A DNA stretch of 64,000 bases from Patescibacteria group bacterium (GTDB taxonomy: Bacteria > Patescibacteriota > Microgenomatia > UBA8517), in contig DASVCV010000001.1 in the NCBI GenBank assembly GCA_036381415.1, forward strand, positions 1,411-65,410. Direction: 5' to 3'. How positions within the stretch are numbered: the first letter of the stretch is position 1; the number at the start of each line of letters is the position of its first letter. This document shows, one piece after another, positions 1 to 64,000 of this stretch. Both the position numbers and the translations under genes were made by a program. The notes below the pieces were generated by a model. It was not told where the DNA came from and ran no database searches. It worked only from the letters and a program-made list of their open reading frames with translations.

Positions 1-1
1 T

Positions 2-706
2 ATTGAAGCAAGAACAGGAAGAGCTATAAACCTGGCACTTGCTGGAAGAGACGCTCCAGGCAGATATCCACTTGATACGATTGATGTTTTTGAGGCAAGT
101 CAAATTGCAAGTCCAACTCCTACTGGTACAGGGACTGCTACTCCTACTCCTACTTCTTCTCCAACACCAACCCCAGTGGTTCAAGCAACGCCTACCCCAA
201 CTCCTGTAGTTCAGGCAACACCCACTCCAACTGGAAGTGAATCACCGACTGCTACATTTATACTTGCATCAGCTTCTACTCAAACAAGTGGTTGTACAGG
301 ACTTACGGCAACCCCAAACAAGGGAGTAGTTCCTTTAAATGTTAATTTTACAGGACAGGGATTTGACCAAGGAAGATCAATATCAATGTATGAGTTTGAT
401 TTTGGAGACTCATCCGGAGGACAGCTAAAACTTATAAGACAGGCAAGTGCAGCAGCAAGCCACAGATACTATAATCCCGGAACATACACTGCAACACTTA
501 AAGTATTAACATCAAGCGGCCAGTGGGTAGGGGGAGCAGGATGTAGTGTAACAATTGCTACAACTGGAGCAACTGGAGTGGTTGAAGGAGTATCAACTGC
601 AACAACCCTTCCTCAGACTGGACCAGCTGAAAATATTGCAGCTATATCAGTTATAGTTGGAGCAGCAGGATTCTACATTAACAAACACTTCAAGAGATTA
701 GTATAA
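2..706 (+). CDS. LPXTG-type sortase-anchored surface protein with PKD-like domain (5' partial; frame open to window start; GTG at 176 is internal)
   Basis: Pro/Thr repeats (ATPTPTPVVQATPTPT). PKD-like core (NVNFTGQG...YEFDFGD...HRYYNPGTYTATL). C-terminal LPQTG followed by a hydrophobic stretch and basic tail KHFKRLV. Confidence 0.6.
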   Translation: MEARTGRAINLALAGRDAPGRYPLDTIDVFEASQIASPTPTGTGTATPTPTSSPTPTPVVQATPTPTPVVQATPTPTGSESPTATFILASASTQTSGCTGLTATPNKGVVPLNVNFTGQGFDQGRSISMYEFDFGDSSGGQLKLIRQASAAASHRYYNPGTYTATLKVLTSSGQWVGGAGCSVTIATTGATGVVEGVSTATTLPQTGPAENIAAISVIVGAAGFYINKHFKRLV

Positions 707-741
707 AAAAAGAAAAGTCAGAAGAGATTATAAATTTAAAT

Positions 742-1227
742 TTAGAAGTTTAAATCAGCACAGGAAACATAAACTTGTGCTTGGGTTGCTGACTTGTGTA
801 CATTTACAGCAAGCTTTCCTAATGCTTTTAATTTGTCAAAAGTCGTATCAAGAGTTGTTTGGGAAGTTCCATTTACTGGGGACTTTAAAGGAAACTTAAT
901 TGCTCCTGGGTTTGGACAACTACCTAAGTGGATATGAGCTGGCTGAGAAACTCCAGCTGGTGCTCCAGTTAAATTAAGGCTCACCAATATTTTTCCATCT
1001 ACTTCTTTAAGAACTGCGGTTCCTTTTTCATTAGAACCGTTTTGGGCATCAAGGTTTACAGTAAGGGTTTTAAGTCCTGGGACAAAAGAAGAGTTAATTT
1101 TATTTGATCCATATGAGAAAAGAGCAAATGCACCAACAAGAAGGGCTGCCATGGCAGCTAGCATCATGAGATTTATATCTGCCATCTGACGCTTTGAGTG
1201 GTGTACTTTTTTTGATCTTTTTGCCAT
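742..1227 (-). CDS. membrane-anchored extracytoplasmic protein, CHRD-domain-like (AHIHLG motif)
   Basis: N-terminal TM anchor. The HIHxGxC motif is reminiscent of CHRD or Cu/Zn-SOD-like folds. Function call is weak. Confidence 0.35.
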   Translation of the reverse strand: MAKRSKKVHHSKRQMADINLMMLAAMAALLVGAFALFSYGSNKINSSFVPGLKTLTVNLDAQNGSNEKGTAVLKEVDGKILVSLNLTGAPAGVSQPAHIHLGSCPNPGAIKFPLKSPVNGTSQTTLDTTFDKLKALGKLAVNVHKSATQAQVYVSCADLNF

Positions 1228-1324
1228 ATATTCAGTATGAAGATTAATGATCTATGGTGTCAAGTGTTAAAAGATTAAGGTAGAGCTTGGTCATTTGACT
1301 AGGAATTGGTAGAATGGAATATTA

Positions 1325-2509
1325 ATGTTAGGAAAACTTTTAGTTATTATTCTTCTTGTTCTTTTACTGGCAGGGGGTATTGCAGGATTTATCTTTTACA
1401 GAAAAAACTTTTCAGGAATCTGGCCGGCTGTTAATCCTCCTAGTTCTGATATTACCCAGGCAATTAATACTGCTACAAATAATCCAGGAGAAAATAATAG
1501 TAATTTCCCTTTACAAATACCAGCTAATATGACATTAACTATCTTTGCAAAAGATCTGGTTGCACCCAGAGTGATGGTAAGAGATCAAAGTGGAAACATA
1601 TTAGTCAGCATTACTTCAGAAGGGAAAGTTGTTGGCATATCAGCAGATGGTAGCAAAAAAACTACTATTGTGAGTGGATTAACTCAGCCACACGGTCTTG
1701 CTTTTCTTTGCCACAACCAGTGTTCACTCTATATTGCAGAAACCAATCAGGTTAACTCATATGATTATGATGCAACTTCAATGAGTGTTTCTAACAAAAA
1801 GAAAATACTTGATCTATCAGGAGGAGGATTTCATTTTACAAGAACTATCCTTTTTAACAACAAAAACCAGCTTTTGGTTTCTATCGGATCTGACTGCAAT
1901 GTTTGTGATGAAAAAAACCCTCAAAGAGCAGCAATTTGGATTGCAGATTCTGATGGAAGCAATTTTAGACCTTATGCAACTGGACTTCGTAATTCTGTTT
2001 TTATGGAAGCAAATCCTAATAATGGTGAAGTGTGGGCAACGGAGATGGGAAGGGACTATTTAGGAGATGATTTGCCTCCTGATGAAATTAATATAATTAA
2101 TGATGGAAAAAATTATGGGTGGCCTAGGTGCTATGGAAAAGGAAACCATGATACAAATTTTGATCCAAAAGGAGCTATAGATTCCTGCAACGAAACTGAG
2201 CCTTCTTTTATAGACTTACCAGCACACTCTGCTCCTTTGGGGTTAGCTTTTTGGCAAAATTCTTTACTTGTTTCATTCCATGGTTCTTGGAATAGAAGCA
2301 CTCCAACAGGATATAAAGTTGTTAAAATAACAGGAGACTGCATTACAAAAAGTGATTCCAAGGCATCTTGTAAAATTGAAGACTTTATAACTGGTTGGCT
2401 AAAACCTGGAGGAGCTGTAGGACGACCAGTTGATTTATTAGTAGATGGAAAAAAAATATTTATATCAGATGATAAGTCAGGAGTTATATATTTACTAACT
2501 CAAAAATAA
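1325..2509 (+). CDS. PQQ-dependent sugar dehydrogenase-like beta-propeller (SGL / YliI / sGDH family), membrane-anchored
   Basis: N-terminal TM. GKNYGWP motif and DDLPPDEINII block typical of the soluble aldose/glucose dehydrogenase family. Confidence 0.55.
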   Translation: MLGKLLVIILLVLLLAGGIAGFIFYRKNFSGIWPAVNPPSSDITQAINTATNNPGENNSNFPLQIPANMTLTIFAKDLVAPRVMVRDQSGNILVSITSEGKVVGISADGSKKTTIVSGLTQPHGLAFLCHNQCSLYIAETNQVNSYDYDATSMSVSNKKKILDLSGGGFHFTRTILFNNKNQLLVSIGSDCNVCDEKNPQRAAIWIADSDGSNFRPYATGLRNSVFMEANPNNGEVWATEMGRDYLGDDLPPDEINIINDGKNYGWPRCYGKGNHDTNFDPKGAIDSCNETEPSFIDLPAHSAPLGLAFWQNSLLVSFHGSWNRSTPTGYKVVKITGDCITKSDSKASCKIEDFITGWLKPGGAVGRPVDLLVDGKKIFISDDKSGVIYLLTQK

Positions 2510-2533
2510 TTGATCAAGTGGAGGTGATTAAAA

Positions 2534-2965
2534 TTGCTAGATAACATAAGAAGAAATCCTTTAATACTTGGTGCAATTGCAGTTTTTCTTGCACTTGTTG
2601 GAATTGTGTCAGTATTTATAAGTAGAAATGCTGGACCTTTTATTTCACCACAGAATGCTGGGAATACAAAAATTGAGACTCAGCCGGGAACTACTAATCC
2701 CAACAACACTATAAGCGCCAAGAATACAGTTGACATTAAAAATTTTTCATTTAGCATTTCCACTTTGACTGTAAAAAAGGGGGATACAGTAACTTGGACA
2801 AATAGCGACAGTTCGGTTCACACTGCAACAGCAGATGATGGGACTTTTGATACAGGAAGTATTAATCCGGGAAGCAGTCAAACAGTAACATTTACCAAGA
2901 GTGGAACTTATACCTATCATTGCTCTGTGCATCCCATGATGAAGGGGACTATTGTAGTCCAGTAA
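2534..2965 (+). CDS. cupredoxin (plastocyanin/amicyanin-like type 1 blue copper protein), membrane-anchored; TTG start
   Basis: Type-1 copper ligand pattern H...YHCSVHPMMKG (His-Cys-His-Met) at the C-terminus. N-terminal TM helix. Confidence 0.75.
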   Translation: MLDNIRRNPLILGAIAVFLALVGIVSVFISRNAGPFISPQNAGNTKIETQPGTTNPNNTISAKNTVDIKNFSFSISTLTVKKGDTVTWTNSDSSVHTATADDGTFDTGSINPGSSQTVTFTKSGTYTYHCSVHPMMKGTIVVQ

Positions 2966-3043
2966 GAAGTAAAATTTCTTGGCACCCCTGCGTGTTGTAA
3001 GACAGTAGGTCAACTGTTGATAATCAGCTTCGGAAAGGCTAAA

Positions 3044-3070
3044 ATGAATATAGCCAAAAAGGCTTTTTTT
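3044..3070 (+). terminator. putative rho-independent terminator after the cupredoxin gene
   Basis: agccaaaaaggct hairpin followed by a T7 run. The stem is weak. Confidence 0.3.
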
Positions 3071-3086
3071 ATTGCTTTTAAATTAT

Positions 3087-5690
3087 ATGGATATTGGAAA
3101 AATACAACCAACAGAGATAACTACAGAACTATCTAGAAGCTATCTAGATTATGCAATGAGCGTCATTGTTGCACGCGCTCTTCCTGATATTAGGGATGGA
3201 TTAAAGCCAGTACACAGAAGAATTTTGTATGCCATGCAACAAATGGGTCTTCTTACTTCGGGACACACTAAAAGCGCCAAGGTAGTCGGAGAAGTTTTAG
3301 GAAAGTACCATCCTCATGGAGATATTGCTTTATATGACACTTTAGCTAGAATGGCACAGGATTTCTCAATGAGATATCCGTTAGTTGATGGGCAAGGAAA
3401 CTTTGGAAGTATTGATGGAGATCCTCCTGCTGCTATGAGGTATACAGAGGTAAAGCTTGCAAAAATTTCAGGATATCTTCTTTCTGATATTGAAAAGGAA
3501 ACAGTTGATTTTACAGACAACTTTGATGCCACTTTAAAAGAGCCTCTTGTTCTTCCTGCTCTTCTTCCAAATTTGCTTCTAATGGGGTCTGAGGGAATTG
3601 CAGTTGGAATGGCTACTAAAATCCCACCTCATAACTTAGGCGAAGTAATTGATGCAGTTGTTGCAGCAATTAAAAAAGGAAAACCAATCGTTGATGAGCA
3701 AAAGCATGAAGAAGAAAGCGATTTCTTTATTAAAAGAATTGAGTTAATTGCAGCTGGAGAGAAAAAAGAATTGAGCCAGGAAGAAATACATCCAACTTCA
3801 GTTTCTTTTGAAAGCCCAATAACAATTGAGGAATTGGCAGAATTTATTCAAGGACCAGATTTTCCAACAGGAGGAGCAATATATGATGCCAAATCTTTAG
3901 TAGATGTATATGCAACAGGACGTGGCAAAATTAGTGTACGTGGTATCGCAACCATTAAAGAAGGAGATAAAGGGAAGATGCAGATTATTATTTCTGAGAT
4001 TCCTTACCAGGTAAATAAAAGTTTGCTTGTAGCTCAGATTGCAGATTTGGTACGCGAAAAGAAAATTGTAGGAATATCTAATCTAAGGGATGAGTCAGAC
4101 AAAGACGGTCTTACTATTGCAATTGATTTAAAAAGAGATGCAAAACCAAAATCTGTTCTTAACAATCTTTACAAACACACAAGACTTCAAATTTCATTCC
4201 CTGCAAACTTTGTTGCCTTAATTGACGGGACTCCATATACAGTCAACTTAAAACAAATAATTATAGAGTACATTAAACACAGACAAAAAGTTGTAGTTAG
4301 ACGCACACTTTTTGATTTAACAGCAGCCAAAAAAAGAGCACATATTTTAGAAGGGTTAAAAATAGCCCTTGATAACTTGGATGCTGTTATTAAAACAATT
4401 AGAGCTTCTAAAACCCAAGATGAAGCAAAAGTAAACTTGGTTAAGAAATTTGAATTAAGTGAAATTCAGGCAACTGCAATTTTGGATATGCAGCTAAGAA
4501 GACTTGCTGCTTTGGAAAGAGACAAAATTGAAGCAGAGTATCAGGAAATGAAGAAAAGGATTGATGAGCTTACTTTTATACTTAAAAATCCACAAAAGGT
4601 ATTAGATATTATTGTTGATGAAGTAACAGAGTTAAAAGAAAAGTATGGAGATAAAAGACAGACAAAAATCTACAAACAAAAAATAGGGGAGTTTAGTGAA
4701 GAAGACTTGGTTGCAAAAGAAGAAACCTTAATTGCAGTTACTAAAACTGGATACATTAAAAGAGTTGCAATGAATGCATTTAGAGCGCAAAAAAGAGGCG
4801 GGAAAGGAGTTCTTGGAATGACAACAAAAGAAGAAGATGAAATACAACACCTTATCTCTTCTTCAACCCATGACACAATATTATTCTTTACAGATAGAGG
4901 AAGAGTTTTTGGAACAAAAGCCTGGGACATTCCAGAAGGATCTAGACAAGCCAAAGGACAGGCACTTGTTAATATTATTAATCTAGAACAGGGAGAACAA
5001 ATTAAATCAATACTTCCTGTTAATGGAAAAGGAAGCCACTTAATTATGGCTACAGCAAAAGGCAATATTAAAAAGACAAAGTTGGGAGAATTTTCAAACT
5101 TAAGAGCAAACGGGCTAATTGCAATTAAGATGGATAAAACAGACAGTCTGGTTACTGTACAAGCAACAAGCGGTGAAGACTATGTACTTCTTCTTACTAA
5201 GCAAGGGAAAGCAATAAAGTTTAATGAAAAGGATGTAAGACCAATGGGAAGAGCAACAACTGGAGTAAGAGGAATAAGACTTGAAGCCCAAGATCAACTT
5301 ATCGGCATGGAAGTGTTTCCCAAAAAGGAACCAGTAGTGGAAGATAAACGCAAGAAAGTATTTAGAGATATACTTACAATTTCTGAAAGAGGACTTGGAA
5401 AAAGAACTGGGGTGCATTTATTCCCAGCACAAAAAAGAGGAGGAAAGGGAGTTAAGGCTGCAGTTGTTACAACTAAAACTGGACCATTGGCATCAGCAAT
5501 CATGGTAACTGCCAATATTGGACAGATAATAATGACAAGTAAGTATGGGCAAGTGGTGAGACTAACATTAAAAGAAATTCCACAGCTTGGAAGGGCAACT
5601 CAAGGAGTAATATTAATGAGATTTGCAGACAAGACAGATTGTGTTGCAGCAGTTACACCTTTAGAGAAAACTTCAGAAGAAGAGGAATAA
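3087..5690 (+). CDS. gyrA: DNA gyrase subunit A
   Basis: [33 protein letters not shown] and HPHGD motifs, GPDFPTGG, C-terminal beta-pinwheel repeats. ATG at 3087 matches the canonical N-terminus; the ORF track begins at an upstream TTG at 3072. Confidence 0.95.
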
Positions 5691-5692
5691 AG

Positions 5693-5971
5693 TTAACAAC
5701 GGTTTAGAAAATAAACTGCATAATATACACCATTTATATCAATGTAGGGATAACTGGTATTACCGCAATCTTCATTTAAGAAACTCACTGAATACTTTTG
5801 GTTGTGGGGTATTATTTCCTTCTCTAGAAGATAATTCAAAACCATTTCTGCCTCGCGTGCAATAATTAATCGGCCTATTTTGTCTTCTACAATGGATTTG
5901 ATATTAACGCTTGGACCTACTTGAATTATGATGCTACTATTTTCAGCACTCATTAGGGGATTGTAGCACAA
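5693..5971 (-). CDS. hypothetical small protein downstream of the recombinase gene
   Basis: ORF only. No recognisable motif. Co-directional with the upstream recombinase. Confidence 0.3.
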   Translation of the reverse strand: MCYNPLMSAENSSIIIQVGPSVNIKSIVEDKIGRLIIAREAEMVLNYLLEKEIIPHNQKYSVSFLNEDCGNTSYPYIDINGVYYAVYFLNRC

Positions 5972-6013
5972 GTATAATAATTTTTGGATGACTTTTTGTA
6001 TTTGAAGAATTAG

Positions 6014-6958
6014 CTATTTACTTCTTCCATGGAAGCTTTGATGTATATCTTTTAACTGTTTATTAGTTACATGGGTGTATATCTGGGTTGTAGACACATT
6101 TTTATGTCCTAACATTTCCTGGACACTTCTTAAGTCTGCACCTGCCATGAGGAGATCTGTTGCAAAACTGTGTCTAAGGACATGAGGTGTAGCTTCAACT
6201 GGAAGTTTTACTTTTTTAACATATTTTTTTACCATTCTTTGAATTGATCGGGGAGTAAGACGCATTTTTTCATCTGGTGTTGTTGGATCGATATTCCCCT
6301 TATGTCTAACAAACAAAGGCTTATAATGGTCTTCTCTTGCTCTTAAGTAAATTTTTAGCCAATCAGCAGCCCTTGTTGAAAGAAATACAACCCTTGCTCT
6401 ACCTCCTTTTCCTACAACTCCAAACTCACGCCTTTCCAGGTCTACCTTTTCTTTATCTAATTTAGTCAGCTCTGAGACACGAAGTCCAGTTGAAAATAAA
6501 ACTTCTAAAATTGCCTTATCTCTTTTTCCCTGTATTGTTGATAGGGTAGGGGCATTAAGAAGTCTGTCTACATTTTCCCCTGTTAGAAACTTTACCTGCC
6601 TGTCTTCAATTTTTGGCAAATCTATTTTTTCAGGAGAAATAACTTGGAAATCATGCTTAATCAGCCACTTTAAAAAAGATCTTAGAGCTATTACATGGTA
6701 GCCTTGAGTCTTTTTGGTTAAGACTCCTCCTTTTCCATCAGGAAGCTCAGAAAGATATGCTCTATAGTCACTAATTGTAGATTGGTCTATGTTTTCCAGA
6801 GTTTTAGATTCGCCAACCCAGTTTGAAAAGCGGGTCAAATAGTGTTTGTAGTTTCTAATTGTGAGGGGAGAGGAGGCTTTTTCTACTTGAAGGTACTTTA
6901 AAAATTCGTCAATTTTTCGGTCAAGGTCGGTAAGTGGCTTTGTTTGGGCAGAGTCCAT
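6014..6958 (-). CDS. tyrosine site-specific recombinase (XerC/XerD family)
   Basis: Catalytic boxes RVSELTKL, HVLRHSFAT, LGHKNVSTTQIYTHV (R, HxxR, Y) and an N-terminal SAM-like core-binding domain. Confidence 0.9.
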   Translation of the reverse strand: MDSAQTKPLTDLDRKIDEFLKYLQVEKASSPLTIRNYKHYLTRFSNWVGESKTLENIDQSTISDYRAYLSELPDGKGGVLTKKTQGYHVIALRSFLKWLIKHDFQVISPEKIDLPKIEDRQVKFLTGENVDRLLNAPTLSTIQGKRDKAILEVLFSTGLRVSELTKLDKEKVDLERREFGVVGKGGRARVVFLSTRAADWLKIYLRAREDHYKPLFVRHKGNIDPTTPDEKMRLTPRSIQRMVKKYVKKVKLPVEATPHVLRHSFATDLLMAGADLRSVQEMLGHKNVSTTQIYTHVTNKQLKDIHQSFHGRSK

Positions 6959-7228
6959 ACTAATAACTTGTAATTAATATTATTTAAACTAACATTAATT
7001 TTTCTAAATTCAGTCTATAATCTCAAAAGGCAGTTGTCAATATTGTGCGACATCTATTAGCTATTAAAAGCTAAGGAGTTTGTACAGTCAATATTAGCAC
7101 TCTATTTTTAGAAGATAAACGACTTCTTGTATTTATTAACACCCTATGCACTTATGTGTCTTATAAAGGCATTTACCTTCCTTAGCCTGACATCACCAAA
7201 TGCGTTTTAAGGCCTGTCATTTTCGAAA

Positions 7229-7248
7229 GACGACATATTAGTCGTCTA
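7229..7248. repeat. perfect 7-bp inverted repeat with 6-bp spacer (AGACGAC ATATTA GTCGTCT), candidate recombinase core site
   Basis: Read directly from the sequence. The geometry resembles dif/lox-type core sites. Confidence 0.4.
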
Positions 7249-7937
7249 AGTGATAATCCCGTATTTTCGGGCCAATCACTTAACGGGGGAGAAGAGTGGT
7301 TCCATAGAGAAGCGGGCTAGATAGGCAGTGAGGCTAAATAGGCTTAAACCGAAATAAAAGGCGAATATTTTTTAATTTTGGTCCAAAATCAAAGAAATAA
7401 AGGTGTGTTTGAAACCTGTTACGAAGACTGCAAAATTGTTCTATGACAACAAATCTTATTAGAACCACTACACTCTGCACAGTAAATATAGTACGTCGCA
7501 AAAGTATCATTGTGCGACAGTATAATTAAAGTACTCTGTTAGGTATCTAGTACCCATTTTTCTTTTATTAGACTTCGTGTAATGACTTACAAGGGCATCA
7601 AACTATCTTGGTCTTATGATTAAACCTACTCCTCTAAGGGAGTATGTGTCTTATGTTCCTACTAATAGCGCTTATTAGGCTCGTTTTATTCGTAAGTGCA
7701 GCACTTTAAGGGAGCTTATGTTGACGTATATAGAGAAAAGGTGTGTAAGAATTGTGAGGAAAATGCGTCGCTATTTCTTATTTTTGTGCCTAGTAACTAT
7801 ATCAAAGCATAACAGATTTTAAGTTTTGATTTCGTGAAAATAACCTATAATATTTGTGAAAACCTCTCCTCTTTCTCAACCATACCACTATTAAATTATA
7901 GGATATTATAGCCTCCTCCCCTGCTCTAGAGGTATCT

Positions 7938-7990
7938 GTCTTTTTTTTGCGGAATTTAAAAAAAATTAGCTTCAAGTTGAGGCTAGCCGT
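7938..7990 (-). terminator. putative rho-independent terminator of the membrane-protein/yebC operon (minus strand)
   Basis: Minus-strand hairpin agcctcaa...ttgaagct followed by a T8 run, immediately after the stop at 7991. An A8/T8 pair flanks GCGGAATTT. Confidence 0.4.
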
Positions 7991-8764
7991 TTAGCCCCAG
8001 TGTGTTGCAAAAAGCATTGTTATAAATACTACTAAGCCTACTGTGAGGTATTCCCTAACTGTAGCCTTAAATAGCCTCCCTTCGAGCTTGGCTTGGCCTA
8101 AACCTAAGAGCATATAAACTCCTACTGTTAAGAAAAGGGAGCCTACCACAACTGTTACTGGCCAGAAGAAAAGAAGCACTGCAATTTCCCCTATCCCCAA
8201 ACTTGAGATGAGTGTATAGAAAAAAGTTTTACTAGCTAAAATATTTTTTTGTTCCAAGACGCTAATCCAAAACCCTTGAAGGAAAAGGGCAAATGAAGAA
8301 GCAACAACCCCTAAGGTTGTAATCCAAATTTGCGCTTTGATGGAAAGAATTGCATCAAAAAGAAGAAATGAGGTAAGAAGAGTTAATACAAATCCAACTC
8401 CCCTAGCTGCTCTTACCAATGCAATTGTTCTAACTGCTGAAACTGTAAAAATGTTTGATGTTAGACAAAGTGCATATATTCCCAATCCAAAAAGAATTAC
8501 AACTGGAATTCTGGCAAAGATAGTAGCAGGAAGAAGGAACCAAAAAGTTCCTACTCCTAAGGTATAAAGAGCAGGAAGAACAAGAGTTAAAAGCGTCCAG
8601 TTCCTACCTAGGCCCTCCCAGAGCGACCAAACAAAAAGAACAACAGTCAATAGAGTTAAAACTCCAATTGCTAAAAAGCGGTAATTATTATCTAGAAAGT
8701 TAATACCTATAAAGCCAAGTGAAAGTATAAGGGAGGTAAAAACAAATTTTTGTCTTTTTGTCAT
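7991..8764 (-). CDS. polytopic integral membrane protein, hypothetical
   Basis: About 8 predicted TM helices. 1-nt overlap with yebC suggests co-transcription. Confidence 0.5.
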   Translation of the reverse strand: MTKRQKFVFTSLILSLGFIGINFLDNNYRFLAIGVLTLLTVVLFVWSLWEGLGRNWTLLTLVLPALYTLGVGTFWFLLPATIFARIPVVILFGLGIYALCLTSNIFTVSAVRTIALVRAARGVGFVLTLLTSFLLFDAILSIKAQIWITTLGVVASSFALFLQGFWISVLEQKNILASKTFFYTLISSLGIGEIAVLLFFWPVTVVVGSLFLTVGVYMLLGLGQAKLEGRLFKATVREYLTVGLVVFITMLFATHWG

Positions 8765-9483
8765 TAATTAGAGGTTGCCAAATTGGTATAAACTTTTTGA
8801 ACATCATCGTGTTCATGAAGAGTGTCAAGAAGTTTTGTTGCTTTTTCTATTTGGTCAGGGTCTGATAATTCTTGATAGTTTTTGGGTCTTTGAGTCAACT
8901 CTGTTGTTGTGACTTTAAAGCCTGCATCAATTAACTTTTTTTGTACACTAAAAAGATCATTTGGAGCAACATATACCTCTATTGAATCACCTGCGTCTTC
9001 AACATCTGCTGCACCTAGGTCAATGAGTTTTAGCATTTGTTCATCTGCATTTCCCTCTTTTTCTACAATTAAAAGCCCCATGTGATCAAAGTTGAAAGAG
9101 ACTGCCCCTGGACCTGCAAACTTTCCCCCGCTCTTGTCAAAAATATTTTTAATTTCATTTGCAGTTCTATTCCTATTATCAGTTCCTGCTTCTACCATTA
9201 TTCCAATTCCACCTGGTCCAAACCCTTCATATGTTATTTCTTCAAGCTCGGCTGAATTTTCTGCTTTGGAAATGGCTCTTTCTATATTTTCCTTAGGCAT
9301 ACTTACGGCACGGGCTTTTTCCACTATAACTCTTAATTTAAAATTAGAATCAGGATTAGGACCTCCACCTGTTTTTGCTGCAATTGTTATTTGACGGGCA
9401 AGCTTGGAAAAAACTTGTCCACGAGCTGCATCTTTGAGCTCTTTTTGCCTGTGAGTTGTTGCGTAATGAGAATGTCCGCTCAT
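8764..9483 (-). CDS. yebC: YebC/PmpR family probable transcriptional regulator
   Basis: MSGHSHYATTHRQKELKDAARGQVFSKLARQITIAAKTGGGPNP matches the YebC N-terminus. The ORF track extends 42 codons further upstream to 9609. Confidence 0.8.
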   Translation of the reverse strand: MSGHSHYATTHRQKELKDAARGQVFSKLARQITIAAKTGGGPNPDSNFKLRVIVEKARAVSMPKENIERAISKAENSAELEEITYEGFGPGGIGIMVEAGTDNRNRTANEIKNIFDKSGGKFAGPGAVSFNFDHMGLLIVEKEGNADEQMLKLIDLGAADVEDAGDSIEVYVAPNDLFSVQKKLIDAGFKVTTTELTQRPKNYQELSDPDQIEKATKLLDTLHEHDDVQKVYTNLATSN

Positions 9484-9581
9484 ATAGGTTACAAGCCCAA
9501 TTATACACTTGACTTTAGATATGGGCAATTTATACTCAGTAATGAAATCCGCTTCTTTAAGTAAGCGGAGTTTATTAAAAA

Positions 9582-10148
9582 ATGGATCCAGAGCTTGCCC
9601 AGAGAGCAATTACCGCTGCGTTAAACGGAGATTGGCACCAGGCCGTTAAGGTAAATACCCAAATTCTTCAAATAGAACCTGACAATATTGATGCCTTAAA
9701 TAGAATTGCCAGGGCTTACTGTGAAATTGGAAACGTTGAAAAGGCAAAAAGAACCTCGAAAAAAGTTTTAAAGATAGATCCTTTTAACGGAATTGCCTGC
9801 AAGTGCCTTAAAAAGTGGGAAAGAGTTAATGTGACAAATGGAAGCTCAAGCAAAACTGGTCCCCTTGCCTTTTTAGAAGAACCTGGGAAGACTAAAATTG
9901 TAAAGCTAATTAATTTAGGAGATTCAAAGATCATTGCTAATCTGGACTGCGGTGATGAAGTAAGGCTTATTCCCCACTCCCATAGCGTATCTGTCACAAC
10001 AATGGAGGGAAAACATGTTGGTAAAATTCCTGATGATTTGGCTATGAGATTAATTAATTTAATGAGAAATGGTGGAACATACCAAACTCTCATAAAGGTG
10101 GCAGAACCAGAAGGTGTAAAGATATTTATCAGAGGAATTTTTCTTTAA
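9582..10148 (+). CDS. TPR-repeat protein, hypothetical
   Basis: N-terminal TPR-like helical repeats (DALNRIARAYCEIGNVEKAKRTSKKVLKIDP). Confidence 0.55.
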   Translation: MDPELAQRAITAALNGDWHQAVKVNTQILQIEPDNIDALNRIARAYCEIGNVEKAKRTSKKVLKIDPFNGIACKCLKKWERVNVTNGSSSKTGPLAFLEEPGKTKIVKLINLGDSKIIANLDCGDEVRLIPHSHSVSVTTMEGKHVGKIPDDLAMRLINLMRNGGTYQTLIKVAEPEGVKIFIRGIFL

Positions 10149-10153
10149 AGAAT

Positions 10154-11068
10154 TTAAAATCTCTTTTTAAAGTTTTGTCCGAGAGTGATTTCTGCTTCCA
10201 CATTGCTATTTAGTTTCTTGGCCTCAACTTTACATTTAAAAAGGTTAGCAAGCTTTCCAACAATTGGATCATTTCCTGCCACAATGCAATCAATCGGCAG
10301 AGCATCCTCTTTTTCTATTGAAGATATTTTTGCACCCAAAACCTCAATTATTTCTCCAACACGTCCTGAAACAAAATCACTTTGCATTTTATCTACAATT
10401 ACAACATTGACTCCCCTTTTTGAAATTAAAGCATCTGTAAAAACAGAAGAGACTTTAACTGGAATATTTAGAGAGATTTCATAACCATTAGTGCCATCAG
10501 GAAGCTTTGCTCCAACTATATAGCCGGTGTTTGCTAAATTAATATCAACTCTGGAGGCTGATTTAATTCCAAATGAAAAGAGCGCTATTGCTATTTTATC
10601 TTTTAAGTGAAGATTGGTAGAGGTCTGGCGAAAAAGAGAGAAAAAGGAAAGACTGTCCATACTTTCATCTCCCCAGGCTTCAACTGGAAATTTAAAGGAT
10701 TTTGTAATTGAGGAAGCTAAGAAACTTCCTCCATCTAATTTTTCATTTATTCCTAATTTTTGAATACTCCCCAGCTTCCAGGTTCCAAGGTCGCGGGAGG
10801 CGGATACTTGGGTTGTTGCTGGAATATTAATGGTTGTGATTGAAGAGGAAGATGGATCAAGAGTTACTACTTCTACATCTCCATTTTTCTTTTGAAGAGC
10901 AATGCTAAGCCTTGATTTAGCATCCCATATGTGAGGACCAAAAAGAATGTAAATAATGGCAACTATTAAAAGAACTATTAGGGCAAGGAGAATCCAACGG
11001 CCAAAATTTTTCTTTTTGGGAGGATTTTTTTTAGCAGCGAGGCGTGACGGGCGGGCAGGATATTTCAT
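10154..11068 (-). CDS. membrane-anchored extracytoplasmic protein, hypothetical (possibly LytR/CpsA/Psr-like)
   Basis: Basic N-terminal tail, single TM, then about 260-aa extracellular domain. No firm family motif. Confidence 0.35.
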   Translation of the reverse strand: MKYPARPSRLAAKKNPPKKKNFGRWILLALIVLLIVAIIYILFGPHIWDAKSRLSIALQKKNGDVEVVTLDPSSSSITTINIPATTQVSASRDLGTWKLGSIQKLGINEKLDGGSFLASSITKSFKFPVEAWGDESMDSLSFFSLFRQTSTNLHLKDKIAIALFSFGIKSASRVDINLANTGYIVGAKLPDGTNGYEISLNIPVKVSSVFTDALISKRGVNVVIVDKMQSDFVSGRVGEIIEVLGAKISSIEKEDALPIDCIVAGNDPIVGKLANLFKCKVEAKKLNSNVEAEITLGQNFKKRF

Positions 11069-11074
11069 ATGTTT

Positions 11075-12751
11075 TTATGTAGCTCTTGAGTGGGAAAGTC
11101 TAATACCTTTAATTGAAGTAGCTATTTCCTCACTTGTTTTACCAGATGCTCTTAATATTTCTCTAATCATGGCAAGTGCTCCTTCAAACTCTGGCTGAAC
11201 TACCTTTTCTACTTTCAGCTGTATCAGCTTTTTAACATCTTCATCAAGATGAGCTCTGGCAATTATTTTTAGGCTTGGAACTACTGTCTGACAATATGAG
11301 ATTATTTCATTTTGAGCAATTCTATCTGGAAGACTAACAATTAAAGCTTTTGCGTTTTTAATTCCTGCAGCTTCTAGAACCTCTTTTTCACCTGGGTCTC
11401 CATATATGGCATTTACTCCATTTTTTCTTGCTTCGTGAACTACTTTTTGACTGTAGTCAATAACAACATATGGAATATTCAAATCCTCTAAGGTCTTTCC
11501 TACCCAGTGACCCATTCTTCCATAACCACAAATGACAACATGATTTGTATATGAAATTTCTTTTCCAATATTAACTACCCCGCCTGAAAAAAGAGGAACT
11601 CTTTTTAACTTTCTCCAAATTTTTGTTTTTAACCTAAAAAATATTGGAGAAACTACTAAAGTTACAACCGCTGTTGCAATTCCAATTGAGACTTCCCTAT
11701 CAGTTAATACATGAAGAGTTTTACCTATAAGGTAAAGAACAAAGGCAAACTCCCCTACTTGAGAAATTCCAATTGCAAAAGATATAGCTGTTTTTCCACG
11801 GTATCCAAAAACAACTGAAATCAAAAATCCAGTTACTAATTTAAGTAGTATTACAAATGCAGACAAAAGAAGGATTATGCCTATGTTTGCAATTAAAAAT
11901 GAGGGTACAACTAAAAATCCTAATGTCACAAAAAATAAGATTGAGAAGAGATCCCGCAATGGCCTGGTTTCTGCAAAAATGGCATGGGATTCTTGGGTTC
12001 CTGAAATGACAAGACCGGCAAGGAATGCTCCAATTGCTGCTGAAACTCCAAAAACAGAGACAATTGAGGCAATCCCCAATGCTACAACAACTGAACCTAA
12101 TATCAAAAGCTCCCTACTATCAATATCAGCTACAAAAGAAGTGATATATGGAGCAAAGAGCTTCCCTATTATCAAAACTACCGAAAGAATAACTCCAACA
12201 ATTAAAAGAGACTTAAGAGAAGCACTTGCCCAGTCTCCACCTGCTCCTGAAATAGCTGGCAAAATGACAACTAGGGGCACTACAGCCAAATCCTGAATAA
12301 GACATCCACCAATTAGAATTTCTCCATGAAGAGTGGACAATTCTCCAGCATCATTTAACATTTTAACAACAAGGGCAGTTGAGGAAAGTGCAAAGCCTGA
12401 AGAAAGAAAAATGCTTCCTAATGTACTTATTCCTAACAGGAAATGAAGGAAGGCAAAGGAAATAACGGTTATTAAAAGCATTTGTATAACCTGACCAATG
12501 GTTGCAACACTTCCCACACGAGCTAGCTTTGTAAAAGAGGTTTCAAGCCCAACTGAGAAAAGAAGAAGAACTAGGCCAATTTCAGAAAGAGAGACTATGC
12601 TTTCTGAGTGGACTGGAAGAAACGTACTTCCTATTATTCCTGCCAAGATCACTCCAACCAGAGGCGGCAGTTTAACGAGACGCGCCAGAAACCCGCCAAT
12701 CAAGGCTGCTGCAAGTACTAAAAATAATCCTGTAACTATACTTTCTCCCAC
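11075..12751 (-). CDS. Kef-type K+/H+ antiporter (CPA2 family) with C-terminal RCK/TrkA-N domain
   Basis: Twelve-TM exchanger core plus VICGYGRMGHWVGK Rossmann-type RCK motif. Confidence 0.8.
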   Translation of the reverse strand: MGESIVTGLFLVLAAALIGGFLARLVKLPPLVGVILAGIIGSTFLPVHSESIVSLSEIGLVLLLFSVGLETSFTKLARVGSVATIGQVIQMLLITVISFAFLHFLLGISTLGSIFLSSGFALSSTALVVKMLNDAGELSTLHGEILIGGCLIQDLAVVPLVVILPAISGAGGDWASASLKSLLIVGVILSVVLIIGKLFAPYITSFVADIDSRELLILGSVVVALGIASIVSVFGVSAAIGAFLAGLVISGTQESHAIFAETRPLRDLFSILFFVTLGFLVVPSFLIANIGIILLLSAFVILLKLVTGFLISVVFGYRGKTAISFAIGISQVGEFAFVLYLIGKTLHVLTDREVSIGIATAVVTLVVSPIFFRLKTKIWRKLKRVPLFSGGVVNIGKEISYTNHVVICGYGRMGHWVGKTLEDLNIPYVVIDYSQKVVHEARKNGVNAIYGDPGEKEVLEAAGIKNAKALIVSLPDRIAQNEIISYCQTVVPSLKIIARAHLDEDVKKLIQLKVEKVVQPEFEGALAMIREILRASGKTSEEIATSIKGIRLSHSRAT

Positions 12752-12766
12752 TAGAATCAGTCTAGA

Positions 12767-13456
12767 TCAATCGTGAAAAGAGTTCAATGCAGATTTTAAA
12801 TCTGAAGGAAGATCTGACTTAAAATTCAGGTTTAATATAGAAAGATTAGAGGCGTGTAAGAATAACCTTGGGCACCATTTCCTATCTTGCCTATTTGTTT
12901 TTCTGCCTGAATAAAGGGGGTCTGAAACTATTGGATGACCAATATGTTTGAGGTGAACTCTAATTTGATGAGTCCTTCCTGTTTTGGGATACAGTTCGAG
13001 CAATGTATAGTCTTTACCTTCTTTTGAATAATAATCTAGCACTTTGTAATCAGTTTGGGCCTCTCTTCCTCCCTCCCATACTCCAAACTTTGTTCTTTTC
13101 CAAGGAAGACGGCCAATTTTCTCATTAATGGTTCCAGTTTTAGGTTCCACTTTCCCATGAGCTAAGGCAGTGTATGTTTTTTGAACCTTCCTTTGGGCAA
13201 ATTCAAATTGGAGTTTTTCAAAAGTTTGTATATTTTTTGCAACTAAAAGAACACCGCTCGTTTCTTTATCTAGTCTATGGACAATGCCTGATCTGACTTC
13301 TTTTTCTTTAGCAATTTGATAGTCAAAGTTTTGGGAAAGCCAATCCTGAAGAACAGGGTTTGTTGAAGTGTTTGTTGATTCATTTACAATCCAGCCTGCT
13401 GGCTTATCTATTACAAGAATATTTTCATCCTGGAAGATTATTTTGGGAGAATCCAC
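12767..13456 (-). CDS. RluA-family pseudouridine synthase
   Basis: HRLDKETSGVLLVAKN catalytic motif. Confidence 0.85.
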   Translation of the reverse strand: MDSPKIIFQDENILVIDKPAGWIVNESTNTSTNPVLQDWLSQNFDYQIAKEKEVRSGIVHRLDKETSGVLLVAKNIQTFEKLQFEFAQRKVQKTYTALAHGKVEPKTGTINEKIGRLPWKRTKFGVWEGGREAQTDYKVLDYYSKEGKDYTLLELYPKTGRTHQIRVHLKHIGHPIVSDPLYSGRKTNRQDRKWCPRLFLHASNLSILNLNFKSDLPSDLKSALNSFHD

Positions 13457-13462
13457 TTTGTC

Positions 13463-13882
13463 TTATTTCTTTCTTTCACAATCAACACACCTTGTTGCTT
13501 CTGGATAAATAATAAGTCTGTCTGTGTCAATCATTTTTCCACAGTTTTCGCAGATTGCGTACTTGCCTATTTTTACTCTTGTTAGGGCTTTTCTTGTTTG
13601 AATTATTCTTCTTTCTATCTGATCTTTGGCAGCTGAAGTCAAGGCATGGCCAAACTGTTCTTCTGCTTCTGTGTCAGGGGCTGCATTATCAGATACTCTT
13701 GCCTCAGAGGAAAAAGGATCTGATTCTTCTATTTCTTTTTTATTTTTTTCCAGTTTTTTAAGTCTATCTGAAAGGAAAGTTCTAACAGGAGCAAGAACTG
13801 ATGCAGGAAAATGAATCTCCTCCACTCCGTCCTTTTTGGGAAGATTTACTTTTGTTTTTTGTTTTGATTTAGCTTTAGTCAT
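13463..13882 (-). CDS. DksA/TraR-family C4 zinc-finger protein
   Basis: C-terminal CENCGKMID...CVDCERKK four-Cys finger after a coiled-coil region. Confidence 0.65.
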   Translation of the reverse strand: MTKAKSKQKTKVNLPKKDGVEEIHFPASVLAPVRTFLSDRLKKLEKNKKEIEESDPFSSEARVSDNAAPDTEAEEQFGHALTSAAKDQIERRIIQTRKALTRVKIGKYAICENCGKMIDTDRLIIYPEATRCVDCERKK

Positions 13883-14519
13883 TTAGTCCCCCCAAATTAT
13901 ACACGCTTAGGAAAAAAAGAAAAGAAAGAACAGATGAAATAAGCGCATCGATTTTTCCAATAAAGGATAGCATAGTGGGATCTATTATGGCAATTGCAGC
14001 ACGGACTAAGAAGAAAACTGCAAGAAGAGTAAGGCCCGAAAACCCAACCTTGCCTGATTTGTACCAGGTAAACCTTTTGTACCTTTTATCTAGAAAGAAA
14101 AACATAAAAATCAAGGCAGCTACAACTACTCCATATAAAATAGCTGGAATAAGCTTAAATATTAATGCTGATGAAATTAATAGGACTACAAACCAAAAGG
14201 ATAATCCAAGACTAGCTGCTTCCACTCCTTCAAAAAACCTCATCTTAAGCCTTAATAAGGAAACAGCTAAAACTATAGAGGCCGAGACTAAGGCTAGCCA
14301 AAACCAAAGTCCTTTTGGATCAAAAAAGTAAACTTTTGTGATATTTGGAATTATAAATAGGGCTGATACTAAAAAACTAACTAATATTGCCCCTATTACA
14401 AAGAATCCAAGTGAAAAAATTTTACTTGAAGGATAGTCTTCTTTGAGCCTTCTCCAGAGAAAAAAGAGAAAAATTAGACCTCCGAAAACGTTTGCTAAGA
14501 CCAAAAGAGCCGTTGACAT
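13875..14519 (-). CDS. integral membrane protein, hypothetical
   Basis: Multiple TM helices. No motif recognised. Confidence 0.4.
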   Translation of the reverse strand: MSTALLVLANVFGGLIFLFFLWRRLKEDYPSSKIFSLGFFVIGAILVSFLVSALFIIPNITKVYFFDPKGLWFWLALVSASIVLAVSLLRLKMRFFEGVEAASLGLSFWFVVLLISSALIFKLIPAILYGVVVAALIFMFFFLDKRYKRFTWYKSGKVGFSGLTLLAVFFLVRAAIAIIDPTMLSFIGKIDALISSVLSFLFFLSVYNLGGLND

Positions 14520-14566
14520 AAATAGGTTTGTGAGTATATCATACTACATTAGAAGCTTGTCCTGAA

Positions 14567-15028
14567 ATGCTAGAAACACCTCATGTCGTCGTAGGAGCTG
14601 CGATTGCCGCAAAAGTTGGTAATCCATTTTTAGCAATCCCCTTAGCATTTGGAAGCCATTTTCTTTTAGATAAAGTACCACATTGGAATCCTCATTTAAA
14701 CACAGAAATTAAAAAATACGGACATGTTACAAAGCAAAGCAAAGAACTTGTAATTGCAGATGTTGCTCTTTCAGTACTTGCTGGAGGACTTATTTCCTGG
14801 CATGCAATGCCAGATGTAAATCAGGCTTTTGTAATACTTTTGGGAGGGTTTGCAGGTGTGCTTCCTGATGTGATAGAAGGACCTTACTTTTTCTTAAAAA
14901 TGAAAAGTAAATTTATACTGAGGTGGATTAAATTCCAGAAATCAATTCAGGTGGATACCACACCTTTGCCTGGACTTCTTACACAGGCTGTTACTGTTGC
15001 AGCTGCATTTGCTTGGGTTTTAAGATAA
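14567..15028 (+). CDS. membrane-bound metal-dependent hydrolase-like protein (YdjM/DUF457-like)
   Basis: HVVVGAAI...FGSHFLLDKVPH pattern and TM helices. Confidence 0.4.
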   Translation: MLETPHVVVGAAIAAKVGNPFLAIPLAFGSHFLLDKVPHWNPHLNTEIKKYGHVTKQSKELVIADVALSVLAGGLISWHAMPDVNQAFVILLGGFAGVLPDVIEGPYFFLKMKSKFILRWIKFQKSIQVDTTPLPGLLTQAVTVAAAFAWVLR

Positions 15029-15049
15029 AACTTCAGAAGAAAAAAGAAG

Positions 15050-15610
15050 TTATTTAGCTCTTTCTATATATTCACCAGTTCTTGTATCTACCCTAACCTT
15101 TTCCCCTGCTTTTATAAAAAGTGGAACTTTAACATTTAGACCATTTTCCAGAGTTGCAGACTTATAGATATTGCTTGCTGAGTTGCCTTTAACTCCTGGA
15201 TCAGTGTCTACTACCTCTAGGACTATTTTTGGAGGAAGATCAATTGATAAAGCCTTCTCTTCCCAATAAAGAACATCGGCTTCACTTCCCTCTTTAATGT
15301 AGGCAATATCATCTCCAATTACACTTAGTGGAATTTCTACCTGTTCAAAACTTTCAGGATTCATAAAAACTGCGTTTTGGGCATCTTTATATAAATATTG
15401 GAGGCGCCTTTTTTGTGTAGAAAAATCTTCTACTTTTACATTGGATGAAAGAGAAAGAGGCTCAGTTGCACCATTTTCTAAATTACGGGCTAAAAGCTTT
15501 ACTGTAGCCCCACCTCTTCCCATTTTAATTAGAGAGTATTTAACAACCTTATATGGCTTATTGTTTCTTAAGAAAGTGACACCATTTTTGAGCTCTGTTG
15601 AATTAAGCAT
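15050..15610 (-). CDS. efp: elongation factor P
   Basis: KMGRGGATVK loop region and three-domain EF-P length and layout. Confidence 0.9.
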   Translation of the reverse strand: MLNSTELKNGVTFLRNNKPYKVVKYSLIKMGRGGATVKLLARNLENGATEPLSLSSNVKVEDFSTQKRRLQYLYKDAQNAVFMNPESFEQVEIPLSVIGDDIAYIKEGSEADVLYWEEKALSIDLPPKIVLEVVDTDPGVKGNSASNIYKSATLENGLNVKVPLFIKAGEKVRVDTRTGEYIERAK

Positions 15611-15667
15611 GAATGTATTTTACCCTATTTTGAGCCTAGATCTCAACATGGTAAAATATATTTGTTG

Positions 15668-15751
15668 GCCGGGGTGCTGAAATGGTATACAGAATAGTCT
15701 CAAAAACTATTGAGGCCTCGCCTCGTGAGGGTTCGAGTCCCTCTCCCGGCA
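15668..15751 (+). tRNA. tRNA-Leu (anticodon CAA), class II with long variable arm
   Basis: Acceptor stem GCCGGGG/UCCCGGC. D-arm with GG. Anticodon stem ATAGT/ACTAT, loop CTCAAAA. Variable-arm hairpin GAGGC-CTC-GCCTC. T-arm GAGGG TTCGAGT CCCTC. Discriminator A. No encoded CCA. Confidence 0.85.
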
Positions 15752-15754
15752 CAA

Positions 15755-16438
15755 ATGCCTGCTCATAGAATTACTAATAAGATAAGGTGGTCTTCAGACG
15801 TCGCATATGCCGTAGGGCTGATAACTACTGATGGAAATTTATCTTCTGATGGAAGGCACATTATTTTGACTTCTACTGATAAACAATTGCTCAAGACTTT
15901 TGCATATTGTCTTAATAAGAAAAACAAAATAAGCATCAATCCGCCTAGTAGCATAGGAAGAAAAATTGCTTATCATATCCAAATTGGTGATACTACTCTG
16001 TATGAATGGCTGCAGAAATTAGGTATAACTCAAAGAAAATCACTAACAATTGGGGAGCTCCAGATTCCCAAAAAATTCTTAAGAGATTTTGTTCGAGGTC
16101 ATTTAGATGGTGATGGCAGTATTGTGCATTACATAGATAAATACAACACCTATCTAAATTCCAGATATGTATACGACAGACTATTTGTTTTTCTCATGTC
16201 TTGTAGCAAAAACCATATTGAGTGGCTTAGAGAAAAAATTCAAGAGGACCAGGGATTACATGGCAGTTTTCTTATTCAAAGATCTAAGTACCAGCTAGGC
16301 AAATCTTTTAGCTACAGAATAAAATTCAGCACAAAAGAAGCGAAAAAACTTTTGAATTGGATTTATTACAGAAATAATCTACCTAAACTTGAGAGAAAGT
16401 TTAAAATTGCACAACCATTTTTGAGGGTATCTAACTGA
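15755..16438 (+). CDS. double-motif LAGLIDADG homing endonuclease, free-standing, 4 nt downstream of tRNA-Leu
   Basis: Two LAGLIDADG motifs: AYAVGLITTDGNL and VRGHLDGDGSI. The ORF track starts earlier at 15710, inside the tRNA; the first ATG is at 15755. Confidence 0.8.
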   Translation: MPAHRITNKIRWSSDVAYAVGLITTDGNLSSDGRHIILTSTDKQLLKTFAYCLNKKNKISINPPSSIGRKIAYHIQIGDTTLYEWLQKLGITQRKSLTIGELQIPKKFLRDFVRGHLDGDGSIVHYIDKYNTYLNSRYVYDRLFVFLMSCSKNHIEWLREKIQEDQGLHGSFLIQRSKYQLGKSFSYRIKFSTKEAKKLLNWIYYRNNLPKLERKFKIAQPFLRVSN

Positions 16439-16822
16439 TTAGGAAACTTTAGGTTTTAGAAATTTTGGAATTAAATTAGAAGGAACTGTGTCTGCAAAAA
16501 GAGCAAGACTTGCTGCAAAAAGACCCACATCTCTAATTGTTACTTGGTTTATCCCTGAAACTATTAAAACTGTTGCTATATGGAAAAGAGCTGCTAAGCT
16601 TGCTATCCAGGTAAACATATCTATAAGAAGAAGCACTCCAACTGCAATATCAAAAAACGCAGTTACAATCATGACTTCTATTAAAGGAACTGGGATTAAA
16701 TTTGCTGCCCAGGGCTGAATGTATCCGCTCCATCCTGCTGGATCTTTTAAGATTAATACTCCAATCCACAAGAAAGTAATTGCAATTCCAACTCTTAAAA
16801 TATGAAATCCAGATTTTCTCAT
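16439..16822 (-). CDS. DoxX-like small membrane protein
   Basis: Four-TM small protein with a DoxX-like pattern. Start chosen at MRKSG, giving a 4-bp overlap with the upstream VKOR-like gene. Confidence 0.35.
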   Translation of the reverse strand: MRKSGFHILRVGIAITFLWIGVLILKDPAGWSGYIQPWAANLIPVPLIEVMIVTAFFDIAVGVLLLIDMFTWIASLAALFHIATVLIVSGINQVTIRDVGLFAASLALFADTVPSNLIPKFLKPKVS

Positions 16823-17241
16823 ATCATGAAACCACTTAATATTACAATAATGGTCATTACAAAAACAGTAAGAGCACTCATTAAACACCAGAAGCACCAT
16901 TTTTTAATAACAAAAGCTTGAAGGAAAGTAAAGTAAATTGACATGACTGCACCGCTAATAATTATCAGCACATCTACTGTTTTTAAAATAGAAATTGGAA
17001 ATGCTTCTATTAAGATTAGGGCACTCAAGGTGCAGACAAAGATGTAAAAGATTAAGCCTAAAATATCATTGTGAACTCCTAAAATTTTGTTGTATTTGCT
17101 CTCCAAAACATCATGGCAGCCTGAACCTATAAAGCAAACGGGTATTTCTTCTGCCTTTCTTTTTTTAATTAGATAGACTGTTTCTGAAATTCCAATTGCT
17201 GAAAGAGTAAAAAGAAGTGCCAAGGGAGTTAGCCCAATCAT
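16819..17241 (-). CDS. VKOR (vitamin K epoxide reductase)-family membrane thiol oxidoreductase
   Basis: Loop Cys pair CFIGSGC followed by S.Y...ILGLIFY, and a CxxC (WCFWC) at the start of the last TM. Confidence 0.5.
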   Translation of the reverse strand: MIGLTPLALLFTLSAIGISETVYLIKKRKAEEIPVCFIGSGCHDVLESKYNKILGVHNDILGLIFYIFVCTLSALILIEAFPISILKTVDVLIIISGAVMSIYFTFLQAFVIKKWCFWCLMSALTVFVMTIIVILSGFMI

Positions 17242-17253
17242 ACTATAATGGTA

Positions 17254-18588
17254 CTACTTTTCCCTTTTAGTGTCGCGCCCGAAGAATTTGATTCTATCTC
17301 CATGGAATGCAAGCTTTACTTGTCCAACTGGACCATTTCTGTGTTTTGCAATATCAAGTACTACATTTATAGTTTTACTGGCATCCACTTCTTCATCTTC
17401 ACGCCACAAAAACATTACAACGTCAGCTGTTTGCTCTATACCTCCGCTTTCACGAAGATCTGCAAGCTGAGGGCGTCTTGTCCCTCTTTGCTCTACTGCA
17501 CGGGAAAGCTGTGAGAGAGCAATTATTGGAATTTTTAATTCTCTTGCCAGGTTTTTAAGTCCATCTGAAATTTCTGAAACTTCCTGTACTCTATTTTCCA
17601 GATTTCTGCTTCTTGCTAGCTGAAGATAATCAACAAAAAGAATATCAAGTCCATATTCTGATTGAAGACGACGTGCTTTGGTTCTCATTTCAAGAATTGA
17701 AAGACCAGGAGTGTCATCTATATATAAAGGAGCTTCAGCCAACTCCCCCATTGCATTTGAAAGAGCAGTAAAGTCATCTTCATTTAATTTTCCAGTTTTT
17801 AGCTTCCATGCATCAATATCAGCTTGAGCAACTAACAGTCTATCAACCAACTCCTCTTTGCTCATTTCAAGAGAGAAAAATCCGACAGGACGTTTGTGTT
17901 CGACTGCAACAGCTTGTGCAATACCCAAGGAAAAGGCGGTTTTTCCAATTCCAGGACGCGCTGCTAATATTACAAGGTTTGACTTTTGAAAACCTGCAAG
18001 AAGATTGTCCAGGTCTTTAAATCCAGAAGGAATTCCTCTTAAACCTGTATCCATTTTGTGAAGTTCATCTAGCCTGTCAAAAGAATCTGCAAGGGCTGCT
18101 TTAACTGGAGTGAAACTTTGAGATAAATGCTTTTGAGTAATTCCAAATATTTCCCCTTCTGCTTTATCTAAAAGGTCGTCAGCTCCCAACCCTTCATCTA
18201 GAGCCATATCAACTATTCTTGTTCCTGACTGCATAAGAGCTCTTTTAATAGCTAAATCCTTTACTATTTTTCCATAGTGCTCAACGTGGGCTGCAGTAGG
18301 AACTTTTTCTACAAGAGATGCAAGGTATGTAGTACCTCCTACTTTTTTGATAGATTTTCGTTTCTTTAATCTTTCAGATACTGTTAGGACATCAACTGGG
18401 ACTCTCTGCTCATATAAATCAATTATGGTGTCATAGATTTCCTTGTGGCGTTCATCATAGAAGTGAGCTGGGAGAAGGAACTCTGCAACTGCAACTATTC
18501 CATCACGGTCAAGAAGAAGTGCTCCAAGAACTGACACTTCTGCTTCTTCTGAATGTGGAGGAACTCTTAAGTTTTGATTTGCTGCCAT
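17254..18588 (-). CDS. dnaB: replicative DNA helicase DnaB
   Basis: N-terminal PPHSEEAEVSVLGALLLD, Walker A GIGKTAF, RecA-like C-terminal domain. Confidence 0.95.
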   Translation of the reverse strand: MAANQNLRVPPHSEEAEVSVLGALLLDRDGIVAVAEFLLPAHFYDERHKEIYDTIIDLYEQRVPVDVLTVSERLKKRKSIKKVGGTTYLASLVEKVPTAAHVEHYGKIVKDLAIKRALMQSGTRIVDMALDEGLGADDLLDKAEGEIFGITQKHLSQSFTPVKAALADSFDRLDELHKMDTGLRGIPSGFKDLDNLLAGFQKSNLVILAARPGIGKTAFSLGIAQAVAVEHKRPVGFFSLEMSKEELVDRLLVAQADIDAWKLKTGKLNEDDFTALSNAMGELAEAPLYIDDTPGLSILEMRTKARRLQSEYGLDILFVDYLQLARSRNLENRVQEVSEISDGLKNLARELKIPIIALSQLSRAVEQRGTRRPQLADLRESGGIEQTADVVMFLWREDEEVDASKTINVVLDIAKHRNGPVGQVKLAFHGDRIKFFGRDTKREK

Positions 18589-18615
18589 TAAACTATCCTA
18601 CTATATTGGGGCAAG

Positions 18616-19266
18616 TTAGCGCTTCTCCAGTAATACTACTTTTTGATCTTCTACCACTAAATCCCCTGCCTTAATAGATAATTTGGGAAGCTTTTCAACC
18701 TTAAGCCCAACTTCTGCCAAAAAGGCATCTGGACTTGCCAGTTTTGAAAAGGTTTCTGGATTTAATCCTGGGGTTTGGTAGTGCATGGGTATAACAATGG
18801 TTGGATTAATTTGCTTTACTATTTCAACAGCAGCTTTGGAGTCTATGGTAAATTCACCACCTACTGGAATCATTAAAACATCAACATCAGTTAATTCCTT
18901 AATTTTGTCTTCACTTAGTGAGTGCCCTAAATCTCCTAAGTGGGCTATTGTTAGCCCATCTAATTCAATTGAGTAAATTGTATTTTTCCCTCTTTCTTCA
19001 CCTTTTTTGTCATCATGAAAAGATGAAATCCCTACAATCGAAACTCCTCCTATTTCATACTCACCTGGTCCATCAACTACCCTTTTTACTCCATCCACTT
19101 GAGAATATGCATCATGGTCATCATGGTGGTGTGAAATGGTAACAACTTCAGCTTCAGTTTTAGGAAATTTCAGACCAACTTTTTTAGGATCAAAAGGGTC
19201 TGTAACTACACTCATATTTTTACCTTTAATTTTAAAAGATGAGTGACCGAGATAAATTATATCCAT
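18616..19266 (-). CDS. MBL-fold metal-dependent hydrolase (UPF0173-like)
   Basis: HHHDDHD motif. Confidence 0.75.
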   Translation of the reverse strand: MDIIYLGHSSFKIKGKNMSVVTDPFDPKKVGLKFPKTEAEVVTISHHHDDHDAYSQVDGVKRVVDGPGEYEIGGVSIVGISSFHDDKKGEERGKNTIYSIELDGLTIAHLGDLGHSLSEDKIKELTDVDVLMIPVGGEFTIDSKAAVEIVKQINPTIVIPMHYQTPGLNPETFSKLASPDAFLAEVGLKVEKLPKLSIKAGDLVVEDQKVVLLEKR

Positions 19267-19389
19267 TATTGGCCCATCCTATCATGAAGCTAAGCTAGTG
19301 ACAAGATCTTTCTTTGTTAAAGTTTGCAAAAGTTGACAAGGGTTGATATCCTTCCTCTATCAGTAAAGCCTTTTAAGGCAGAAAACAGC

Positions 19390-20445
19390 ATGCGTAAAGA
19401 AGTTATATTAGCAATTGTAGCAGGAGGAATCTTAGGACTTGTCATTGCATTTGGAATTTGGAGAGCAAATGCTGCACTATCCCCTAAAGGCAAAGGAAAT
19501 GACCCTAAACCAACTCCAGTCGTATCTGTAGGTGATTTTAAAATTACAATTGCAAAGCCAGAGAATAACCAGGTCATTACAGAAACTCCAACAATTATTT
19601 CAGGAATAACTGCTGCTAATTCGTTTGTTGTTGTATCTAGCGAGGACGCTGACTATATAGCAACTTCTGATGGAAGCGGAGAGTTTGAAATAAAAACTGA
19701 ATTAAATGGCGGAGCAAACCAAATAAGAGTGGCTTCTTTTGATGAGAGTGGATCTAGTGCATTAGCAAAACTTCTTTTAGTTTATTCCAGTGAGTTTGCA
19801 AAGGAGTTAGAAAGTGCAACACCAAGTGCCACTCCAAGTGAAACTAATTCATCTGACTCTGCTGATTCAGTCAGGCAAAAGGTACAGGAGAAATTGAAAG
19901 TTGTAACATCCAATCCAACTTCTGCATTAGGAACAATCACAGACCTAACAGACAACACAATACAGATTAAAACCCAGACTGGAGAAATAGAACAAATATC
20001 ATTAGACAAAAATGATATTACATTTATTAAAACAACAAACAACTCAGTGCGCGAAGTCAAATTTAGCGATGTAGCAATTGGAGATTTTATAGTTGCAATG
20101 GGTTCAAAGAATGGAAATGGAATACTCCACGCAAAAAGAGTCTTAATTACAGATCCATTAAAAGAAACTAAAAGAGAAATAGTTTTTGGACAGGCTACAG
20201 ACTTAGCAAGGCTAAAATTAACACTTAAAAATCCTAAAGATGGAAAGAGTGTGAGTATGGAGCCTGACGATCAAATCAAAATTATTGACTTAGCAAATCC
20301 AGATAATCCCACCACCAGATTTAGCCAGATTGAAGAAGGAGATACTATTATTGGAATTGGAACAACCAGTGAGAACACATTTACTGCAAGAACTGTTATT
20401 GTTGCCAAAAATGGAGCTAAACCTACTCCTACTTCTAAATCTTAA
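19390..20445 (+). CDS. membrane-anchored extracytoplasmic protein with Ser/Thr/Pro linker, hypothetical
   Basis: N-terminal TM, SATPSATPSETNSSDS linker. No family assigned. Confidence 0.45.
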   Translation: MRKEVILAIVAGGILGLVIAFGIWRANAALSPKGKGNDPKPTPVVSVGDFKITIAKPENNQVITETPTIISGITAANSFVVVSSEDADYIATSDGSGEFEIKTELNGGANQIRVASFDESGSSALAKLLLVYSSEFAKELESATPSATPSETNSSDSADSVRQKVQEKLKVVTSNPTSALGTITDLTDNTIQIKTQTGEIEQISLDKNDITFIKTTNNSVREVKFSDVAIGDFIVAMGSKNGNGILHAKRVLITDPLKETKREIVFGQATDLARLKLTLKNPKDGKSVSMEPDDQIKIIDLANPDNPTTRFSQIEEGDTIIGIGTTSENTFTARTVIVAKNGAKPTPTSKS

Positions 20446-20489
20446 CTAATTTCTTCAAACTGGTTTTTTGACTTCAAAGAAGATATTAT

Positions 20490-21749
20490 ATGAGTAAGAT
20501 GAGCAAGCAAGATTTGCAAACACTTAAGGGTTTTAGAGACTTTTTGCCTTCTAAAATGGTTGTCCGTAATGAGGCCATAAGGAGGCTAAGGATTGTGTTT
20601 GAAAAATATGGATTTGAAGAACTTATAACCCCTGCTATTGAATCTCAAGGAGTGCTTCTTGGTAAATATGGAGAAGAAGCTGAAAAATTAATGTATCTTT
20701 TTGAGGACCAGGGAAAAAGAAAAGTCGGTTTGAGGTATGATCTTACTGTGCCACTTGCGCGTGTTGCTGCGACTTATCCAGATTTACCCAGACCTTTTAA
20801 GAGATATCAGATTCAGCCTGTTTGGCGAGCAGAAAACACTCAGAAAGGGCGCTATAGAGAATTTTATCAGTGTGATATTGATACAATCGGCTCAACATCT
20901 CCATTGGCTGATGCTGAAATATTAGCTGTTATTTATGAGTCCTTAGGGGCATTAGGATTTCCTTCTTTTGTAATTAAGATCAATTCAAGACAAGTGCTTT
21001 TTGAAAATCTCAAAAAGGCTGGAGTTAAGGAAAGTATGTGGCTTACTACCCTTTCTTCAATTGATAAGCTGGATAAAAAGACAAAAGAAGAAGTAGAAAA
21101 GGAATTAGAAAAGAAAGGACTTATGAAAGATGAAATTGAAAAAGTGTTTGCTAATTTTGAAAAGGCAGTTCCTGATGCATTTTTAGCAAGTGTCATGGAA
21201 TATGCAAATCAGATGGGAGTAAAGGATACAATTTTAAAGTTTGATCCTTATTTATCCCGCGGTCTTGACTACTACACAGGACCAATTTTTGAATCTGTTG
21301 TTACTGAGCCAAAGATTGGATCACTTACTGGCGGAGGAAGATATGACAAGCTTCTTAAAACTTTGGGTGGACCAGATCTTCCTGCAACGGGAACAACTAT
21401 TGGACTAGATAGAGTTTGTGATGTTGTAGAAGAATTAGATCTTTGGAAAGATATGAAAAAAACTACCACAAGTGTACTTGTAACAGTATTTTCCAAAGAA
21501 CTACTTTCAAAGTCACTTGAGATTGCAACAGTACTTAGGCAAAGCGGAGTAAATACTGAGGTATATCCTGAGGAAAATACGAAGCTAGAAAAACAACTTA
21601 AGTATGCTGATAAAAAGAATGTGAGCTGGGTTGTTATTATTGGCCCTAATGAAATAGAAGAGAATAAAGTTGTACTTAAGAATATGAGTGATAACACTCA
21701 AGAAATACTTGCCACTGATGAAGTCATTAAAAAACTTGAGAAACTTTAA
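20490..21749 (+). CDS. hisS: histidyl-tRNA synthetase
   Basis: LKGFRDFLP motif, class II core, C-terminal anticodon-binding domain. Confidence 0.9.
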   Translation: MSKMSKQDLQTLKGFRDFLPSKMVVRNEAIRRLRIVFEKYGFEELITPAIESQGVLLGKYGEEAEKLMYLFEDQGKRKVGLRYDLTVPLARVAATYPDLPRPFKRYQIQPVWRAENTQKGRYREFYQCDIDTIGSTSPLADAEILAVIYESLGALGFPSFVIKINSRQVLFENLKKAGVKESMWLTTLSSIDKLDKKTKEEVEKELEKKGLMKDEIEKVFANFEKAVPDAFLASVMEYANQMGVKDTILKFDPYLSRGLDYYTGPIFESVVTEPKIGSLTGGGRYDKLLKTLGGPDLPATGTTIGLDRVCDVVEELDLWKDMKKTTTSVLVTVFSKELLSKSLEIATVLRQSGVNTEVYPEENTKLEKQLKYADKKNVSWVVIIGPNEIEENKVVLKNMSDNTQEILATDEVIKKLEKL

Positions 21750-21758
21750 GCATTATAG

Positions 21759-22688
21759 ATGTCAAAACGCCGCCTTGCCGCCCTTTTTTTGTTTTTAGTA
21801 GTAACAATTATTTCAGCAGTTGCTGGAATTGTTATTAAATTTACTTTAAGTGGAATTTCTACTCTTCCCTTTTTAACTTACAGGTTTGCAATTTCATCAG
21901 TTGTTGCCATACCCTTTTTACTTTTTTACAAAAAGAGTTTTACTGGGCTAAGGCCTTTTAGCAAAAATGTTTCCACAATATTAGAGCTATTTATTTTTTC
22001 CTTTATCACTTCTACCCTTGCTCTTGGTCTTTTGTTTCTTGGTCTTGAAAAAACAACAGTCCTGGATATGACTCTTATTACCTCTATTGGTCCACTTGTA
22101 ATTGGAGCTGCTGGAGCAATGTATTTAAGAGAGCATATTACAAGCAGAGAAAAAGTTGGAATGGTCATAGCATTTTTGGGGACAGTTCTAGTTTTAGTTG
22201 AACCAATAATCAGGCTTCATGATGGAAAACATCAGGTTTTAGGAAATGTAATCCTAATCTTATATGTATTTTCAACGGCAGTTTCTGCGGTATTAGGCAA
22301 ACGCCTTCTTCAAAAAAGAGTAAGTCCAATAACTATGACAAACTCTATTTTCATAGTTGGGTTTTTGACAATTATTCCTGTAGCTTTATATACATATGGA
22401 TTGCCAAACCTTGTACAGACAGTTACTACTCTTTCCATGCCCTACCAACTGGGAGTTTTATTTATGGCACTAGTTTCAGGAAACTTAGCATACACTCTTG
22501 GAAATAAAGCACAAAAATCAATTGAGATTAGCGAAGCTTCGCTTTTTACATACTTAATACCAATTTTTACAGCTCCCCTGGCCATAGTGTTTTTGGGAGA
22601 AAAATTAACCCCAGTACTTATAGTTAGCTCTGTAATTGTACTGGCTGGGGTTGTAATTGCGGAATACAAGAAAAAAAGGTATAATTAG
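21759..22688 (+). CDS. EamA/DMT-family transporter
   Basis: Ten TM helices in two EamA-like halves. Confidence 0.7.
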   Translation: MSKRRLAALFLFLVVTIISAVAGIVIKFTLSGISTLPFLTYRFAISSVVAIPFLLFYKKSFTGLRPFSKNVSTILELFIFSFITSTLALGLLFLGLEKTTVLDMTLITSIGPLVIGAAGAMYLREHITSREKVGMVIAFLGTVLVLVEPIIRLHDGKHQVLGNVILILYVFSTAVSAVLGKRLLQKRVSPITMTNSIFIVGFLTIIPVALYTYGLPNLVQTVTTLSMPYQLGVLFMALVSGNLAYTLGNKAQKSIEISEASLFTYLIPIFTAPLAIVFLGEKLTPVLIVSSVIVLAGVVIAEYKKKRYN

Positions 22689-22692
22689 CCTC

Positions 22693-23010
22693 ATGCAAAC
22701 AAAGATTCACCCAAAATGGTATCCAGAAGCAAAGGTAACTTGTGCCTGTGGAAACACCTTTACAATTGGTGCAACAATGCCTGCGATCTCAGTTGAAATA
22801 TGCTCAAATTGTCATCCTTTCTACACTGGACAGATGAAATATTTAGGAGTTGCTGGACGTGTGGATGCCTTTAGAGCCAAGCAAAAAGGAGCTTCCAAGA
22901 AAGTACTTTCAAAGAGTGCAAGGCGTGAAGAGAAAAGAAAGAAAAGATTAGAGGCAGATTTGGAAAGACCAGAATCACTTGCTCAACTTCGCAAAAAGAC
23001 AAGCCACTAA
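22693..23010 (+). CDS. rpmE: 50S ribosomal protein L31 with about 35-aa Lys/Arg/Glu-rich C-terminal extension
   Basis: MQTKIHPKWY...CACGN...CSNCHPFYTG zinc-ribbon L31 core. Confidence 0.85.
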   Translation: MQTKIHPKWYPEAKVTCACGNTFTIGATMPAISVEICSNCHPFYTGQMKYLGVAGRVDAFRAKQKGASKKVLSKSARREEKRKKRLEADLERPESLAQLRKKTSH

Positions 23011-23727
23011 ATGGATAAGCAAAGCTTGGCCAGCCCGGCTGGTAATCAAATAGCCTACCTTGAAATCCGCGGTGCTACAGGCGGAGATGAAGCCAAATTA
23101 TGGGGAAGAGACTTGCTTAGGATGTACCTTCGTTTTGCTGTTAAAAAAGGTTGGAAAACAGAGTTGGTTGCTGAAAATACTATCAGATTTAGCGGATTGG
23201 GTGTTTTTGATGCTTTACAAAATGAATCAGGAGTTCATAGAGTACAAAGAGTTCCTACTACTGAAAAAAGAGGAAGAATTCATACTTCTACTGCTACTGT
23301 AGTAGTGTTACCTGAAATTAAGGAAAGTGATGTTACTATTAGGCCTGAGGATTTAGAGTGGCAGTTTTTTAGAGCTGGTTCACAAGGGGGTCAAAATGTT
23401 AATAAAGTTTCAACTGCTGTAAGACTTACTCATAGACCAAGTGGTCTTGTTGTTACTGCTCAAACTGAGAGGTTTCAGGAACAAAATAGAAAGATAGCCC
23501 TAGACTTACTTAGATCCCGACTTTGGGAAAAAGCAGAAGCTGAAAAAGAAAAAACAGTTGCAGGATACAGAACTGCAGTGGGGCGCGGAATGAGATCTGA
23601 GAAAATTAGAACATATAATTTTCCTCAGAACAGAGTTACAGATCACAGAATTGGAAAGTCTTGGGGAAACCTGGATGCAGTTGTTGATGGAGACCTATCA
23701 AGAATTGTTGATTTTAAAAAAGAGTAA
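23011..23727 (+). CDS. prfA: class-I peptide chain release factor, RF1-like, lacking N-terminal domain 1
   Basis: Matches RF1 from about residue 100: YLEIRGATGGDEA, codon-reading PTT (PxT-like), GGQ motif, C-terminal TYNFPQNRVTDHRI. Confidence 0.8.
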   Translation: MDKQSLASPAGNQIAYLEIRGATGGDEAKLWGRDLLRMYLRFAVKKGWKTELVAENTIRFSGLGVFDALQNESGVHRVQRVPTTEKRGRIHTSTATVVVLPEIKESDVTIRPEDLEWQFFRAGSQGGQNVNKVSTAVRLTHRPSGLVVTAQTERFQEQNRKIALDLLRSRLWEKAEAEKEKTVAGYRTAVGRGMRSEKIRTYNFPQNRVTDHRIGKSWGNLDAVVDGDLSRIVDFKKE

Positions 23728-24142
23728 TATACCCTTTTGAGTCAACTCTCAAAACAATGTTGGCAGAATCTAGAACAAGCGTTTCTTTTTCTACTTCAAA
23801 ACCAGTTATACCCTTAATAGAACCTGCTAAGCTTTTTTCTAAGTATGGGTCTTTCTTAAAAAAGGAAGTGTTAAATCCTAAATTAACATAGTCATCAAAG
23901 CCATCACTTTCAATAGTCAGCGTTGTAGTTCCTTCAGGAGTTTTCCAGGTAATTTTAAAGCCTTGATTGGATGTTTCTTCGATAGTTGCATCTTTGACAA
24001 TTCTAGCCAAGTCTCTATCATTTTCAAATACTGGAATGTTATCAAAATTTTGACTTAACAGGAGGTCGAAAGCTTCCATTCCCTTACTTATATCTTCATC
24101 AGTTAATATTTCATGTATTTCTTCTTTAATTTCTTTTGCCAC
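23714..24142 (-). CDS. hypothetical protein
   Basis: ORF only. Confidence 0.4.
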   Translation of the reverse strand: MAKEIKEEIHEILTDEDISKGMEAFDLLLSQNFDNIPVFENDRDLARIVKDATIEETSNQGFKITWKTPEGTTTLTIESDGFDDYVNLGFNTSFFKKDPYLEKSLAGSIKGITGFEVEKETLVLDSANIVLRVDSKGYITLF

Positions 24143-24314
24143 TTAGGATATTTTACATAGACTCCTAAAATTGTCAATTATTTATGCTTTCAAAAATATT
24201 TCATTCCTATGATAAAATAGCTGTTTATGGAAAGGAAACAGGATCAAAATCTATACAATGTTCTCTTTTGTATTGTAATATGCAGTAAAGGTTTGAAACC
24301 TCTTTTTAGAGAAA

Positions 24315-25478
24315 TTATTGAGCAGCTTCAGACAAAGAAGCAGTGATGTTTATAGTATCCCCATTTCTCCAGATTTGAAGATTTACTTTATCTCCTGGAG
24401 ATTTTTGGGTAACAATGGAAGCTAGTCCTCCGTTTGTATCTTTAATATCATTGTTATCTATCTTTGTAATAATGTCTTGAATTTGAACCCCAGCTTTATC
24501 TGCAGGAGAGGCTGGGACAATATTTGTTACATATGCTCCTTGAGGAACGTTGTTCATGATTGCAGTTTGTTGAGGAATCATTTGATATTCAACTCCAAGA
24601 AATGCCTTGGAAGGAAACTTACCTGTAGTTTCAAATTGCTTTAAAGCATCTTTAACAGTATTTATGGGGATTGCAAATCCAATATTTTGAGCTCCTTGGG
24701 CAACTGCTACATTAATGCCAATAACTTGGCCGGCTGAATTTAATAGAGGTCCCCCAGAGTTTCCTGGATTAATTGCTGCATCTGTTTGAATGACATTATC
24801 AAGACGTTCTACATAGCCTTCAAGCGGACTTCCTGCACTAATTCCTCGACCTAAACCTGAAACAACACCTGTAGTTACTGTATGCCTAAATTCACCTAAT
24901 GCAGTTCCAATAGCAATTGCTAACTGCCCTACTTTTAGATTTGAAGAATCACCAATTTCAATCGGAGTAAGAGGTGCTCCAACTGCAGGAGTTATTTTGA
25001 GAATTGCTATGTCGTTTGATGGATCTCTACTTATTTTATCTACTTTATATTCCTTCCCATCTTTAGTTATAACCTGATAAGTGCCAGTTGTATCTGCTAC
25101 AACGTGTTTATTGGTTACAATGAGTCCATCTTTTGAAACTACAAATCCACTTCCTATATCTTCCGGAGTTCCTCCCTGGGTCTGAGATTCAAATCCTCCA
25201 AAAGGACTAAATGAAAGGACTTTTCTTTGTGGCTGCTGAATTGAAACTGTGACAACTGATGGAGAAACTTTTTGTGTAACATCAATTACTACTGATTCTT
25301 CTGAAAGTATCTTTTGCTCTCGGCCAAGATTTGTTATTCTTCCACTAGCTCCAAACAATACATCAAGAGGTTTTATGGAAAAGAGTCTGTCTGCAATTGC
25401 ACCACCAGTTAAAGCTGCTATAAGGATAATTAAACCAGCTACTATAATTAAGATCTTTTTAATGTTAGGCCTTGTCAT
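24315..25478 (-). CDS. HtrA/DegP-family serine protease with PDZ domain
   Basis: Trypsin-like TNKHVV...D...GNSGGPL catalytic triad region and a C-terminal PDZ. Confidence 0.85.
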   Translation of the reverse strand: MTRPNIKKILIIVAGLIILIAALTGGAIADRLFSIKPLDVLFGASGRITNLGREQKILSEESVVIDVTQKVSPSVVTVSIQQPQRKVLSFSPFGGFESQTQGGTPEDIGSGFVVSKDGLIVTNKHVVADTTGTYQVITKDGKEYKVDKISRDPSNDIAILKITPAVGAPLTPIEIGDSSNLKVGQLAIAIGTALGEFRHTVTTGVVSGLGRGISAGSPLEGYVERLDNVIQTDAAINPGNSGGPLLNSAGQVIGINVAVAQGAQNIGFAIPINTVKDALKQFETTGKFPSKAFLGVEYQMIPQQTAIMNNVPQGAYVTNIVPASPADKAGVQIQDIITKIDNNDIKDTNGGLASIVTQKSPGDKVNLQIWRNGDTINITASLSEAAQ

Positions 25479-25526
25479 TAAAAATAATATATTTAATTTG
25501 TCTGAGAAAATGCTGAAAGCAATTGT

Positions 25527-26774
25527 TTAGAACTGAGATTTTAAGACTTCAATTGCTTTTTGTAGTTGAACGTCATCTTTTGAGTTTGGATCTTCTTTAA
25601 CTTCAATATCAGGATCCAATCCTTTTTCATTTACCCAAGTCCCATTTGGAGTGAGCCATTTTGCAATTGTTATGTGGAGTCCTGATCCACCAGGTAAATC
25701 TTGAGGTTCTTGTATTGTTCCTTTTCCAAAGGTCTTTTCTCCAATTAGGGAAATTTTTCTGTCATCTCTTAAAGCACCTGCAAGTATTTCAGAGGCTGAG
25801 GCAGATCCTCCATTTACCAAAACTACAACTTTTGCATTTAAGAATGCACCAGTATCTTTAGTTGTGTTATATGGAGTTTTGTCGTTTCCGCCTTTGTCTT
25901 CAATGACTGCAACAGAACCGCGTGGTAAAAATTCACCTGCTAAATCAACTGCAGCTTGGAGATATCCACCTGGGTTATTTCTTAAATCAAGTATTATTCC
26001 TTTTACATTTTTAGAATTTATCTGGCTGACAGCTTTTTGCCATTCTGTTGTTGTTTCTCCACCAAACTTAAAAAGTTTTATTTGGGCAATTGATTCGTTG
26101 TCTCCTACATAGCTTACTGATACTGAAGGAACATTGATTTTTTCTCTGACCAAATCTACTGTGAATGGTTTGTCTGTACCAGTTCTTAAAATGGCTAGAG
26201 TAATTTTAGTTCCTGCTTCACCTCTAATTGCCTCAACTGCTTCAGGAAGAGTCATGTCAGTAGTAGACTTGTTTATTTTTTTATTATCATCTTTAATAGC
26301 TACAATTAAATCTCCTCCTTTAAGTCCCGCTTTTTCAGCTGGAGTTCCAGGAAGCGGAGACATTACTGCAAGATTTGTTCCTTTGTAGCCAATTTGAATT
26401 CCGACTCCTGAAAAGTTCCCTTGAAGATCTTCCTGGGAAATTTTATTGTCAGAAGGAGGAAGAAAAAGAGTGTATGGGTCCCCTACTGCACTAACCATTC
26501 CTTTAATAGCACCATAGACTAAATTAGCTGGTTGGACTTTTGATTTGTCATAGTAGGAGGAATTGATGGTATCCCAAACTTGCCAGAATAATGAAAAGTC
26601 GAGGTTTCTAACAGGGACTGTTCTTGAAACTGTAACTTTAGGAGTAGAAGATCCAGTTAATGGTTCAATTCTTAAACCTGAATATCCAATTTTATAGCCT
26701 AAAGCAAATGTAACTAAAAAAAGAAAAAGAGAAATAACAATTTTTCTTGCGGTAGGCAAAGAGATTTTAACCAT
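25527..26774 (-). CDS. carboxyl-terminal processing protease (S41 family)
   Basis: PDZ domain plus LDLRNNPGG S41 motif. Confidence 0.85.
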   Translation of the reverse strand: MVKISLPTARKIVISLFLFLVTFALGYKIGYSGLRIEPLTGSSTPKVTVSRTVPVRNLDFSLFWQVWDTINSSYYDKSKVQPANLVYGAIKGMVSAVGDPYTLFLPPSDNKISQEDLQGNFSGVGIQIGYKGTNLAVMSPLPGTPAEKAGLKGGDLIVAIKDDNKKINKSTTDMTLPEAVEAIRGEAGTKITLAILRTGTDKPFTVDLVREKINVPSVSVSYVGDNESIAQIKLFKFGGETTTEWQKAVSQINSKNVKGIILDLRNNPGGYLQAAVDLAGEFLPRGSVAVIEDKGGNDKTPYNTTKDTGAFLNAKVVVLVNGGSASASEILAGALRDDRKISLIGEKTFGKGTIQEPQDLPGGSGLHITIAKWLTPNGTWVNEKGLDPDIEVKEDPNSKDDVQLQKAIEVLKSQF

Positions 26775-26842
26775 CTATATATTCTAGCTTATTTATACTA
26801 AACGGCAAGATTATCTTTAGACTTAAGTTATTAAGTTAAACT

Positions 26843-27088
26843 TTAAAGGTTTCCTTTAAAAGGAAGAAGTCCTAAATGCCTTGCTCTTTTAACTGCTTGA
26901 GATGTACGTCTTTGGTGCTTGGCACAAAGACCTGAGCGGGATCTTCCTAGAAGTCTTGCTCTGTCTGTAACAAATTTAGCTATTTCATCAGTTGCTAAAT
27001 AATCTGGAGTTTTACCTGTTTCACAGAAATAGCAGACATTTGAAATTGGTCTTCTGTTTACTTTTCTTCTTGTTTGTTTTTTAGGCAT
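26843..27088 (-). CDS. rpsR: 30S ribosomal protein S18
   Basis: CYFC...DYLATDEI...RLTGL-like S18 core. Confidence 0.9.
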   Translation of the reverse strand: MPKKQTRRKVNRRPISNVCYFCETGKTPDYLATDEIAKFVTDRARLLGRSRSGLCAKHQRRTSQAVKRARHLGLLPFKGNL

Positions 27089-27117
27089 ATATTTATTACT
27101 TAATTAATTTAAATTTC

Positions 27118-27618
27118 TTAAAAAGGTATATCTTCATCTGAGATATCATCTACTGTTTGCTTTTTGCTTTCTTCTTTTTTGGCTGGTTTTTCAGCTTTTG
27201 CTTTGTGTGGCTGTGGAACTTGTGATTCCTCTCCTACATTAGAAGCTACCCCAAGGTCTTCTGGAACACCTAAGTCATCTGATCTTCTGCCATCTAATAC
27301 AAGCATATCTGAAATTACTATTTCAGTTGTTGTTCTTTGGGCTCCATCTTGTCCTTGCCAATTTCTTGTTTGAAGACGTCCTTCAACATATGTTCTACTT
27401 CCCTTTTTAAGCATTTTGCTGCAGATTTCAGCTAATTTATCCCAGGCAACTATTCTATGGAATTCTGCTTCATCTTTCTGATCTCCGCTTTCTGTCTTCC
27501 ATTGTCTATTTGTTGCAATTGAGAATGTACAAACTGCAGTTCCTGAAGGAGTGTAGCGTAATTCTGGATCACGGGTTAAATTCCCAATAATTAAAACTTT
27601 ATTTAGACTTCTTGCCAT
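27118..27618 (-). CDS. ssb: single-stranded DNA-binding protein
   Basis: OB-fold N-terminus and acidic C-terminal DDIPF tail. Confidence 0.95.
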   Translation of the reverse strand: MARSLNKVLIIGNLTRDPELRYTPSGTAVCTFSIATNRQWKTESGDQKDEAEFHRIVAWDKLAEICSKMLKKGSRTYVEGRLQTRNWQGQDGAQRTTTEIVISDMLVLDGRRSDDLGVPEDLGVASNVGEESQVPQPHKAKAEKPAKKEESKKQTVDDISDEDIPF

Positions 27619-27928
27619 TTGTTTTGCCTTTCTTAACTTTAGGTTCTTCGGTTCTTACCAATAAGTACCTTAAAAGATTATCATCAAGATTGAGTTTTGA
27701 CAATAAACCTTTTGTGCCTATTCCTTCTAAACTTAGCTTCAAATTAAGAAAATAACCAGTATTTGCCTTCTTAATAGTATAGGCTAGCTCTTTCTCTCCT
27801 AATTCTTCTATTTTGTCTACTTTTCCTTTAAAACTTGCAACAAGCTTTTCAAGGCTTTCGGTAACAGATTTTCTCTTGGCAGGAGTTAATTTCCCGTCAA
27901 CTACTACTGTTAATGTGTAATTATTCAT
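27599..27928 (-). CDS. rpsF: 30S ribosomal protein S6
   Basis: S6 fold. Conserved rpsF-ssb-rpsR gene order. Confidence 0.85.
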   Translation of the reverse strand: MNNYTLTVVVDGKLTPAKRKSVTESLEKLVASFKGKVDKIEELGEKELAYTIKKANTGYFLNLKLSLEGIGTKGLLSKLNLDDNLLRYLLVRTEEPKVKKGKTNGKKSK

Positions 27929-28001
27929 TGTAGGGACAAGTATATCATGCTAGCCTCATTTTGATCAATACACAGGGTTTTGGAAATGGTATTATAAAAA
28001 G

Positions 28002-28283
28002 ATGGCATTTTTAGGCAAAGAAGGTACGCTTGCTTGTTCAGAAAACTGCTTTTTAAGAAAAAGCTTTGGAGAAGAAAGATGCAAGGCAGGCTTTTCCATA
28101 GGGGCAAAAGATTGCAGATTCAACGGCCGGATGCTTAGAGACGCCATTAAGGACAACTATGAGGCAGATGTAAAAATAGAAATAGGTCCTTTAGGGGTAG
28201 TTTTTGTATCTAGGGGTGGTGTGACAGCAGTAATGAATGATGGTACTTTTACTATAATTGACAGCTCTAACTTCCAATCTTAA
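28002..28283 (+). CDS. possible small Cys-rich protein in the rpsF upstream region (uncertain)
   Basis: 93-aa ORF with CSENC...C...C. Convergent with ychF and overlapping its 3' end. No homology recognised. Confidence 0.25.
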   Translation: MAFLGKEGTLACSENCFLRKSFGEERCKAGFSIGAKDCRFNGRMLRDAIKDNYEADVKIEIGPLGVVFVSRGGVTAVMNDGTFTIIDSSNFQS

Positions 28284-29271
28284 ATTCAATTACATCTCCA
28301 TCTTTGACTAAATAGTCTCTCCCCTCACTTCTTACCTTTCCTTTCTCTCTGGCATTTTTCCAACCTCCTACTTCTACAAAATCTTTAAAATCTATAACAT
28401 CAGCTTTAATAAATTTTTTAATAAAATCAGTGTGAATTACGCCGGCTGCATTTTGTGCATCAATGCCATTAGGAATTGTCCAGGCACGGACTTCTTTGAC
28501 ACCAGCTGTTAGAAATGTGATTAGTCCCAGGGTTTCAAAGGCTTTTTTGGTTAGTCTTTCAAGACCTGATTCCTTAATTCCTAAATCATCCATATATGTT
28601 TTTTGGTCAGATTCATTTAAATCAGACAATTCTGACTCAATTTTGGCTGATATTGCAATTACTTGATCAGTTTTTAGTCCTAACTTTTGGGCATATTCAA
28701 TCTCTATTTTGGTTGCATCCTTTAAATCAGACTCAGAAACATTTAAAACAACAAGAATTGGTTTCTTTGAAAAAAGCGGAAGACTCTCTTCATCAATTTT
28801 GTCTTTCTTTTTGGTTTTGTGTTTTTCAACCATTTCAAAATCAGCTAAGTCCAGTTCTGTTTTTACTCTCTCAAAATCAGATTTTGGGTCAATACTTCCT
28901 TCTTTAATAATGTCAGTATCAGCAAAAAATCTAACTACATGACAGATTGCATCTACTTCACGGATGTGAGAAAGGAATTTATTTCCCAATCCTTCCCCTT
29001 TATGAGCTCCTGCTATAAGTCCTGCAATATCTACAAATTCAACAGTTGCGGCAACTTCAGGAGGAAATGAATTCATTCCTTCTGATTCTTTAATGGTTTT
29101 GGCAAGGGATGCAAGTCTTGCATCAGGGACTGGGACAACTCCAACATTTGGTTCAATGGTTGCAAAAGGAAAGTTGGCAACATATGCCTGCTGTCTTTTA
29201 AGGAGTGCATTAAACAGAGTGCTTTTACCTACATTTGGAAGACCTACAATTCCTACTTTTAAAGATGACAT
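28267..29271 (-). CDS. ychF: ribosome-binding ATPase YchF
   Basis: VGIVGLPNVGKSTLFNALL P-loop. C-terminal TGS-like VRAWTIPNG...IHTDF. Confidence 0.9.
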   Translation of the reverse strand: MSSLKVGIVGLPNVGKSTLFNALLKRQQAYVANFPFATIEPNVGVVPVPDARLASLAKTIKESEGMNSFPPEVAATVEFVDIAGLIAGAHKGEGLGNKFLSHIREVDAICHVVRFFADTDIIKEGSIDPKSDFERVKTELDLADFEMVEKHKTKKKDKIDEESLPLFSKKPILVVLNVSESDLKDATKIEIEYAQKLGLKTDQVIAISAKIESELSDLNESDQKTYMDDLGIKESGLERLTKKAFETLGLITFLTAGVKEVRAWTIPNGIDAQNAAGVIHTDFIKKFIKADVIDFKDFVEVGGWKNAREKGKVRSEGRDYLVKDGDVIEFKIGS

Positions 29272-29298
29272 ATAGATATTATAACAAAAGATTTGCTA

Positions 29299-30552
29299 TT
29301 ATATTTTCTTGATAATCTCCTGTATGTATATTTTTGATAACCTTAATAATTCTGGATATCTATTGTTGTTTTTTGATGTTTTTACAAAATTTTTGAAGTC
29401 TTCCAAGGCTAATGTGTAATCCTCTTTGCCTCTATAATTTATTAATCCCATGGCAAACTTTATTTGCACTTTAGTTGGATCATCATTTAAGGTTTCTTCC
29501 ATAAATGATTCAGCATCTATCAGTGCCTTTGATGGGATTCGTCTTTTAAAGGCCCTATTGTAATGTCTTAAACCCTGATGAATTTCATCTATAAAAAATA
29601 GTAAAAAACCCATATTGTAAGGCTGGATGGGATCTTTTAAATCTTTTAAACAAACTATTGCTTTTTTTGCATTGTTTTCAATTAAAAAATAATAAATAGC
29701 TAAAAAATTTTTTGCTCTTTTTTCCTTAGGGTTATATTTTATTATTGTATCTAGGTACTTTCGTGTATCAACTATAAATTTCTTGTCACGCTTACGAGAA
29801 TATGTTGTGTATAGAAAATCGCATATTGACAGACTTACTTCTATCGTTCTTTGTGGGACTTTAACTTTCAAGTGCTTAACTGCTTCTATTCCTTTAGTTT
29901 TAGAAATATTATTAAGTTTTTTATCTAGTTCTTCAAATAAGGTATATGCTAACCCTAAATTCCTAGAAACATAAAGGGCAACTCCAATCATATACTCTAA
30001 AGACAAACCCATCCACTCAGTAGTAATTTCAAAACCTAACAAATCATCGTTGGTGGGAAAATACCTTTCTCTGGGAAATATACCAGCAAATTCACTTGAT
30101 AAGAGGTCGCTTAAAATTATAGGAATCGGGTTGTGCACGATACCAGCTTCTAGTTTTAAAGAGTAATTTTTTATACCATTAACATTCCTTTTTGATATGT
30201 GCCCATAAACTATTAAATGGGCCTTATGGCGGCTGACCGCTTTCTGCCAGTTTGTGTTGTCTATTTCTTTAGCTTCTTTGGTATCAAGAGATATTATGTT
30301 AAATAATCCGGCTAGATTTTTTGAGTTAAGGAATTTATTAAGTTCAGATATTAAATCATTGTCTATGTGTTTCTTTTCATCATTATCCTCACTGCTTACT
30401 GCAATTAGTATACCAATTTTATTTCGTGGGTTTTTTTTATTATGATTTATAATTTTACTAAACGAACCAGCCAGAAAGCTTTTTATTTCATCGGGGTCTA
30501 CTTCAAGCGAGGCCTCTGCCCCAGTAGGATTCTTATAAGCAATTTTTACCAT
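29299..30552 (-). CDS. hypothetical two-domain protein in a strongly AT-rich block (likely horizontally acquired)
   Basis: Gene is about 28-30% GC by eye versus about 38% for flanking ychF and the ABC-F ATPase gene. N-terminal alpha/beta region (KIGILIAVSSED...HLIVYGH) plus C-terminal helical repeat region. No family recognised. Confidence 0.55.
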   Translation of the reverse strand: MVKIAYKNPTGAEASLEVDPDEIKSFLAGSFSKIINHNKKNPRNKIGILIAVSSEDNDEKKHIDNDLISELNKFLNSKNLAGLFNIISLDTKEAKEIDNTNWQKAVSRHKAHLIVYGHISKRNVNGIKNYSLKLEAGIVHNPIPIILSDLLSSEFAGIFPRERYFPTNDDLLGFEITTEWMGLSLEYMIGVALYVSRNLGLAYTLFEELDKKLNNISKTKGIEAVKHLKVKVPQRTIEVSLSICDFLYTTYSRKRDKKFIVDTRKYLDTIIKYNPKEKRAKNFLAIYYFLIENNAKKAIVCLKDLKDPIQPYNMGFLLFFIDEIHQGLRHYNRAFKRRIPSKALIDAESFMEETLNDDPTKVQIKFAMGLINYRGKEDYTLALEDFKNFVKTSKNNNRYPELLRLSKIYIQEIIKKI

Positions 30553-30663
30553 TTTTACCTCTTATTTCGGTTATTATAACAGTTAAATCAAAATGTTTTA
30601 TTTGTCGTCTGGAGCAAAAATTCGATTTAATTCGCAAATCCTCAGTTTTTAAAAGTGCGGTGT

Positions 30664-32145
30664 TTAAGTTTCTGCTATTTTATCTAATAAACTGTTGTCC
30701 CAGAATACCATTTTATTTTCAGGCATTAAAAATGCTTTAACCGGTTTTAATTCTTCAACAAATTCTTGGGTGTGGCTTACTATAATCATGGTTCCTTTAT
30801 ATGCTTTTAAAGTATCAAGAATTATTCTTTGAGACATTACATCTAAATAAGTGGTAGGTTCATCCAGAATTAGTAAGTTGTAGTTATTACTTGTAAGTAG
30901 AGCAATTGATAACCTTGTTTTCTCTCCTCCTGAAAGAGATTTTACTTTTTGAAATACTTTATTTCCCATAAAATTAAATCTTCCCAGGAATGGTCTTGCC
31001 TGATAGTCAGGCATGCCAGAACCTTGAGTTATAGTATCAAGAAGTGTTTTTTCTAAATCAAAGGTTTCAAATTCTTGAGAGTAATATCCAATTTTTAAAT
31101 TATAGTTTCTTGATACTTCTCCTTCATCTGGTTTTAACATTCCAACTAAAATTTTAATAAGCGTGCTTTTGCCAGCTCCATTGGGACCAATTAGAGCAAT
31201 CTTTTCTCCTCTAATAATTGAAAAGTTTAAATCTTTAAAAACAACTTTCCCCTCATATGATTTAGTTATATCAAGAGCTCTAATGGGAAGCTCTCCCACT
31301 GGAAGCGGAGTAGGAAGATTTACTTTTATTTTTCTTACCTCCCTTGGGAGGTCAGGAAGTGCTTCTTTTAACTTTTCAAGTCTTTTTTCCAGTTGGACTC
31401 TTTGCCTTACTCCTTTTTCTGATCTATGAGCATATAGACCCACAAGGCTTTCTTCCATTCTTTTAATGTGTTTTTGTTCCACAATTATTTTTCTTTTTTC
31501 CAGTGCATCATGCTCTTCTTTTAATCTTTTAAACTGAGTGTAGTTTCCTTTATATTCCTCTACTTTTTGGTTTTGGTGGTTAATATAGAGAACTTTATCA
31601 ATTGCTTTGTCCATTAGCTCAATATCATGAGAAATAAGAAAAAGACTTTTAGGATACCTACTTAAGAAATTCATTACCCACTTCTTTCCTTCTATATCCA
31701 TGAAGTTGGTTGGCTCATCTAGTAATAGAACGTCTGGTTCAGAGACAAGAGCCCTAGCCAGAGCCAACTTTGTCTTTTGTCCACCACTTAAGCCTTTTGG
31801 AGATTTTGACAAATCAAGATTAGATAGCCCCAGGCTTGTTAGCATTTTCCTATGTTCATGATCTTCTCTTTTGTCTCCTTCATTTAAATAGTCTCTAATT
31901 GTTTTTGCTTTTTCCATTGTTTCATCATACTTAACCTCCTGTGGGACAACAGCAATGTTTCCAATTACTTCTACTTTTCCATCTTGGATGCTTTCCTTTT
32001 GAGTAATGAGGTTAAAAAGAGTGGTTTTGCCTGCACCATTTGGCCCAACAAGTCCTACTTTTTGGTTTTCACCAATGGTAAAGCTCACCTTGTCTAAAAG
32101 AGGCTTATCTGTATAGGCAAAACTGAGAGAATTAACTTTTAACAT
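30664..32145 (-). CDS. ABC-F family ATPase (two tandem ABC domains, no TM)
   Basis: Two Walker A motifs (GPNGAGKTT, GPNGAGKST) and two LSGG signatures. Confidence 0.85.
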   Translation of the reverse strand: MLKVNSLSFAYTDKPLLDKVSFTIGENQKVGLVGPNGAGKTTLFNLITQKESIQDGKVEVIGNIAVVPQEVKYDETMEKAKTIRDYLNEGDKREDHEHRKMLTSLGLSNLDLSKSPKGLSGGQKTKLALARALVSEPDVLLLDEPTNFMDIEGKKWVMNFLSRYPKSLFLISHDIELMDKAIDKVLYINHQNQKVEEYKGNYTQFKRLKEEHDALEKRKIIVEQKHIKRMEESLVGLYAHRSEKGVRQRVQLEKRLEKLKEALPDLPREVRKIKVNLPTPLPVGELPIRALDITKSYEGKVVFKDLNFSIIRGEKIALIGPNGAGKSTLIKILVGMLKPDEGEVSRNYNLKIGYYSQEFETFDLEKTLLDTITQGSGMPDYQARPFLGRFNFMGNKVFQKVKSLSGGEKTRLSIALLTSNNYNLLILDEPTTYLDVMSQRIILDTLKAYKGTMIIVSHTQEFVEELKPVKAFLMPENKMVFWDNSLLDKIAET

Positions 32146-32206
32146 ACTAGAGATATATTATATATCAAACTCATCCATCCTTAATTGAAATTTTCTAAAG
32201 TAGAAA

Positions 32207-32629
32207 TCAAGAAGCAGACTCAGATTTACCCTTTAATTTATTAAGAAGCAATCCAAGAGTAAAGACGGCAATCATAATTATCTGGCAGCCAATGCAGACT
32301 GGACAAACTACATAAAGCTGGAATAATTCTACATATGCAAGGTAAAGACAGAATAAAAGACCAAAGGTTGCCATTACCAAAAGAAGCTTTTTATTTTTAA
32401 TTACAGCTGCTATGAAAATAACAATGTAGCCAACAAGCCCAATTAAAGGAGTTGGAATGCCAAAGGTTTTAGATACTACACCTGATATTACTGCATTGCA
32501 GTTTATTGTGCTATTTATATTACACGGCTGAAATGCAGGATGAAAAAACTGTTCCCAAAGAAGAAAGAGTGCTAGAAATATACCTGCAAGCGACAATATC
32601 TTTACCCAGAAAAACATTTTTCTTTCCAT
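32207..32629 (-). CDS. VKOR-family membrane thiol oxidoreductase (paralog)
   Basis: Loop Cys pair CNINSTINC, then FGIPTPLIGLVGY, then a CPVC CxxC in the last TM. Confidence 0.5.
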   Translation of the reverse strand: MERKMFFWVKILSLAGIFLALFLLWEQFFHPAFQPCNINSTINCNAVISGVVSKTFGIPTPLIGLVGYIVIFIAAVIKNKKLLLVMATFGLLFCLYLAYVELFQLYVVCPVCIGCQIIMIAVFTLGLLLNKLKGKSESAS

Positions 32630-32722
32630 ATCATTTATATAGTAGTTCCCTTAGATAGAAGAGTCAATATTGGAAGTGTTAATTATTTATTAAATAGGAG
32701 AAGAATAAGTTATAATTATAAA

Positions 32723-33256
32723 ATGCTTGAAACTGCTACTTTAGGAGGAGGCTGCTTCTGGTGTACTGAGGCTATTTTTAAAAGACTTAAGGGGGTTGAA
32801 TCAGTAGTAAGCGGATATGCAGGAGGAGAAAAAGAAAATCCAACCTATCAGGAAGTCTCTAGCGGGAAAACTGGATACATAGAAAGCATCCAAATTAAAT
32901 TTGATCCTTCTACTATTAGCTATGAACATATACTGGATATTTTTTGGGCAACACATGATCCAACAAGTAAGGATAAGCAGGGAGCAGATGTGGGAAGCCA
33001 ATATAGATCTGTAATCTTTTACCATAACGAAGAACAAAGAAAAAAAGCACAGGAATCAATGGAAAAAATTCAAGGTGCAGTAACTCAAATAACAGGTTTC
33101 AAAAATTTCTACACAGCAGAAGAATATCACCAAAATTTTTATGATAAAAATAAATCAACCAATATGTACTGTTCACTTGTCATTGATCCTAAAATTAAAA
33201 AACTTTTAGATAAATTTGGTAAAGATGTAAAAGAAGAATATAAAGAGACTAGTTAA
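32723..33256 (+). CDS. msrA: peptide methionine-S-sulfoxide reductase MsrA
   Basis: GGGCFWC active-site motif at the N-terminus. Confidence 0.9.
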   Translation: MLETATLGGGCFWCTEAIFKRLKGVESVVSGYAGGEKENPTYQEVSSGKTGYIESIQIKFDPSTISYEHILDIFWATHDPTSKDKQGADVGSQYRSVIFYHNEEQRKKAQESMEKIQGAVTQITGFKNFYTAEEYHQNFYDKNKSTNMYCSLVIDPKIKKLLDKFGKDVKEEYKETS

Positions 33257-34022
33257 CTTCAAGTTTCGTAAATAACTTATCAATATCTTTTCCTGAGGCT
33301 TCCCAAAGTTCATTAAATTTTGGTACATAATCTTTTAAGTGAGGATATCCTGATGCTGACTGTTTTGTAGTTGCTTTCCCCCATTCATCGCCTGATAAAA
33401 CTACTATATTGAAAATTTCCGACAGTTCCCATAATGGTATTTGAAATTTTCCTTCAAGTTTTTCTTCCATTTCTCTTTCTAATGTATTTGTCATGTCAGG
33501 CAAATATCTTTTTCTAACATAATCATAGAAAATAAAGTGGAGCAATTCATGAGATGCGATTCTTATTCCTCTTTCAGTGGTATCAGATGAAAACTGGAAT
33601 GTTTTGGTATTTAAGTACCTGGGATAAGGAGGGCTTATGGTTAAATATCCTTTATACTCACCTTCCGGCCAAACCATATCTTTAAAAATTTTACCTGCAA
33701 CTTTAAAAAATTGGGGTGAGTAATCAATCCATTCTTTATTTATTTTTTCCACTAAGTTATCTAAATCTTGAGCATGTTCCTGATAATAGCTGTGAACATA
33801 GTCCTTAAGTTTTTCTAACCTATCTTCAGGGTCAAGCTTTTCATAACCCATTAGCTGCGGGTGTGTTTTGGGAAGCATTTCTTTAAAATTAGCACCCCCT
33901 CTTCTTTTTTCGTGAGTTAGAAATTTGTCTAATTTTATTACATCCAATTCTTCGTTAAGAAGAAATTCTACTTTTGGAAAATCACTGGTTGGTTTTTCTT
34001 TACTATTTCCTGAGTCTTCCAT
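33249..34022 (-). CDS. hypothetical protein with HExxH motif (possible zinc metallopeptidase)
   Basis: IASHELLHFIF motif. Overlaps the msrA 3' end by 8 nt. Confidence 0.4.
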   Translation of the reverse strand: MEDSGNSKEKPTSDFPKVEFLLNEELDVIKLDKFLTHEKRRGGANFKEMLPKTHPQLMGYEKLDPEDRLEKLKDYVHSYYQEHAQDLDNLVEKINKEWIDYSPQFFKVAGKIFKDMVWPEGEYKGYLTISPPYPRYLNTKTFQFSSDTTERGIRIASHELLHFIFYDYVRKRYLPDMTNTLEREMEEKLEGKFQIPLWELSEIFNIVVLSGDEWGKATTKQSASGYPHLKDYVPKFNELWEASGKDIDKLFTKLEVN

Positions 34023-34062
34023 CTGTATTATTTTACACTACATTAACTGATATAATTAAAAA

Positions 34063-34449
34063 ATGAAAGTTGATGATTTGAAAAAGAAATTGACAAAAGA
34101 GCAATACAATGTCTGTTTTCTTAAAGGAACAGAACCTCCTTTTTCAGGTAAATATACAAATAACCATGAAGAAGGAATGTATGAATGTGTTGTATGCGGT
34201 ACTCCCCTTTTTTCATCCAACTCAAAGTTTGATTCAAAAACCGGCTGGCCTTCATTTGATAAACCAGTAGTAAATGAAAACATTGACTTTAGCGAAGATA
34301 GCTCAATGGGAATGAGAAGAATTGAAGTAATGTGCAAAAAGTGCGGCTCCCACTTAGGACATGTGTTTGATGATGGACCAACAAAAACAGGAAAAAGATT
34401 CTGCATTAATTCACTTTCACTTAACTTCGTAGCTAAGAAAAAGGAATAG
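34063..34449 (+). CDS. msrB: peptide methionine-R-sulfoxide reductase MsrB
   Basis: CVVCGTPLF...CKKCGSHLGHVF zinc and catalytic motifs. Confidence 0.9.
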   Translation: MKVDDLKKKLTKEQYNVCFLKGTEPPFSGKYTNNHEEGMYECVVCGTPLFSSNSKFDSKTGWPSFDKPVVNENIDFSEDSSMGMRRIEVMCKKCGSHLGHVFDDGPTKTGKRFCINSLSLNFVAKKKE

Positions 34450-34498
34450 AAAAAAGTTTCTCTTGAGTTGGTTGACAGATAATGCTAGAGTTATTTTA

Positions 34499-34717
34499 AT
34501 GACTAAACAAATTGCACTTCTACTTATTTTAGGAATGTCTGTCTGTGGAGTACTCTTCTCGGGATATCTTTCATACAGAGAAATTTTTGGATCAGGCGGA
34601 TGCAAGAGTGGCAGCTGCAAGAATAAGATAATGAGAGTGCCTGTATGCGTGTATGGACTTATTATGTATTTAGTTGTCTTTATGCTTGCACTTCTTGGCA
34701 CACAGGCACTTTATTAA
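34499..34717 (+). CDS. small 2-TM membrane protein resembling the N-terminal half of a VKOR core
   Basis: SGYLSYREIFGSGGCKSGSCKN...RVPVCVYGLIMY matches the VKOR TM1-loop(Cys pair)-TM2 pattern. It lacks the CxxC TM. ATG at 34499; the ORF track starts at an upstream TTG at 34463. Confidence 0.35.
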   Translation: MTKQIALLLILGMSVCGVLFSGYLSYREIFGSGGCKSGSCKNKIMRVPVCVYGLIMYLVVFMLALLGTQALY

Positions 34718-34723
34718 TCTTTC

Positions 34724-35173
34724 TTATTTAGCCGGGCTGGGTGAGGGCCCCGGACTTCCAAACATACGAATTACAGGGTTAATCTGTATGTTTTGAGCAG
34801 TCACGCTTCCATCAGGATTTGTACTTCCAAAAACTGCAACTTTTGTTCCTGTAGCTAGGTCTTTTGTTTGTGCAGGATCTGTTTTTTCTACAGTAGTATT
34901 TCCTGACAAAAATACTATTTTTGTACTTCCATCACTCATTTTTACCGTAATGCTTTTGTCATCTGCACTTATTACTTCACCTGATACTGGCCTTAGGGCC
35001 TGAAAATTTCCATTAGCATTCCCGCCAAATCTGACTCTTTGTTGACCAGGTATAAACTGAGTGTTTACTCCCTGAACTTTCCCCTGCTGGAACTTAGTTC
35101 CACCAAAGAAACCTACTCCTAGTCCAACTATTAAGAAAACTGCAGGTATTAAATACTTTAAATATTTCTTCAT
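34724..35173 (-). CDS. secreted/anchored hypothetical protein at the end of the efflux operon
   Basis: Signal/TM sequence, Gly/Pro/Ser-rich tail. Confidence 0.4.
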   Translation of the reverse strand: MKKYLKYLIPAVFLIVGLGVGFFGGTKFQQGKVQGVNTQFIPGQQRVRFGGNANGNFQALRPVSGEVISADDKSITVKMSDGSTKIVFLSGNTTVEKTDPAQTKDLATGTKVAVFGSTNPDGSVTAQNIQINPVIRMFGSPGPSPSPAK

Positions 35174-35188
35174 ATATAATCACCCCCT

Positions 35189-36412
35189 TTATTCATATCT
35201 TAGTGCTTCTATAGGTTGTAAATTGGCTGCACGTCTTGCTGGATACCATCCAAAAAGAATTCCGATTCCACCTGAAACTATGATTGCAACAAGAATAGAC
35301 TGAAGAGAAAGTGTAAATGGAAGATTAATTAAATTTGATATTAAATAAGATGCAGCAATACCAATTATCATTCCAATTACTCCTCCTGCAACTGTAAGAA
35401 TGATAGATTCAACTAAAAACTGAGTAATGATGGACTTCTTTTTAGCACCAAGTGCTTTTCTTAAGCCAATTTCTCTTGTTCTTTCTGTTACTGTAACAAG
35501 CATTATATTCATGATTCCAATGCCACCTACAAGAAGTGAAATTGCAGCAATTCCTGATAACAGTGCAGTAAAAGTGCCAGTTATTGCTGAAGCTGCTCCT
35601 AGGATGTCATTTTGGGAAAAAATGGTAAAGTCTGCAAGAGCAGGATCTGATAGTTTGTGCTTATTTAGCAGATAGTATCCAACCTCATCCTGGGCCTGGG
35701 TCATTACATCTTCACTCTTTGCTTCTACTGAAATGGAAGTTACATAATCCACTCCAAAAAGCTGTTTTTGAGCAGTAGTAAGCGGGACATAAACAATATC
35801 GTCCTGATTTTGGAAACCAGATCCACCTTTTGAAGCTGTAATACCTATTATTCTAAAGGATTGGCCATTAATTCTTACAGGCTCTCCTATTGGGTTTGCC
35901 CCGTCTCCAAATAAGTTAGTAACCACAGTTGGTCCAAGTACTGCAACTTTTGTCATACTTGCTACATCTCTACTTGTGATGAAAGATCCTTGGGATATTT
36001 CCATCTTTCTTACTTCAGAATAAGCAGGAGTTGCACCTATTACCTGAGTGTTGGTGTTTGCTTTGCTGGTTGTAACCTGTGTTCTTCTTGAAACTTCAGG
36101 AGATACATTTTTGACTGTTGTTATATCAGGTGCTGTCAAAATTCCTAGAGCATCTGAGTAAGTAAGAGTTGTTGCTCCGCCTGCAGCTCCTCTAACAAAT
36201 CCTGAGCTAATTGCACCTGGAATAACTGTTAAAAGGTTTGATCCTAATGACTGAATTTGAGAAGTAACAGCTGCCTGGGAAGACTGCCCTAAGGAAACTA
36301 ATGCAATGACGCTTCCAATTCCAATAACAATACCAAGAGTGGCAAGGCCGGTTCGCAATTTGTTGTGAGTGAGAGTACTTACTGCTTCACTTATTAGTTC
36401 ACGGATGTCCAT
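35189..36412 (-). CDS. ABC transporter permease, MacB/FtsX family
   Basis: Four-TM FtsX-like permease with a large periplasmic domain. 1-nt overlap with the ATPase gene. Confidence 0.8.
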   Translation of the reverse strand: MDIRELISEAVSTLTHNKLRTGLATLGIVIGIGSVIALVSLGQSSQAAVTSQIQSLGSNLLTVIPGAISSGFVRGAAGGATTLTYSDALGILTAPDITTVKNVSPEVSRRTQVTTSKANTNTQVIGATPAYSEVRKMEISQGSFITSRDVASMTKVAVLGPTVVTNLFGDGANPIGEPVRINGQSFRIIGITASKGGSGFQNQDDIVYVPLTTAQKQLFGVDYVTSISVEAKSEDVMTQAQDEVGYYLLNKHKLSDPALADFTIFSQNDILGAASAITGTFTALLSGIAAISLLVGGIGIMNIMLVTVTERTREIGLRKALGAKKKSIITQFLVESIILTVAGGVIGMIIGIAASYLISNLINLPFTLSLQSILVAIIVSGGIGILFGWYPARRAANLQPIEALRYE

Positions 36413-37128
36413 TACTTTTTAGCCTTTCTATTTAAATTTATTTTTCTTTGTCTGTGGCCATTTCCATCTTTAACGATTTTGCCGTCTTTGACATGAATAA
36501 TTCTTTTGGCGTGCTCGGCAATATCAGGCTCATGAGTGATCATTACAATAGTATGTCCCTCTTCATTTAGCTTTTGAAAGATTGCCATAACTTCTTCAGC
36601 CTGAGCTGAGGCAATATTTCCAGTTGGTTCATCAGCAAGAATTATGGCTGGATCCATTACAAGAGAACGGGCAATGGCAACTCTTTGCTGCTGCCCGCCT
36701 GAAAGCTGGCTTGGGGTATGGTCCATTCTGTCCCCTAGACCAACCATTTTTAAATACTTTGCTGCAACCTTTTCTCTTTTGTCTTTGGAAATGCCTCCAT
36801 AGATCATGGGGAGGATTACATTTTTAATTGCAGAAGTTCTAGGAAGAAGGTTAAATGCTTGAAATATAAATCCTATTTTTTTATTTCTAATATCAGCAAG
36901 CTCATCATCTTTGAGATTGCCTATATTCTGTCCATCTAAAATATATTTTCCAGAAGTTGGCAAATCAAGAGCTCCAATAATGTGCATTAGTGTGGATTTG
37001 CCACTTCCTGAGGGGCCCATTATGGCAACGAACTCACCTTTTTTAATGTTAAAGGAGACGTCATCTAAGGCAACTGTAGTCACCTCATCATTTTTGTAGA
37101 TTTTAGACAGATGAGTAATTTGTATCAT
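36412..37128 (-). CDS. ABC transporter ATP-binding protein (MacB/LolD-type)
   Basis: GPSGSGKST Walker [16 protein letters not shown] signature. Confidence 0.9.
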
Positions 37129-37156
37129 ATGGCATTTTAATTGTTTAACTTACTAA

Positions 37157-38434
37157 CTAGTTACCTCTTCTTATAACTGCATTGCCTCCACCTGCCGGGG
37201 CTGTAGTTCTAAAAGTTGCCCCTCCTCCAAATCCTCCACCAAAGACAGAGGTTGTTCTAGTTCCAGTTGATGCCACTGTTCCTGTTACAACTTCATCTCC
37301 TTCCTGCAATCCTGAAACTATTTCTATCTGGGTGTCTGAAGACAAACCAGTTGTTACTTCAACATTTTCTACTTGGCCATTTTTAAGGACCCTGACAGTT
37401 GATGCTCCACTTTGTGTTTGAACTGCAGAAGTAGGAGCAATTAAGATATCGCTTTTAGTCTCAATTATTATGCTTGCAGTTGCAGACATGTTGGGAAGAA
37501 TTAGATCTGAAGTTGTGTCTAGGATAATAATTGCCGGATAACTTGTAACATTATTTGAAATTGCTCCAGTTTTATCTACTGCAACTACTTTGCCAGTAAA
37601 AGTCTTATCAGGAATACTGTCAAATGTGATTGTTGCCTTTTGACCTATTTTTACTTTAGGAACATCAATTTCAGCTAAGTTAAAGGAGAGAATGGGATTA
37701 GCTGCACTTTTAATGATGCCTAGCTTGGTTGAGGTTGAAGCACCAGTTGATGCAGAACTGGAATCTGACCCTACTATCATTCCTTCTACTAGACCGGTAT
37801 TTGAAAACACACCAGTTGATGGAGCAACAACAGAAGGTGAAGTTTGCTGATAGCTATACCAGGCGCTTGTTACAGATGATGTGGCTTGCGAAATCACATT
37901 TTGCTGGTTGTTATAATTTGCCTGGGCAGCCAGCCAAGTGGCATTTTCCTGGATATAGGTTGGGTCATCAGTTGCTAAATCACGGGCTACTGCATCATTG
38001 ATAAATTTTTGATTTGCTGCAAAGGAGGAAGCCTGCAGGGTATACAAATTTGTTTTGGCTGATTCCAAAGAATTTTTTGATGCAAGATAGGAAGACCAGG
38101 CCTGGGCATTTTTTTGCTGGCCTGACTGGTCTAGGGTGATATCTGCCAGTTTTTGGCCTGCACCTACTCTGGCCCCATCTTTTACATATACTTTTTTGAT
38201 TATTCCACTGGCTCCTGATGTAACTTCCATGACATTTGCAGTATTTACTTTTCCTGAAGCAGTAACTGAAGCAACAATTGTTCCTTTTTCAACTTGCGAT
38301 GTGGTGTACTGGGGAGCAGCTGTTTTTCCCCTACCTCTAAGAACTAAAAATAAGACTAAGAGAACAACCCCTAAAACAATTAGTCTTTTTTTATCTTTCC
38401 TAAACCACTTAATGATGCTTTTTAGCTTTGCCAT
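37157..38434 (-). CDS. efflux periplasmic adaptor subunit (MacA/HlyD family) with Gly-rich C-terminal tail
   Basis: N-terminal TM, coiled-coil, biotinyl-lipoyl-like and beta-barrel regions. C-terminal GGGFGGG tail. Confidence 0.7.
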   Translation of the reverse strand: MAKLKSIIKWFRKDKKRLIVLGVVLLVLFLVLRGRGKTAAPQYTTSQVEKGTIVASVTASGKVNTANVMEVTSGASGIIKKVYVKDGARVGAGQKLADITLDQSGQQKNAQAWSSYLASKNSLESAKTNLYTLQASSFAANQKFINDAVARDLATDDPTYIQENATWLAAQANYNNQQNVISQATSSVTSAWYSYQQTSPSVVAPSTGVFSNTGLVEGMIVGSDSSSASTGASTSTKLGIIKSAANPILSFNLAEIDVPKVKIGQKATITFDSIPDKTFTGKVVAVDKTGAISNNVTSYPAIIILDTTSDLILPNMSATASIIIETKSDILIAPTSAVQTQSGASTVRVLKNGQVENVEVTTGLSSDTQIEIVSGLQEGDEVVTGTVASTGTRTTSVFGGGFGGGATFRTTAPAGGGNAVIRRGN

Positions 38435-38477
38435 ACAGTGAAATAGTATACTCCATTTCTGAGAGGAAACTGAAAAA

Positions 38478-39497
38478 TTAGATTACTACTCTAAAGGTAG
38501 ATCCTTCGGATATTTTACTTTTAACTTCAATTTTTCCTTTATGAAGGTCTACTATATTTTTGGCAATAGATAATCCTAATCCATATCCATCTACTTTTTC
38601 TTTACTGCGTGATGCATCAGCTCTATAGAATCTGTCAAAAATATGCGGGATATCTTTTTCTCTCATCCCTCTTCCAAAATCTTTTACTTCAAGTACGGAG
38701 TGGTTTGCCGCTTTAGCAGTTCTTACAATAATTTTTGAATTATTACTGCTGTATTTGATTGCATTGTCTAAAAGTATGACTGTAAGTTCTACAAGAGATT
38801 CTTTGTTTGCTTCTACATATACCTTATTTAATTTTTTCTCGATTGTTATGTTTTTTGTATCTAGTAAAGGAAGGACCCTTTTAATTGCAATCGCTGCAAC
38901 ATCTGCAAGATTAACTTTAGAGAAAGGAAAAGAAGAAGAGTTGGCTTGATATTTATTTAAAGTAAGAAGGTAGTTGGCTAGGCTTTGGATTTTATTTACT
39001 TCCTCTAAGTTACTTGTGAGAACCTCTCTTGCCTCAACTATTTTCATTTTTTTGTCTCTTAAAGACACTTCAATTTCTGATTTTAAAGCAGAAAGAGGTG
39101 TGCGAAGTTCATGGGAAGCATCAGCAGTAAATCTTTTTTGCTCTTCCATCATATTTTCAATGGGAAGAAGTGTTCTTCCAGCCAAAAAGTAGCCTGCAAA
39201 TCCAGAAGCTGCAATAACTGCAAAGTCTATTGCTACAATTGCTAAGGCCAAACGTTTTTCTGATTCCTCAATGACTCTGTTTTCTTCATCTATCATTTGC
39301 TGAATCTGAGTGGGAGTTAAAGTAAAGATTGCTTCAGGAAAAAAAGGGAGATTTCCTGATCTTATTGTTTCTACTCTTACTATCCTCCCTATTTCATGGG
39401 AGAGCATGTTGTAAATTGCAAAGGAAAAAAGTCCTGTGATAACAGCAATAATTACAAGATACCAGAGAGTTAATCTAATACGGGCTGATCTAAACAT
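38478..39497 (-). CDS. two-component sensor histidine kinase
   Basis: Two TM helices, HisKA H-box DASHELRTPLS, HATPase_c. Confidence 0.85.
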   Translation of the reverse strand: MFRSARIRLTLWYLVIIAVITGLFSFAIYNMLSHEIGRIVRVETIRSGNLPFFPEAIFTLTPTQIQQMIDEENRVIEESEKRLALAIVAIDFAVIAASGFAGYFLAGRTLLPIENMMEEQKRFTADASHELRTPLSALKSEIEVSLRDKKMKIVEAREVLTSNLEEVNKIQSLANYLLTLNKYQANSSSFPFSKVNLADVAAIAIKRVLPLLDTKNITIEKKLNKVYVEANKESLVELTVILLDNAIKYSSNNSKIIVRTAKAANHSVLEVKDFGRGMREKDIPHIFDRFYRADASRSKEKVDGYGLGLSIAKNIVDLHKGKIEVKSKISEGSTFRVVI

Positions 39498-40178
39498 CTA
39501 TTTCCTACTTCCTAATCTATATCCAAACCCTCTTACAGTATGAATTAAAGGGACTGAATTTTTAAATGGTCCATCAATCTTTTTTCTTAAGTATCCAATA
39601 TATACTTCCACATTATTTGGAAGAATATCAGCATCATAGTCCCAAACATGGGAAATAATTTGCTCTTTGGTAACAGTCTCACCAGGATGCCTTAAAAGAT
39701 ATTCCAAAAGGGAAAACTCTTTACTGGAAAGATCAATATGTTTGCCTTCTCTTTTTACTTCATAATTTGTTGTATTTAAGCTTAAGCCATCTACTAAGAG
39801 AGTTGTTCCAAGTAAATCTTTTGGACGGCGTGTTAAGGCTCTTACTCTTGCCAGAAGTTCTTCAAAGGCAAAGGGTTTAACTAAATAGTCATCGGCTCCA
39901 GCATCCAAGCCTTCGACCCTATCTTCAATAGCTCCTTTAGCAGTAAGCATTAAAATTGGAGTGTGCTTTTTTTCTTTTCTTAATTTTTTACAAATCTCAA
40001 CACCATCAAGCCTAGGCAGCAGCCTATCTAAAATAATAGCGTCATATTCTTCTACCAAAGCAAGGTCTAGGCCGTCAGTGCCCTCGTATGCAACATCCAC
40101 TGCATAATGCTCCTGCATGAGTCCCTTCTTAATAGAATTTGCAATTTTGTGCTCGTCTTCAACTACTAATATTCTCAT
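39498..40178 (-). CDS. OmpR-family response regulator
   Basis: Receiver domain (ILVVEDE...D) plus winged-helix DNA-binding domain. Confidence 0.9.
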   Translation of the reverse strand: MRILVVEDEHKIANSIKKGLMQEHYAVDVAYEGTDGLDLALVEEYDAIILDRLLPRLDGVEICKKLRKEKKHTPILMLTAKGAIEDRVEGLDAGADDYLVKPFAFEELLARVRALTRRPKDLLGTTLLVDGLSLNTTNYEVKREGKHIDLSSKEFSLLEYLLRHPGETVTKEQIISHVWDYDADILPNNVEVYIGYLRKKIDGPFKNSVPLIHTVRGFGYRLGSRK

Positions 40179-40295
40179 GGGGTTTCTTCCTTTGAGGCTA
40201 TTATAACTTATTTAGACTGAGAGGCGGCTGAGAATGAGCTTTTTATTAAAAGTGGATTTTTCTATTTTTTATTTAATGCAATTATGTGTATATAC

Positions 40296-41570
40296 TTATA
40301 AAGAAAACTTTTCAAAATGGATATTTGAGTTAGGTACCCCTAGTGCAATCAGGTCTTTAGTTACTGCATCCATCATGGGTACTGGTCCACACATCATTAC
40401 TTCATAATCTTCTACATTTTTTACCAGTTTTTCTATCTTTTCTTTATTAAGATGTCCCACTTTTTGGGTAACTATGTAGTGAATAGGAAATTTATATTTA
40501 TTAGATAAACTACCAAGTTCTTTTTTGAAAACTATTTCATTTTCAGTCTTAGCACTGTAAAGAAGAATTATATTTTTACTGCCTGCCAATTCTTCTATTA
40601 AGCTTCTAATTGGAGTTATTCCAATTCCTCCTGCAATGAAGAGCACTTTGTCTTTTTTAATTCTTTTACTTGTAAAAGTTCCATATGGTCCATCAATTAT
40701 TACTTTTGTTCCTGGCTTAAGACTTGGAAGTTCACTGGTAAAGTCTCCACTATTTTTTGGAGTTATTCTAATTTTTCCATTTGCAACCTTTGAAAGAGAA
40801 AAAGGATGAGACTGGTACCAAAACTTTGGTGTTAGAAAATTAAACTTCATGAACTGTCCAGGATTTACATGGAATGATTCCATGTCTTTTCCTGTTATGT
40901 AGATGGATACTACACCTTCATTTTCTTTAACTACCCTATCAACATAAAATTCATGAGTATAGAATTCATATATTGGTTTTAGAATTCTAAAAATTAATAA
41001 GTTGCCAAACACAAAAGCATATAGAAGATACCAATAATAGGCAAAAATAGGCTGACCTAAGAAATCTTCACCTACCCTTAATTGGTGCCCCCATGCAAAA
41101 ACAACTGCTAAGTAAACAAAAATATGTACAAAATACCAGGCTTCATATTTAATCCTGTTTCTAACTATATAAATAGAAATGAAAATTATACTTAAAAATA
41201 AAATGGCTCCAATTAGAGCTTTGTTTACATCTTCAAAGTTATTAATAAGATCAAGAAACTGTGATGTGAAATTAACCTTAGTAATTTGTGCATACCCAAT
41301 TGTTATTAGTATTGGATGAAGAAGTATAAAAACACTGGATAAGTACCCATTTAAGTGGTGATATTTTGACAGCTTGTCTAGGCCAAAAGTCTTTTCCAAC
41401 CAAGCTGCCCTTCCCATTAGTAAAAACTGAAACAAAATGGAAAGGACAGCAAGAAGACCTGACAAACGTCCAAGAGCTAGATAGACACTGCCTCCTCCTG
41501 AGTTTTTCCACCAAAAGAATAAAACTATAAAGAGGTTTAGTGCTAGAAAAGCGTAAATTAGTTTCTTCAC
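40296..41570 (-). CDS. ferric-reductase-like transmembrane domain fused to FAD/NAD(P)-binding domain (NOX/FRE-type flavocytochrome)
   Basis: Six-TM ferric-reductase domain with His pairs. HPFSLSK FAD-binding and GGIGITP NAD(P)-binding motifs. Confidence 0.75.
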   Translation of the reverse strand: MKKLIYAFLALNLFIVLFFWWKNSGGGSVYLALGRLSGLLAVLSILFQFLLMGRAAWLEKTFGLDKLSKYHHLNGYLSSVFILLHPILITIGYAQITKVNFTSQFLDLINNFEDVNKALIGAILFLSIIFISIYIVRNRIKYEAWYFVHIFVYLAVVFAWGHQLRVGEDFLGQPIFAYYWYLLYAFVFGNLLIFRILKPIYEFYTHEFYVDRVVKENEGVVSIYITGKDMESFHVNPGQFMKFNFLTPKFWYQSHPFSLSKVANGKIRITPKNSGDFTSELPSLKPGTKVIIDGPYGTFTSKRIKKDKVLFIAGGIGITPIRSLIEELAGSKNIILLYSAKTENEIVFKKELGSLSNKYKFPIHYIVTQKVGHLNKEKIEKLVKNVEDYEVMMCGPVPMMDAVTKDLIALGVPNSNIHFEKFSL

Positions 41571-42037
41571 TCCACTATCAACGTTCCTTTCATGCCAAGA
41601 CGTCTATGATTACTTACACTGCAGTAATACTCAAATGACCCTGCCTTGTCTGCAACAAATTCAATAGTATCTGATTCACCATCAGGTATTGTTTTTGTTC
41701 TGACATTAAATTCATCAATTACAAAGTCGTGGACACCATTTGAATTATTGAAAATGATTTTTACAGTATCACCTTTTTTAACCCTAATTTCATTTGGTTT
41801 AAAAAAGAAATCGCCGCCTTCTACTGTAAAGGTCTGACTTGTACCTTGAGTTGTTGCTACTGGTTGTACAGTTGAATTTGGAGTTGCAGTTGGAAGGTCT
41901 GAATTTAAAGCTGTAGGATTCGTTTCAGTTGTAGTTGTATTTGAGTTAGAACTCATCCCATTAACTAAAATAAGTCCTCCTCCAACTAAAACTATAATTA
42001 CTATAGCTATTACTATATATAAAGTTTTTTTATTCAT
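41567..42037 (-). CDS. membrane-anchored cupredoxin (type 1 blue copper protein)
   Basis: TM anchor, Ser/Thr linker, H...YYCSVSNHRRLGM ligand set. Stop overlaps the FRE start by 4 nt. Confidence 0.7.
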   Translation of the reverse strand: MNKKTLYIVIAIVIIVLVGGGLILVNGMSSNSNTTTTETNPTALNSDLPTATPNSTVQPVATTQGTSQTFTVEGGDFFFKPNEIRVKKGDTVKIIFNNSNGVHDFVIDEFNVRTKTIPDGESDTIEFVADKAGSFEYYCSVSNHRRLGMKGTLIVE

Positions 42038-42124
42038 TTTTCACCTCCTTCCTATTGTAGTTTTTTTTGAAACCAAATTCTATATTATTTTTGAAAGCTT
42101 AGAATTAGCTGTGAAGTATTTTGC

Positions 42125-42162
42125 AATATCTGGCAACATCTGGATAAATTAGGTAATATCTG
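42125..42162 (+). promoter_or_regulatory. three phased direct repeats A[TC]ATCTGG (offsets 0, 10, 30 bp) immediately upstream of fic; candidate operator
   Basis: ATATCTGG at 42125, ACATCTGG at 42135, ATATCTGG at 42155. Spacings are multiples of about 10 bp. They end 13 bp before the fic start. Confidence 0.4.
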
Positions 42163-42174
42163 GTAAATTGAATT

Positions 42175-43155
42175 ATGATAATTCCTGGCAAGTATAGGCT
42201 TACACCAAGTGTTTCTTCTCTTTTGTCTTCTATTGAAGCAAGCAAGGTTGTAATTGACTCAATCACAATTCCACCTGAAATAGAAAACAATATCAGGCGT
42301 CAATCAACGCTTAGAAGCTCTGTCTACTCAGCTAGGATTGAGGGAAATGAGCTAACACTAGATAGTTTAGATTCTTCAAGCAAAAACCAGCAGAAAGTAG
42401 AAATATTTAACATTTTGAAAGCTTTAAATTTGATAAATAAAAAGTCTAAAAAGGACATTACATTACAAGATATTGTAGAACTCCACAAAATCACTCTTGA
42501 TAGCCTTCATCCTGATGCTGGTAAAGTTAGAAACCAGGCTGAAGCTATTTTTAACTCAGCTGGAATTGCAATCTATATGCCTCCCCCACCAAGACTTGTA
42601 CCATCATTTTTAAATAAACTTTTAAAGTATGTGAATAGCGACAGAGAAAGATTTGTCCCTGTTAAAGCAGCTTTGGCTCACTTTAGCTTTGAAAAAATTC
42701 ACCCTTTTGAAGAAGGAAATGGAAGAGTAGGAAGAATACTCACTCAAAAGATATTAAAACAAGGAGGATATGGAATGAAAGGGCTTTTATCTTTAGAGGA
42801 ATATCTTGATAATCACAGATCAGAATACTACAGAAGTTTGGAAGAACCTGAAAAGGATTTAACTGACTATCTTCATTTCATGCTTACTGCAATTGATGAA
42901 ACTGCAAAAAAGGCAAAAGATATGGTACTTCAAAAACAAAAGGCGGAAGTAACTGATTACTTACTTCCCAGAAGGGCTGAAATTCTAAACATTATCAAAG
43001 AGCAAAGAATGGTTAACTTTGATCAATTAAGAAGGAGATTTCTTGCCGTAAATGAAAGAACTTTAAGATATGATCTTAAAAAACTTCAAGATCAGGGGTT
43101 TATAAGAAAACTTGGATCAACTAAGGGAGTTTATTATCAAACTTCAAAGGAATAA
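42175..43155 (+). CDS. fic: Fic/Doc-family protein (class II, with N-terminal inhibitory motif) and C-terminal winged helix
   Basis: HPFEEGNGRVGR Fic motif. N-terminal SARIEGN matches the (S/T)xxxE(G/N) auto-inhibition motif. Confidence 0.85.
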   Translation: MIIPGKYRLTPSVSSLLSSIEASKVVIDSITIPPEIENNIRRQSTLRSSVYSARIEGNELTLDSLDSSSKNQQKVEIFNILKALNLINKKSKKDITLQDIVELHKITLDSLHPDAGKVRNQAEAIFNSAGIAIYMPPPPRLVPSFLNKLLKYVNSDRERFVPVKAALAHFSFEKIHPFEEGNGRVGRILTQKILKQGGYGMKGLLSLEEYLDNHRSEYYRSLEEPEKDLTDYLHFMLTAIDETAKKAKDMVLQKQKAEVTDYLLPRRAEILNIIKEQRMVNFDQLRRRFLAVNERTLRYDLKKLQDQGFIRKLGSTKGVYYQTSKE

Positions 43156-43228
43156 TTTTTTTTTACAACGAAACTTCGTTTTACCGAGAGCTTGTAATAT
43201 TTACTAACATATATGTACAATAGTTCTT

Positions 43229-43564
43229 GTGACAAAGTACAAAGAATATATTGATAAGATGCTTGAGGAAAACAAGGTTCTTTTTGACTCCTTTAAAGAA
43301 ATCCATGACCAATATGGACTAAACCCTGACAAGTTTCAGGCTCAATTTAATGAAATGGGTGAAAAAGTAATGCTTGTTGTAAGGCACTATGAAGATAAGT
43401 TATGTAAAAGAAGTGAAGGAAGCGGCTATGCAAGCTTTACTGGAACACTAGCTGAGAAATTCCAGGTGGAATTAAGAAAAGTGTTTCCAATGATTGATAA
43501 TATTGGAATAAAAGTAAGCAGCGAAGACAATATTTTTGTTTTGAAAAAGATCAATCTAAACTAA
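43229..43564 (+). CDS. hypothetical helical protein downstream of fic (GTG start)
   Basis: ORF only. Confidence 0.35.
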   Translation: MTKYKEYIDKMLEENKVLFDSFKEIHDQYGLNPDKFQAQFNEMGEKVMLVVRHYEDKLCKRSEGSGYASFTGTLAEKFQVELRKVFPMIDNIGIKVSSEDNIFVLKKINLN

Positions 43565-43731
43565 AAATAAGAAACATATGTTTTAGAGGTTTTATTAGAT
43601 ATCAGGGGGAGGGCTTCTTTCTGGTTTCTCCATACTTACAGAGTACCAAGCCATCATCTATGAAATGACAGTGAAACGTAAGAACTGATTAAGAATCTTT
43701 CCATAACCTAAATTATGATAATAGAAATTCT

Positions 43732-44103
43732 TTAATACTCTGCTTTGTCTGCCTCCTCTTTAGTCTTATGGATTGTACCTTCTGGATGATGAGGTGGTGA
43801 ATACATTGTTATAATTTTCATCCCCATATCTTTACTTGATAAAAAGTTATGTCTTGTTCCCTTTTTAACTAGGACAATATCTCCTGGATTAAAATCTTCC
43901 GCAACACCATCAATAACCACTTTACCTTGTCCTTCAACTAGATATAGAACTTGATCATTATTCTCATGCACTTCTTCCCCAATTTCTCCACCTGGGTTAA
44001 TACTCATTATTACAATTTGGGTATTTGGTCCTGTTACCAAAACTTGTCTAAAAAAGGTATTGTCTTTTGCTTTTTGAGTAATGTTATTTATAATTCCATT
44101 CAT
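43732..44103 (-). CDS. cupin-domain protein
   Basis: Two-motif cupin pattern G(X)5HxH...G...H. Confidence 0.65.
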   Translation of the reverse strand: MNGIINNITQKAKDNTFFRQVLVTGPNTQIVIMSINPGGEIGEEVHENNDQVLYLVEGQGKVVIDGVAEDFNPGDIVLVKKGTRHNFLSSKDMGMKIITMYSPPHHPEGTIHKTKEEADKAEY

Positions 44104-45229
44104 TTTGATTACTCACCCCCTGCTTCTACTATATAATACACCTGTGAGCCAAAAATTTTTTAGATCTAAAAACGGGAATATCCAACTCCCGGTCTTTTTC
44201 CCAGATGCAACAAGAGCAGTTCTTAGGACTCTTGATTCAGTTGATATAAAAAACACCAAGACTCCTGGAGTTTTAGTTAACACATATCATCTATATGAAG
44301 AAATAGGCATTAAGCTTATTAAAAAACATGGAGGGATTGGCAACTTCATGAACTGGAAAGAAGGACTTATTTCAGACTCAGGAGGGTTTCAAGTGATGAG
44401 CATTGCAAAAAAAGGATCAGGAAAGATTTCTGACGAGGGGGTTATTTTTAAATCAGAGGGAGGGAAAAAAGAATTATTTACTCCTGAAATTTCTGTTTCT
44501 TTCCAGTTTCTACTTAATACTGACATGGTAGTTGTTTTAGATGAATTTACAGAACCTGGGGCAAGTTTGGAAAAAGCAAAGGAAACTGTTAGGAGAACTA
44601 TTTCTTGGGCAAAAAGAAGCAAGAAGGAATATGAAAAACAAGTAAAGCTTACAGGACGAAAGCCATACCTTCTTGGGGTGGTCCAAGGAGGAGACTATCT
44701 AGATTTAAGAAAAGAGTGTACCAAAGCATTGGTTGAAATTGGGTTTGATGGATTAGGATATGGAGGCTGGCCAATTAAGGATGATAAGACTTTTAACTAT
44801 GATGTTGCCAGAGTTATTGCAGAGAACTCACCTAGCAATTATCTGTTATATGGTTTAGGAGTTGGAAAGCCTCACGAGATAGTTGAGTGTGCAAGGATGG
44901 GATATACCATATTTGATTGTGTTCTTCCTACAAGAGACGCAAGGCATAAAAGACTGTATGTATATAATGCAAAATCAATTAAGGACATTGATATTAAGAA
45001 AAAGGATTTTTATTCATATTATGTTCCTGATAAAGAAAAATACGCTAGCCAGATAGATCCAGTAAGTTCTGCCTGTGATTGCCTACTTTGCTCTAACTAT
45101 TCAAGAAGCTATTTAGCGCATTTATTTAAAATCAAAGATGCATCTGCATTAAGGCTAGCTACAATTCACAATTTAAGATTTTATTCCATACTGATGGAAA
45201 AAATTAGAGAAGAGATTTTTAAGGAGTAA
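44081..45229 (+). CDS. tgt: queuine tRNA-ribosyltransferase
   Basis: LLGVVQGG, GFDGLGYGG, and zinc site CDCLLCSNYSRSYLAHL. The true start may be the GTG near 44144. Confidence 0.85.
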   Translation: MLFIIPFILITHPLLLLYNTPVSQKFFRSKNGNIQLPVFFPDATRAVLRTLDSVDIKNTKTPGVLVNTYHLYEEIGIKLIKKHGGIGNFMNWKEGLISDSGGFQVMSIAKKGSGKISDEGVIFKSEGGKKELFTPEISVSFQFLLNTDMVVVLDEFTEPGASLEKAKETVRRTISWAKRSKKEYEKQVKLTGRKPYLLGVVQGGDYLDLRKECTKALVEIGFDGLGYGGWPIKDDKTFNYDVARVIAENSPSNYLLYGLGVGKPHEIVECARMGYTIFDCVLPTRDARHKRLYVYNAKSIKDIDIKKKDFYSYYVPDKEKYASQIDPVSSACDCLLCSNYSRSYLAHLFKIKDASALRLATIHNLRFYSILMEKIREEIFKE

Positions 45230-45719
45230 AACTTACAAAGAAATTTATATCAGGCGGTCTAAGGTTTGATTCTTCTAAATCAGTTGCCTCAAGCTTTGTC
45301 TGAAGTGACTTTACATCTTCATCAATTTTTAAAACTGCCGAGTCTGTTGCATAACGGGAAGGAATCCCAATACCAACTGGTGTTGGGAGAGGTGTTGAAG
45401 CCTGTGGAGTTGGGGTAGGTGTAGCTTTAGGAGCTTGGGGCTTAATAGATTTTATAATACTTGCTAAAAGCAGAAGTACTATTGCAAATGCAAACACTCC
45501 CCCTCCTACTTTAAGAAGCCTTTTTTGGCTTGGGGTAAATGCAGAAAATTTATTTGAAAAGTTTGACATGGCTTGCGAGGATTTTACTTTGTCCACTAAT
45601 GACTTAATTTTTTCCTGCGGATTTGGTTGAGGCATTGAATTAAGAGTTGGGCCTTGAGGATTAGATGGCATGACGGGATTATTGGTGTTTTGATTTGGCT
45701 GATTGTTTTGATTTTCCAT
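45219..45719 (-). CDS. Pro/Gln-rich membrane-anchored hypothetical protein
   Basis: Single TM, TPTPTPQ linker. Confidence 0.4.
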   Translation of the reverse strand: MENQNNQPNQNTNNPVMPSNPQGPTLNSMPQPNPQEKIKSLVDKVKSSQAMSNFSNKFSAFTPSQKRLLKVGGGVFAFAIVLLLLASIIKSIKPQAPKATPTPTPQASTPLPTPVGIGIPSRYATDSAVLKIDEDVKSLQTKLEATDLEESNLRPPDINFFVSFTP

Positions 45720-45720
45720 A

Positions 45721-46551
45721 TTAATCTTTTGTTTTAATCTGGGTCATTATTTGTATTATTAATTTTTCTGCATCATTTAAATAGGCAAGAGATTCTTTGA
45801 GCTTGGTTTTGGCATTTTCAAATTTCTGGTCATTACTTTCACTTGCATTTTGCTCAAGAGTCATACCAGTAATTATATTTTTGGCTTCAGATTCTTTGGT
45901 TTGGCTTCTTTGTACATCATTATCTACATCTATTAGAGTTCTTTCTATCTGGGAAGTGTTTTTGTCTCCATTTGCCTTAATCTGGGCAACTTCGACTTTA
46001 ATACTTTCCACAATTCTTTGCATATTGTTTCTGTTGTCATCAATGCGTCCTGTAAAAACATCAAAAAGCCCATTATAGATAACTATTAATGTTGATGGGT
46101 AGTGGTCATATGCTTCATTGGAGTCTGCTACAAGATCATCAAGGGTAGCTGCTGAAGTAAGCTTTGTTTTATGAGCTATCCACCAAGCAACATCAGTGTC
46201 TATTTGGGAAAAAATTACGTTTTTGTCATTATCTACCAGTCCTTGGGTTTCTTTGATCCTCATTCTTAAAGCAGTAAGATAAGTTTTAACCATTTCATCT
46301 CGAGCTTGAAGCATTTTTAAAGTTGCACTTTGGGCATTTGTTTGAGCTGCCAATGTTTTAGATGAAAGATAGGCAGATCTTGCTACCTGATAGTCAGAAT
46401 AGGCAGTGTTATACAAGTCAGTGTTATAAACATAGTCAGCATATGCACGGTTGTAGTCAAATACAGGAGCTGGAGTTTGGGAGTGGATAATACCTATGTT
46501 TGCAAAGATAAATGCAAAGGCAATTAGAAGAATTAATGTTTTTTTAATCAT
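45721..46551 (-). CDS. secreted coiled-coil hypothetical protein
   Basis: Signal peptide, helical/coiled-coil composition. Confidence 0.4.
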   Translation of the reverse strand: MIKKTLILLIAFAFIFANIGIIHSQTPAPVFDYNRAYADYVYNTDLYNTAYSDYQVARSAYLSSKTLAAQTNAQSATLKMLQARDEMVKTYLTALRMRIKETQGLVDNDKNVIFSQIDTDVAWWIAHKTKLTSAATLDDLVADSNEAYDHYPSTLIVIYNGLFDVFTGRIDDNRNNMQRIVESIKVEVAQIKANGDKNTSQIERTLIDVDNDVQRSQTKESEAKNIITGMTLEQNASESNDQKFENAKTKLKESLAYLNDAEKLIIQIMTQIKTKD

Positions 46552-46561
46552 ATAATGGTTG

Positions 46562-47218
46562 CTACTGCAGCTTTTCTAGACTTTTGACGTCTAATTCATT
46601 GTAACTCCATACAACCATGTTTGCATCCATTAAAGGTGCATCTCCCCCTTTTGCCTCATCAGCTATAGCTACAACTTTCATATGTGCTTCCTGGGCAGCT
46701 TTAATACCAGAGGGAGCATCTTCAATGACAATGCAGTTTTTGGGATCGATATCGTCTTTTCTTGCTGTTAAAAGGAAAAGGTCTGGGGAGGGTTTGAGTT
46801 CTACCACTTCTTCAGCAGTTGTTACTATATCAAATACATTTTCAAGACTAAATTTTTTAAATATTGCATCCACTATTGACCAATTGTTGGAAGTGGCAAG
46901 AGCAGTTTTGATGCTTTTTTCTTTTAATTCATTTAAAAAATCTAAAAATCCATCACGAAGGGTTACTTCCTCAATATGCTTTAAGTATTCTTCTTGTGTA
47001 AGGGCAGCCAACTCCTCTGGTTTTTTGTCAGTTTGGATATGGTATTTTTCTAACAGCCTTGGCCACTCCTTTTCAACTCCCACCCCACCTAAAAGATGAA
47101 ATGAATCATCCGGCACTCCTCCTAAGCTTTCTAGAACTGTCTTAAAAGCATTTTTATATTGCTTTTCATCATCAATAATGGTTCCATCCATGTCAAAAAT
47201 GACTAATTCTATTTTCAT
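46562..47218 (-). CDS. HAD-IA family hydrolase (beta-phosphoglucomutase-like)
   Basis: Motif I VIFDMDGT and downstream HAD motifs. The ORF track's 97-codon upstream extension is low-complexity and unlikely to be coding. Confidence 0.8.
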   Translation of the reverse strand: MKIELVIFDMDGTIIDDEKQYKNAFKTVLESLGGVPDDSFHLLGGVGVEKEWPRLLEKYHIQTDKKPEELAALTQEEYLKHIEEVTLRDGFLDFLNELKEKSIKTALATSNNWSIVDAIFKKFSLENVFDIVTTAEEVVELKPSPDLFLLTARKDDIDPKNCIVIEDAPSGIKAAQEAHMKVVAIADEAKGGDAPLMDANMVVWSYNELDVKSLEKLQ

Positions 47219-47316
47219 AATTTTTATGATAACAAGCTTTTGCTTATTTTCATATGCCAATGATACCTTAAAATAGCTCTCCAATAAAGCTTGCAAGCTC
47301 TTGTATAATAGATATT

Positions 47317-48402
47317 GTGTCTTCTGAAAATAATATAGAGAGAATAACAACAATAGGAGGAGGAACTGGAACTCCAATTGTAAATGAGGCTCTTCTAACT
47401 GCAGGTGCGGAATATATAACAAGCGTTGCTTCAACAATGGATTCAGGAGGTACAACAGGAAGAAGAAGATTAGATTCATATGGAATTGAGATTGCCCATG
47501 CTGATGCAAAAAGAATTCTAATTTCTTTAGCTGATAAGAATAATTTGACTCCTAAGCAGTATGAAGCTCTTGTTACACTTCTAACTAAAAGAGACAAAAG
47601 ACAAAAAGATTTGGGTCATGAAATAATGAGCCAACTTTTTGACGGTCATGGAAATGGATATGAAGATGCTCAAAGAATGCTTGAAAATTTAACTAATGTA
47701 GCTTTTAAAGGAAAGGTTGTTCCTGTTACCAAAGAACCAACTAACATTGTCTTTACCACAGAGGAAGGAATTACATATAAGGGTGAAGACCAGCTTGATT
47801 CTCATTATATGTCAGAAGATAAAGTTAAAGGCATGTGGCTTGAACCGTGTGCAGTTGCCTGTCCAGATGCAGTTAAGGCAATGGTTGCAGACTTTGTTGT
47901 TTTTTCTCCAGGAAGCCTGCATGGGTCAGTACTTTGCTGCCTGCTTCCTCATGGAATGAATGATGGGCTCAAAAAATCTGCAGCTTTAAAAATATATGTA
48001 ACTAATTTGGTGAGCGCACGGAATGAAACTCACCATTTTACACCCCATGATTTTGTTGAACTATTTAGACAATATAGCGGGATGGACAACCCAATTGATG
48101 TACTAATAGTTCCTCAAATGACTAGAAGAGAGTTTGAATCTAAATATCCTGATATTTCAAGAAGGTACAGCAAGGAGCACTCTCACTACCTAGGATGGGA
48201 GGATAATGTCTTGAAAAAGGCAGAAGAGGAAGATGGAGTAAGAATGGTAACCCACAAGGCAACTTCTATTGTTGAAAGAGGCCAGCAGAAAGTAATTAGA
48301 CATGACCCAAAAAAACTTTCTGAGCCTTTTAGTACACTACTTTATGAAGCAAGAAGTTTAGTAGCTGACCTTGATTCTTCCAAAGTCGAAGTAGGTAGTT
48401 GA
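47317..48402 (+). CDS. YvcK/CofD-family protein (gluconeogenesis factor / 2-phospho-L-lactate transferase-like)
   Basis: IGGGTG and DSGGTTGRRR motifs. Confidence 0.7.
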   Translation: MSSENNIERITTIGGGTGTPIVNEALLTAGAEYITSVASTMDSGGTTGRRRLDSYGIEIAHADAKRILISLADKNNLTPKQYEALVTLLTKRDKRQKDLGHEIMSQLFDGHGNGYEDAQRMLENLTNVAFKGKVVPVTKEPTNIVFTTEEGITYKGEDQLDSHYMSEDKVKGMWLEPCAVACPDAVKAMVADFVVFSPGSLHGSVLCCLLPHGMNDGLKKSAALKIYVTNLVSARNETHHFTPHDFVELFRQYSGMDNPIDVLIVPQMTRREFESKYPDISRRYSKEHSHYLGWEDNVLKKAEEEDGVRMVTHKATSIVERGQQKVIRHDPKKLSEPFSTLLYEARSLVADLDSSKVEVGS

Positions 48403-49035
48403 TGAGTTTAGGGATTTAATCTGAACTCTATATAGATTTTTGCCAGCCCAGAAACGAAGATAGCCAGATTCTACATCAGTAGCAGTTGCAGTGTTTGTTA
48501 GATTTATTTCTGATCCATCTACTCCTATTCCATGGGTTACATCAAATAGCCTGGCATATGCAGTTCCATTACTGTTACCTACTCTTAAAACAGCATCCCA
48601 AGAAGCTGCAGCAAGGGAACCATAATCATTAGCAAAGTTTAAGTAGAAATCTGAACTTGCTACATCTGTCCAACCAGTAGCTTGAGTGCTTCCTGATACT
48701 CCAATAGGAATGTATGTAATCTTGGGAGTAGATTGGGTTGGCCTAGGGGTAGCAGTTGGAATAGGTGTGGGAGTGGGGGTTTTAGTAGCAACGGGAACAG
48801 TGGTAGCTGACTGGGATGAAACTGAAAGGGAAATTAAGTTTTGCACTTCTTCTTTTGTTACAAAGTTTGATTGAGGAGTTGGATTAGCTATGTTTTGAAA
48901 AATTGGTGAAGTGTTTGTTCCAGTTAAACTGTCTATTTTACTGTTTAAATACATAAATCCAAGGCCAAGTCCAAAGAAGCAAAAAAGAACAAAAACTATG
49001 AATATTTTTAAAAATGTTGAGGGCAGAGAATCCAT
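48358..49035 (-). CDS. secreted hypothetical protein with Pro/Thr linker
   Basis: TM or signal sequence, TKTPTPTPIPTATPRPT linker. Confidence 0.4.
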   Translation of the reverse strand: MDSLPSTFLKIFIVFVLFCFFGLGLGFMYLNSKIDSLTGTNTSPIFQNIANPTPQSNFVTKEEVQNLISLSVSSQSATTVPVATKTPTPTPIPTATPRPTQSTPKITYIPIGVSGSTQATGWTDVASSDFYLNFANDYGSLAAASWDAVLRVGNSNGTAYARLFDVTHGIGVDGSEINLTNTATATDVESGYLRFWAGKNLYRVQIKSLNSSTTYFDFGRIKVSY

Positions 49036-49041
49036 TTTTAC

Positions 49042-50463
49042 CTACTTTTTAATTATTAGGCTACCGCCTGGTGTGTCTTTTACAGTATATCCTTTTTCTT
49101 CTATAACTTTTCTTACATCATCTGCCTTGTCAAACTCCCCTTCTTTTCTTAATTTATTTCTTTTATCAGAAAGTTCTTTTATTTCTTCAGGTATTTCTTT
49201 ATCTTCGTGCTTTGCCTCACTAAGCTTTAATCCAAAAACTTCATCAAAAGACATTATTAGATCATATTTATCAACTGATGGAATGTTACTTTTAAGAACT
49301 TCCCAGACAATTGCCAAAGCCTCTGAGGTATTAAGGTCATTTCCAATTGCATTACTAAACTTTAGCCGTAGGCTATCCATCTTTTCCTGTTTTTCAGGAG
49401 AAAGAGTTGTCCTATCAGTTTGCATTTTAAGAGCTTGCAGCTGATTCCTTAAATTAGTAAGAGCTGTTTGTGCAGATGAAAGGGATTCCCAAGTAAAATT
49501 CATTTGCTTTCTATAGTGGGAGGTTAAATATAAATACCTTAAGGCAATTGGGTCAAAACCTTTCTTTTCAACATCTTCGAGAGTTATGAAATTACCTAAG
49601 CTTTTACTCATTTTCTCTCCATCAACAAGAAGAAATCTTGTGTGCAACCAGTACCTTGCAAATGGCTTGAGACCTGTTGCACCTTCTGATTGTGCAATTT
49701 CATTTGGATGATGAATTGAAAGATGGTCTTCCCCTCCTGTATGAATATCAAATTGAGGACCAAGATATTTAATGCTCATAGCAGAACACTCTATATGCCA
49801 GCCTGGAAAACCTTCTCCATAAGAAGATGGCCAGTGCATTGAGTGGTCTTTAAATCTTCCTACTGTTTTAAACCAAAGAGCAAAATCAGCAGGATGTTTT
49901 TTATGTTTTCCTGTTTCTACTTCTTCTCTAACTGCAACTTTTTTGTCTTCCAGATTTTGTCCAAATATTTTTCCATAATCTTTAAATTTAGTCACATCAT
50001 AGTAAACTGCTTCTGGAGTGTCATAGGCATATCCTTTATCAATTAATTTTTTAATTAAATCCAACTGCTCTGGAATATGGTCAGTTGCTTTGGCAATAAC
50101 ATCAGGACGGATTATGTTTAGCTTATCCATGGAGTCATAGAAGTTTTTGGTAAAGAATTCTGCTACTTCCCAGACTGTCTTGCCAAACTTGCGTGATCCT
50201 TTTTCAAGCTTGTCTTCTCCTTCATCTCCATCTGAAACAAGGTGTCCTACATCAGTAACGTTTTGGACATGTTTTACTTTATATCCAAAATAAGTAAGAG
50301 TTCTTTTTAAAACATCATCGGTTGTATATTTTCTGCCGTGTCCAATGTGTGCAAAATCATATACTGTCATACCGCAGGTGTAGAGACCAACATTGGGAGG
50401 ATTAATTGGAGTAAATACTTCTTTTTTACGAGTTAAAGAGTTAAAAAGTGTTAGATCTGCCAT
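49042..50463 (-). CDS. cysS: cysteinyl-tRNA synthetase
   Basis: HIGH (AHIGHGR) and KMSKS motifs, class I Rossmann fold. Confidence 0.95.
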
Positions 50464-50484
50464 TTAAGATATTGTAGCACGACT

Positions 50485-50904
50485 TTAGCCTGAGGGTGGT
50501 TTTCTTTGTTCAACATTTTTTCCTCTTCCCTTTTTAAACAACTGAAGGCCTCTTTTTGGTATTGAAGTAATTTGAGGAGGAGCTTCAACAGTCATGTTTT
50601 GCTTTTTTTGAATTTCTATCTGCTCTTGCTGCACCCTTTCCTGTTCTTCTTTTTGTTTTTCATATCTAGCCATATCTTGGGCTTCTGTCTGATATGCCAT
50701 TAATCTTCTTTTAGCTCTTACTTCTTCAATTTTTGCTTTTTGTTCCTCAGCACTAGGCTTGTTTTGTCCTTCTTTTTTCTCACCCTCAGCATTAGGAGAA
50801 TATTCACCAGTTGCTGTTATTTGTTCTCCTGCCTTTTTAATAGTTTCAAGACTTTCTCTTGCAACTACTTTGGCAACTTTTTTTGGAACTTTAGTAATAT
50901 TCAT
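50485..50904 (-). CDS. Glu/Lys/Gln-rich hypothetical protein
   Basis: Low-complexity charged coiled-coil. 4-bp overlap with recR. Confidence 0.35.
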   Translation of the reverse strand: MNITKVPKKVAKVVARESLETIKKAGEQITATGEYSPNAEGEKKEGQNKPSAEEQKAKIEEVRAKRRLMAYQTEAQDMARYEKQKEEQERVQQEQIEIQKKQNMTVEAPPQITSIPKRGLQLFKKGRGKNVEQRKPPSG

Positions 50905-51521
50905 ACTTGTCGTCTTCCATCTAGAGCTTCTCTCAGGGTTGCTTCATCAGCATATCCTAAGTCAGCTCCTGTTGGCACTCCCATTCCTAAACGAGTGATT
51001 TTTAATACTCTTCCATTTGGAGGAACTTCTTCCTTTAATTTCTTTGTAATGTACATTGCTGTTGCTTCTCCTTCCATAGTGGGATTTGTTGCAATTATTA
51101 CTTCAGTAACTACATCATCATTTTTTACTCTTTGTATTAAATCTTCTAAGTAAATTTCATCAGGACCTATGTTTTCCAAAGGATTAATTGCACCGTGAAG
51201 AACATGATACATTCCTTTGTATTTTCCTGTTTTTTCAAAAACTAAAATGTCAAAAGGTTCTTCTACTACTAGTATGGATGTTTTGTCACGGCCAGTCTCA
51301 CTACAAACCATGCAAGGGTCTTCTTCTGCCACATTTTTACAGTTGCTGCATATCACTGTAAGTTTTTTTAGGTTGGTTAAACTTTCAGAGAAAGAATCAA
51401 GCTGGGATTGAGGAACACGGATTAAATAGAATCCCAGTCTTTGAGCAGTTTTAGGACCAATACCAGGAAGCCTTTCAAATGATTCAATAACATCTGAGAG
51501 TGGTTTTGCAATCTTTGCCAT
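50901..51521 (-). CDS. recR: recombination protein RecR
   Basis: HhH (LPGIGPKTAQR), C4 zinc finger (CSNC...CMVC), Toprim domain. Confidence 0.9.
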   Translation of the reverse strand: MAKIAKPLSDVIESFERLPGIGPKTAQRLGFYLIRVPQSQLDSFSESLTNLKKLTVICSNCKNVAEEDPCMVCSETGRDKTSILVVEEPFDILVFEKTGKYKGMYHVLHGAINPLENIGPDEIYLEDLIQRVKNDDVVTEVIIATNPTMEGEATAMYITKKLKEEVPPNGRVLKITRLGMGVPTGADLGYADEATLREALDGRRQV

Positions 51522-51551
51522 CAAACCATTTTACCAGATTTAGCCAAAAAA

Positions 51552-52967
51552 CTACTGTGGAGTTATTTCAAAAATTGCAGCAGTATTAGGGTTCATATTT
51601 TGAAGGGTAGACCAATTGGCAGAATCAGTTGCCATTGTGAGACTTAGAGAAATTCCTCCACCATAGTCAAGTCTTCTAAATTGAAATGTTCTTAAGGCAG
51701 AGGATGCGCTGGCTTGTGGAATGTTTACAAAATTAAGAGGAACTGCTTCAGTATGACTTCCATTGGGATCATAATTTACCACAAGGGTTCTTGTTGTTTT
51801 ACCATCATTTTTAGCAAATGCTTTTACCCAGGAACCCTGTCCAATCACATTTACTTTATTTCCAATCATGTTGTTTAGAAAAGTTATAGCTGAAAAACGT
51901 GGTTTGGCAATTGGATCTCCAAATTTATCATTGGTAAAGATTCCCCATCTTCCCCAATATTGGCTTGGACCTATTCCATCTTTTATTTCAAATATGAATG
52001 TTTTATCTATTTTATCTTCAAGAACTGCAGAAGTTGCAATGGTGTGAAGTGCACTAAAGCCTGTGTCATATACTTTATCAACATCCCCATTTGGACCAAT
52101 TTCAGTAATATCTGTTTCTAAATTTGCTGCAATTGGAAAAGGAGCACTCCAGGTTTTAAAGTTTACTGCATCTTTTTCATAATCATCTAAGTTCTTTGAA
52201 TACCTATGCCAGGAAAAGAAGTCCATTCTTAGGTTGTTGTCTGATACAAACTTAAGAAGAGTTGTAACCCAGTTCTCATAAAGAGCAGTTGTAGCTGGAC
52301 CTCCAAACTTAAAAGCATTAACTGATGCCGCACGGCTTGCACCTATGGCTGAGTGGCTATACAAATCTAAATAGTTTTTACTTCCATATGTTTTGTATTT
52401 GCCAAACAGGTCTGGTTCATTCCAAACTTCATAGTAGACTCCAGAAAGATTTAAGCCTTTATTTCCACTTACATGTTCAATTGTTTTTTGCACCAAGTAT
52501 TCCCAGTCTCCCCAATTATCAGGATTTTCAGTGGTGTTGCCTGATTTATTAAATGATGGAGGCATGTATGAAAGAGACAGCATTGGTTTTGCACCCATTG
52601 CAGTGATATCTGAAATTGTCTGGTCAAGCTTTGTAAAATCAAAAACTACTTGCCCATTTTCTTTTTTGACAGTTCCATAGTAATCAAAAATGTGGTCAAG
52701 ACGCACATATTTTGGCCTTAATGGTTTTACCTTTGCTATGACTGAGGCCAGCATTCGTCCATTTTCTTCTCCACCTTGAGCCAGGTTTTGCCAAACAAGT
52801 GGGCTTCTTGAGTAGGAGGCAGACATATCAATAATTAGGTTGGCTGGAGTTCCAGAGGCACGGCCAAAAAATCCCGTGACACGGCCAACAAGATACACAC
52901 TTACTGGAACACCTAGAAGTAAGACAAGAAGGAAAAGAATCTGGGAAAGTTTGGGCCTGGTGTTCAT
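51552..52967 (-). CDS. membrane-anchored clan GH-A glycoside hydrolase (GH39/GH5-like)
   Basis: Acid/base motif YYEVWNEPD and candidate nucleophile ...ITEIG. N-terminal TM. Confidence 0.55.
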   Translation of the reverse strand: MNTRPKLSQILFLLVLLLGVPVSVYLVGRVTGFFGRASGTPANLIIDMSASYSRSPLVWQNLAQGGEENGRMLASVIAKVKPLRPKYVRLDHIFDYYGTVKKENGQVVFDFTKLDQTISDITAMGAKPMLSLSYMPPSFNKSGNTTENPDNWGDWEYLVQKTIEHVSGNKGLNLSGVYYEVWNEPDLFGKYKTYGSKNYLDLYSHSAIGASRAASVNAFKFGGPATTALYENWVTTLLKFVSDNNLRMDFFSWHRYSKNLDDYEKDAVNFKTWSAPFPIAANLETDITEIGPNGDVDKVYDTGFSALHTIATSAVLEDKIDKTFIFEIKDGIGPSQYWGRWGIFTNDKFGDPIAKPRFSAITFLNNMIGNKVNVIGQGSWVKAFAKNDGKTTRTLVVNYDPNGSHTEAVPLNFVNIPQASASSALRTFQFRRLDYGGGISLSLTMATDSANWSTLQNMNPNTAAIFEITPQ

Positions 52968-53013
52968 CTTTTAATCAGTATACATGAACTGCCTTAGGTA
53001 GAAAAAGAAGAAA

Positions 53014-53295
53014 TTAAAAACCTTTTAGAAGAGATCCAAGTCCACCTTCTTCAACCATTTTCTTGGCTGCAGTTTTTTGGACTTTTTCTAAAGCTTCATT
53101 AATAGTTTTAACTAGTTCAGGCTGGGGTTCCCCATTTATTTCAATGTAATCAATTCTTTGGTCTCCTCTTGCTTTTACTGTGTAGTCTCCTTTTTTTAAT
53201 GTCTCTGCAACTTCCTTGAGTTTTTTCTGCATCTCAAGAGCTTCAGATCTCATTTTCCTTAAATCATTTAGTTGTTTTAATTTATCAAATGCCAT
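53014..53295 (-). CDS. ybaB: nucleoid-associated protein YbaB/EbfC
   Basis: YbaB-like length and sequence. Conserved dnaX-ybaB-recR order. Confidence 0.85.
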   Translation of the reverse strand: MAFDKLKQLNDLRKMRSEALEMQKKLKEVAETLKKGDYTVKARGDQRIDYIEINGEPQPELVKTINEALEKVQKTAAKKMVEEGGLGSLLKGF

Positions 53296-53310
53296 AATTT
53301 TATTTTAATA

Positions 53311-54864
53311 TCAGCTGCCAAAGATTTCGCGAGCTGCGTCAATTATATCTTTGTCTTGGGTCTTGGTCAATAAATCTGGCTTTTTAGGAAGTGCTGGATT
53401 GTTTTTTCTCTCAGTTAATTTGTAACTTACTTTTATAAGAGGCTTTCCAAAAGTAATACATAATACATCTTCTAAGGTTTTCCTGTTCTGAAGCACCTCA
53501 AGGCGTTCTTTGTGAAACTGATAGTAGACACCTAATGTGAGTGTTTGGCCGTCAAAACCAATTGGGTGTGCTGCTCTAAGAAGTGCTTCTATTGAAGTGT
53601 TTTTAGTTCTTACATTCTCCAATATTTTGTGCCAGACATCATCTCCTACTTCATCTCCTACCGCAATATCTTTATTAGGAAGATTTAAGTCAGGAACTTG
53701 AGGCTTTTCTTTCTCAATCTGTTTTAACTCATCTTCTAATTCTTTTTTTTTACTAATTTGTGAAGAGGCACTATCTATATTGATTGTTACTTTTTGCACT
53801 ATTTCTTCTTTAGGCTCTTCTTTTTTTGAAAGAGCTTGGGGAGACTTAGGAAGAGGATCTGCCTCACTGCACCACTTTATAACAGCAACTTCTAATGGGA
53901 GCTGCTCAATGGGAGTGACATGAAGATCTCTTTTGGCATCATAAAGAAGTTTTGTTAAAGATAGAAATTCACTTACTCCAACTCCATTCTTGGCAAGTAT
54001 TTCTTCATGAAGTTTGGCAATTAATAAATCCATGAAGTTTCTAATGGAGCCACCAGTTGCTGCAATCTGCTCTATTTTTTCAATAGCCAGCTTGGTGTTT
54101 TTAGAAGATATAATTTCTAAAAAGTCAGAAGGTGAAAGAACTTTGTTTCTTACAATATAATCCTGGGCTATTTTTATGTCTATTGAATCTGTTTGAGAAG
54201 AAAGCTGCTCCAAGATTTTTATTGCATCTCTAAAAGAGCCATCTGCTGCTTTTGCTATTACTTCAACAACCCCCTCATCTGCTTTTAGTTTTTCCCCCAC
54301 TACTACTTTTTTAAGCTTGTTTGCAATTTCAGCTTGTCCTGCTTTTTCAAAAACAACTGTTGAAAGACGAGATGTAACTGTTGCTGGAAGCTTTTCCGGG
54401 TTAGTTGTTGCCAGTATAAATATGACATGGGCTGGAGGCTCTTCTAAGGTTTTTAGGAAGGCATTGGAAGCTTCAGTTGTTAACATGTGAGCTTCATCAA
54501 TAATGTAAATTTTTTTCTTTCCAGCAACAGGAGAAAGAATTATATTGTCTTTTAATGCTCTTACATCATCAATCCCACGATTGGATGCGGCATCTAATTC
54601 AATTACATCCATATTAGAGCCATTTGTGGTAGAGGTACATTGATTGCATTTGTTGCATGGCTCATTTTCTTTAGCAGGTTTTTCACAATTAATTAATTTT
54701 GCCAGTATTCTTGCTGCTGAAGTTTTACCTGTTCCTTTTGGTCCTGCAAAAAGGAATGCGTGAGGAAGATTATTACCACTAACAATTTTTTTTAAGGTGG
54801 TTCTGACTTTTTCTGAGTCTAGGTCACCAATTGTCTGCGGGCGGTATTTTAAATAAAGTGTCAT
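53311..54864 (-). CDS. dnaX: DNA polymerase III subunit gamma/tau
   Basis: YRPQTIGDL, GPKGTGKTS Walker A, zinc module CEKP...CNKCNQC. Confidence 0.9.
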   Translation of the reverse strand: MTLYLKYRPQTIGDLDSEKVRTTLKKIVSGNNLPHAFLFAGPKGTGKTSAARILAKLINCEKPAKENEPCNKCNQCTSTTNGSNMDVIELDAASNRGIDDVRALKDNIILSPVAGKKKIYIIDEAHMLTTEASNAFLKTLEEPPAHVIFILATTNPEKLPATVTSRLSTVVFEKAGQAEIANKLKKVVVGEKLKADEGVVEVIAKAADGSFRDAIKILEQLSSQTDSIDIKIAQDYIVRNKVLSPSDFLEIISSKNTKLAIEKIEQIAATGGSIRNFMDLLIAKLHEEILAKNGVGVSEFLSLTKLLYDAKRDLHVTPIEQLPLEVAVIKWCSEADPLPKSPQALSKKEEPKEEIVQKVTINIDSASSQISKKKELEDELKQIEKEKPQVPDLNLPNKDIAVGDEVGDDVWHKILENVRTKNTSIEALLRAAHPIGFDGQTLTLGVYYQFHKERLEVLQNRKTLEDVLCITFGKPLIKVSYKLTERKNNPALPKKPDLLTKTQDKDIIDAAREIFGS

Positions 54865-54866
54865 AT

Positions 54867-55286
54867 TTAATCATGATGAATACCAACTAAATGCAGTGCT
54901 CCATGTTGGGCAAGATCTGAAATAACTTCATTTATTAATTTGCCTGTTTCTCTTGATCTTTCTACTGCCTGAGGATATGAAATGATAATTTCACCTAAGT
55001 GGAGTTTTCCATCTGGAGGAAAAACAAATGGGCCAGATGGGGTTTGGGAATTTTCAGTTTCTGGGAAAGTAAAAACAGGATGCATATATTCTTCATCCTT
55101 GTAGTAATTTTTATTTAATTCATCCATTTTTGCATCTGAAACTATTGCTACTTCTACAACACAGTCAGAAACTATTCCATTTTCAACAAGAGTCTTTTTG
55201 ACAACCTTTTTAATTTCAGCTGCACTTACTGGATAATCTGATTGTTTAAAGACAGTAATATCAATCATAATTGTAAATTGTGACAA
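54867..55286 (-). CDS. ybeY: rRNA maturation endoribonuclease YbeY
   Basis: HGALHLVGIHHD zinc-binding motif. Confidence 0.85.
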   Translation of the reverse strand: MSQFTIMIDITVFKQSDYPVSAAEIKKVVKKTLVENGIVSDCVVEVAIVSDAKMDELNKNYYKDEEYMHPVFTFPETENSQTPSGPFVFPPDGKLHLGEIIISYPQAVERSRETGKLINEVISDLAQHGALHLVGIHHD

Positions 55287-55296
55287 GCTTTGCTTA

Positions 55297-55761
55297 TCAT
55301 TGTTTTAATAACTTTGTCTTAACCATTTGAGAAACTCTTCCACCTTCTACACTACCCTTTGCCTTGCCCATTACTATTCCAATTACTTTACCCATATCTG
55401 ACATCTGAGAAGCACTGGTTGTTTTAATTGCATCATCAACCATTTTTGCGAGTTCCTCATCACTTAATTGTTTTGGGAGATATTCTTCCAAAACTTTTAA
55501 CTCTTTTTCTTCATTCTCTCTTTTTTCTTTTGCTCTACCAATTCCTTCTCCAGTCACTTTTGAATATGCTTCAATTGCATCTTTTCTTTTTTTTGCTTCC
55601 CGCTTAATAACATCAATTTCTTCATCCGCAGTTAAGACATGCTGCTTTGCAATCCTTTCATAGTTGAAGGCTGATTCAAGCATTCTTAATGTGGAAAGCC
55701 TTACCTTATCATCTGCTTTAAGGGCAAGACCTATCAGTTCCTGCATTTTATTTGAAATCAT
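55297..55761 (-). CDS. GatB/YqeY-domain protein
   Basis: YqeY-like helical domain. Confidence 0.75.
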   Translation of the reverse strand: MISNKMQELIGLALKADDKVRLSTLRMLESAFNYERIAKQHVLTADEEIDVIKREAKKRKDAIEAYSKVTGEGIGRAKEKRENEEKELKVLEEYLPKQLSDEELAKMVDDAIKTTSASQMSDMGKVIGIVMGKAKGSVEGGRVSQMVKTKLLKQ

Positions 55762-55765
55762 AATA

Positions 55766-56086
55766 TTAATAACCTTCCTGTCTATTTATTTTATCTACAA
55801 AGTGAACATGCATGTGTTTAACAAGCGCTCTTTCTCCGGTGTTTGTTACAAGAGAAAAACCATCTAATTCATTTTGCTTTTCCAAAACTAAAGCAATATC
55901 TTGGACTTCGGACCATATCTCTTTTGGAGCAGTACGCAAATCTTCAATATGGGTTTTAGGAACAATTAGAAGGTGGATGTTTGACTTAGGATGTGCATCT
56001 TTAAAAACCAAGAAATTTGGTGTTTCATGCACAATATCTGAGTCAATTTCTCTTTTTACAATTTTACAGAAGATGCAATCATTCAT
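55766..56086 (-). CDS. HIT-family (histidine triad) protein
   Basis: CIFCKI N-terminus and HxHxHFV triad (HMHVHFV). The ORF track extends 25 codons upstream to 56161. Confidence 0.8.
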   Translation of the reverse strand: MNDCIFCKIVKREIDSDIVHETPNFLVFKDAHPKSNIHLLIVPKTHIEDLRTAPKEIWSEVQDIALVLEKQNELDGFSLVTNTGERALVKHMHVHFVDKINRQEGY

Positions 56087-56167
56087 AGTGAAGATAGTAT
56101 AGATTGATGGTCCATTTGTATCAATAAGACAAACTATGTCTTCAGTCTTGCTGTAAGTCAAAACAGG

Positions 56168-56605
56168 TCAAAATCCAAGCCAGCCAAAATCATCATAGTC
56201 ATCATCACTGCTTTGGTCTACTGGTATTTGAGCCATTTCATTAGCAGGGGTAATACTTTCAGGACAACCCTCATACCCTACAACTCTTCCTCTTCCAGTT
56301 TTATCAAATACTAAGTGGTATAAGTACCACTGTCTTACTCTTACATCTGGTATAAAGCTTGAAACTAGATCATTGGCATCTTTAACTGCTCTTTTTGCAC
56401 AATTAAGGCATCCACAGCCTTCTAAAGAACCATATTTTTCTTTTTCAGCTTTTCTAATAATTTCAAGCTCACTATCTGAAAGACCAATATTTTTGAAGAA
56501 GCCTACTTTTTTCTCTATCTGTTCCTGTCTTTCCTCTTCATTAACTTTTCTGGCATCTATAAACTTAGGCGTTTTAACTTGTGATTCCAGAATTTGCTCA
56601 ACCAT
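56168..56605 (-). CDS. hypothetical protein with CGCLNC cluster and acidic aromatic C-terminus
   Basis: ORF only. Ends with C-terminal DDDYDDFGWLGF. Confidence 0.4.
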   Translation of the reverse strand: MVEQILESQVKTPKFIDARKVNEEERQEQIEKKVGFFKNIGLSDSELEIIRKAEKEKYGSLEGCGCLNCAKRAVKDANDLVSSFIPDVRVRQWYLYHLVFDKTGRGRVVGYEGCPESITPANEMAQIPVDQSSDDDYDDFGWLGF

Positions 56606-56659
56606 TTGGAATATTGTAGTACAAATGTAAAGAAAAGTTAAAAATTTAGAGGGTTTAGA

Positions 56660-56911
56660 TCAAATTAACTTTTCTGATCTGGAAGGTTTGCTTTTACTTT
56701 TTGTTTTTATTTCTTCCTGGGCAGCTTCCATTGTTTCAAGCCTGTCAACAATTATATTTGAGGCCTCTGCTAAAGTTACCGGCCTTTTTTGTAAAGCAAC
56801 CATCATATCTCGTGCTTTTTTTATTGTTTCCTCCTCTATTCTTTCTTGAGTCATTAAAGAATGGTAGCATTTAACTGTAGGGCTTACAATATAATAATTA
56901 AGGGAAAACAA
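56660..56911 (-). CDS. hypothetical small protein
   Basis: ORF only. Confidence 0.3.
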   Translation of the reverse strand: MFSLNYYIVSPTVKCYHSLMTQERIEEETIKKARDMMVALQKRPVTLAEASNIIVDRLETMEAAQEEIKTKSKSKPSRSEKLI

Positions 56912-56958
56912 AAGATTTTCTTACTGAATGTTCACAAATTTGGTATATTATTAGATAC

Positions 56959-57360
56959 ATGTCTGAGAGAGTTAAAAATTCCATCAGTTTAATAAATTCT
57001 GCAAGCAACCCTACTTTTTCAGGAACTATAAAAGTAGAAGGCAAGAAGGTTTACATTTCTGGATACAGAATAGATAAATTAGGATTGGACCCCAAAGAGG
57101 CTTCGTGCAACTTTGCCGCAAAACCAGAAGGAAAAGGTGAAGCTTCACAATTGAGTAGGTCTTGGCTTAAAAAGCATGAAGGAAAACAGCTTACATTAAC
57201 ATTTCACTATGTAGACGGAACAGGTCCTATGATTGGGGGTATTGGAACAATTTTTAAAGGAATGGTTTATAAAAAAGGAGAAGGTAACGAAGAACACAAC
57301 GCGCAAGTCAAGGATCTAAATAAATATTCTACAGTTATATTTAGATCACCTTTTAAATAA
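56959..57360 (+). CDS. hypothetical protein
   Basis: ORF only. Confidence 0.4.
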   Translation: MSERVKNSISLINSASNPTFSGTIKVEGKKVYISGYRIDKLGLDPKEASCNFAAKPEGKGEASQLSRSWLKKHEGKQLTLTFHYVDGTGPMIGGIGTIFKGMVYKKGEGNEEHNAQVKDLNKYSTVIFRSPFK

Positions 57361-57364
57361 AATC

Positions 57365-57733
57365 TTATTCTTTTGTAGGGATTTCAACTTCAGGAGGATT
57401 AAAAGTTAATCCAAATGATTGAGCTTTTTTCTCAAATCTTTCAACTTTATTTTCTGGAAGAAGAGGCTCTCCTCTTTTTTCAGCCTTTTCTTTTACTTGT
57501 TCAACCACATGAGGAAACTTGTTTTTTAGTTTTTTTAAATCATCATCTGCTCCGCGGTATTTTGCTTCTTCCATTCTTGCAAAAAGACCTATAAAAAGTT
57601 GAACTGGAGTAACACCGTTTTTCCTCTTAGCAGCCAACTCTTCATCATGAGGCTCTAAATTTAGTTCATCATCAAAAGTAGTTTTTGGCATATGCCATTC
57701 TTCTTTAGCTACTTCTGAAATGTTGTCTGCCAT
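57365..57733 (-). CDS. hypothetical protein, paralog A, with C-terminal EIPTKE motif
   Basis: Ends ...FNPPEVEIPTKE. Start placed at the second ATG (MADNIS) to avoid overlap. Confidence 0.45.
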   Translation of the reverse strand: MADNISEVAKEEWHMPKTTFDDELNLEPHDEELAAKRKNGVTPVQLFIGLFARMEEAKYRGADDDLKKLKNKFPHVVEQVKEKAEKRGEPLLPENKVERFEKKAQSFGLTFNPPEVEIPTKE

Positions 57734-57734
57734 T

Positions 57735-58256
57735 TTATTCTTTAGTAGGAATTTCAATTTCCTGCACAGTTTTTAGCTTTCCGTCAGATGTGTGAAATGA
57801 AAGTCTAAATTTGTTAACATTTTCTTCTAGTTTTTCCAGAGTGCGGGGTGGTATTTCTTGATGAAGTCTATCCTCCCTGGTGTCGCCTAGGGCTTTTATA
57901 ATGTCTTGAAATTCTTCTTTTGCAGCATCCACTAGTTTTTTTCCAATTCCAAAACCGTTTTTTGCATAATTTTCTCCTAAATTCAAAACTTCAATTCTTG
58001 CATTAAAAACTTGGGCAAGGGGTTTGTTGGATATTTCTTGGGTTGCATATTTTTGTTCACCACCGCGGTCTTTAGCTGTGGCTATATTTAAAGCAGGATG
58101 CTCAGCTGTTTTAGCCTGAGAGGCTCTAATTTCTGCATTTACCCTTTGGAATTTTTCCCACTTTGAAGGAGCCTTCTTAACTTCTGGCTCCATAACTTTG
58201 TCTGTCATTCCTAGCAATTGTAGTACAGTTGGCTCTCCAAATTCAATAAGAGACAT
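57735..58256 (-). CDS. hypothetical protein, paralog B, with C-terminal EIPTKE motif
   Basis: Ends ...FHTSDGKLKTVQEIEIPTKE. Confidence 0.45.
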   Translation of the reverse strand: MSLIEFGEPTVLQLLGMTDKVMEPEVKKAPSKWEKFQRVNAEIRASQAKTAEHPALNIATAKDRGGEQKYATQEISNKPLAQVFNARIEVLNLGENYAKNGFGIGKKLVDAAKEEFQDIIKALGDTREDRLHQEIPPRTLEKLEENVNKFRLSFHTSDGKLKTVQEIEIPTKE

Positions 58257-58329
58257 ATGTAATTCTAACAGTAGAGTTGTGAAAAAGTCAACTTACTATA
58301 AGATATCTTGTAAACTTTGCTAGTCAGGT

Positions 58330-59556
58330 TTACGAGAGTTTTTTAAGGATTTCCTGAAGAGTAATGAGGCTCGTTTTATCACTTTTTCTTTCTTTATATT
58401 CAATTTTATCCCCTGTTTTTTCTGAAACAACTAGCCTTACAGGAATCCCAATAAGGTCTGAATCTCCAAACTTTTCACCAGCTCCTACAGCTCTGTCATC
58501 CCAGAGAACATCAATCCCATTTTCTTTCAACTCATCATAAATTTTTTGCGTATTTTTTGCTCCAGGGAGCTCTATTAAGTGGACATCAAAGGGAGCAATT
58601 TCTTTGCTCCAGATAATTCCTTTATCATCATGAGAAACTTCAACCCAGGTTCCCATAACTCTAGTGGAACCTATTCCATAGCTTCCAAACCAAACGGGCT
58701 TTTTCTTACCTTCTTTATCTGTATAGTAAAATCTCATGAGCTCTGCATATTTAGTACCTAATGGGAATATGTTTCCTACTTCAATTGATTTCTTTTCTAT
58801 AACTTTTCCTTTTTTACAGGAAGGACAGACATCTTTCTCCTTACCATCATATATTTCTTTGTTTGCTGCCCAGTCACATTTGTCACAGTAATAGATAGTA
58901 TCTTCCCCTACTTCTGAGAGAACTTGGAATTCGTGGGTGTGATTTGGGGTAAATACTCCACCTGCTGCTTCTGTAATTTTAAAATCAAATCCAAGTCTGG
59001 TAAAAATTTTTGAGTATGCTTTTTTTACTTTTTCATAATAATCCATTAAATCTTTTTCAGAAGTGTGGGCTGAGTAAAGATCTTTCATCATGAACTCTCT
59101 GCCTCTTAGAATTCCTGATTTAGCTCTTGGTTCATTTCTAAACTTTGTTGAGAAATGATAGATTGCAACTGGAAGATCCTGGTAGCTATTTATATGCTTT
59201 CTTAATAAATCTATAACAATTTCTTCATGAGTAAATGAAAGAGCTGATTCTTTTCCTCTTGCATCTCTTAACTTGTACATAATGTCTCCTGCTTTGTCCC
59301 ATCTTCCAGTTTCATTCCAGATTGATTTAGGATGAAGAAGAGGCATGAGAAGTTCTTCTCCCCCTACTGCATTCATTTCCTGTCTAATTATGTTATTTAT
59401 TTTATTAACTACTTTAAAACCTAATGGAAGAAGAGTCCAAGAGCCTGCCATTAGTTGATCAATAAATCCTGCCCTTACTAGGAGTTTGTGATTAACACTA
59501 GCTGCCTCTTTAGGTGCTTCTTTAATTGTTTTGGGGAATAGTTTAGATTGAAGCAT
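58330..59556 (-). CDS. proS: prolyl-tRNA synthetase (compact, archaeal/eukaryote-like class II) with inserted zinc ribbon
   Basis: Class II motifs. CDKCDW...CPSCKKG insertion. Confidence 0.9.
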   Translation of the reverse strand: MLQSKLFPKTIKEAPKEAASVNHKLLVRAGFIDQLMAGSWTLLPLGFKVVNKINNIIRQEMNAVGGEELLMPLLHPKSIWNETGRWDKAGDIMYKLRDARGKESALSFTHEEIVIDLLRKHINSYQDLPVAIYHFSTKFRNEPRAKSGILRGREFMMKDLYSAHTSEKDLMDYYEKVKKAYSKIFTRLGFDFKITEAAGGVFTPNHTHEFQVLSEVGEDTIYYCDKCDWAANKEIYDGKEKDVCPSCKKGKVIEKKSIEVGNIFPLGTKYAELMRFYYTDKEGKKKPVWFGSYGIGSTRVMGTWVEVSHDDKGIIWSKEIAPFDVHLIELPGAKNTQKIYDELKENGIDVLWDDRAVGAGEKFGDSDLIGIPVRLVVSEKTGDKIEYKERKSDKTSLITLQEILKKLS

Positions 59557-59557
59557 T

Positions 59558-59854
59558 TTAGAAATTTGCTTTTAACCTCACATCAATCATATTTTTAAGT
59601 CTTTCACATTGATTATTCTTCGGATTAATACCTCCATCATTTACAAAACACATTGATTTACAATTTTTTCGAGTTTCTTCCAAAGCCTCACCAATTTCTC
59701 GCAAGAGTTTTCTCCTTTGGGGAGTAGTTAGCCTAATTCCTTCTTCCTGCTCTGTTAAAAACTCTACCAAAGTACATGGACTGGCCACTCCTCCTAACAG
59801 CTGACATGTTTTACACTCTATTGGATTTGGCTTAAGGGACATGAGTTCTACCAT
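59558..59854 (-). CDS. Cys-rich small hypothetical protein, translationally coupled upstream of proS
   Basis: Six Cys (CKTC, C, C, C, C). 1-nt gap to proS. Confidence 0.4.
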   Translation of the reverse strand: MVELMSLKPNPIECKTCQLLGGVASPCTLVEFLTEQEEGIRLTTPQRRKLLREIGEALEETRKNCKSMCFVNDGGINPKNNQCERLKNMIDVRLKANF

Positions 59855-59927
59855 ATTTAGTATTTTATATTACTCAGGCTTAAAGGTAAATGGGAAAGGC
59901 ATTCACTTGCAATGATATAATAGCCTT

Positions 59928-60152
59928 ATGAAGAAGGTAATAAGATTAGATCAAAATCATGAGTATTTTGTGAGAGCTGACCTATCTAAATATCAAAATG
60001 AGTGGATAGCAATTTCAGGCAAGAAGGTAGTTGCACATGGATCTGATGCAGATGTAGTCTACAAAGAAGCAAGAAAGAAAAAACCAAGAGCAGAAATCTC
60101 TTTAGCTAAAGTTTTGCCTCCCAAACCAATGATTCTTTCCTTTCTTAAATGA
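59928..60152 (+). CDS. small protein partner of the retropepsin-like protease
   Basis: 74 aa. ATGA 4-bp overlap with the next gene. Confidence 0.45.
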   Translation: MKKVIRLDQNHEYFVRADLSKYQNEWIAISGKKVVAHGSDADVVYKEARKKKPRAEISLAKVLPPKPMILSFLK

Positions 60153-60559
60153 TTGCTTTTAAGTATAAAAAAGAAAAAGTTGGAATATTGGGAGAAGCTA
60201 CTCCAAGACCAGTTGCAATAGTAAGCCTTAAAACAGCGGATGGAAAATGGTATAGATTCCAGCCTTACATAGATTCAGGGGCTGATATTACTCTCCTTTC
60301 CCAGTCAACAGGAAAACTTATTGGATTAAAAGAAGACGGACCTAATCAAAAGAAAAGTACATTGGGTGGAATATCAGGAGGGATACCAGTAATTTATACA
60401 ACTGTTACCATGTCTATTGATAACCATGAATTCCAGGCAAAAGTAGCCTGGGCACAGATATCTGGGATTCCCCCACTTTTAGGAAGAGCTGATGTATTTG
60501 AACACTTCAAAATCACTTTTAAAGAAAAGGAAGGAATTATTGAGTTTGAGAAAGTTTAG
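60149..60559 (+). CDS. retropepsin-like (clan AA) aspartic protease
   Basis: YIDSGADITLLS catalytic D-S-G-A motif and about 135-aa single-domain size. Confidence 0.65.
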   Translation: MIAFKYKKEKVGILGEATPRPVAIVSLKTADGKWYRFQPYIDSGADITLLSQSTGKLIGLKEDGPNQKKSTLGGISGGIPVIYTTVTMSIDNHEFQAKVAWAQISGIPPLLGRADVFEHFKITFKEKEGIIEFEKV

Positions 60560-60565
60560 CTTGTG

Positions 60566-62260
60566 TTACCTGACAAGAGGTGACTCCAAGGAGCGGTCAA
60601 ATCTTTGGTATTTTTCAAAACTGTTAAGACTGCTATAAAGATTAAATGATTTGGTAAGAACTGCTTCTAACTCTTTTTTAATAATTGTGTTTTTAAGTTT
60701 TTCGTAGGCATTTTTCTCTGCAAAATTAAAATCATATTTTCTATAGGGAGACTCATTTCTTCCAATCAGGGAGGAATAATTACTGTTTATGTTTTGAAGC
60801 GTTAAAGATGAATATACTATTTTTCTAACATCATCTGGGGTTCTAGCAGAAGCTGGGATTGCCCCTACTCTTTCTACTTCTTTCTTGGCGTTATCATAAG
60901 CTGCAATCCATCCATCTACTGCATCTGGGGAGAGCTTACTTATATAAACATAATCTACTTCATTATTTACTGTGGGAGGAAAATTGTTTGCAATTAATTT
61001 ATCAACATTTACTACTCCAACTAGAAATAGTGCACCTATGCATAAACCAATTTCAGACAAGAACCATTTCTTTCTTGTTGAAATAAGCTGACGAGTAATA
61101 AGTACTATTGTTAATGCAATAAGAAGAATTAGAAATGCAGATCCATATATCCTAATTCTTGTTAGGCCATGGGCTATTTGATAAAGGTATACTCTTCTTA
61201 AAATTGAAATTATAAACACAAGAATTTCAAAAAGAAGCGCAAGGTTTAAATTTCTTAACAACTTTTTTGACTTTTCTGACGCAGAGTAGATATGTGAAGA
61301 AATAATACTTGTAAAATAAACAACAACGGCAACAAGAGTGAGTTCTCCAAACCCACGCCTGACATATTCAGAGTAAGTCATAATTCCAAATTCTGACAGT
61401 TTATTTTCTGGCACCTGGACAAAGAGATACTTAAATTGAATTACTAAAAATACAGCAAAAATAGTACACAGAATTGATACCAGAGTTGCTGTTTCTAATT
61501 GGTATTTTCCAACATGAATATCTTTAAAAGGATGTGCATATTTTTTCTTTATAGTTGAAAAGAGGAACGGAGCAGCAAAAAATAAAAATGCAGAAGTTCC
61601 TACTATCCTTGCTATTAGCCAAGGAGCAATTGGAGGAAGTTTAATGTTAAAAATATCTTTTACTAATTTGCCAAAAATTGGATCTGCTGATCCCAAAAGA
61701 ATTAATACAAATGCAGCGATTGGAATTGCTATTAAAATTCCTCTTATTACTGAACCAATCTCACTCTTTTTACTGCTTAGGGATAATTTTCTTTTTAAGA
61801 AAACAGCGAATAAATCAAGAGTCTGAGGCAAAAGATTAAATATTTGTAAAAATCCTCTAATCCAAACCATAAACAGCCTTTGAGGAACAACAAGGAATTC
61901 TGAGATTGTTTGGCTTAAGGGGTTTGCAAGAGATATGACATAAATGAGAATTAAAGTAAGTATTCCGCTTAAGAAATTAAGAAGAAAAGAGTCTATGAAA
62001 TTTGCTCTAAAAAGTGCTATTAAAGAAGAAAGAATTGCTACTCCTGATAAAAGATAGGCGTATTTTTTATTGTCTTTATTTAAATCTTTATATTTTCCAA
62101 CAAATAAATAAATTTGAGCTGAAACAACAAAAATTAAAAACCCTAGTGTGCCTATAAGGGGTACTGTAAAAAATGTTACTGCACTGGAGTTATATGAAAC
62201 AAAAAAAAGAAGGTTAAAAACAACGATGGCTAGGACGATAGCAATGGCTTTTCGTATCAA
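60566..62260 (-). CDS. large polytopic membrane protein, hypothetical
   Basis: About 12 TM helices plus a C-terminal soluble domain. Confidence 0.5.
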   Translation of the reverse strand: MIRKAIAIVLAIVVFNLLFFVSYNSSAVTFFTVPLIGTLGFLIFVVSAQIYLFVGKYKDLNKDNKKYAYLLSGVAILSSLIALFRANFIDSFLLNFLSGILTLILIYVISLANPLSQTISEFLVVPQRLFMVWIRGFLQIFNLLPQTLDLFAVFLKRKLSLSSKKSEIGSVIRGILIAIPIAAFVLILLGSADPIFGKLVKDIFNIKLPPIAPWLIARIVGTSAFLFFAAPFLFSTIKKKYAHPFKDIHVGKYQLETATLVSILCTIFAVFLVIQFKYLFVQVPENKLSEFGIMTYSEYVRRGFGELTLVAVVVYFTSIISSHIYSASEKSKKLLRNLNLALLFEILVFIISILRRVYLYQIAHGLTRIRIYGSAFLILLIALTIVLITRQLISTRKKWFLSEIGLCIGALFLVGVVNVDKLIANNFPPTVNNEVDYVYISKLSPDAVDGWIAAYDNAKKEVERVGAIPASARTPDDVRKIVYSSLTLQNINSNYSSLIGRNESPYRKYDFNFAEKNAYEKLKNTIIKKELEAVLTKSFNLYSSLNSFEKYQRFDRSLESPLVR

Positions 62261-62305
62261 AGTAATACTAATTCTACCATAAAAGACAAGTTTTTTTATA
62301 TTTGG

Positions 62306-63427
62306 CTACTTTAAAATTGAATTTACAAAGTTTGAGACAGACCCTGCTTTAATTAGCATTGGAATCTCACGGACTGTAAGAAGAACCATTAAAAGAAGGA
62401 GAAGTATAAGACCTATTGTATGGATAGCTGATTCAAATTTAGGAAGGAATTTCTTTCCCAATATTTTTTCTACAATTGTGGTTGCAATTCTATACCCATC
62501 AAGAGGTGGAAATGGAATAAGGTTAACAACTGCAAGGTTAACTGAAATTATTCCTACAAATCTTACCAAAGGAATAAATCCAAGTTTTGCAATTTCATAA
62601 AAAATGGCAACAATTGCAAGAGGACCTGCTACTCCTTTTGGAGACTGCCCATGGGATGCTTGCTGGACAGCACCTGTTAAGCCCTGAACCACTGCCTGGA
62701 CATAGAAGAAAGCATCTTTAAAACCATAGTAAATTCCATAGAAAGGTCTTTGCCAAACTGGAGGATAGTAAACCTCGGGGACGTCTCCAATTTCTACCCC
62801 AATAGGGCCTTCCCCTTCTGGAGGGAAAGCACGAGGTAATAAACTTAGTGTTTTTGTTTCACCATCCCTTACAACTTCAATCTTAACTTGTTTTCCTTTT
62901 GAATCATCTACAAACTTTTTAAACTGGTCTGTGGTTTCAACCTCACGGTCACCTACTTTTTTAATAATATCTCCAACTTTTATACCTGCATACTCAGCAG
63001 GAGAGTTTGCACTGACATTTAATATTTTTACATCAATCTTTCCTGATTCAATTCCATTTATTGAATAAACCAAGGCAAATGCTGCTACTGCTAAAAGTAG
63101 ATTCATCACAATTCCTGCGATTGTGATTGCAATCTTTGTTAGTTTGTTTTTACCTACAAAGGATCTGTTGGCATTAGTAACTACATCTTCCTCTTCTTCA
63201 CCATGAAGTTTTACAAATCCTCCTATAGGTAGAAGGTTTAAAGAATAAATAGTTTCCCCTATCTTTTTTCCCCAAAGACGGGGTGGAAGTCCTAAACCAA
63301 ACTCCTCTACCCAGACACCACTCTTTTTAGCAACAATGAAGTGGCCAAACTCATGAACTAAGATTAGAACAGAGAAAGCTATTATTACTTTTATAATTGC
63401 AAAGAGGATTAAGGGTATGTTTACCAC
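62306..63427 (-). CDS. rseP: RIP zinc metalloprotease RseP (site-2 protease, M50)
   Basis: HEFGH in TM1, PDZ domain, LDG motif. Confidence 0.9.
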   Translation of the reverse strand: MVNIPLILFAIIKVIIAFSVLILVHEFGHFIVAKKSGVWVEEFGLGLPPRLWGKKIGETIYSLNLLPIGGFVKLHGEEEEDVVTNANRSFVGKNKLTKIAITIAGIVMNLLLAVAAFALVYSINGIESGKIDVKILNVSANSPAEYAGIKVGDIIKKVGDREVETTDQFKKFVDDSKGKQVKIEVVRDGETKTLSLLPRAFPPEGEGPIGVEIGDVPEVYYPPVWQRPFYGIYYGFKDAFFYVQAVVQGLTGAVQQASHGQSPKGVAGPLAIVAIFYEIAKLGFIPLVRFVGIISVNLAVVNLIPFPPLDGYRIATTIVEKILGKKFLPKFESAIHTIGLILLLLLMVLLTVREIPMLIKAGSVSNFVNSILK

Positions 63428-63447
63428 AAGAACATTCTATCAGAAGA

Positions 63448-64000
63448 TTAGAGTTGAAGTAACTCCTGCTTTTTCTTTTCTCCCATTTCTTCAATCTTTT
63501 TAATAAATTCATCAGTTAGAGTTTGGAGCTTTTTTTCCTGGGCAAATTTTTGATCTTCAGTTATTGTTTTGTCTTCATATCCTTTCTTAATTGCATGCAT
63601 AGTGTCACCTCTTACTCTTCTAATTTCTATTTTCCCTTCTTCAAGCTTTCCTGAAAGAAGCTTTACATATTTTTCCCTGTCTTCACTTGTCAAAGGAGGC
63701 ATGGAAATTCTAATTATTTCTCCATCAATTTGAGGGTTCATTCCAAGATTTAAGACTTCAATTCCCTTTTTAATTTCTCCAATTATTGATTTATCCCAAG
63801 GATCAATAACAATTGTTACTGGATCTGGAGATGTAATAGAAGCTAATTCTAGAATTCTTAACCTTTGCTGTCCTCCATAGACTGCAACATCTACATTTTC
63901 TACTAAGGAAGGACTAGCTCTACCTGTTCTAATTGTTGCAATTTCTGCGGCAAGCTTATCTACAACAGCCTGCATTTGAAGTTTAACACTCGTTTCATCC
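63448..64000 (-). CDS. frr: ribosome recycling factor (N-terminus runs off the window)
   Basis: IRTGRASPSL motif. Reading frame is open through the window edge. Confidence 0.9.
   Translation of the reverse strand, partial: DETSVKLQMQAVVDKLAAEIATIRTGRASPSLVENVDVAVYGGQQRLRILELASITSPDPVTIVIDPWDKSIIGEIKKGIEVLNLGMNPQIDGEIIRISMPPLTSEDREKYVKLLSGKLEEGKIEIRRVRGDTMHAIKKGYEDKTITEDQKFAQEKKLQTLTDEFIKKIEEMGEKKKQELLQL

Follow-up and report, generated by a model that had tools for sequence, protein, structure and literature searches.

A conserved non-coding block beside a xer gene as the probable chromosome dimer-resolution (dif) locus of a Woesebacteria-like CPR bacterium

Why would a tightly packed CPR genome keep more than one kilobase of gene-free DNA directly upstream of its Xer recombinase gene? 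The question is raised by a 64-kb stretch of DNA (hereafter the window; 35.8% GC) from a Woesebacteria-like genome (Microgenomates, CPR), in which positions 6959-7990 are the sole long stretch devoid of ORFs of 60 aa or more. This gap of 1,032 bp lacks such ORFs in all six frames and is unique in the window, as a first-pass annotation had pointed out; the runner-up stretch measures 172 bp. The other intergenic spaces, given there as under 350 bp, reached at most 353 bp when genes of at least 90 aa were called greedily, and the gap, described there as not of low complexity, is ordinary in composition (31-40% GC). Three explanations had been offered: a large structured ncRNA, the region of the recombinase's cognate dif/att site, or the remnant of an integrated element. 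The evidence set out below, above all a two-arm site placed at a chromosome polarity switch, supports the second of them, and the gap is probably the chromosome dimer-resolution (dif) locus of this bacterium. The coordinates of its features and of the neighbouring genes are collected in Table 1.

Table 1. Features of the gap and its surroundings, in window coordinates.
Feature	Position	Strand	Basis or remark
gyrA	3072-5690	+	Converges from the opposite side
Xer-family tyrosine recombinase gene, 314 aa	6014-6958	-	Pfam, NCBIfam and PDB matches
xer promoter-like site, TTGACA-17-TAGACT	7012-7040	-	10/12 consensus match
Single core arm, TGTCGCACAAT on the - strand	7042-7052	-	Directly upstream of the xer -35 box; 20-nt island conserved
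Conserved non-coding block	7186-7941	- (xer/DUF5656 orientation)	nhmmer, query ~50-805, in 61/66 relatives
Conserved right-end box, GGCCTTAAAACGCATTTGGTGATGT	7190-7214	-	Conserved among relatives, in which TTGGTG is followed after 15-18 nt by a TATAAT-like box preceding the next gene
AGACGAC-N6-GTCGTCT inverted repeat followed by a T-run; possible terminator	7228-7247	-	Conserved repeat; covariation not above shuffles
Innermost GGGGAG on the xer side, aimed at the core	7286-7291	+	CTCCCC in xer orientation in relatives
dif-like core, GTCGCACAA-TGATAC-TTTTGCGAC on the - strand	7495-7518	.	Conservation, copy number, xer linkage, AIMS switch; arms 7510-7518 and 7495-7503, spacer 7504-7509; 11-6-11 version 7493-7520
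GATATAGTT box	7795-7803	-	Single copy in the window; 2-3 tandem copies with 11-bp period in relatives
T box 2, ATTTTCACG	7833-7841	-	22 bp after T box 1, same orientation
T box 1, GTTTTCACA	7855-7863	-	TTTTCAC pair; consensus from PMC5043019
Conserved CCTATAAT island	7895-7902	-	Alignment island; palindrome CCTATAATTATAGG in relatives
Innermost AGGGGAG on the DUF5656 side, aimed at the core	7916-7922	-	Conserved island and polarity statistics
Hairpin and T-run just past the DUF5656 stop codon	7958-7986	-	Probable terminator of the YebC-DUF5656 transcript, read from the sequence; not called by a consensus scan
DUF5656 protein gene	7991-8764	-	3' end precedes the block in every lineage as its constant left-hand neighbour
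YebC gene	8764-9609	-	Precedes DUF5656

Several repeats had been described as landmarks of the gap. The exact 11-mer ATTGTGCGACA does occur twice in it, with no further copy in the window, although both copies lie one base to the left of where they had been placed (at 7042-7052 and 7509-7519), and the same one-base shift applies to the GTCGCA-N12-TGCGAC repeat, which exists at 7495-7518. CCCG-N6-CGGG (7258-7271) and the two GGCTA[GA]ATAGGC boxes (7315-7326 and 7332-7343) were found as described. By window statistics the 11-mer repeat was unremarkable, with two or more matches in 8 of 100 shuffles when one mismatch was allowed; both of its copies fall within islands conserved among relatives. 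A diverged tandem duplication of a ~480-bp unit, which repeat spacings of 467 and 490 might suggest, was discarded because the local alignment of the two halves was no better than that of shuffles. ARAGORN detected neither tmRNA nor tRNA in positions 6500-8500, and the ORFs of 57-58 aa in the gap and those of ~71 aa at similar positions in relatives had no sequence in common that would point to a conserved small protein.

The comparison with relatives gave the gap a defined content. A scan seeded with the recombinase protein recovered 80 loci (56-78% identity) from Woesebacteria, Levybacteria, Shapirobacteria and other Microgenomates, and block homology was established by blastn followed by iterated nhmmer in the 66 loci with usable sequence, 61 of which share a block of ~750 bp made of near-invariant islands and variable spacers between them. 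A metagenome pattern scan contributed 120 further loci with the same synteny, and the arrangement YebC-DUF5656-block-xer was kept in about 180-190 distinct loci. On the xer side of the block, other genes (e.g., trehalase) intervene in Levybacteria-type loci, and many relatives carry there an extra NT5C-like gene of ~240 aa that is absent from the window. This missing gene, together with the tyrosine recombinase adjoining the gap, could be taken as the mark of a decayed pseudogene or of the scar of an integrated mobile element. However, tblastn with six NT5C-like proteins against positions 6700-8300 returned nothing below E = 0.2, no small ORF was conserved, flanking direct repeats were not found, and a synteny shared by so many loci contradicts the earlier suggestion of an element remnant. 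This origin of the gap is thus considered extremely unlikely.

The motifs of the block keep a constant orientation and change their order between lineages. Woesebacteria-type loci present the TATAAT-palindrome, two TTTTCAC boxes, the GATATAG repeats and a DnaA box, in that order, and Levybacteria-type loci the GATATAG repeats, TATAAT, the DnaA box and the two TTTTCAC boxes. Changes of order like these agree with a group of DNA sites bound by proteins and are difficult to square with a folded RNA, a point that bears directly on the suggestion that the block encodes a large structured ncRNA (~650-750 nt) in which the palindrome would form a hairpin. An RNA of this kind would suit the length of the block, its lack of ORFs and its conserved islands with variable-length spacers, as well as its bracketing by the terminator-like hairpin after DUF5656 and the hairpin and T-run at 7228-7247, and fold z-scores of -3.2 and -2.4 were obtained for two relatives (L001 and L021, respectively). 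Nevertheless, the z-scores of seven homologues ranged from +1.2 to -3.2, with a mean of about -1 on either strand, and those of the window from -0.5 to -1.0. The covariance-model scan proposed by the first-pass annotation as a check identified no Rfam 15 family in the gap, where nothing beyond chance level appeared up to an E value of 10; one tRNA only was found over the whole window, and 11 relatives gave no match at the gathering threshold. The compensatory changes for which an alignment of relatives had been proposed were equally lacking from the 61-locus alignment, in which a mutual-information (MI/APC) scan detected zero Watson-Crick covarying pairs and the two best hairpins had paired bases in 79.6% of cells, a share matched by column shuffles (79.7%). 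The GGGGAG and CTCCCC islands, the outermost conserved ones of the block, could pair as a closing helix but were rejected in that role, as they proved to be the copies closest to the core of a polar word found genome-wide. A structured RNA is consequently a very improbable explanation of the block, with Rfam, covariation, folding energy and motif order all failing to support it.

The palindrome GTCGYACAA-N6-TTTTRCGAC is near-invariant, with arms ~90-100% conserved and a less conserved 6-bp spacer. Its consensus over the protein-seeded loci is GTCG[C/T]ACAAT-nnn-ACTTTT[G/A]CGAC, and in its 11-6-11 form it reads AYGTCGYAMAA-N6-TTKTRCGACRT, in which the arms AYGTCGYAMAA are near-identical and inverted. 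The variable positions of the core are those of the spacer, which holds the three most variable ones, and arm position 5/20, at which the choices C/T (left) and G/A (right) are statistically independent and C/A combinations are common. Half-sites bound by protein would vary independently in this way, unlike the two strands of a pairing stem, which is a further point against the RNA.

Moreover, the palindrome behaves as a single-copy site linked to the recombinase gene. One palindrome was found per locus in ~190 loci; five contigs 0.79-1.19 Mb long contained one exact match each, and the window contains one. The xer gene lies downstream of it in every case, with side and strand unchanged, at a distance of 53 nt (35 nt in L143) to 5.5 kb, with a median of 1.1 kb. 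In L143, a GC-rich contig, an unrelated gene contains the site in its 3' end, with xer following after 35 nt, and the other motifs of the block are absent, indicating that the palindrome travels with xer and that the remainder of the block is separable from it. A sigma-70 promoter just before the palindrome was also considered and rejected, since a good -10 box was present in only 36 of 173 loci and a -35 box in 2 of those.

The palindrome also lies at the switch of a polar word. In an unbiased scan of 6- to 8-mers outside the block, performed on 179 non-identical loci, GGGGAG and AGGGGAG ranked first, and AGGGGAG was the most polarised 7-mer, with 385 copies directed toward the palindrome and 11 away from it overall. 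The loci being syntenic orthologues, these counts are not entirely independent of one another. This heptamer points at the palindrome from both flanks regardless of gene strand: in xer orientation, the toward-to-away counts were 126:1 in + genes and 6:1 in - genes on the left flank, and 95:5 and 98:5, respectively, on the right flank, so its orientation is set by position and not by the coding strand. The switch occurs within ~100 bp of the core (+24 to +200 nt by fine mapping), the bin from +100 to +200 holding 59 reverse and 0 forward copies, and the density of the word falls from 2-3 per kb beside the core to 0.3-1 per kb out to 12 kb, compared with ~0.05 per kb on the disfavoured strand. 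In the window, AGGGGAG occurs on the + strand at 4685 and 6864 and on the - strand at 7916, 8398, 10411, 11750, 22573, 28319, 34202 and 49135, meaning that all 10 copies aim at 7495-7518, out to 41 kb, and two of them do so from within opposite-strand genes. When the window alone was considered and the block excluded, the word gave 9:0 and ranked only 35th of 5,822 heptamers. The behaviour of AGGGGAG is the KOPS/AIMS signature of a dif site.

Gene orientation and the raw cumulative GC skew also converge on the block. In contrast, the GC skew at third-codon and four-fold degenerate sites, once freed of coding-strand effects, presented no sign change there in nearly all relatives or across the whole 64-kb window, and its sign in the window and in two relatives (L024 and L050) was opposite to that of the remaining loci. 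The constant sign counts against the dif reading and may mean that the fork-meeting point does not coincide with the site, or that the measure is confounded. One relative's locus (L029) belongs to a closed chromosome of 1.079 Mb (CP066686.1), at ~854.5 kb in the numbering from the record's own start.

The recombinase itself is consistent with a dif function. It carries the Pfam Phage_integrase domain and a SAM-like N-terminal domain, is the sole Xer homologue in the 64 kb, and scored 259, 255 and 230 bits against the NCBIfam XerC, XerD and XerA_Arch models, respectively, of which only XerA_Arch passes its cutoff (220); the XerS model gave 133 bits, against a cutoff of 267. The PDB matches included XerD (4e-43) and Pyrococcus abyssi XerA (1.5e-38), and the end-to-end alignment with E. 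coli XerD and P. abyssi XerA showed the catalytic R, K, HxxR, H and Y in place. The XerD patch QRAQQ, which contacts FtsK, is replaced in the window protein by DEKM-R, closer to XerA, and this replacement would count against a dif site at which FtsK reads the polar word. Inverted arms around a 6-bp spacer, a single copy, the convergence of a polar word and a Xer with intact catalytic residues, four of the features expected of a dif site, were found together at this locus. On the other side, no recombination products, such as two sites flanking an inserted element, appeared among the loci scanned, which counts against the dif reading, as does the conservation of the whole 750-bp block including its DnaA boxes, which exceeds what a dif site requires.

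The second copy of ATTGTGCGACA, at 7042-7052, is a single core arm reused at the xer promoter, probably for autoregulation. In the relatives, 84 of 131 loci have a half-site no more than 200 nt from the xer start (median distance, 51 nt), with TTGACA 3-6 nt downstream of it. This arm abutting the xer -35 box would also suit a palindrome that serves as a transcriptional operator only, bound by Xer or by another dimeric regulator of xer and its neighbours, with no recombination taking place there. In the same direction, the full palindrome of L165 is placed at the start point of a TTGACA-17-TATCAT promoter, that of L143 lies close before xer, as described above, and arms with a variable centre are also expected of operators. 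Nonetheless, an operator would not be expected at the switch of a polar word that reaches more than 10-40 kb on both sides, nor as a sequence present just once in Mb-scale contigs. In many lineages, several genes and 1-5.5 kb of DNA separate the palindrome from xer, and the same arms occur in phage contigs without a nearby xer. A purely regulatory palindrome is accordingly regarded as unlikely, and the operator and dif roles are compatible, not mutually exclusive.

The left half of the block contains motifs that recall the control of replication initiation. Of 120 loci, 90 carry the TTTTCAC pair, which has zero occurrences outside the block and whose nTTTTCACr boxes match positions 2-8 of the R-type DnaA consensus TTWTNCACA (PMC5043019). 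A perfect DnaA box, TGTGGATAA, lies to the left of the palindrome, in constant orientation, in 85 of the 120 loci with full flanks (106 with up to one mismatch). The window lacks this perfect box and keeps the two weaker of the relatives' three. The DnaA, TTTTCAC and GATATAG motifs are absent elsewhere in the 64-kb window, the first two also from the flanks of the relatives, and the spacing of the DnaA boxes differs between lineages. A link between the reversed skew sign and the loss of the DnaA box was considered as well, and was weakened by L067, which carries the box further out.

These boxes raise the alternative of a replication origin, or of a locus devoted mainly to DnaA control as datA and DARS are, with the palindrome as an incidental feature. 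In its favour, beyond the perfect box of the relatives and the two TTTTCAC boxes fitting the consensus, stand the phased AT-rich repeats with an AT-rich stretch, the confinement of these motifs to the block within the window, and the fact that DARS cores are likewise clusters of three boxes, one of them opposed to the other two (PMC6868365). An origin is nevertheless excluded by the polarity, given that genes and polar word run toward the block, whereas they would run away from an origin, and dnaA and dnaN were not found nearby. The absence of the perfect box from the window copy and the variable box geometry are further points against this alternative, and L143 retains the palindrome and xer with zero boxes. 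Taken as a whole, this alternative has a very low probability. A DnaA-binding accessory role of the left half, as suggested by its motifs, would be compatible with the dif explanation. A more specific version, that the dif site of Microgenomates is embedded in a composite control region of ~750 bp, whose DnaA-box cluster and helically phased repeats would recruit the initiator or another cell-cycle factor to the point at which chromosome polarity converges, is put forward only tentatively and is rather unlikely to hold in this form; no description of such a composite arrangement was found in the literature. If it were true, the completion of replication and dimer resolution would be coupled to the control of the next initiation.

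Returning to the dif locus as the preferred explanation, a mechanism can be proposed in which Xer monomers would bind both arms of the palindrome, two sister copies of the site would be synapsed by Xer, and strands would be exchanged across the spacer, converting a chromosome dimer to monomers. The polar heptamers would act like KOPS/AIMS, guiding a DNA translocase or another reader of polarity to the site, and the extra arm at 7042-7052 would allow Xer to regulate its own promoter. The remainder of the block would be accessory or regulatory sequence acting at the DNA level and not as RNA; it includes DnaA-type boxes, two here and three in relatives, as well as phased GATATAG repeats, a terminator-like hairpin and the next gene's promoter region. 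This part would most likely serve either as accessory sites for the recombination complex or as a control locus, bound by DnaA, at the site.

Several known systems share parts of this organization. The single-recombinase systems XerS/difSL and XerH/difH keep the dif site beside the recombinase gene (PMC5357621). Like these systems of streptococci and lactococci (XerS/difSL) and of Helicobacter and Campylobacter (XerH/difH), the locus described here has one recombinase and a near-palindromic linked site in a region of terminus polarity. The arms, however, are unrelated (GTCGYACAA/TTTTRCGAC here, TTTCCGAAAA/TTTTCTTGAAA in difSL and AGTTATGAAAA/AAAAGTTTGA in difH), and the spacer has 6 bp instead of the 11 bp of difSL. 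The window protein, with its 314 aa and XerC/D/A-like scores, also departs from XerS, and unlike both systems the site is embedded in a 750-bp conserved block. Archaeal dif sites present an 11-6-11 structure and are intergenic and single-copy, with conserved flanks, at a switch of polar words (PMC2958812). The window site resembles them in its near-perfect 11-6-11 inverted repeat, single copy, conserved flanks and polarised words that switch there, and the window Xer resembles archaeal XerA both in passing the XerA_Arch cutoff and in carrying a K-type motif where XerD has RQ. It differs from them in that the host is bacterial (CPR) and xerA of Thermococcales is usually not beside dif, and its arm sequences differ from those of archaeal dif as well as from difSL and difH.

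With the XerCD/dif system of E. coli, its KOPS (GGGNAGGG) and AIMS, the locus shares a G-rich polar word that is strand-biased, becomes denser toward the site and flips there, and with E. coli dif itself the 28-bp 11-6-11 architecture. The inner arm bases also resemble those of E. coli dif (CGCATAA there, CGCAcAA here). The locus likely differs from the E. coli system in having a single recombinase and symmetric arms. Furthermore, its word is the heptamer AGGGGAG, unlike KOPS, and the window Xer is without the residues that contact FtsK-gamma in XerD; and, unlike at E. coli dif, the four-fold-site GC skew keeps its sign across the site. The plasmid sites cer and psi offer another parallel, since the window has likewise a Xer core with a few hundred base pairs of conserved, putatively protein-binding DNA on one side, and by analogy with cer/psi this flanking DNA could impose selectivity on resolution. 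In this case, the site is chromosomal and is accompanied by DnaA-type boxes and GATATAG repeats, and not by ArgR, PepA or ArcA sites. Finally, the relatives' non-coding cluster of three predicted DnaA boxes, one of them opposed, at a fixed chromosomal position is reminiscent of DARS1, DARS2 and datA of E. coli. It departs from them in that its spacing and geometry are not conserved between lineages and in that the perfect box is the lone opposed one, which is lost in the window.

The same arms were also found outside bacterial chromosomes. A search of IMG/VR with the relaxed-spacer pattern GTCGYACAA-N6-TTTTRCGAC retrieved at least 120 contigs, with 107 distinct 40-mers and 30-61% GC, compared with fewer than 10 matches expected by chance according to a rough estimate. 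The contigs that were checked carry terminase, portal, helicase or primase genes; their sites are mostly intergenic, with no nearby xer and no GGGGAG polarity, and the spacers include TATATC and TATACA. The Microgenomates-type spacer had 0 matches in viral contigs, Rfam gave no match at the phage sites, and a 30-mer of the phage-type site produced only chance partial matches in the GenBank phage collection, in which no cultured phage with the site was found. These contigs may be from tailed phages of uncultured hosts, which would use the host Xer for integration or multimer resolution.

Nothing specific on dif, oriC or ncRNA in CPR bacteria was found in the literature, and the arm strings were retrieved from full-text articles only as unrelated primer sequences. 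What appears to be new here is a probable CPR version of the Xer/dif module: its site sequence is its own, AGGGGAG is a candidate polar word, and the conserved flank is unusually large. It also illustrates that length, conservation and a lack of ORFs do not suffice to mark a block as an RNA. To our knowledge, CPR bacteria are not culturable alone, and the maintenance of their chromosomes is known from gene lists only. The presence of the DnaA-box cluster beside the site raises the question of whether the control of initiation is tied to this locus, and the occurrence of its arms in at least 120 phage contigs that of whether phages of uncultured hosts exploit Xer. In practical terms, the dif site and its polar word would provide a marker of the polarity-convergence point for the curation of CPR genomes. 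Together, the dif sequence, the candidate AGGGGAG word and the linked xer gene would offer testable handles on the segregation of these tiny genomes.

Of 120 loci, 85 had a perfect DnaA box (TGTGGATAA) next to the dif-like site, always in a single orientation and at distances that differed between the Woesebacteria-type and Levybacteria-type loci (table). The loci devoid of a perfect box included those of two relatives (L024 and L050) and the window, where none was found in the conserved block (7186-7941). The analysis of GC skew at four-fold degenerate sites revealed that genes on the + and – strands shared one sign throughout positions 1-64000 and that the + strand was G-rich by about 0.1; therefore, it is the C-rich strand that carries the 77% gene majority of the window. 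In most relatives, the flanks of the syntenic locus (L001-L200) presented the opposite skew sign. No switch of sign was observed at the block at any locus, neither in the window nor in the L001-L200 flanks, and the change found there was limited to a step, with values of about 0.18 giving way to about 0.09.

The surroundings of the block were also compared among the relatives. In many Woesebacteria, a gene coding for an NT5C-like HAD 5′-nucleotidase of about 240 aa was placed between the block and xer, and neither this gene nor a remnant of it was found in the corresponding stretch of the window. An exact 12-mer (TATGTGTCTTAT) occurred twice in the window, 490 bp apart, of which one copy fell beyond the limits of the conserved block and the second lay in a variable spacer; the 12-mer showed no conservation in relatives, and its repetition may be due to chance. 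The GGCTA[GA]ATAGGC boxes of the window stood where most relatives carry a CCGAAC-N5-CCGAAT direct repeat, and a partial match to them, with a CTATCTAG core, was present in two related loci (L009 and L045). The sole Rfam gathering-level match in the window was a tRNA.

Coordinates of the features in the window, related loci and viral contigs
Feature	Location	Position	Details
DnaA box TGTGGATAA	Woesebacteria-type loci	120-240 nt left of palindrome	
DnaA box TGTGGATAA	Levybacteria-type loci	360-1020 nt left of palindrome	
NT5C-like gene	L001	5266-5964	
NT5C-like gene	L015	5193-5924	
12-mer TATGTGTCTTAT	window	7153-7164; 7643-7654	
GGCTA[GA]ATAGGC boxes	window	7315-7326; 7332-7343	
tRNA	window	15668-15751	+ strand, 84 nt
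Palindrome	L143	7695-7718 (oriented)	spacer TGTTAC; contig Ga0209721_1000008, 210,725 bp
Phage-contig site	L218	7329-7352	arm pattern match
Phage-contig site	L263	527-550	arm pattern match
Phage-contig site	L279	12477-12500	arm pattern match
18 tRNA genes	L223	6991-9386	array
AGGGGAG	window	6864-6870	antisense strand of xer

The palindrome was also detected in a GC-rich contig dissimilar to Microgenomates (L143), where it fell within the final codons of a gene for a 400-aa protein and preceded, by 35 nt, a xer gene sharing 54% identity with that of the window; DnaA boxes and TTTTCAC boxes were both missing from this locus. Moreover, at least 120 contigs of uncultured phages in IMG/VR (L201-L320) carried the recombinase arms (GTCGYACAA-N6-TTTTRCGAC) with other 6-bp spacers, TATATC, TATACA, TATGTA and TAATCA among them. 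The 10 ORFs scanned beside these sites in six contigs included terminase, portal, helicase and primase genes, and no xer-like gene was found near the phage-contig sites. None of these sites carried the Microgenomates spacer, and no site was found in GenBank phages. One site-bearing phage contig (L223) also harbored a tRNA gene array.

Among the species-representative MAGs with this CPR locus (L001-L080), many went under the name 'uncultured Gammaproteobacteria' or 'Pseudomonadales', and two were assigned to archaea, L044 to Aenigmarchaeum and L062 to Bathyarchaeia. Wrong labels or contamination of the bins probably account for these names. A single bin, WY4.bin110, yielded two distinct Xer loci (L006 and L076).

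Finally, a copy of AGGGGAG, the polar heptamer that points at the palindrome from both sides, was located inside xer, within the conserved SSPLT motif. The codons used there are GC-rich and rare in this 36% GC genome, which suggests that the DNA word itself is under selection.

Follow-up and report, generated by a model that had tools for sequence, protein, structure and literature searches.

[quoted passage not shown] To our knowledge, class-I factors devoid of this domain are otherwise known only as specialized paralogues or as laboratory constructs. PrfH (RFH; TIGR03072) is such a paralogue; it combines a codon-recognition-like domain with the GGQ domain, its decoding motifs are altered, and its gene always follows rtcB and is translationally coupled to the gene upstream. 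The ArfB, ICT1 and C12orf65 proteins possess the GGQ domain, use a C-terminal tail and act without RF3, but they have neither domain 2 nor domain 4 and do not recognize codons. Burroughs and Aravind (2019; PMC6514570), who surveyed the diversity of release factors broadly, name PrfH and ArfB alone as reduced forms in bacteria. The laboratory constructs are truncations of E. coli RF1 and RF2 at the N-terminus that comprise domains 2–4 only. In the account that Baranov et al. (2006; PMC1586002) give of the work of Mora et al. (2003), codons are recognized and peptides released without the help of domain 1, but RF3 is not stimulated in its absence; the truncated factors retain codon-specific release and can no longer stimulate RF3, and truncated RF1 works in vivo. 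Full-text literature searches yielded no description of a housekeeping RF1 without domain 1, in keeping with the preliminary description of the locus reported here, according to which class-I factors of this kind are otherwise known as paralogues.

The gene of interest lies in a stretch of 64 kb of Patescibacteria (CPR) DNA (hereafter the window), which has a low GC content (33–40%) and a dense content of housekeeping genes (Table 1). The same protein is present at NCBI as HEX6976754.1, encoded on a 137-kb contig, under the label 'peptide chain release factor-like protein [Patescibacteria group bacterium]'. It matches the Pfam family RF-1 over profile positions 2–116 of 116 (E = 2.9e-36), and the Pfam family PCRF over profile positions 95–194 of 194 only (E = 9.9e-32). 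The NCBIfam RF1 equivalog NF001859 aligns with it over positions 103–336 of 347 at 300.2 bits (cutoff 400), and TIGR00019 scores 287.6 bits (cutoff 423); both values fall below the equivalog cutoffs because one third of the model is missing from the protein. The RF2 model reaches 200 bits, and that of PrfH only 63.5 bits (cutoff 166.7), a match that is confined to the GGQ domain. Among structures in the PDB, E. coli RF1 (residues 105–341) and T. maritima RF1 (residues 79–318) are matched with E-values between 1e-56 and 1e-72, and the identity over domains 2–4 to the solved RF1 structures of T. maritima, T. thermophilus and E. coli amounts to 50–60%. The AlphaFold model of the protein has a pLDDT of 77, with residues 1–9 disordered, and the PDB structures closest to it are those of ribosome-bound, open RF1 (TM 0.67–0.68).

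All the elements by which canonical RF1 reads stop codons and releases peptides are retained: GxGGxE, the glutamine of RVQRVP, the PxT tripeptide, HTS, GGQ and the RTYNFPQ.RVTDHR region. The protein also possesses the RF1 residues of the switch region. An alignment of 40 homologues revealed no variation in P82 and T84 of the PTT tripeptide, in G126, G127 and Q128, or in the decoding residues GxGGxE, the glutamine of RVQRVP and the threonine of HTS. RF2, in contrast, carries an SPF motif, and the ArfB model matches only amino acids 106–140 of our protein (53.8 bits, cutoff 100), in which domains 2 and 4 are present. Judged by these scores and motifs, the open reading frame encodes an RF1-type factor that is neither an RF2 nor a PrfH protein. 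The preliminary description had called the protein an RF1 that aligns with RF1 only from about residue 100, that keeps PTT and GGQ and that has lost the whole of domain 1, and each of these points is borne out by the profile, PDB and alignment data. The gene is located next to rpmE, as in canonical RF1. A further difference from canonical RF1 had escaped it: domain 2 lacks 10 residues, the counterparts of residues ~146–156 in the E. coli protein, and its β-hairpin is thereby shortened.

Table 1. Coordinates of features of the rpmE-prfA region and of other genes discussed in the text
Feature	Position in the window	Strand	Basis or remark
-10 box (TATAAT), 7 nt 5' of the rpmE ATG	22680..22685	+	likely promoter, predicted from sequence
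rpmE, ribosomal protein L31 (105 aa, four-Cys type)	22693..23010	+	Pfam Ribosomal_L31 E = 3.6e-24; NCBIfam L31 E = 1e-24
C-terminal extension of L31 (~40 aa)	~22891..23007		ends in the motif RPxSLxQLR
prfA variant (RF1 with domains 2, 3 and 4 only; 238 aa)	23011..23727	+	profile, PDB and AlphaFold matches
10-residue deletion site, aa 55–57 (E-N-T)	23173..23181	+	alignments
PTT tripeptide, the RF1 'PxT' stop-codon anticodon motif, aa 82–84	23254..23262	+	within the conserved VHRVQRVPTTEKRGRIHTST
GGQ catalytic motif, aa 126–128	23386..23394	+	sequence and alignment
Convergent ORF (142 aa)	23714..24142	-	no Pfam match
hisS (419 aa)	20490..21749		with anticodon-binding domain
S6-SSB-S18 cluster	26843..27928	-	followed by a CtpA-like S41 protease gene
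tRNA-Leu(CAA)	15668..15752	+	
ORF (242 aa)	15710..16438	+	LAGLIDADG homing-endonuclease domain

In the protein, no more than about 12 residues lie ahead of the first domain 2 strand, and the matches to the RF1 models begin at position ~103; domain 1, which counts among the defining features of the RF1 family, is therefore absent. This architecture is not restricted to the window. Among the 81 loci that were read (L001 and 80 others), the open frame ahead of domain 2 spans only 6–37 codons in 15, which together with the window gives 16 short forms. Group A consists of Microgenomates (the window, L001–L003, L007, L013, L014 and L057), while group B is Parcubacteria-like (L016, L023, L026, L042, L046, L068, L069 and L080), with a Liptonbacteria MAG and a chromosome of 829 kb among its members; the short RF1 proteins of group B have 239–267 amino acids, and P0128 and P0133 also belong to this clade. 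In the release factor tree, clade A is the sister of rpmE-linked RF1 proteins of other Microgenomates with an intermediate length of ~296–333 amino acids, and group B is nested among full-length RF1 proteins of Parcubacteria. Groups A and B were monophyletic in none of 100 bootstraps, and the domain 2 hairpin is kept in B but lost in A. Taken together, the separation of the two groups, the nesting of B and the difference in the hairpin argue for at least two losses of domain 1, with that in the Parcubacteria-like group apparently being independent of that in the Microgenomates.

The mid-length RF1 proteins of L004–L006, L008–L012 and L015 (~296–316 amino acids) share with the protein from the window the phylum-level lineage, the linkage to rpmE and, as discussed below, the tail of L31. 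They differ from it in that the C-terminal half of domain 1, the equivalent of E. coli residues ~62–105, is kept, and this half-domain in related Microgenomates suggests that domain 1 was eroded stepwise. The hairpin deletion is common to clade A and most of the mid-length proteins; the Daviesbacteria-type loci L009 and L011 do not have it. Two further types of candidates were rejected during these comparisons. Long proteins that begin at domain 2, of which P0168 and others had emerged from the representative search, are frame-shifted or partial high-GC gene calls, and P0121 and P0125 carry internal tandem duplications of parts of the RF1 sequence that look like assembly artefacts.

The stop codons used in the window bear on the function of the short factor. 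Its 76 open reading frames end in TAA (53), TAG (12) or TGA (11); TAG terminates at least nine Pfam-confirmed genes, including dnaB, an xerC-like gene, ychF and cysS, and the frames ending in TGA include recR and dnaX. The use of both TAG and TGA as stops implies a standard code, a need for RF1 activity and an RF2 that is encoded elsewhere. The 64-kb window contains no rtcB, prmC, prfB or prfC gene, and rtcB was not found in the flanks of the relatives either. A tblastn search of the window with the short factor returned only its own gene, and no second release factor was found in the 81 loci. The gene rpmE is situated directly upstream of the release factor gene in the window and in 35 of the fetched loci from many bacterial phyla, so that the short gene occupies an orthologous locus. 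Considering this ancestral rpmE-prfA locus, the missing rtcB and the TAG stops, the protein is most likely the housekeeping factor for UAA and UAG. We therefore consider it probable that the open reading frame is the orthologous and functional prfA gene of this organism, encoding domains 2–4 only, and that the ancestor of a large Woesebacteria-like clade of the Microgenomates lost domain 1 by deletion. There is also a good chance that the genome encodes no RF1 other than the short factor.

The alternative that survives best, although we regard it as unlikely, is that of a specialized paralogue, PrfH-like or of the rescue type, with a full-length prfA gene located elsewhere in the genome. The class-I factors without domain 1 that are known to date are indeed such paralogues (PrfH, ArfB; PMC1586002, PMC6514570), NCBI labels the protein 'release factor-like', and the search for release factors covered 64 kb of this genome and up to 20 kb per relative. 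However, the RF1 score of 300 bits exceeds that for PrfH by far, the protein is not an ArfB, and it possesses the RF1 decoding residues at positions where PrfH has changed ones. A PrfH-like paralogue beside rtcB had been proposed as an alternative in the preliminary description; the locus contains no rtcB gene, and it is the ancestral rpmE-prfA site that is occupied. Moreover, the sister relationship to rpmE-linked RF1 proteins with half of domain 1 fits vertical erosion.

The gene prmC encodes the glutamine methyltransferase of release factors and is found directly downstream of prfA in many bacteria; its absence from this position in the window is another difference from canonical RF1 loci. 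With E. coli PrmC as the tblastn query, no such gene was detected in the whole 64-kb window or, up to a distance of 10 kb from prfA, in any of the short-form loci or in the mid-length loci L004–L006, L008, L010 and L012. It directly follows prfA in the Daviesbacteria-type loci (L009, 10725–11222; L011, 10692–11270). A metagenome scan for RF2 with an AT-biased SPFD...RRHTSF pattern yielded 120 loci, apparently mostly of marine low-GC and Firmicutes type, and none of them looked CPR-like. No truly short RF2 located away from a contig end was present among these 120 loci; the apparent short RF2 at L189 is a frame-disrupted gene.

Alternatively, prfA might be split, with a separate small protein encoded elsewhere supplying domain 1 in trans. 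Domain 1 is a helical bundle with a flexible attachment (PMC1586002), a property that favors this possibility. A profile HMM built from 64 domain-1 sequences was used in a six-frame search of the 64-kb window and the 15 other short-form loci, and all signals had E-values above 0.3; no open reading frame resembling domain 1 was found in any of them. A genuine L31 gene fills the DNA upstream of the short gene and leaves no space in which a domain 1 could be concealed. No pseudogenized or split domain 1 is thus present in the neighborhood of the gene. Since related lineages possess progressively shorter proteins and not split ones, we judge a domain 1 provided in trans to be very unlikely.

The rpmE and release factor genes are closely connected. 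The TAA stop codon of rpmE (23008–23010) directly adjoins the ATG of the release factor gene (TAAATG), both genes are in the same frame, and no Shine-Dalgarno motif precedes this ATG; translational coupling is consequently the simpler reading, and the synthesis of the release factor probably depends on the translation of rpmE. Upstream of rpmE, GGTATAAT is unchanged in the window, L001, L002 and L003. TATAAT-like -10 boxes are located 6–10 nt before many other start codons of the window as well, for instance those of the genes at 13882, 15610, 27928, 29271, 32145, 32723, 47317 and 50463, and few genes (13 of 53) have a Shine-Dalgarno-like motif. The conservation of GGTATAAT and the many similar boxes elsewhere suggest that leaderless mRNAs may be common in this genome, and the putative -10 box in front of rpmE is likely the promoter of a leaderless rpmE-prfA transcript. 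Rfam searches detected no leader RNA near rpmE, the sole Rfam match in the window being a tRNA-Leu.

The gene order hisS-EamA-rpmE-RF-(htrA)-ctpA-S18-SSB-S6-ychF is maintained in relatives. The HisS protein encoded in the window has 419 amino acids and an anticodon-binding domain; syntenic hisS genes have been called with ~296–302 codons and no HGTP_anticodon domain listed (L001, 7742–8650; L083, 7021–7911; L085, 7838–8737). On the other side, the convergent open reading frame downstream of prfA overlaps the end of the latter, including its stop codon, by 14 nt, and L085 contains a frame of 141 codons at the equivalent position.

L31 itself has a C-terminal extension of ~40 amino acids, which is conserved, together with the motif (R/A)P.(T/S)L.(E/D)(L/M), in 17 Microgenomates proteins (the window, L001–L006, L008–L012, L015, L050, L083, L085 and L087). 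Every sampled member has a basic tail of 30–45 amino acids that ends in (R/A)P.(T/S)L.(E/D)(L/M)(R/L). The tail is present alike with RF1 proteins that keep half of domain 1 and with those that have none of it.

The preliminary description correctly reported that rpmE and the release factor gene are in one frame across a single TAA; the importance that it implied for this junction was not sustained, as both frame and spacer vary among relatives. Readthrough of the TAA might be envisioned to generate some L31-RF1 fusion protein, in which the L31 tail replaces domain 1 or tethers RF1 to the ribosome. Besides the single stop codon without a spacer and the conserved L31 tail, this idea draws on the in-frame TAAATG junction that is likewise found in L085, on the in-frame arrangement in L001 and L087, and on a survey of 36 junctions (the window and 35 of the loci L001–L081), in which 21 rpmE-prfA pairs across phyla share a frame versus 12 expected, although these loci are not independent and close relatives flip frame. 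In 18 of the 21 same-frame pairs, a single stop codon separates the two genes. However, in the closest relative, L083 (94% amino acid identity), rpmE and the release factor gene overlap by 17 nt in different frames, which leaves a programmed L31-RF1 product unsupported, and in L002 and L003 the two genes are likewise in different frames, separated by 88 nt and 22 nt, respectively. TAA is also the commonest stop codon of the window, and the alignment of the junctions lacks a conserved recoding context. The L31 tail accompanies RF1 proteins with half of domain 1 as well, and it does not resemble domain 1 (HMM E = 7.8; hhalign probability 0.1%, E = 0.54). These hhalign values equally fail to support a shift of the gene boundary by which the tail would have been derived from domain 1. 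On the ribosome, L31 is located far from the L11 stalk. The in-frame junction looks coincidental, and we consider a functional fusion highly improbable.

Whether the truncation is clade-wide was a question raised in the preliminary description, and the database homologues answer it in the affirmative: the 120 best homologue clusters all have 225–245 amino acids and 73–100% identity to our protein. These clusters stem from Woesebacteria and other Microgenomates, and include the complete genome CP066686.1 (1.08 Mb) and contigs of 0.69–0.95 Mb. In comparisons with L083 and L085 (94% and 84% identity), the dN/dS ratio of the release factor gene is 0.05–0.09, and the short RF1 is under strong purifying selection across the clade. 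While the window comes from a metagenome-assembled contig, the notion that an assembly or sequencing error (the latter put forward as a refutation by the preliminary description itself) or pseudogenization has deprived prfA of its 5' part has a practically negligible probability and is already refuted by the comparative data, given a like architecture in more than 120 independent clusters from many samples, closed genomes among them, the low dN/dS ratio, and an intact L31 gene that directly adjoins the start codon. In contrast to the E. coli laboratory constructs, which likewise consist of domains 2–4, the truncation described here is a natural and ancient one that extends across a clade and is subject to purifying selection.

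We suggest that the short prfA product would act in translation termination as follows. Since the pertinent residues are conserved and the structures are established, domains 2 and 4 would use the PxT pocket to decode UAA and UAG, with domain 3 placing GGQ into the peptidyl-transferase center for the hydrolysis of peptidyl-tRNA, as in canonical RF1. Without domain 1, neither the contact to the L11 stalk nor the stimulation of RF3 would be possible; termination would hence proceed without RF3-assisted recycling, and the factor would leave the ribosome spontaneously and thereby recycle itself. Slow-growing CPR cells with small genomes might well be able to afford such a spontaneous release. The gene would be co-transcribed with rpmE from the -10 box placed for a leaderless mRNA, and would be translated by termination-reinitiation at TAAATG.

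On balance, we favor the wider view that large CPR lineages terminate translation with class-I factors shorn of domain 1, in a manner that inherently depends on neither RF3 nor the L11 stalk, and that genome reduction has repeatedly removed this accessory module: in Woesebacteria-like Microgenomates, independently in Parcubacteria-like bacteria, and in part in lineages with half-domain intermediates. If this is true, the module that contacts RF3 and L11 would be dispensable in living cells and not only in vitro, and RF3 should be absent or irrelevant in these lineages. They would also offer a natural system in which to ask what domain 1 contributes and whether RF2 took the same path, and their minimal natural RF1 proteins would lend themselves to structural and kinetic work on the recruitment and recycling of the factor. 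From a practical point of view, annotation pipelines may score such genomes as devoid of prfA, because the short RF1 proteins fall below the equivalog cutoff and are labeled 'release factor-like'; such missed calls could bias marker-gene sets and estimates of genome completeness.

Two further observations were made in the window. The gene rplI (L9) usually completes the S6-SSB-S18 operon; here, the gene of a CtpA-like S41 protease follows the S6-SSB-S18 cluster in its place. OP11/Microgenomates are reported to lack L9. Finally, the tRNA-Leu(CAA) gene extends into the 5' end of a 242-codon open reading frame with a LAGLIDADG homing-endonuclease domain.

Follow-up and report, generated by a model that had tools for sequence, protein, structure and literature searches.

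A single gene inserted directly 5' of ychF in a Woesebacteria-like genome of the Patescibacteria encodes a member of an undescribed protein family linked to restriction-modification genes

PARIS, like PrrC, monitors the inhibition of restriction-modification complexes by phage anti-restriction proteins. Ultra-small Patescibacteria have been regarded as having few immune systems, and the immune repertoires of Patescibacteria/CPR are poorly known. Genes embedded in restriction-modification (R-M) loci are often defence genes, as exemplified by PrrC (PMC12707154) and TgvAB (PMC11411939), and such 'guilt-by-embedding' has a precedent in Payne et al. 2024 (10.1101/2024.01.29.577857). The locus presented here lies in a 64-kb stretch of a Woesebacteria-like Patescibacteria genome (the window, meaning the whole stretch of DNA analysed) and features a horizontally acquired single-gene cargo inserted directly 5' of ychF, the product of which belongs to a large, previously undescribed and uncharacterised protein family (Table 1). 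Family members are preferentially located in or beside R-M operons and other defence genes, from which we infer, by association only, a candidate defence role. We give a probability of roughly one half to the explanation as a whole, that is, acquired cargo from an R-M/defence-linked family that would act as a non-enzymatic anti-phage or anti-MGE (mobile genetic element) component.

Table 1. Coordinates of the inserted gene, the regions of its product, its spacers and its neighbours in the window.
Feature	Coordinates	Strand	Description
Inserted gene	29299..30552	(-)	417 aa, ATG start; TM-less member of the uncharacterised alpha/beta + TPR family
Residues 1-43	30424..30552	(-)	Soluble N-terminal segment, poorly conserved; beta-hairpin plus short helix; pLDDT 41-68
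Residues 44-166	30055..30423	(-)	Conserved alpha/beta domain, b1-a1-b2-a-a-b3/b4 long hairpin-a-b5
Residues 167-255	29788..30054	(-)	Long linker helices, among them the conserved 'Y-I/M-I-G-x-A-x-x-x-S' helix (Y187, A192, S196)
Residues 256-417	29302..29787	(-)	Helical TPR-like repeats
Upstream spacer of inserted gene	30553..30663	(-)	111 nt, 29.7% GC; RBS and possible own promoter
Spacer between inserted gene and ychF	29272..29298	(-)	27 nt; holds the second TGTTATAATA copy (29277-29286)
ychF (context)	28267..29271	(-)	YchF, TIGR00092, E 1e-110; first of the conserved ychF-rpsF-ssb-rpsR-ctpA-htrA block
ABC-F ATPase gene (context)	30664..32145	(-)	NF000355, E 1e-123; adjoins ychF in L023 and L014

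A sequence-only reading of this DNA had proposed a single-gene accessory insertion between ychF and an ABC-F ATPase gene, and both the neighbours, which are conserved translation genes, and the insertion are borne out. In two relatives the junction is empty: VKOR, ABC-F and ychF follow one another in L023 with nothing but an 8-nt spacer before ychF, and ABC-F abuts ychF in L014 with about 27 nt between them (the gaps between tblastn matches at these junctions measure 14 and 34 bp, respectively). The gene is found at the ychF locus in 0 of 80 related genomes or species, and homologues elsewhere occupy unrelated, variable gene contexts; neither universal same-locus homologues nor a housekeeping fold and function was found. 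The ychF 5' flank is, moreover, an integration hotspot in Woesebacteria: L047, L056 and L008 have unrelated cargo at the junction, and the closest relative, L004, has a large serine recombinase and a Prim-Pol/AAA_25 gene there. Such a site can be useful for finding further accessory cargo in reduced Woesebacteria genomes. No recombinase accompanies the window copy.

The inserted gene has a strong RBS, AAGAGGT (30557-30563), 4 nt 5' of its ATG, and its AT-rich upstream spacer, put at 110 bp in the sequence-only reading and measuring 111 nt, contains a possible extended -10 element, TGTTATAAT, at 30573-30581 (a -10-type motif search returned 4 copies in 64 kb vs. 1.2 expected). A terminator scan of the upstream spacer region found no terminator-like site, and an Rfam search of 27-33 kb gave zero matches. 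The 10-nt direct repeat TGTTATAATA brackets the gene and was considered as a target-site duplication, an idea that now seems less likely: the ychF-proximal copy is the native -10 box of ychF, 5 nt before its ATG, with a TATAAT-like box kept at the equivalent place in relatives, and the repeat is therefore more simply explained as two promoter boxes.

The AT-richness of the gene is real but milder than the by-eye figures of 28-30% vs. 38% GC had suggested: at 31.0% GC it is the lowest of the 71 window ORFs (mean 36.1%, sd 2.3; z = -2.2), between flanking genes of 35.5% (ychF) and 33.9% (ABC-F). The deficit sits in codon positions 1 and 2 (GC1 0.385, GC2 0.282), GC3 is host-like (0.263 vs. a window mean of 0.244; z = +0.6), and the protein is indeed rich in Lys, Asn and Ile, which make up 30.0% of its residues vs. 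20.3% in the other window proteins (z = 3.0); the bias thus comes from amino-acid composition and not from foreign synonymous codon usage. Because GC3 is host-like, foreign codon usage is rejected as evidence for recent transfer in the window, and the earlier claim that composition marks a recent acquisition has to be given up. A foreign-gene signature does hold at the level of the family: family gene GC lies below that of its neighbours in 42/44 loci (mean -8.7 points, Wilcoxon p = 2e-12) and GC3 in 41/44, the family gene is the lowest-GC ORF in 27/44, and the hosts with an AT-rich family gene span 30-61% GC, with the bias clear mainly in those of higher GC.

The window protein is identical to P0001, annotated 'hypothetical protein' in a Patescibacteria MAG, and, in agreement with the sequence-only reading, no curated model in Pfam, NCBIfam, PADLOC or PHROG matches its family. 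It has 11 full-length homologues (44-61% identity), and close clusters number just 11 across 5.8 billion proteins; at E<=1e-3 the family reaches about 1,225 representatives, or clusters at 50% identity, nearly all matching end to end, a pattern that, with the near-invariant positions described below, points to functional constraint. No relatives were found in the 2.9 M viral contigs of IMG/VR, tblastn found none in 50,697 INPHARED phage genomes or 72,556 PLSDB plasmids, and a metagenome scan with a family query produced no matches. Split, decayed copies are present in L133 and L144. We found no conserved small partner ORF, the small upstream ORFs in L084 and L088 being neither homologous nor recurrent.

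Most members carry an N-terminal membrane element: 107 of 163 family sequences contain a TM segment, 98 of them with a pair that forms a hairpin with a median loop of 5 aa, after which the next 15 aa carry 3.4 K/R vs. 0.24 D/E. These features put the conserved core in the cytoplasm, held at the membrane in most members by its tight 2-TM hairpin. A Pfam match to '8xMP' in the hairpin (E 5e-5 in one member; 2/70 members) was a lead that went no further. In the window protein, residues 1-43 occupy the place of the hairpin and have the highest column entropy in the protein; zero hydrophobic segments reach threshold, and its clade is likewise devoid of TM segments, so that a membrane-effector mechanism cannot apply to the window protein directly.

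The AlphaFold2 model (pLDDT 81, pTM 0.79) places an alpha/beta domain at about residues 44-166 and an all-helical region at 167-416, and the N-terminal alpha/beta plus C-terminal TPR-like architecture proposed earlier is upheld by it as well as by profile and fold matches. The family profile retrieves TPR proteins among PDB sequences (Ctr9, E 2.5e-5; TTC0263, 1.4e-4), TPR_2 matches 47/70 members (best E 1e-6), and the predicted C-terminal half superposes on solved TPR domains as a right-handed alpha-solenoid; for the window protein alone, TPR matches fall below Pfam thresholds. Some 40 near-invariant positions are distributed over both domains (among them G47, D66, F84, G117, R122, H140, E154 and P160 in the alpha/beta domain, and F289, F316, L317, Y331, E348, F350, N372, K376, D378 and F389 in the TPR-like region), and column conservation across the family is as high in the TPR half as in the N-terminal domain, which excludes a hypervariable TPR sensor. 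What structural resemblance the alpha/beta domain shows is tentative and confined to non-enzymatic PelC/TolB-N/FlgT-like modules. The earlier picture of an alpha/beta effector joined to a helical sensor finds no support: the first half resembles no recognised effector and the second is not diversifying. Structure and profile searches recognised no effector or enzymatic fold in the window protein or the family: TIR, SIR2, nuclease and Toprim ideas have neither kind of support, and an Amidase_3-like metal hydrolase is rejected for want of a conserved H-E-H triad. In outline, the protein joins a novel, non-enzymatic-looking alpha/beta domain to TPR repeats.

The link to defence comes from gene neighbourhoods. 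R-M genes lie within +-2 genes of the family gene in 12/58 non-redundant loci, and their identity was confirmed by Pfam. At position -1 the rate is 7/42 vs. 5/215 at |pos|>=3 (Fisher p = 8e-4); control loci yield 0/1,476 ORFs, a favourable comparison in that a region of conserved housekeeping genes makes up the control, and the signal against the internal control is weaker (p = 0.006 for |pos|<=1). In an unbiased count of 150 immediate neighbours, R-M modules take all six top places among the Pfam families, and resolvases also occur. Specific arrangements (X being the family gene) include hsdM-X-hsdS with overlapping stops and starts (L117), hsdR-hsdMS-X (L141) and type IIG-X (L148). The TM-less clade that includes the window protein participates too, next to a type IIG system (L128), to a TaqI endonuclease and methylase (L159) or 2.4 kb from a type I R-M system (L156); its other contexts comprise three SoFic-like Fic genes with toxin-antitoxin modules (L001) and SIR2_2 with an LmuA-like gene (L084). 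The guess of a defence function made from the sequence is thus strengthened by a significant family-level link to R-M genes and defence islands, but the link is one of association, and the 64-kb window holds no R-M-like ORF and no other defence gene near the inserted one.

When R-M-linked, the family gene always has a methyltransferase- or specificity-domain protein as its upstream neighbour, often translationally coupled to it (gaps are often -3 to +5 nt), and this observation favours an alternative that we consider unlikely: an R-M accessory or 'guardian', working only with a DNA methyltransferase or R-M complex, which it would tether, regulate, or monitor for phage anti-restriction inhibition. 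The strong conservation of the TPR surface is also easier to square with a host partner that is itself conserved than with a phage ligand that varies, and PrrC, kept latent by EcoprrI, offers a precedent (PMC12707154). Yet the partners come from mechanistically different R-M types (I, IIG, II and III; methylases of the gamma and of the beta class), which speaks against a single specific physical partner; no R-M gene adjoins the family gene in about 75-80% of loci, the window included; and some members have Fic/TA or SIR2/Lamassu-like genes as neighbours instead. In such a scheme, the solo window copy would be an orphan after loss of its partner, or else rely on an R-M system from another part of the genome.

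Rather doubtful, in our view, is that the gene is a moron-like passenger of mobile elements with a non-defence role in element maintenance, anti-defence or host manipulation, its co-occurrence with R-M genes reflecting shared integration hotspots. The consistent AT-richness relative to the host, the possible own promoter, the serine-recombinase/primase element at the same site in L004, the resolvases among the neighbours and the existence of decayed copies would all fit. However, the absence of relatives from the viral, phage and plasmid collections speaks against such a passenger, as does the lack of a recombinase beside the window copy, and the stop/start overlaps within the R-M operon of L117 indicate co-expression beyond mere co-location.

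A housekeeping or niche-specific role, in which the protein would be a cytoplasmic membrane scaffold and TPR adaptor for envelope, polysaccharide or nucleotide-metabolism complexes, appears improbable. It draws on the structural neighbours of the N-terminal domain (PelC, TolB-N, FlgT, LpoB and PqiC), all of them envelope-assembly modules, on conservation spread evenly over both domains, and on the housekeeping- or envelope-like contexts of some loci (RNR, MgtE, HSP90, glycosyltransferases, Cu-oxidase), with ribonucleotide-reductase genes adjoining the family gene at three independent loci. It is countered by the patchy distribution, with so few close clusters and the gene missing from the ychF loci of all 80 relatives, by the variable location and by the strong foreign GC signature at the family level. 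Finally, a spurious or decaying ORF without function in this genome, as the partnerless solo copy and the pseudogenised relatives elsewhere could suggest, is very hard to reconcile with an intact 417-codon frame, a strong RBS, retention of every family-wide near-invariant residue and a confidently predicted fold.

Under the preferred reading of an acquired, defence-linked family, the protein would work on its own and without enzymatic activity, as part of the repertoire that prokaryotes use in conflicts with phages and MGEs: the conserved TPR groove may bind a conserved protein or peptide ligand, be it a phage product or a host/R-M component, and the PelC/TolB-N-like domain may drive self-assembly. 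In 2-TM members assembly would take place at the inner membrane face, with the hairpins possibly serving as a toxic effector, and the TM-less window protein would do no more than bind or sequester. Several observations weigh against a defence role: the window copy has no defence gene nearby, most family loci have no R-M neighbour and some have housekeeping- or envelope-like surroundings, neither a recognisable effector fold nor a consistent PADLOC match turned up, and the TPR half, in contrast to many immune sensors, is not hypervariable. Taken to its full extent, the proposal becomes a speculative one to which we attach only slight odds, namely an unrecognised, widespread, enzyme-free, single-protein immune module where the TPR groove detects a phage or anti-restriction protein, the PelC-like domain polymerises into sub-membrane rings, 2-TM hairpins breach the membrane, and TM-less versions sequester the invader. 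If true, R-M-linked defence would gain a new mechanistic class that extends even to ultra-small Patescibacteria.

Should association equal function, the family (about 1,200 clusters at 50% identity) would be an uncatalogued defence family that has a new domain, lacks a recognisable enzymatic effector, travels with several R-M types and reaches Patescibacteria/CPR genomes. It also makes for a concrete, testable candidate: a single gene of some 1.25 kb that can be compared with naturally occurring R-M-embedded cassettes. If the family is not a defence one, the gene is one more orphan accessory gene, and, as the literature already lists hundreds of such embedded candidates, expectations should be moderate.

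Among described systems, the 2-TM abortive-infection effectors (SLATT, PycTM, CARF-2TM) share the N-terminal hairpin with most family members, whereas the window protein is without it and significant sequence similarity is absent; the isolated weak PADLOC matches that 1-2 members have to PycTM or CARF_2M are probably due to TM composition, and the 25 Pfam families seen most often among the 150 immediate neighbours include no cyclase, CARF/SAVED or nucleotide-sensor partner. By profile and fold, the C-terminal ~160 residues are akin to the TPR modules of Rap/NprR/PlcR peptide sensors, OGT, Ctr9 and BamD; in contrast to the RRNPP sensors, the family has no HTH, phosphatase or other output domain, and its repeats follow an alpha/beta domain specific to the family, for which the PelC, TolB N-terminal, FlgT, HpaA and LpoB-type modules are the nearest candidate counterparts.

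The PADLOC 'PDC' set and the Hma/BREX/RM-embedded candidates of Payne et al. 2024 follow the same discovery logic of recurrent embedding in or near defence systems. Against the 5,027 models of PADLOC-DB v2.0.0, PDC included, the window protein has 0 matches and the 70 members no consistent one (the best is that of 2 members to PDC-M71B, E 1.5e-4), and the DefensePredictor and Payne et al. texts hold no identifiable description of an alpha/beta + TPR architecture; as far as tested, the family thus appears to be distinct from the catalogued PADLOC/PDC candidates.

In genomic habit the family comes closest to PrrC/Rlo, the 'guardian' abortive-infection genes embedded in type I R-M loci: each is a single accessory gene inside R-M operons (here L117 and L141) that also occurs solo, and the family gene is a candidate for second-line defence. 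The proteins themselves differ, the family having neither the ABC-ATPase-like N-terminal domain (with no P-loop/ABC match in Pfam, NCBIfam or PADLOC) nor the anticodon-nuclease domain of PrrC, and no sequence or fold similarity to it. The window gene, with ABC-F and ychF for neighbours, is unlike PrrC also in standing outside any R-M locus, whereas its relatives in L117 and L141 are embedded in one; and where PrrC is tied to type IC systems only, the family is tied to several R-M types.

The 417-codon gene between ychF and the ABC-F ATPase gene is an acquired accessory insertion of one gene, as the sequence-only reading had proposed from this stretch, and it stands at a hotspot that is lineage-specific. 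In a comparison set of 80 ychF loci from species-representative genomes, searched with the window proteins, the nearest come from Woesebacteria/Microgenomates MAGs whose YchF is 70-77% identical, and the downstream block ychF-rpsF-ssb-rpsR-ctpA-htrA is kept almost everywhere; a homologue of the inserted gene occurs at none of the 80. One relative (L023) has the order VKOR-ABC-F-ychF as in the window with an empty ABC-F/ychF junction, the ABC-F stop codon overlapping the ychF -10 box, and in another (L014) ABC-F likewise directly adjoins ychF. The same junction holds Kelch/PKD, PQQ and TPR-PMT proteins in L008 and further uncharacterised cargo in two Woesebacteria (L047 and L056), while in the closest relative, the complete Woesebacteria chromosome CP066693.1 (L004), a recombinase ORF overlapping the ychF start and a primase-helicase stand immediately 5' of ychF and together mark an integrated element at the site of the window insertion. 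Because this flank is empty in some relatives and filled with unrelated cargo or an integrated element in others, it is an integration hotspot, and the gene is its single-gene cargo of ~1.39 kb, with spacers of 111 nt upstream (29.7% GC) and 27 nt downstream and a ribosome-binding site (AAGAGGT) 4 nt 5' of its ATG. No recombinase, tRNA-like/Rfam element or terminator was found accompanying it.

Features of the window and of compared loci (ychF loci of relatives or loci carrying family members)
Locus	Feature	Position	Strand	Details
Window	Inserted gene	29299-30552	minus	417 codons, ATG start
Window	ychF	28267-29271	minus	TIGR00092, E 1e-110
Window	ABC-F ATPase gene	30664-32145	minus	NF000355, E 1e-123
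Window	10-nt direct repeat	29277-29286 and 30572-30581	minus	TGTTATAATA
Window	TATAAT-like box	29272-29286		before ychF
L023	TATAAT-like box	7985-8000		before ychF
Window	Low-GC ORF	60566-62260	minus	GC 0.317
Window	Low-GC ORF	40296-41570	minus	GC 0.320
Window	Low-GC ORF	23714-24142	minus	GC 0.326
Window	257-aa ORF	33249-34022	minus	between msrA and msrB; no NCBIfam match at E<=0.01
L047	Junction orphan	5927-7921		664 aa, no Pfam match
L056	Junction genes	3452-7985		secreted-protein and sortase-like genes, plus Pfam-less ORFs
L004	Integrated element	3831-8053		large serine recombinase (Resolvase + Recombinase), Prim-Pol/AAA_25 primase-helicase
L148, L128	Type IIG Eco57I/MmeI-like enzymes			Pfam
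L141	Type I HsdM-HsdS fusion			HsdR before it; Pfam
L117	hsdM and hsdS			either side of family gene, stops/starts overlapping; Pfam
L124	Stand-alone HsdS			Pfam
L136, L109, L104	N6_N4 methylases			Pfam
L086/L118	Ribonucleotide-reductase adjacency	5012-7933
L090	Ribonucleotide-reductase adjacency	1582-2742
L126	Ribonucleotide-reductase adjacency	4655-6925
L128	LexA DNA-binding domain + S24 peptidase fused to the type IIG enzyme	5147-7813	minus
L147	LexA-like N-terminus fused to N6_N4-type methylase	2012-3466	minus	by eye
L156 (also L157)	Type I operon with RelA_SpoT-family gene	11675-17233		344 aa, between hsdM and hsdS, coding ends overlapping

The exact direct repeat that brackets the gene matches the extended -10 consensus (TGTTATAAT has 4 copies in 64 kb against 1.2 expected), and the copy nearer to ychF is that gene's own near-leaderless promoter box, present in relatives too. 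Although the repeat could be a target-site duplication made by the insertion event, it is most simply read as two extended -10 boxes. A TATAAT-like box lies 5-8 nt before the ychF start codon in the window, L023, L014, L048 and L054, a pattern suggesting that ychF mRNA in Woesebacteria is, as a conserved feature, leaderless or nearly so.

Of the 71 window ORFs the inserted gene is the poorest in GC (31.0% versus a mean of 36.1%, sd 2.3; z = -2.2), which confirms the AT-richness noted earlier, but its contrast with the flanking genes (35.5% and 33.9%) is smaller than had been judged by eye. Since the deficit is restricted to codon positions 1 and 2 (GC1 0.385, GC2 0.282) and GC3 is near the window mean (0.263 versus 0.244), the AT-richness reflects a Lys/Asn/Ile-rich protein (K+N+I share of 30% versus 20% elsewhere in the window; z = 3.0); the GC3 value rules out foreign synonymous codon usage as its source and leaves the suggested recency of the acquisition unsupported. 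Three other low-GC ORFs in the window may be further accessory genes, and a 257-aa ORF overlaps the msrA stop by 8 nt on the opposite strand.

The encoded protein has no significant match in Pfam, NCBIfam, PADLOC or PHROGs. A word-indexed database returned 11 clusters of close homologues from Patescibacteria/Levybacteria (44-61% identical, all 410-429 aa), and an exhaustive profile search 1,225 representatives at E<=1e-3, 469 of them at E<=1e-30; almost all match over their whole length of ~410-470 aa. The protein thus belongs, intact and under constraint, to a large uncharacterised family of fixed architecture. Its AlphaFold2 model (pLDDT 81, pTM 0.79) places an alpha/beta domain at residues ~44-166, followed by connecting helices and a helical-repeat C-terminal half, and displays neither a TIR, SIR2 or nuclease fold nor any other effector fold already known; an Amidase_3-like metal site finds no support, E55 and H112 not being conserved family-wide. 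Both halves are equally conserved (mean column entropy 2.44 and 2.52 bits), with near-invariant G47, D66, F84, G117, R122, H140, E154 and P160 in the N-domain and F316, Y331, E348, F350, N372, K376, D378 and F389 in the TPR part, which rules out the latter as a rapidly diversifying surface. The effector-plus-sensor architecture proposed earlier is accordingly not borne out by either half. Among 163 family sequences, at least one N-terminal TM segment is predicted in 107 and two in 98, the pair forming a tight hairpin (median loop 5 aa); because the next 15 aa are strongly basic (3.4 K/R versus 0.24 D/E), the positive-inside rule places the conserved core in the cytoplasm. The window protein's TM-less clade has a short, soluble, poorly conserved segment instead.

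We examined 71 loci with family members and read four more TM-less loci separately. Composition was compared in the 44 loci that have three or more further ORFs, from hosts of 30-61% GC: the family gene is below its neighbours in GC in 42 (mean -8.7 points, Wilcoxon p = 2e-12) and in GC3 in 41 (mean -14 points), and is the single lowest-GC ORF in 27. AT-richness relative to the host is a trait of the whole family, whose members are compositionally foreign to almost all the hosts examined, as is typical of a gene pool that circulates horizontally; at GC3 the trait is not visible in the window because that host is itself very AT-rich. No relatives were found in IMG/VR viral contigs, INPHARED phages or PLSDB plasmids. 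Two copies are split into two ORFs each (L133, 180+261 aa; L144, 107+310 aa), which points to frameshifts, pseudogenisation or errors of assembly.

The family is also significantly linked to restriction-modification (R-M) systems and defence islands. When the neighbouring ORFs were clustered, a single recurrent group dominated; it occurs in 13 loci, mostly just upstream of the family gene and in the same orientation, at gaps of -3 to 80 nt, and Pfam identifies it as R-M components. The R-M rate is 7/42 at position -1 versus 5/215 at positions >=3 of the same loci (small counts; Fisher p = 8e-4), and 0/1,476 ORFs in the controls (ychF loci plus the window, a conserved housekeeping region). Among the 150 nearest neighbours, counted by Pfam family in an unbiased census, R-M modules make up all six of the commonest families, and ResIII, GmrSD_N, RE_AlwI, XhoI and two resolvases also occur; ~75-80% of family loci, many on short contigs, have no R-M neighbour. 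The TM-less clade shows the same linkage: a relative 34% identical to the window protein (L128) adjoins the LexA/S24-type IIG enzyme, and TM-less members precede a TaqI-type endonuclease and methylase (L159), lie 2.4 kb from a complete type I operon (L156), sit amid three SoFic/PDC-S04-like Fic genes and toxin-antitoxin modules (L001) or have SIR2_2 and LmuA-like genes nearby (L084), with no defence genes seen in the contexts of L088, L158, L160 and the window.

Three further patterns were noted at these loci. Ribonucleotide-reductase genes (large or small subunit) adjoin the family gene in three independent loci, in one of which (L086) it and other genes separate nrdA-like and nrdB-like genes; either chance or a second favoured site of insertion may account for this. 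The LexA fusions of L128 and L147 may be SOS-cleavable restriction or modification enzymes. The RelA_SpoT-family gene of L156/L157 is another R-M-embedded candidate and resembles toxSAS/CapRel.

From this genomic association we infer that the window protein belongs to the anti-phage/anti-MGE conflict repertoire. The earlier defence guess gains new, independent evidence from this linkage, R-M genes lying within +-2 genes in 12/58 non-redundant loci, but the window copy itself has no defence gene nearby. An enzymatic fold is absent, and a binding and assembly device is the most economical, though speculative, model: the conserved TPR groove would bind a conserved ligand and the PelC/TolB-N-like domain would self-associate, in most members against the inner face of the membrane, with the TM hairpins there as a possible toxic output; the TM-less window protein would be limited to binding or sequestration, or to acting with some partner. 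An R-M-dependent accessory or "guardian" would account for the close coupling with methyltransferase genes and for the conservation of the TPR part, but is hard to square with the range of R-M types and the large number of solo copies. The family might otherwise be non-defence cargo of integrative elements or a niche-specific membrane scaffold; that the gene is a non-functional ORF is unlikely.

Precedents for a role in defence are PrrC in the EcoprrI locus (PMC12707154), TgvAB inside a Vibrio type I R-M cluster (PMC11411939) and the candidates that Payne et al. put forward by "guilt-by-embedding" (10.1101/2024.01.29.577857). The family has no match among the PADLOC models, which cover the Payne et al. 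candidates, and is an undescribed family within a known kind, that of R-M-linked accessory defence candidates.

What the first reader, a model, noticed from the sequence alone, without database searches (positions are those of the whole stretch)
40296..42037. NOX/ferric-reductase flavocytochrome translationally coupled to a membrane-anchored cupredoxin within a two-component-regulated efflux operon
The cupredoxin stop overlaps the FRE-domain gene start by 4 nt. The FRE protein carries cytoplasmic FAD/NAD(P)H domains and a six-TM di-haem-type core that moves electrons outward. The co-encoded extracytoplasmic blue copper protein is the obvious acceptor. This would be an NAD(P)H to cupredoxin trans-membrane electron shuttle, an uncommon pairing. 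It sits directly upstream of an OmpR-type response regulator and histidine kinase, a MacAB-type pump and a secreted protein, all on the minus strand (34724-42037).
Basis: partly seen in the sequence, partly recalled or inferred. Interest (0 to 1): 0.55.

Follow-up and report, generated by a model that had tools for sequence, protein, structure and literature searches.

The report
Membrane electron exporter with copper partner
A tiny-genome (Patescibacteria/CPR) bacterium encodes a membrane enzyme that takes electrons from NAD(P)H inside the cell, next to an outward-facing blue copper protein that most likely receives them. The pair recurs in many CPR lineages and could be a missing link in how these bacteria dispose of electrons.

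Summary
A 156-aa N-terminally anchored type-1 cupredoxin (41567-42037, -) overlaps by 4 nt (GTGA) a 424-aa SpNOX-like flavocytochrome (40296-41570, -). The flavocytochrome has six TM helices, four invariant haem histidines (H71/H85, H149/H162) and FAD and NAD(P)H motifs.

The pairing is not chance. Cupredoxin lies directly upstream, on the same strand, in 9 of 26 informative CPR species genomes (P~3e-14). It is also there in 4 of the 6 closest relatives checked. It was absent from the 51 Chloroflexota/Actinomycetota/other loci.

In those phyla the orthologous reductase is followed by an FMN-binding protein plus ApbE. This is the published "MsrQ-like" flavinylation system. Other CPR loci instead carry a secreted cytochrome b5 or rubrerythrin. 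The neighbour is therefore a swappable extracytoplasmic redox partner, which supports NAD(P)H -> FAD -> two haems -> cupredoxin.

The terminal acceptor is unknown. No NirK or oxidase lies nearby. Metal transporters sit next to some relatives, which keeps a metal-reduction reading alive.

The OmpR-type two-component system and the MacAB/DUF5666 pump do recur with the reductase and with the cupredoxin, but co-transcription is unproven. Conserved 10-bp phased repeats upstream of the cupredoxin mark a regulated promoter.

Verdict: new variant of a known kind.

The parts
41567..42037 (-). Membrane-anchored type-1 (blue) copper protein. TM anchor at residues 7-25, disordered S/T/N/P linker at about 27-65, cupredoxin domain at 66-156.
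   Evidence: Pfam Cupredoxin_1 and Copper-bind. Cu ligands H103, C139 and M149 are invariant and H144 is nearly invariant in 26 sequences, in a C-x4-H-x4-M loop. AF2 domain pLDDT about 98 and linker below 65. Foldseek hits to B. anthracis Cupredoxin_1, nitrosocyanin, the N-terminal cupredoxin domain of Hyphomicrobium NirK, and auracyanin. Single hydrophobic segment 7-25.
40296..41570 (-). SpNOX-like flavocytochrome: six TM helices with two b-haem sites, plus a cytoplasmic FAD/NAD(P)H dehydrogenase domain.
   Evidence: Pfam Ferric_reduct, FAD_binding_8 and NAD_binding_1. Invariant H71-x13-H85 and H149-x12-H162. HPFS 255-258, six of the seven residues 314-320 (GGIGITP) invariant and G314 >=90% conserved, CGP 394-396 and F422. 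Best PDB sequence hit is SpNOX at 8e-23. AF2 pLDDT 85.8. Foldseek to SpNOX 8qt6 with TM 0.78/0.83.
42123..42166 (-). Four phased 10-bp direct repeats (TTrCCnnATn), about 42 bp upstream of a conserved TATAGAAT (42077-42084). Candidate regulator-binding site of the cupredoxin-FRE promoter.
   Evidence: All three exact CCAGATRTT sites in the 64-kb window lie here, spaced 20 and 10 bp. The element is nearly invariant in five loci whose cupredoxins are only about 71-81% identical over the aligned domain (58% overall for the most distant) and whose 5'UTRs diverge.
39498..40178 (-). OmpR-family response regulator, closest to the CopR/CusR/RppA/HprR subfamily.
   Evidence: Pfam Response_reg and Trans_reg_C. 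NCBIfam TIGR01387 at 239 bits (cut-off 279) and RppA at 236 (cut-off 250), both below cut-off. A 63%-identical RR lies upstream of the cupredoxin-FRE pair in WWE3 locus L161.
38478..39497 (-). Sensor histidine kinase with two TM segments and a roughly 55-aa outer loop.
   Evidence: Pfam HisKA and HATPase_c. TM segments 10-28 and 83-101. NCBIfam matches cover only the kinase core.
37157..38434 (-). HlyD/MacA-type membrane-fusion (adaptor) protein.
   Evidence: Pfam HlyD_D23, HlyD_3. NCBIfam RND_mfp at 97 bits, above its cut-off of 94.9, and MacA at 5e-31.
36412..37128 (-). MacB-type ABC ATPase.
   Evidence: Pfam ABC_tran 9e-35. Best NCBIfam match is the MacB N-terminal half at 4e-80.
35189..36412 (-). 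MacB-type permease (MacB_PCD + FtsX).
   Evidence: Pfam MacB_PCD 5e-47 and FtsX 1e-23.
34724..35173 (-). N-terminally anchored DUF5666 protein. A recurrent last gene of these MacAB operons, often directly next to the cupredoxin in other CPR loci.
   Evidence: Pfam DUF5666. Found adjacent to cupredoxin and/or MacAB in L092, L093, L107, L108, L119, L142, L149 and L150.
42175..43155 (+). Divergently transcribed Fic-domain protein with a C-terminal DeoR-like winged helix. Alternative candidate binder of the repeat element.
   Evidence: Pfam Fic 5e-20 and HTH_DeoR 3e-5. 63-68% identical homologues lie in the same divergent position in L169-L171.

Best explanation
The two overlapping genes encode a two-protein transmembrane electron exporter.

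The 424-aa protein oxidises NAD(P)H on its cytoplasmic FAD domain. It passes single electrons through an inner b-haem (H71/H149) and an outer b-haem (H85/H162) across the membrane.

The co-translated 156-aa cupredoxin is held at the outer face by an N-terminal anchor and a flexible linker of about 40 residues. Its type-1 copper (H103, C139, H144, M149) accepts the electron from the exposed outer haem. It then carries it to an acceptor that is not identified.

The high potential expected of a type-1 copper points to acceptors such as a copper nitrite reductase, another copper oxidoreductase or oxygen chemistry. Ferric chelates are less likely acceptors.

Shown here: gene structure, domain and ligand conservation, fold, predicted topology, conserved adjacency, and partner swapping within one orthologous family.

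Inferred: that the haems and copper are actually bound, that electrons pass from haem to copper, and what lies downstream.

Expression is probably controlled from a promoter carrying four phased 10-bp repeats. The adjacent OmpR-type regulator and the divergent Fic-wHTH protein are the candidate binders.
For: (1) All NOX/FRD cofactor signatures are invariant. The model superposes on full-length SpNOX with TM 0.78-0.83.

(2) The cupredoxin has a complete, conserved type-1 ligand set and a confident cupredoxin fold.

(3) Hydropathy and charge distribution put the copper domain outside and the FAD/NAD domain inside (loop charges read from the sequence).

(4) Tight same-strand adjacency, from -11 to +58 nt, occurs in 9 of 26 CPR species genomes (P~3e-14). 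It also occurs in 8 tight metagenome pairs, plus L105 with a 203-nt gap, and in relatives P0002, P0004, P0011 and P0077. The flanks are otherwise unrelated.

(5) On the FRE tree the CPR clade carries cupredoxin, and less often signal-bearing cytochrome b5 or rubrerythrin. The Chloroflexota/Actinomycetota clade carries FMN_bind and ApbE. The latter is the published MsrQ-like extracytosolic electron-transfer system (PMC8238504).

(6) Cupredoxin also pairs with haem-only FRD proteins (L111) and with a split FRD + dehydrogenase version (L104).

(7) For SpNOX, the outer haem is solvent-exposed and cytochrome c is reduced directly. The authors propose that an unknown protein acceptor exists (PMC11564096).
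Against: There is no biochemical evidence of any kind.

Only about a third of CPR FRE genes have the cupredoxin. Only 8 of 69 informative loci of the cupredoxin family have a full-length FRE directly downstream, about 14 of 69 (roughly 20%) if looser, convergent, split and haem-only FRD neighbours are counted. Neither partner is therefore obligatory.

The cupredoxin is about as often attached to MacAB/DUF5666 or RR-HK genes without any FRE.

Close relatives place ZIP (L165) or Nramp (L167) transporters beside FRE. That is the classic signature of assimilatory metal reduction.

No plausible terminal acceptor (NirK, multicopper oxidase, haem-copper oxidase) was found within 5-10 kb of any pair or in the 64-kb window.

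No complex model could be computed.
Confidence: 0.6

Rival explanations
1. Assimilatory metal reductase. FRE itself reduces extracellular Fe(III) or Cu(II) at its exposed outer haem, for uptake by ZIP/Nramp-type transporters. The cupredoxin acts on the metal, for example by handling Cu(I)/Cu(II) or by ferroxidase-like gating as in EfeO/FtrB. It would not be the electron acceptor of FRE.
For: The closest relative (72% identity) has cupredoxin-FRE followed directly by a ZIP transporter. Another relative has FRE followed by an unknown ORF and then Nramp. ZupT-like ORFs recur near cupredoxins in 3 metagenome loci (read from the sequence, not scanned). Meheust et al. found VIT1 in 153 MsrQ-like clusters and suggested iron assimilation. 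Eukaryotic FRE/FRO/STEAP enzymes are ferric and cupric reductases (PMC3591440).
Against: The window has no metal transporter beside the pair. The ligand set is that of an electron-transfer type-1 site, with no His/Met-rich metal-handling region. No Ftr1/EfeU-type permease was seen in any locus. SpNOX ferric reductase activity is very low compared with its protein acceptors. This reading does not explain why FMN-binding protein, cytochrome b5 and rubrerythrin occupy the equivalent position in orthologous loci.
Confidence: 0.15
2. Copper or envelope-stress defence module. A CopRS/CusRS/HprRS-like two-component system induces a CopI-like copper-tolerance cupredoxin together with a MacAB-type exporter and DUF5666. 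FRE is an accessory that supplies reducing power or is merely co-regulated.
For: The RR's best NCBIfam matches are the heavy-metal RR subfamily, RppA, CusR and HprR. The cupredoxin partially matches CopI at 4e-9. S. pneumoniae CupA appears among the fold hits. Cupredoxin is directly attached to RR-HK (L135, L138) or to MFP-ABC-MacB-DUF5666 (L107, L092, L149) without FRE. The TCS and MacAB recur beside FRE across phyla. MsrA, MsrB and VKOR lie next to the cluster.
Against: All TCS and CopI matches are below the curated cut-offs. The CopI match covers residues 58-109 only. The kinase has only a roughly 55-aa outer loop with a single His and no Met or Cys, so it has no CusS/CopS-like sensor domain (sequence). 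No copper ATPase, CopZ or CsoR lies nearby. In most genomes the cupredoxin-FRE pair occurs without the TCS or pump.
Confidence: 0.15
3. Genuine NADPH oxidase. FRE reduces O2 to superoxide at the outer haem, as a weapon, as a signal, or as an O2 scavenger for an anaerobe. The cupredoxin is functionally independent, or merely deals with the product.
For: FRE is a full-length structural and sequence homologue of SpNOX, which consumes O2 and was first described as a superoxide producer.
Against: SpNOX lacks the eukaryotic O2-binding pocket, and its authors doubt that O2 is the physiological acceptor. Translational coupling and conserved adjacency to a redox protein are left unexplained, as is the partner swapping. 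Secreted rubrerythrin as an alternative partner suggests peroxide removal rather than ROS production.
Confidence: 0.1

Closest known systems
SpNOX (Streptococcus pneumoniae NOX-like flavocytochrome; PDB 8qq7, 8qt6)
   Same: Same single-chain architecture: six TM helices, two b-haems on H-x13-H and H-x12-H, an FAD/NAD(P)H domain, and a C-terminal aromatic residue third from the end. There are no regulatory domains. Sequence E about 1e-22 and TM-score 0.78-0.83. For SpNOX a protein acceptor is suspected but unknown.
   Different: Only about 24% identical. The CPR protein has a roughly 12-residue insertion in the outer C-loop that forms a short helix at 101-111. Here a candidate acceptor is encoded by the overlapping upstream gene.
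'MsrQ-like' flavinylation-associated electron-transfer system (Meheust et al. 2021, eLife, PMC8238504)
   Same: Orthologous reductase (PF01794 + FAD + PF00175), 34-40% identical over its full length. It is co-encoded with a small signal-bearing extracytoplasmic redox protein and is often beside an OmpR-type TCS and a MacAB pump.
   Different: That system's partner is an ApbE-flavinylated FMN_bind protein encoded downstream. Here there is no FMN_bind and no ApbE. The partner is a copper protein encoded upstream, and it is found in CPR rather than in Actinomycetota/Chloroflexota.
MsrPQ (E. coli YedYZ) with HprRS
   Same: An FRD-family di-haem membrane protein delivers electrons to a co-encoded extracytoplasmic redox protein. 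The operon is controlled by a neighbouring CusR-like OmpR-family TCS. This comparison rests on established knowledge and; HprR is among the RR's better matches.
   Different: MsrQ has no FAD/NAD domain and draws on quinol or Fre. Its partner is a molybdoenzyme. No MsrP is present here.
Cupredoxin electron carriers of denitrifiers (pseudoazurin/azurin to NirK; tethered cupredoxin domain of Hyphomicrobium NirK)
   Same: Same fold and type-1 ligand set, with 35% identity to the tethered NirK domain. Single-cupredoxin 'pcy' proteins are proposed as NirK donors in Patescibacteria, with the upstream donor unidentified (PMC12931201).
   Different: Those carriers are reduced by cytochrome bc1 or c-type cytochromes. 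Here the proposed reductant is an NAD(P)H-driven flavocytochrome. No NirK was found near any pair.

Membership tests
NOX/FRE flavocytochromes of the FRD superfamily (SpNOX-like) | Six TM helices with four haem-ligating His, two on TM3 and two on TM5, spaced 13 and 12 | tested here: met
   H71-x13-H85 and H149-x12-H162 are invariant in 21 sequences. The AF2 model shows six TM helices.
NOX/FRE flavocytochromes of the FRD superfamily (SpNOX-like) | C-terminal FNR-like domain with the FAD motif HPF[ST], the NAD(P)H motif GxGxxP, CGP, and a C-terminal aromatic residue | tested here: met
   HPFS 255-258, six of the seven residues 314-320 (GGIGITP) invariant and G314 >=90% conserved, CGP 394-396 and F422 are conserved. 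Pfam FAD_binding_8 and NAD_binding_1.
NOX/FRE flavocytochromes of the FRD superfamily (SpNOX-like) | Overall fold equals that of a solved NOX | tested here: met
   Foldseek to SpNOX 8qt6: E 2.8e-19, TM 0.78/0.83 over 431 columns.
NOX/FRE flavocytochromes of the FRD superfamily (SpNOX-like) | NAD(P)H-dependent O2 reduction to superoxide | not testable with these tools
   An enzymatic property. It is disputed even for SpNOX.
MsrQ-like flavinylation-associated system (Meheust 2021) | A PF01794 membrane protein, usually with the PF00175 NAD domain | tested here: met
   The FRE is orthologous (34-40% identity) to those in FMN_bind/ApbE clusters.
MsrQ-like flavinylation-associated system (Meheust 2021) | FMN_bind (PF04205) substrate protein and ApbE flavin transferase in the same cluster | tested here: not met
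   Neither is present among the eight cluster genes scanned with Pfam or in the CPR-clade loci. Both are present in most loci of the Chloroflexota/Actinomycetota clade: at least one in 44 of 50, both in about 24.
Type-1 (blue) copper proteins / cupredoxins | Greek-key beta-sandwich cupredoxin fold | tested here: met
   AF2 pLDDT about 98 for residues 66-156. Foldseek hits to many cupredoxins at E 1e-9 to 1e-7.
Type-1 (blue) copper proteins / cupredoxins | His ... Cys-xn-His-xm-Met ligand set | tested here: met
   H103, C139 and M149 are invariant and H144 is at least 90% conserved. The loop is C-x4-H-x4-M and contains a single Cys, so it is not CuA.
Type-1 (blue) copper proteins / cupredoxins | Extracytoplasmic location | tested here: inconclusive
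   Predicted only. There is one N-terminal hydrophobic segment (7-25) after MNKK, followed by an uncharged S/T/N/P linker. No dedicated topology predictor or experiment was available.
Type-1 (blue) copper proteins / cupredoxins | Binds redox-active copper (~600-nm band, reversible potential) | not testable with these tools
   Requires spectroscopy.
Heavy-metal (CopRS/CusRS-type) two-component systems | RR and HK score above the curated subfamily cut-offs | tested here: not met
   RR TIGR01387 scores 239, below 279. HK TIGR01386 scores 146, below 293.
Heavy-metal (CopRS/CusRS-type) two-component systems | Periplasmic metal-binding sensor domain in the kinase | tested here: not met
   The outer loop is only about 55 aa (residues 29-82) with a single His and no Met or Cys. 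Profile matches cover only the kinase core.
MacAB-type ABC exporter with adaptor | ABC ATPase + MacB_PCD/FtsX permease + HlyD/MacA adaptor encoded together | tested here: met
   The substrate and any outer partner are unknown.
CopI copper-tolerance cuproprotein | Full-length match above cut-off, and a His/Met-rich extra copper region | tested here: not met
   NF051440 scores 36.5 bits against a cut-off of 280, and only residues 58-109 match. The linker is S/T/N/P-rich and has no His or Met cluster.

The most novel reading that the evidence does not exclude
The cupredoxin-FRE pair is a quinone- and bc1-independent mini respiratory chain of CPR bacteria. Cytoplasmic NAD(P)H would be re-oxidised by pushing electrons through two haems onto a tethered blue copper protein. 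That protein would then feed extracytoplasmic copper enzymes such as NirK, or possibly redox partners on the host-cell surface.

[quoted passage not shown] It would also identify a physiological protein acceptor for the bacterial NOX-like family, which the SpNOX structural work left open (PMC11564096).
Probability: 0.25. Interest if true: 0.8.

Novelty: new variant of a known kind. Interest (0 to 1): 0.6.

Why it matters
Two open questions would become directly testable.

(1) What is the physiological acceptor of bacterial NOX-like flavocytochromes? The SpNOX structure papers conclude that a protein acceptor may exist but name none. Here a candidate is encoded by the overlapping gene and is conserved across CPR classes.

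(2) How do CPR bacteria reduce their ubiquitous single-domain cupredoxins and re-oxidise NAD(P)H? They lack complex III and usually lack quinones.

More generally, the comparison shows one orthologous reductase with interchangeable extracytoplasmic partners: FMN-binding protein, cupredoxin, cytochrome b5 and rubrerythrin. That broadens the published MsrQ-like system into a modular NAD(P)H-driven electron-export platform.

If the metal-reduction rival is right instead, the find is more ordinary. It would be a reductive Fe/Cu uptake system.

Tried and rejected
- Terminal acceptor: I looked for NirK, a multicopper oxidase or a haem-copper oxidase. None was found among 106 neighbour ORFs of 19 paired loci. 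A cupredoxin-profile scan of all 80 window ORFs, plus Pfam on about 26 window ORFs, also found none.
- Extending beyond the window on its 137-kb contig: one look-up returned only a shorter duplicate contig, and the other protein was not on record.
- Copies of the promoter repeat upstream of the RR, adaptor or other genes: none better than 2-3 mismatches, and those lie inside coding sequence. There were none in more distant loci. The repeat therefore cannot yet be tied to the RR.
- Intrinsic terminator between FRE and the RR: none found. A sigma-70 scan gave fewer promoter-like sites than shuffles, so it is uninformative.
- Literature: searches for cupredoxin + ferric reductase/NOX, for CPR + plastocyanin/ferric reductase, and for DUF5666 found no description of this pairing and nothing useful on DUF5666. 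The FRD-superfamily survey does not mention cupredoxins.
- CuA or red-copper site: rejected. There is a single Cys and a His/Cys/His/Met set.
- Reverse electron flow (cupredoxin to NAD+): rejected on thermodynamic grounds. This is an inference, as it would run uphill by more than 0.5 V and against the membrane potential.
- Alternative genetic code (UGA = Gly): reading through the cupredoxin TGA adds only two codons before a TAA, so no fusion would result.
- Natural cupredoxin-FRE fusions could not be searched effectively with the available tools. Long 'FRE' ORFs in L016 and L029 carry no extra Pfam domain.
Full report
**What is there**

The window is identical to a contig of an NCBI metagenome-assembled 'Patescibacteria group bacterium'. 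P0001 and P0121 are 100% identical to the two proteins, on a 137-kb contig.

On the minus strand, a 156-aa ORF (41567-42037) ends in TGA. That stop overlaps the GTG start of a 424-aa ORF (40296-41570) by four bases, GTGA. The GTG start is credible. It is the first start codon of the frame, and 20 homologues align from residue 1 with a conserved MKK N-terminus. Relatives L165, L169, L170 and L090 show the same 4-nt overlap. A strong ribosome-binding site (AGGAAGGAGG) precedes the upstream gene.

**The reductase**

- Pfam finds Ferric_reduct, FAD_binding_8 and NAD_binding_1.
- In an alignment of 21 sequences at 48-72% identity, the invariant residues include H71 and H85 (13 apart) and H149 and H162 (12 apart). 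This is the NOX haem-ligand signature.
- Also invariant are HPFS (FAD), most of GGIGITP (NAD(P)H), CGP, and F422, third from the C-terminus.
- The best solved relative by sequence is the Streptococcus pneumoniae NOX-like protein SpNOX, at E about 1e-22 over residues 37-422.
- An AlphaFold2 model (mean pLDDT 85.8) has six TM helices followed by an FNR-like domain. It superposes on full-length SpNOX with TM-scores of 0.78/0.83.
- Loop charges follow the positive-inside rule: MKK at the N-terminus, K/R-rich 53-69 and 137-141, and acidic 92-117 and 163-176. The N-terminus and the dehydrogenase domain are therefore cytoplasmic, and H85/H162 hold the outer haem. This is read from the sequence together.

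**The cupredoxin**

- Pfam finds Cupredoxin_1 and Copper-bind.
- In 26 sequences, H103, C139 and M149 are invariant and H144 is nearly so, in a C-x4-H-x4-M loop with a single cysteine. This is a mononuclear type-1 site, not CuA and not the Glu-containing red site of nitrosocyanin.
- The model has a TM helix (3-20), a low-confidence Ser/Thr/Asn/Pro linker, and a cupredoxin domain with pLDDT about 98.
- That domain matches B. anthracis Cupredoxin_1, nitrosocyanin (40% identity), the tethered N-terminal cupredoxin of Hyphomicrobium NirK (35%) and auracyanin.
- One hydrophobic segment after MNKK, followed by an uncharged linker, predicts an N-in/C-out signal anchor. The copper domain should therefore hang outside on a tether of about 40 residues.

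**Is the pairing more than chance?**

A scan of one genome per species returned 80 loci encoding relatives of the reductase. An NJ tree splits them into a CPR clade and a Chloroflexota/Actinomycetota/Dormibacterota clade.

- In the CPR clade, a cupredoxin lies directly upstream on the same strand in 9 of 26 loci that have enough upstream sequence. The gaps are 5-58 nt. Only one other cupredoxin ORF occurs among 332 ORFs in these loci, giving a binomial P~3e-14.
- The carriers are labelled Peregrinibacteria, Paceibacterota, Saccharibacteria and Harrisonbacteria.
- Of six closer relatives looked up individually, four have the pair: 72% identity, WWE3 55%, Parcubacteria 54% and Roizmanbacteria 50%.
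- Starting instead from the cupredoxin, 69 informative metagenome loci were obtained. Eight have a full-length FRE tightly downstream and one (L105) has it after a 203-nt gap. One has a convergent FRE. One has a split version: cupredoxin, a haem-only FRD protein, and a separate FAD/NAD protein (L104). Three have a haem-only FRD protein.
- The genes flanking the pair are otherwise unrelated from locus to locus. This is the pattern of a mobile two-gene functional unit.

**Partner swapping**

In the non-CPR clade, none of 51 loci has a cupredoxin next to FRE. There the reductase is usually followed by an FMN_bind protein with an N-terminal signal or anchor, and by the flavin transferase ApbE. At least one of the two is present in 44 of the clade's 50 tree leaves.

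This is the 'MsrQ-like' extracytosolic electron-transfer system defined by Meheust et al. They proposed NAD(P)H as the donor and the flavinylated protein as the outer acceptor (PMC8238504).

Within the CPR clade, loci without cupredoxin sometimes carry other partners adjacent to FRE. These are a lipoprotein or anchored cytochrome b5 (L007, L017, L018) or a signal-peptide rubrerythrin (L003, L077).

One orthologous reductase is thus co-encoded with four different small extracytoplasmic redox proteins. The simplest reading is that the neighbour is the electron acceptor.

It also agrees with the SpNOX work. In SpNOX the outer haem is unusually solvent-exposed, cytochrome c is reduced directly, ferric reductase activity is very low, and the authors suggest that an unidentified protein acceptor exists (PMC11564096).

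**What happens to the electron next is not known**

- No NirK, multicopper oxidase or haem-copper oxidase lies near any pair, and none turned up among the window ORFs that were scanned.
- A type-1 copper is expected to be a poor reductant for ferric chelates and a good one for copper enzymes. This rests on established knowledge and was not tested here.
- A 2025 survey of Patescibacteria proposes that their single-domain 'plastocyanin' feeds NirK. It states that the protein reducing it is unidentified because complex III is missing (PMC12931201). The FRE described here is a candidate for that role.
- Against this, the closest relative has a ZIP transporter immediately after FRE, and another has Nramp two genes away. 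This echoes reductive metal uptake. Meheust et al. noted VIT1 in some MsrQ-like clusters.
- I therefore keep an assimilatory metal-reductase reading as the main rival.

**The surrounding genes**

Downstream on the same strand are an OmpR-family RR, an HK, a MacA-like adaptor, a MacB-type ATPase and permease, and an anchored DUF5666 protein. These are packed with gaps of 43 nt or less. A 117-nt gap without a recognisable terminator separates FRE from the RR, so co-transcription is possible but not shown.

The neighbourhood link is real:
- An RR-HK pair lies within 5 kb of FRE in 21 of the 51 non-CPR loci.
- MacAB, with or without DUF5666, lies beside FRE in several Chloroflexota and CPR loci. 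Examples are MFP-ABC-MacB-FRE (L166) and MFP-ABC-MacB-cupredoxin-FRE (L118).
- The cupredoxin alone is attached to MacAB-DUF5666 (L107, L092, L093, L149) or to RR-HK (L135, L138).
- WWE3 locus L161 has a 63%-identical RR and an HK upstream of cupredoxin-FRE.

The RR is closest to the CopR/CusR/RppA/HprR group, but below every curated cut-off. The kinase has only a roughly 55-aa outer loop with no metal-binding features. Copper sensing is therefore not supported. What the pump exports is unknown.

**A regulated promoter**

Upstream of the cupredoxin, four 10-bp direct repeats (TTrCCnnATn, 42123-42166) sit about 42 bp from a TATAGAAT box. All three exact CCAGATRTT sites of the 64-kb window are in this stretch.

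The 44-bp element is almost invariant in five loci, although their cupredoxins are only about 71-81% identical over the aligned domain (58% overall for the most distant) and the adjacent 5'UTRs diverge. This is a phylogenetic footprint of a protein-binding site.

Helically phased direct repeats are typical of OmpR/PhoB-family regulators (established knowledge). However, a Fic-domain protein with a C-terminal winged helix is divergently encoded 9 nt from the repeats. It is conserved in that position in three of the loci. No further copy of the repeat precedes the RR or pump genes. The binder is unresolved.

**Verdict**

The NAD(P)H-to-cupredoxin path is the best explanation (confidence about 0.6) but remains an inference. 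The 'operon' and 'uncommon' parts need correcting.
- I found no description of this pairing in four literature searches, in the FRD-superfamily survey, or in two papers on the MsrQ-like flavinylation system.
- It is best classed as a new variant of a known kind: an MsrQ-like/SpNOX-like electron exporter whose outer partner is a blue copper protein, characteristic of CPR bacteria.

Noticed in passing
window 42123-42166 (- strand), with the TATAGAAT box at 42077-42084: Four phased 10-bp direct repeats lie between the Fic-wHTH gene and the cupredoxin. They are almost invariant in five related loci despite divergent 5'UTRs. This is a candidate operator for the OmpR-type RR or for the Fic-wHTH protein.
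   Followed up: partly
window 1325-2509 (+) and 2534-2965 (+): A second membrane-anchored cupredoxin (C-x2-H-x2-M loop) lies 24 nt downstream of an anchored GSDH/PQQ-type sugar dehydrogenase homologue. This may be a second extracytoplasmic pair, with a dehydrogenase as the electron donor to a cupredoxin.
   Followed up: partly
window 32207-34717: A cluster of oxidative-damage and thiol-redox genes lies next to the pump operon: VKOR (32207-32629, -), MsrA (32723-33256, +), MsrB (34063-34449, +) and a short VKOR-like ORF (34463-34717, +). MsrB also lies near FRE or the cupredoxin in L023, L081, L106 and L144.
   Followed up: partly
L003 4249-4914, L077 4335-4994; L007 4820-5197, L018 4544-4993: In CPR and Kiritimatiellae loci lacking the cupredoxin, FRE is adjacent to a signal-peptide-bearing rubrerythrin or to a lipoprotein or anchored cytochrome b5. 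Secreted rubrerythrin fed by an NAD(P)H-driven membrane reductase would be an extracytoplasmic peroxidase system.
   Followed up: partly
L104 1620-3548; L111 5001-6092; L163 4506-7042: Variant architectures were seen: cupredoxin + haem-only FRD protein + separate FAD/NAD protein (a split FRE); cupredoxin + haem-only FRD protein; and cupredoxin + FRE + an extra haem-only FRD protein.
   Followed up: partly
L165 1949-2698; L167 8578-9828: A ZIP transporter lies directly after cupredoxin-FRE in the closest relative, and Nramp lies two genes after FRE in another. These hint at reductive metal uptake.
   Followed up: partly
window 42175-43155 (+) and 43229-43564 (+): A Fic + winged-helix protein is followed by a 111-aa ORF with no family match. 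Both are conserved divergently from the cupredoxin in L170. The 111-aa ORF recurs near cupredoxins in five metagenome loci.
   Followed up: partly
L166 2344-9323: An ECF sigma factor is followed by two unknown ORFs and then MFP-ABC-MacB-FRE on one strand. FRE begins 25 nt after the pump permease and there is no cupredoxin.
   Followed up: no
window 176-1227: A PKD-domain protein (176-706, +) and a weak CHRD-domain anchored protein (742-1227, -) lie upstream of the GSDH-cupredoxin pair.
   Followed up: no
L004 (record labelled 'uncultured Gammaproteobacteria'): This locus has the CPR-type MacAB-DUF5666 ... cupredoxin-FRE arrangement and 47% FRE identity to the window. The taxonomic label of this MAG is probably wrong.
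   Followed up: no
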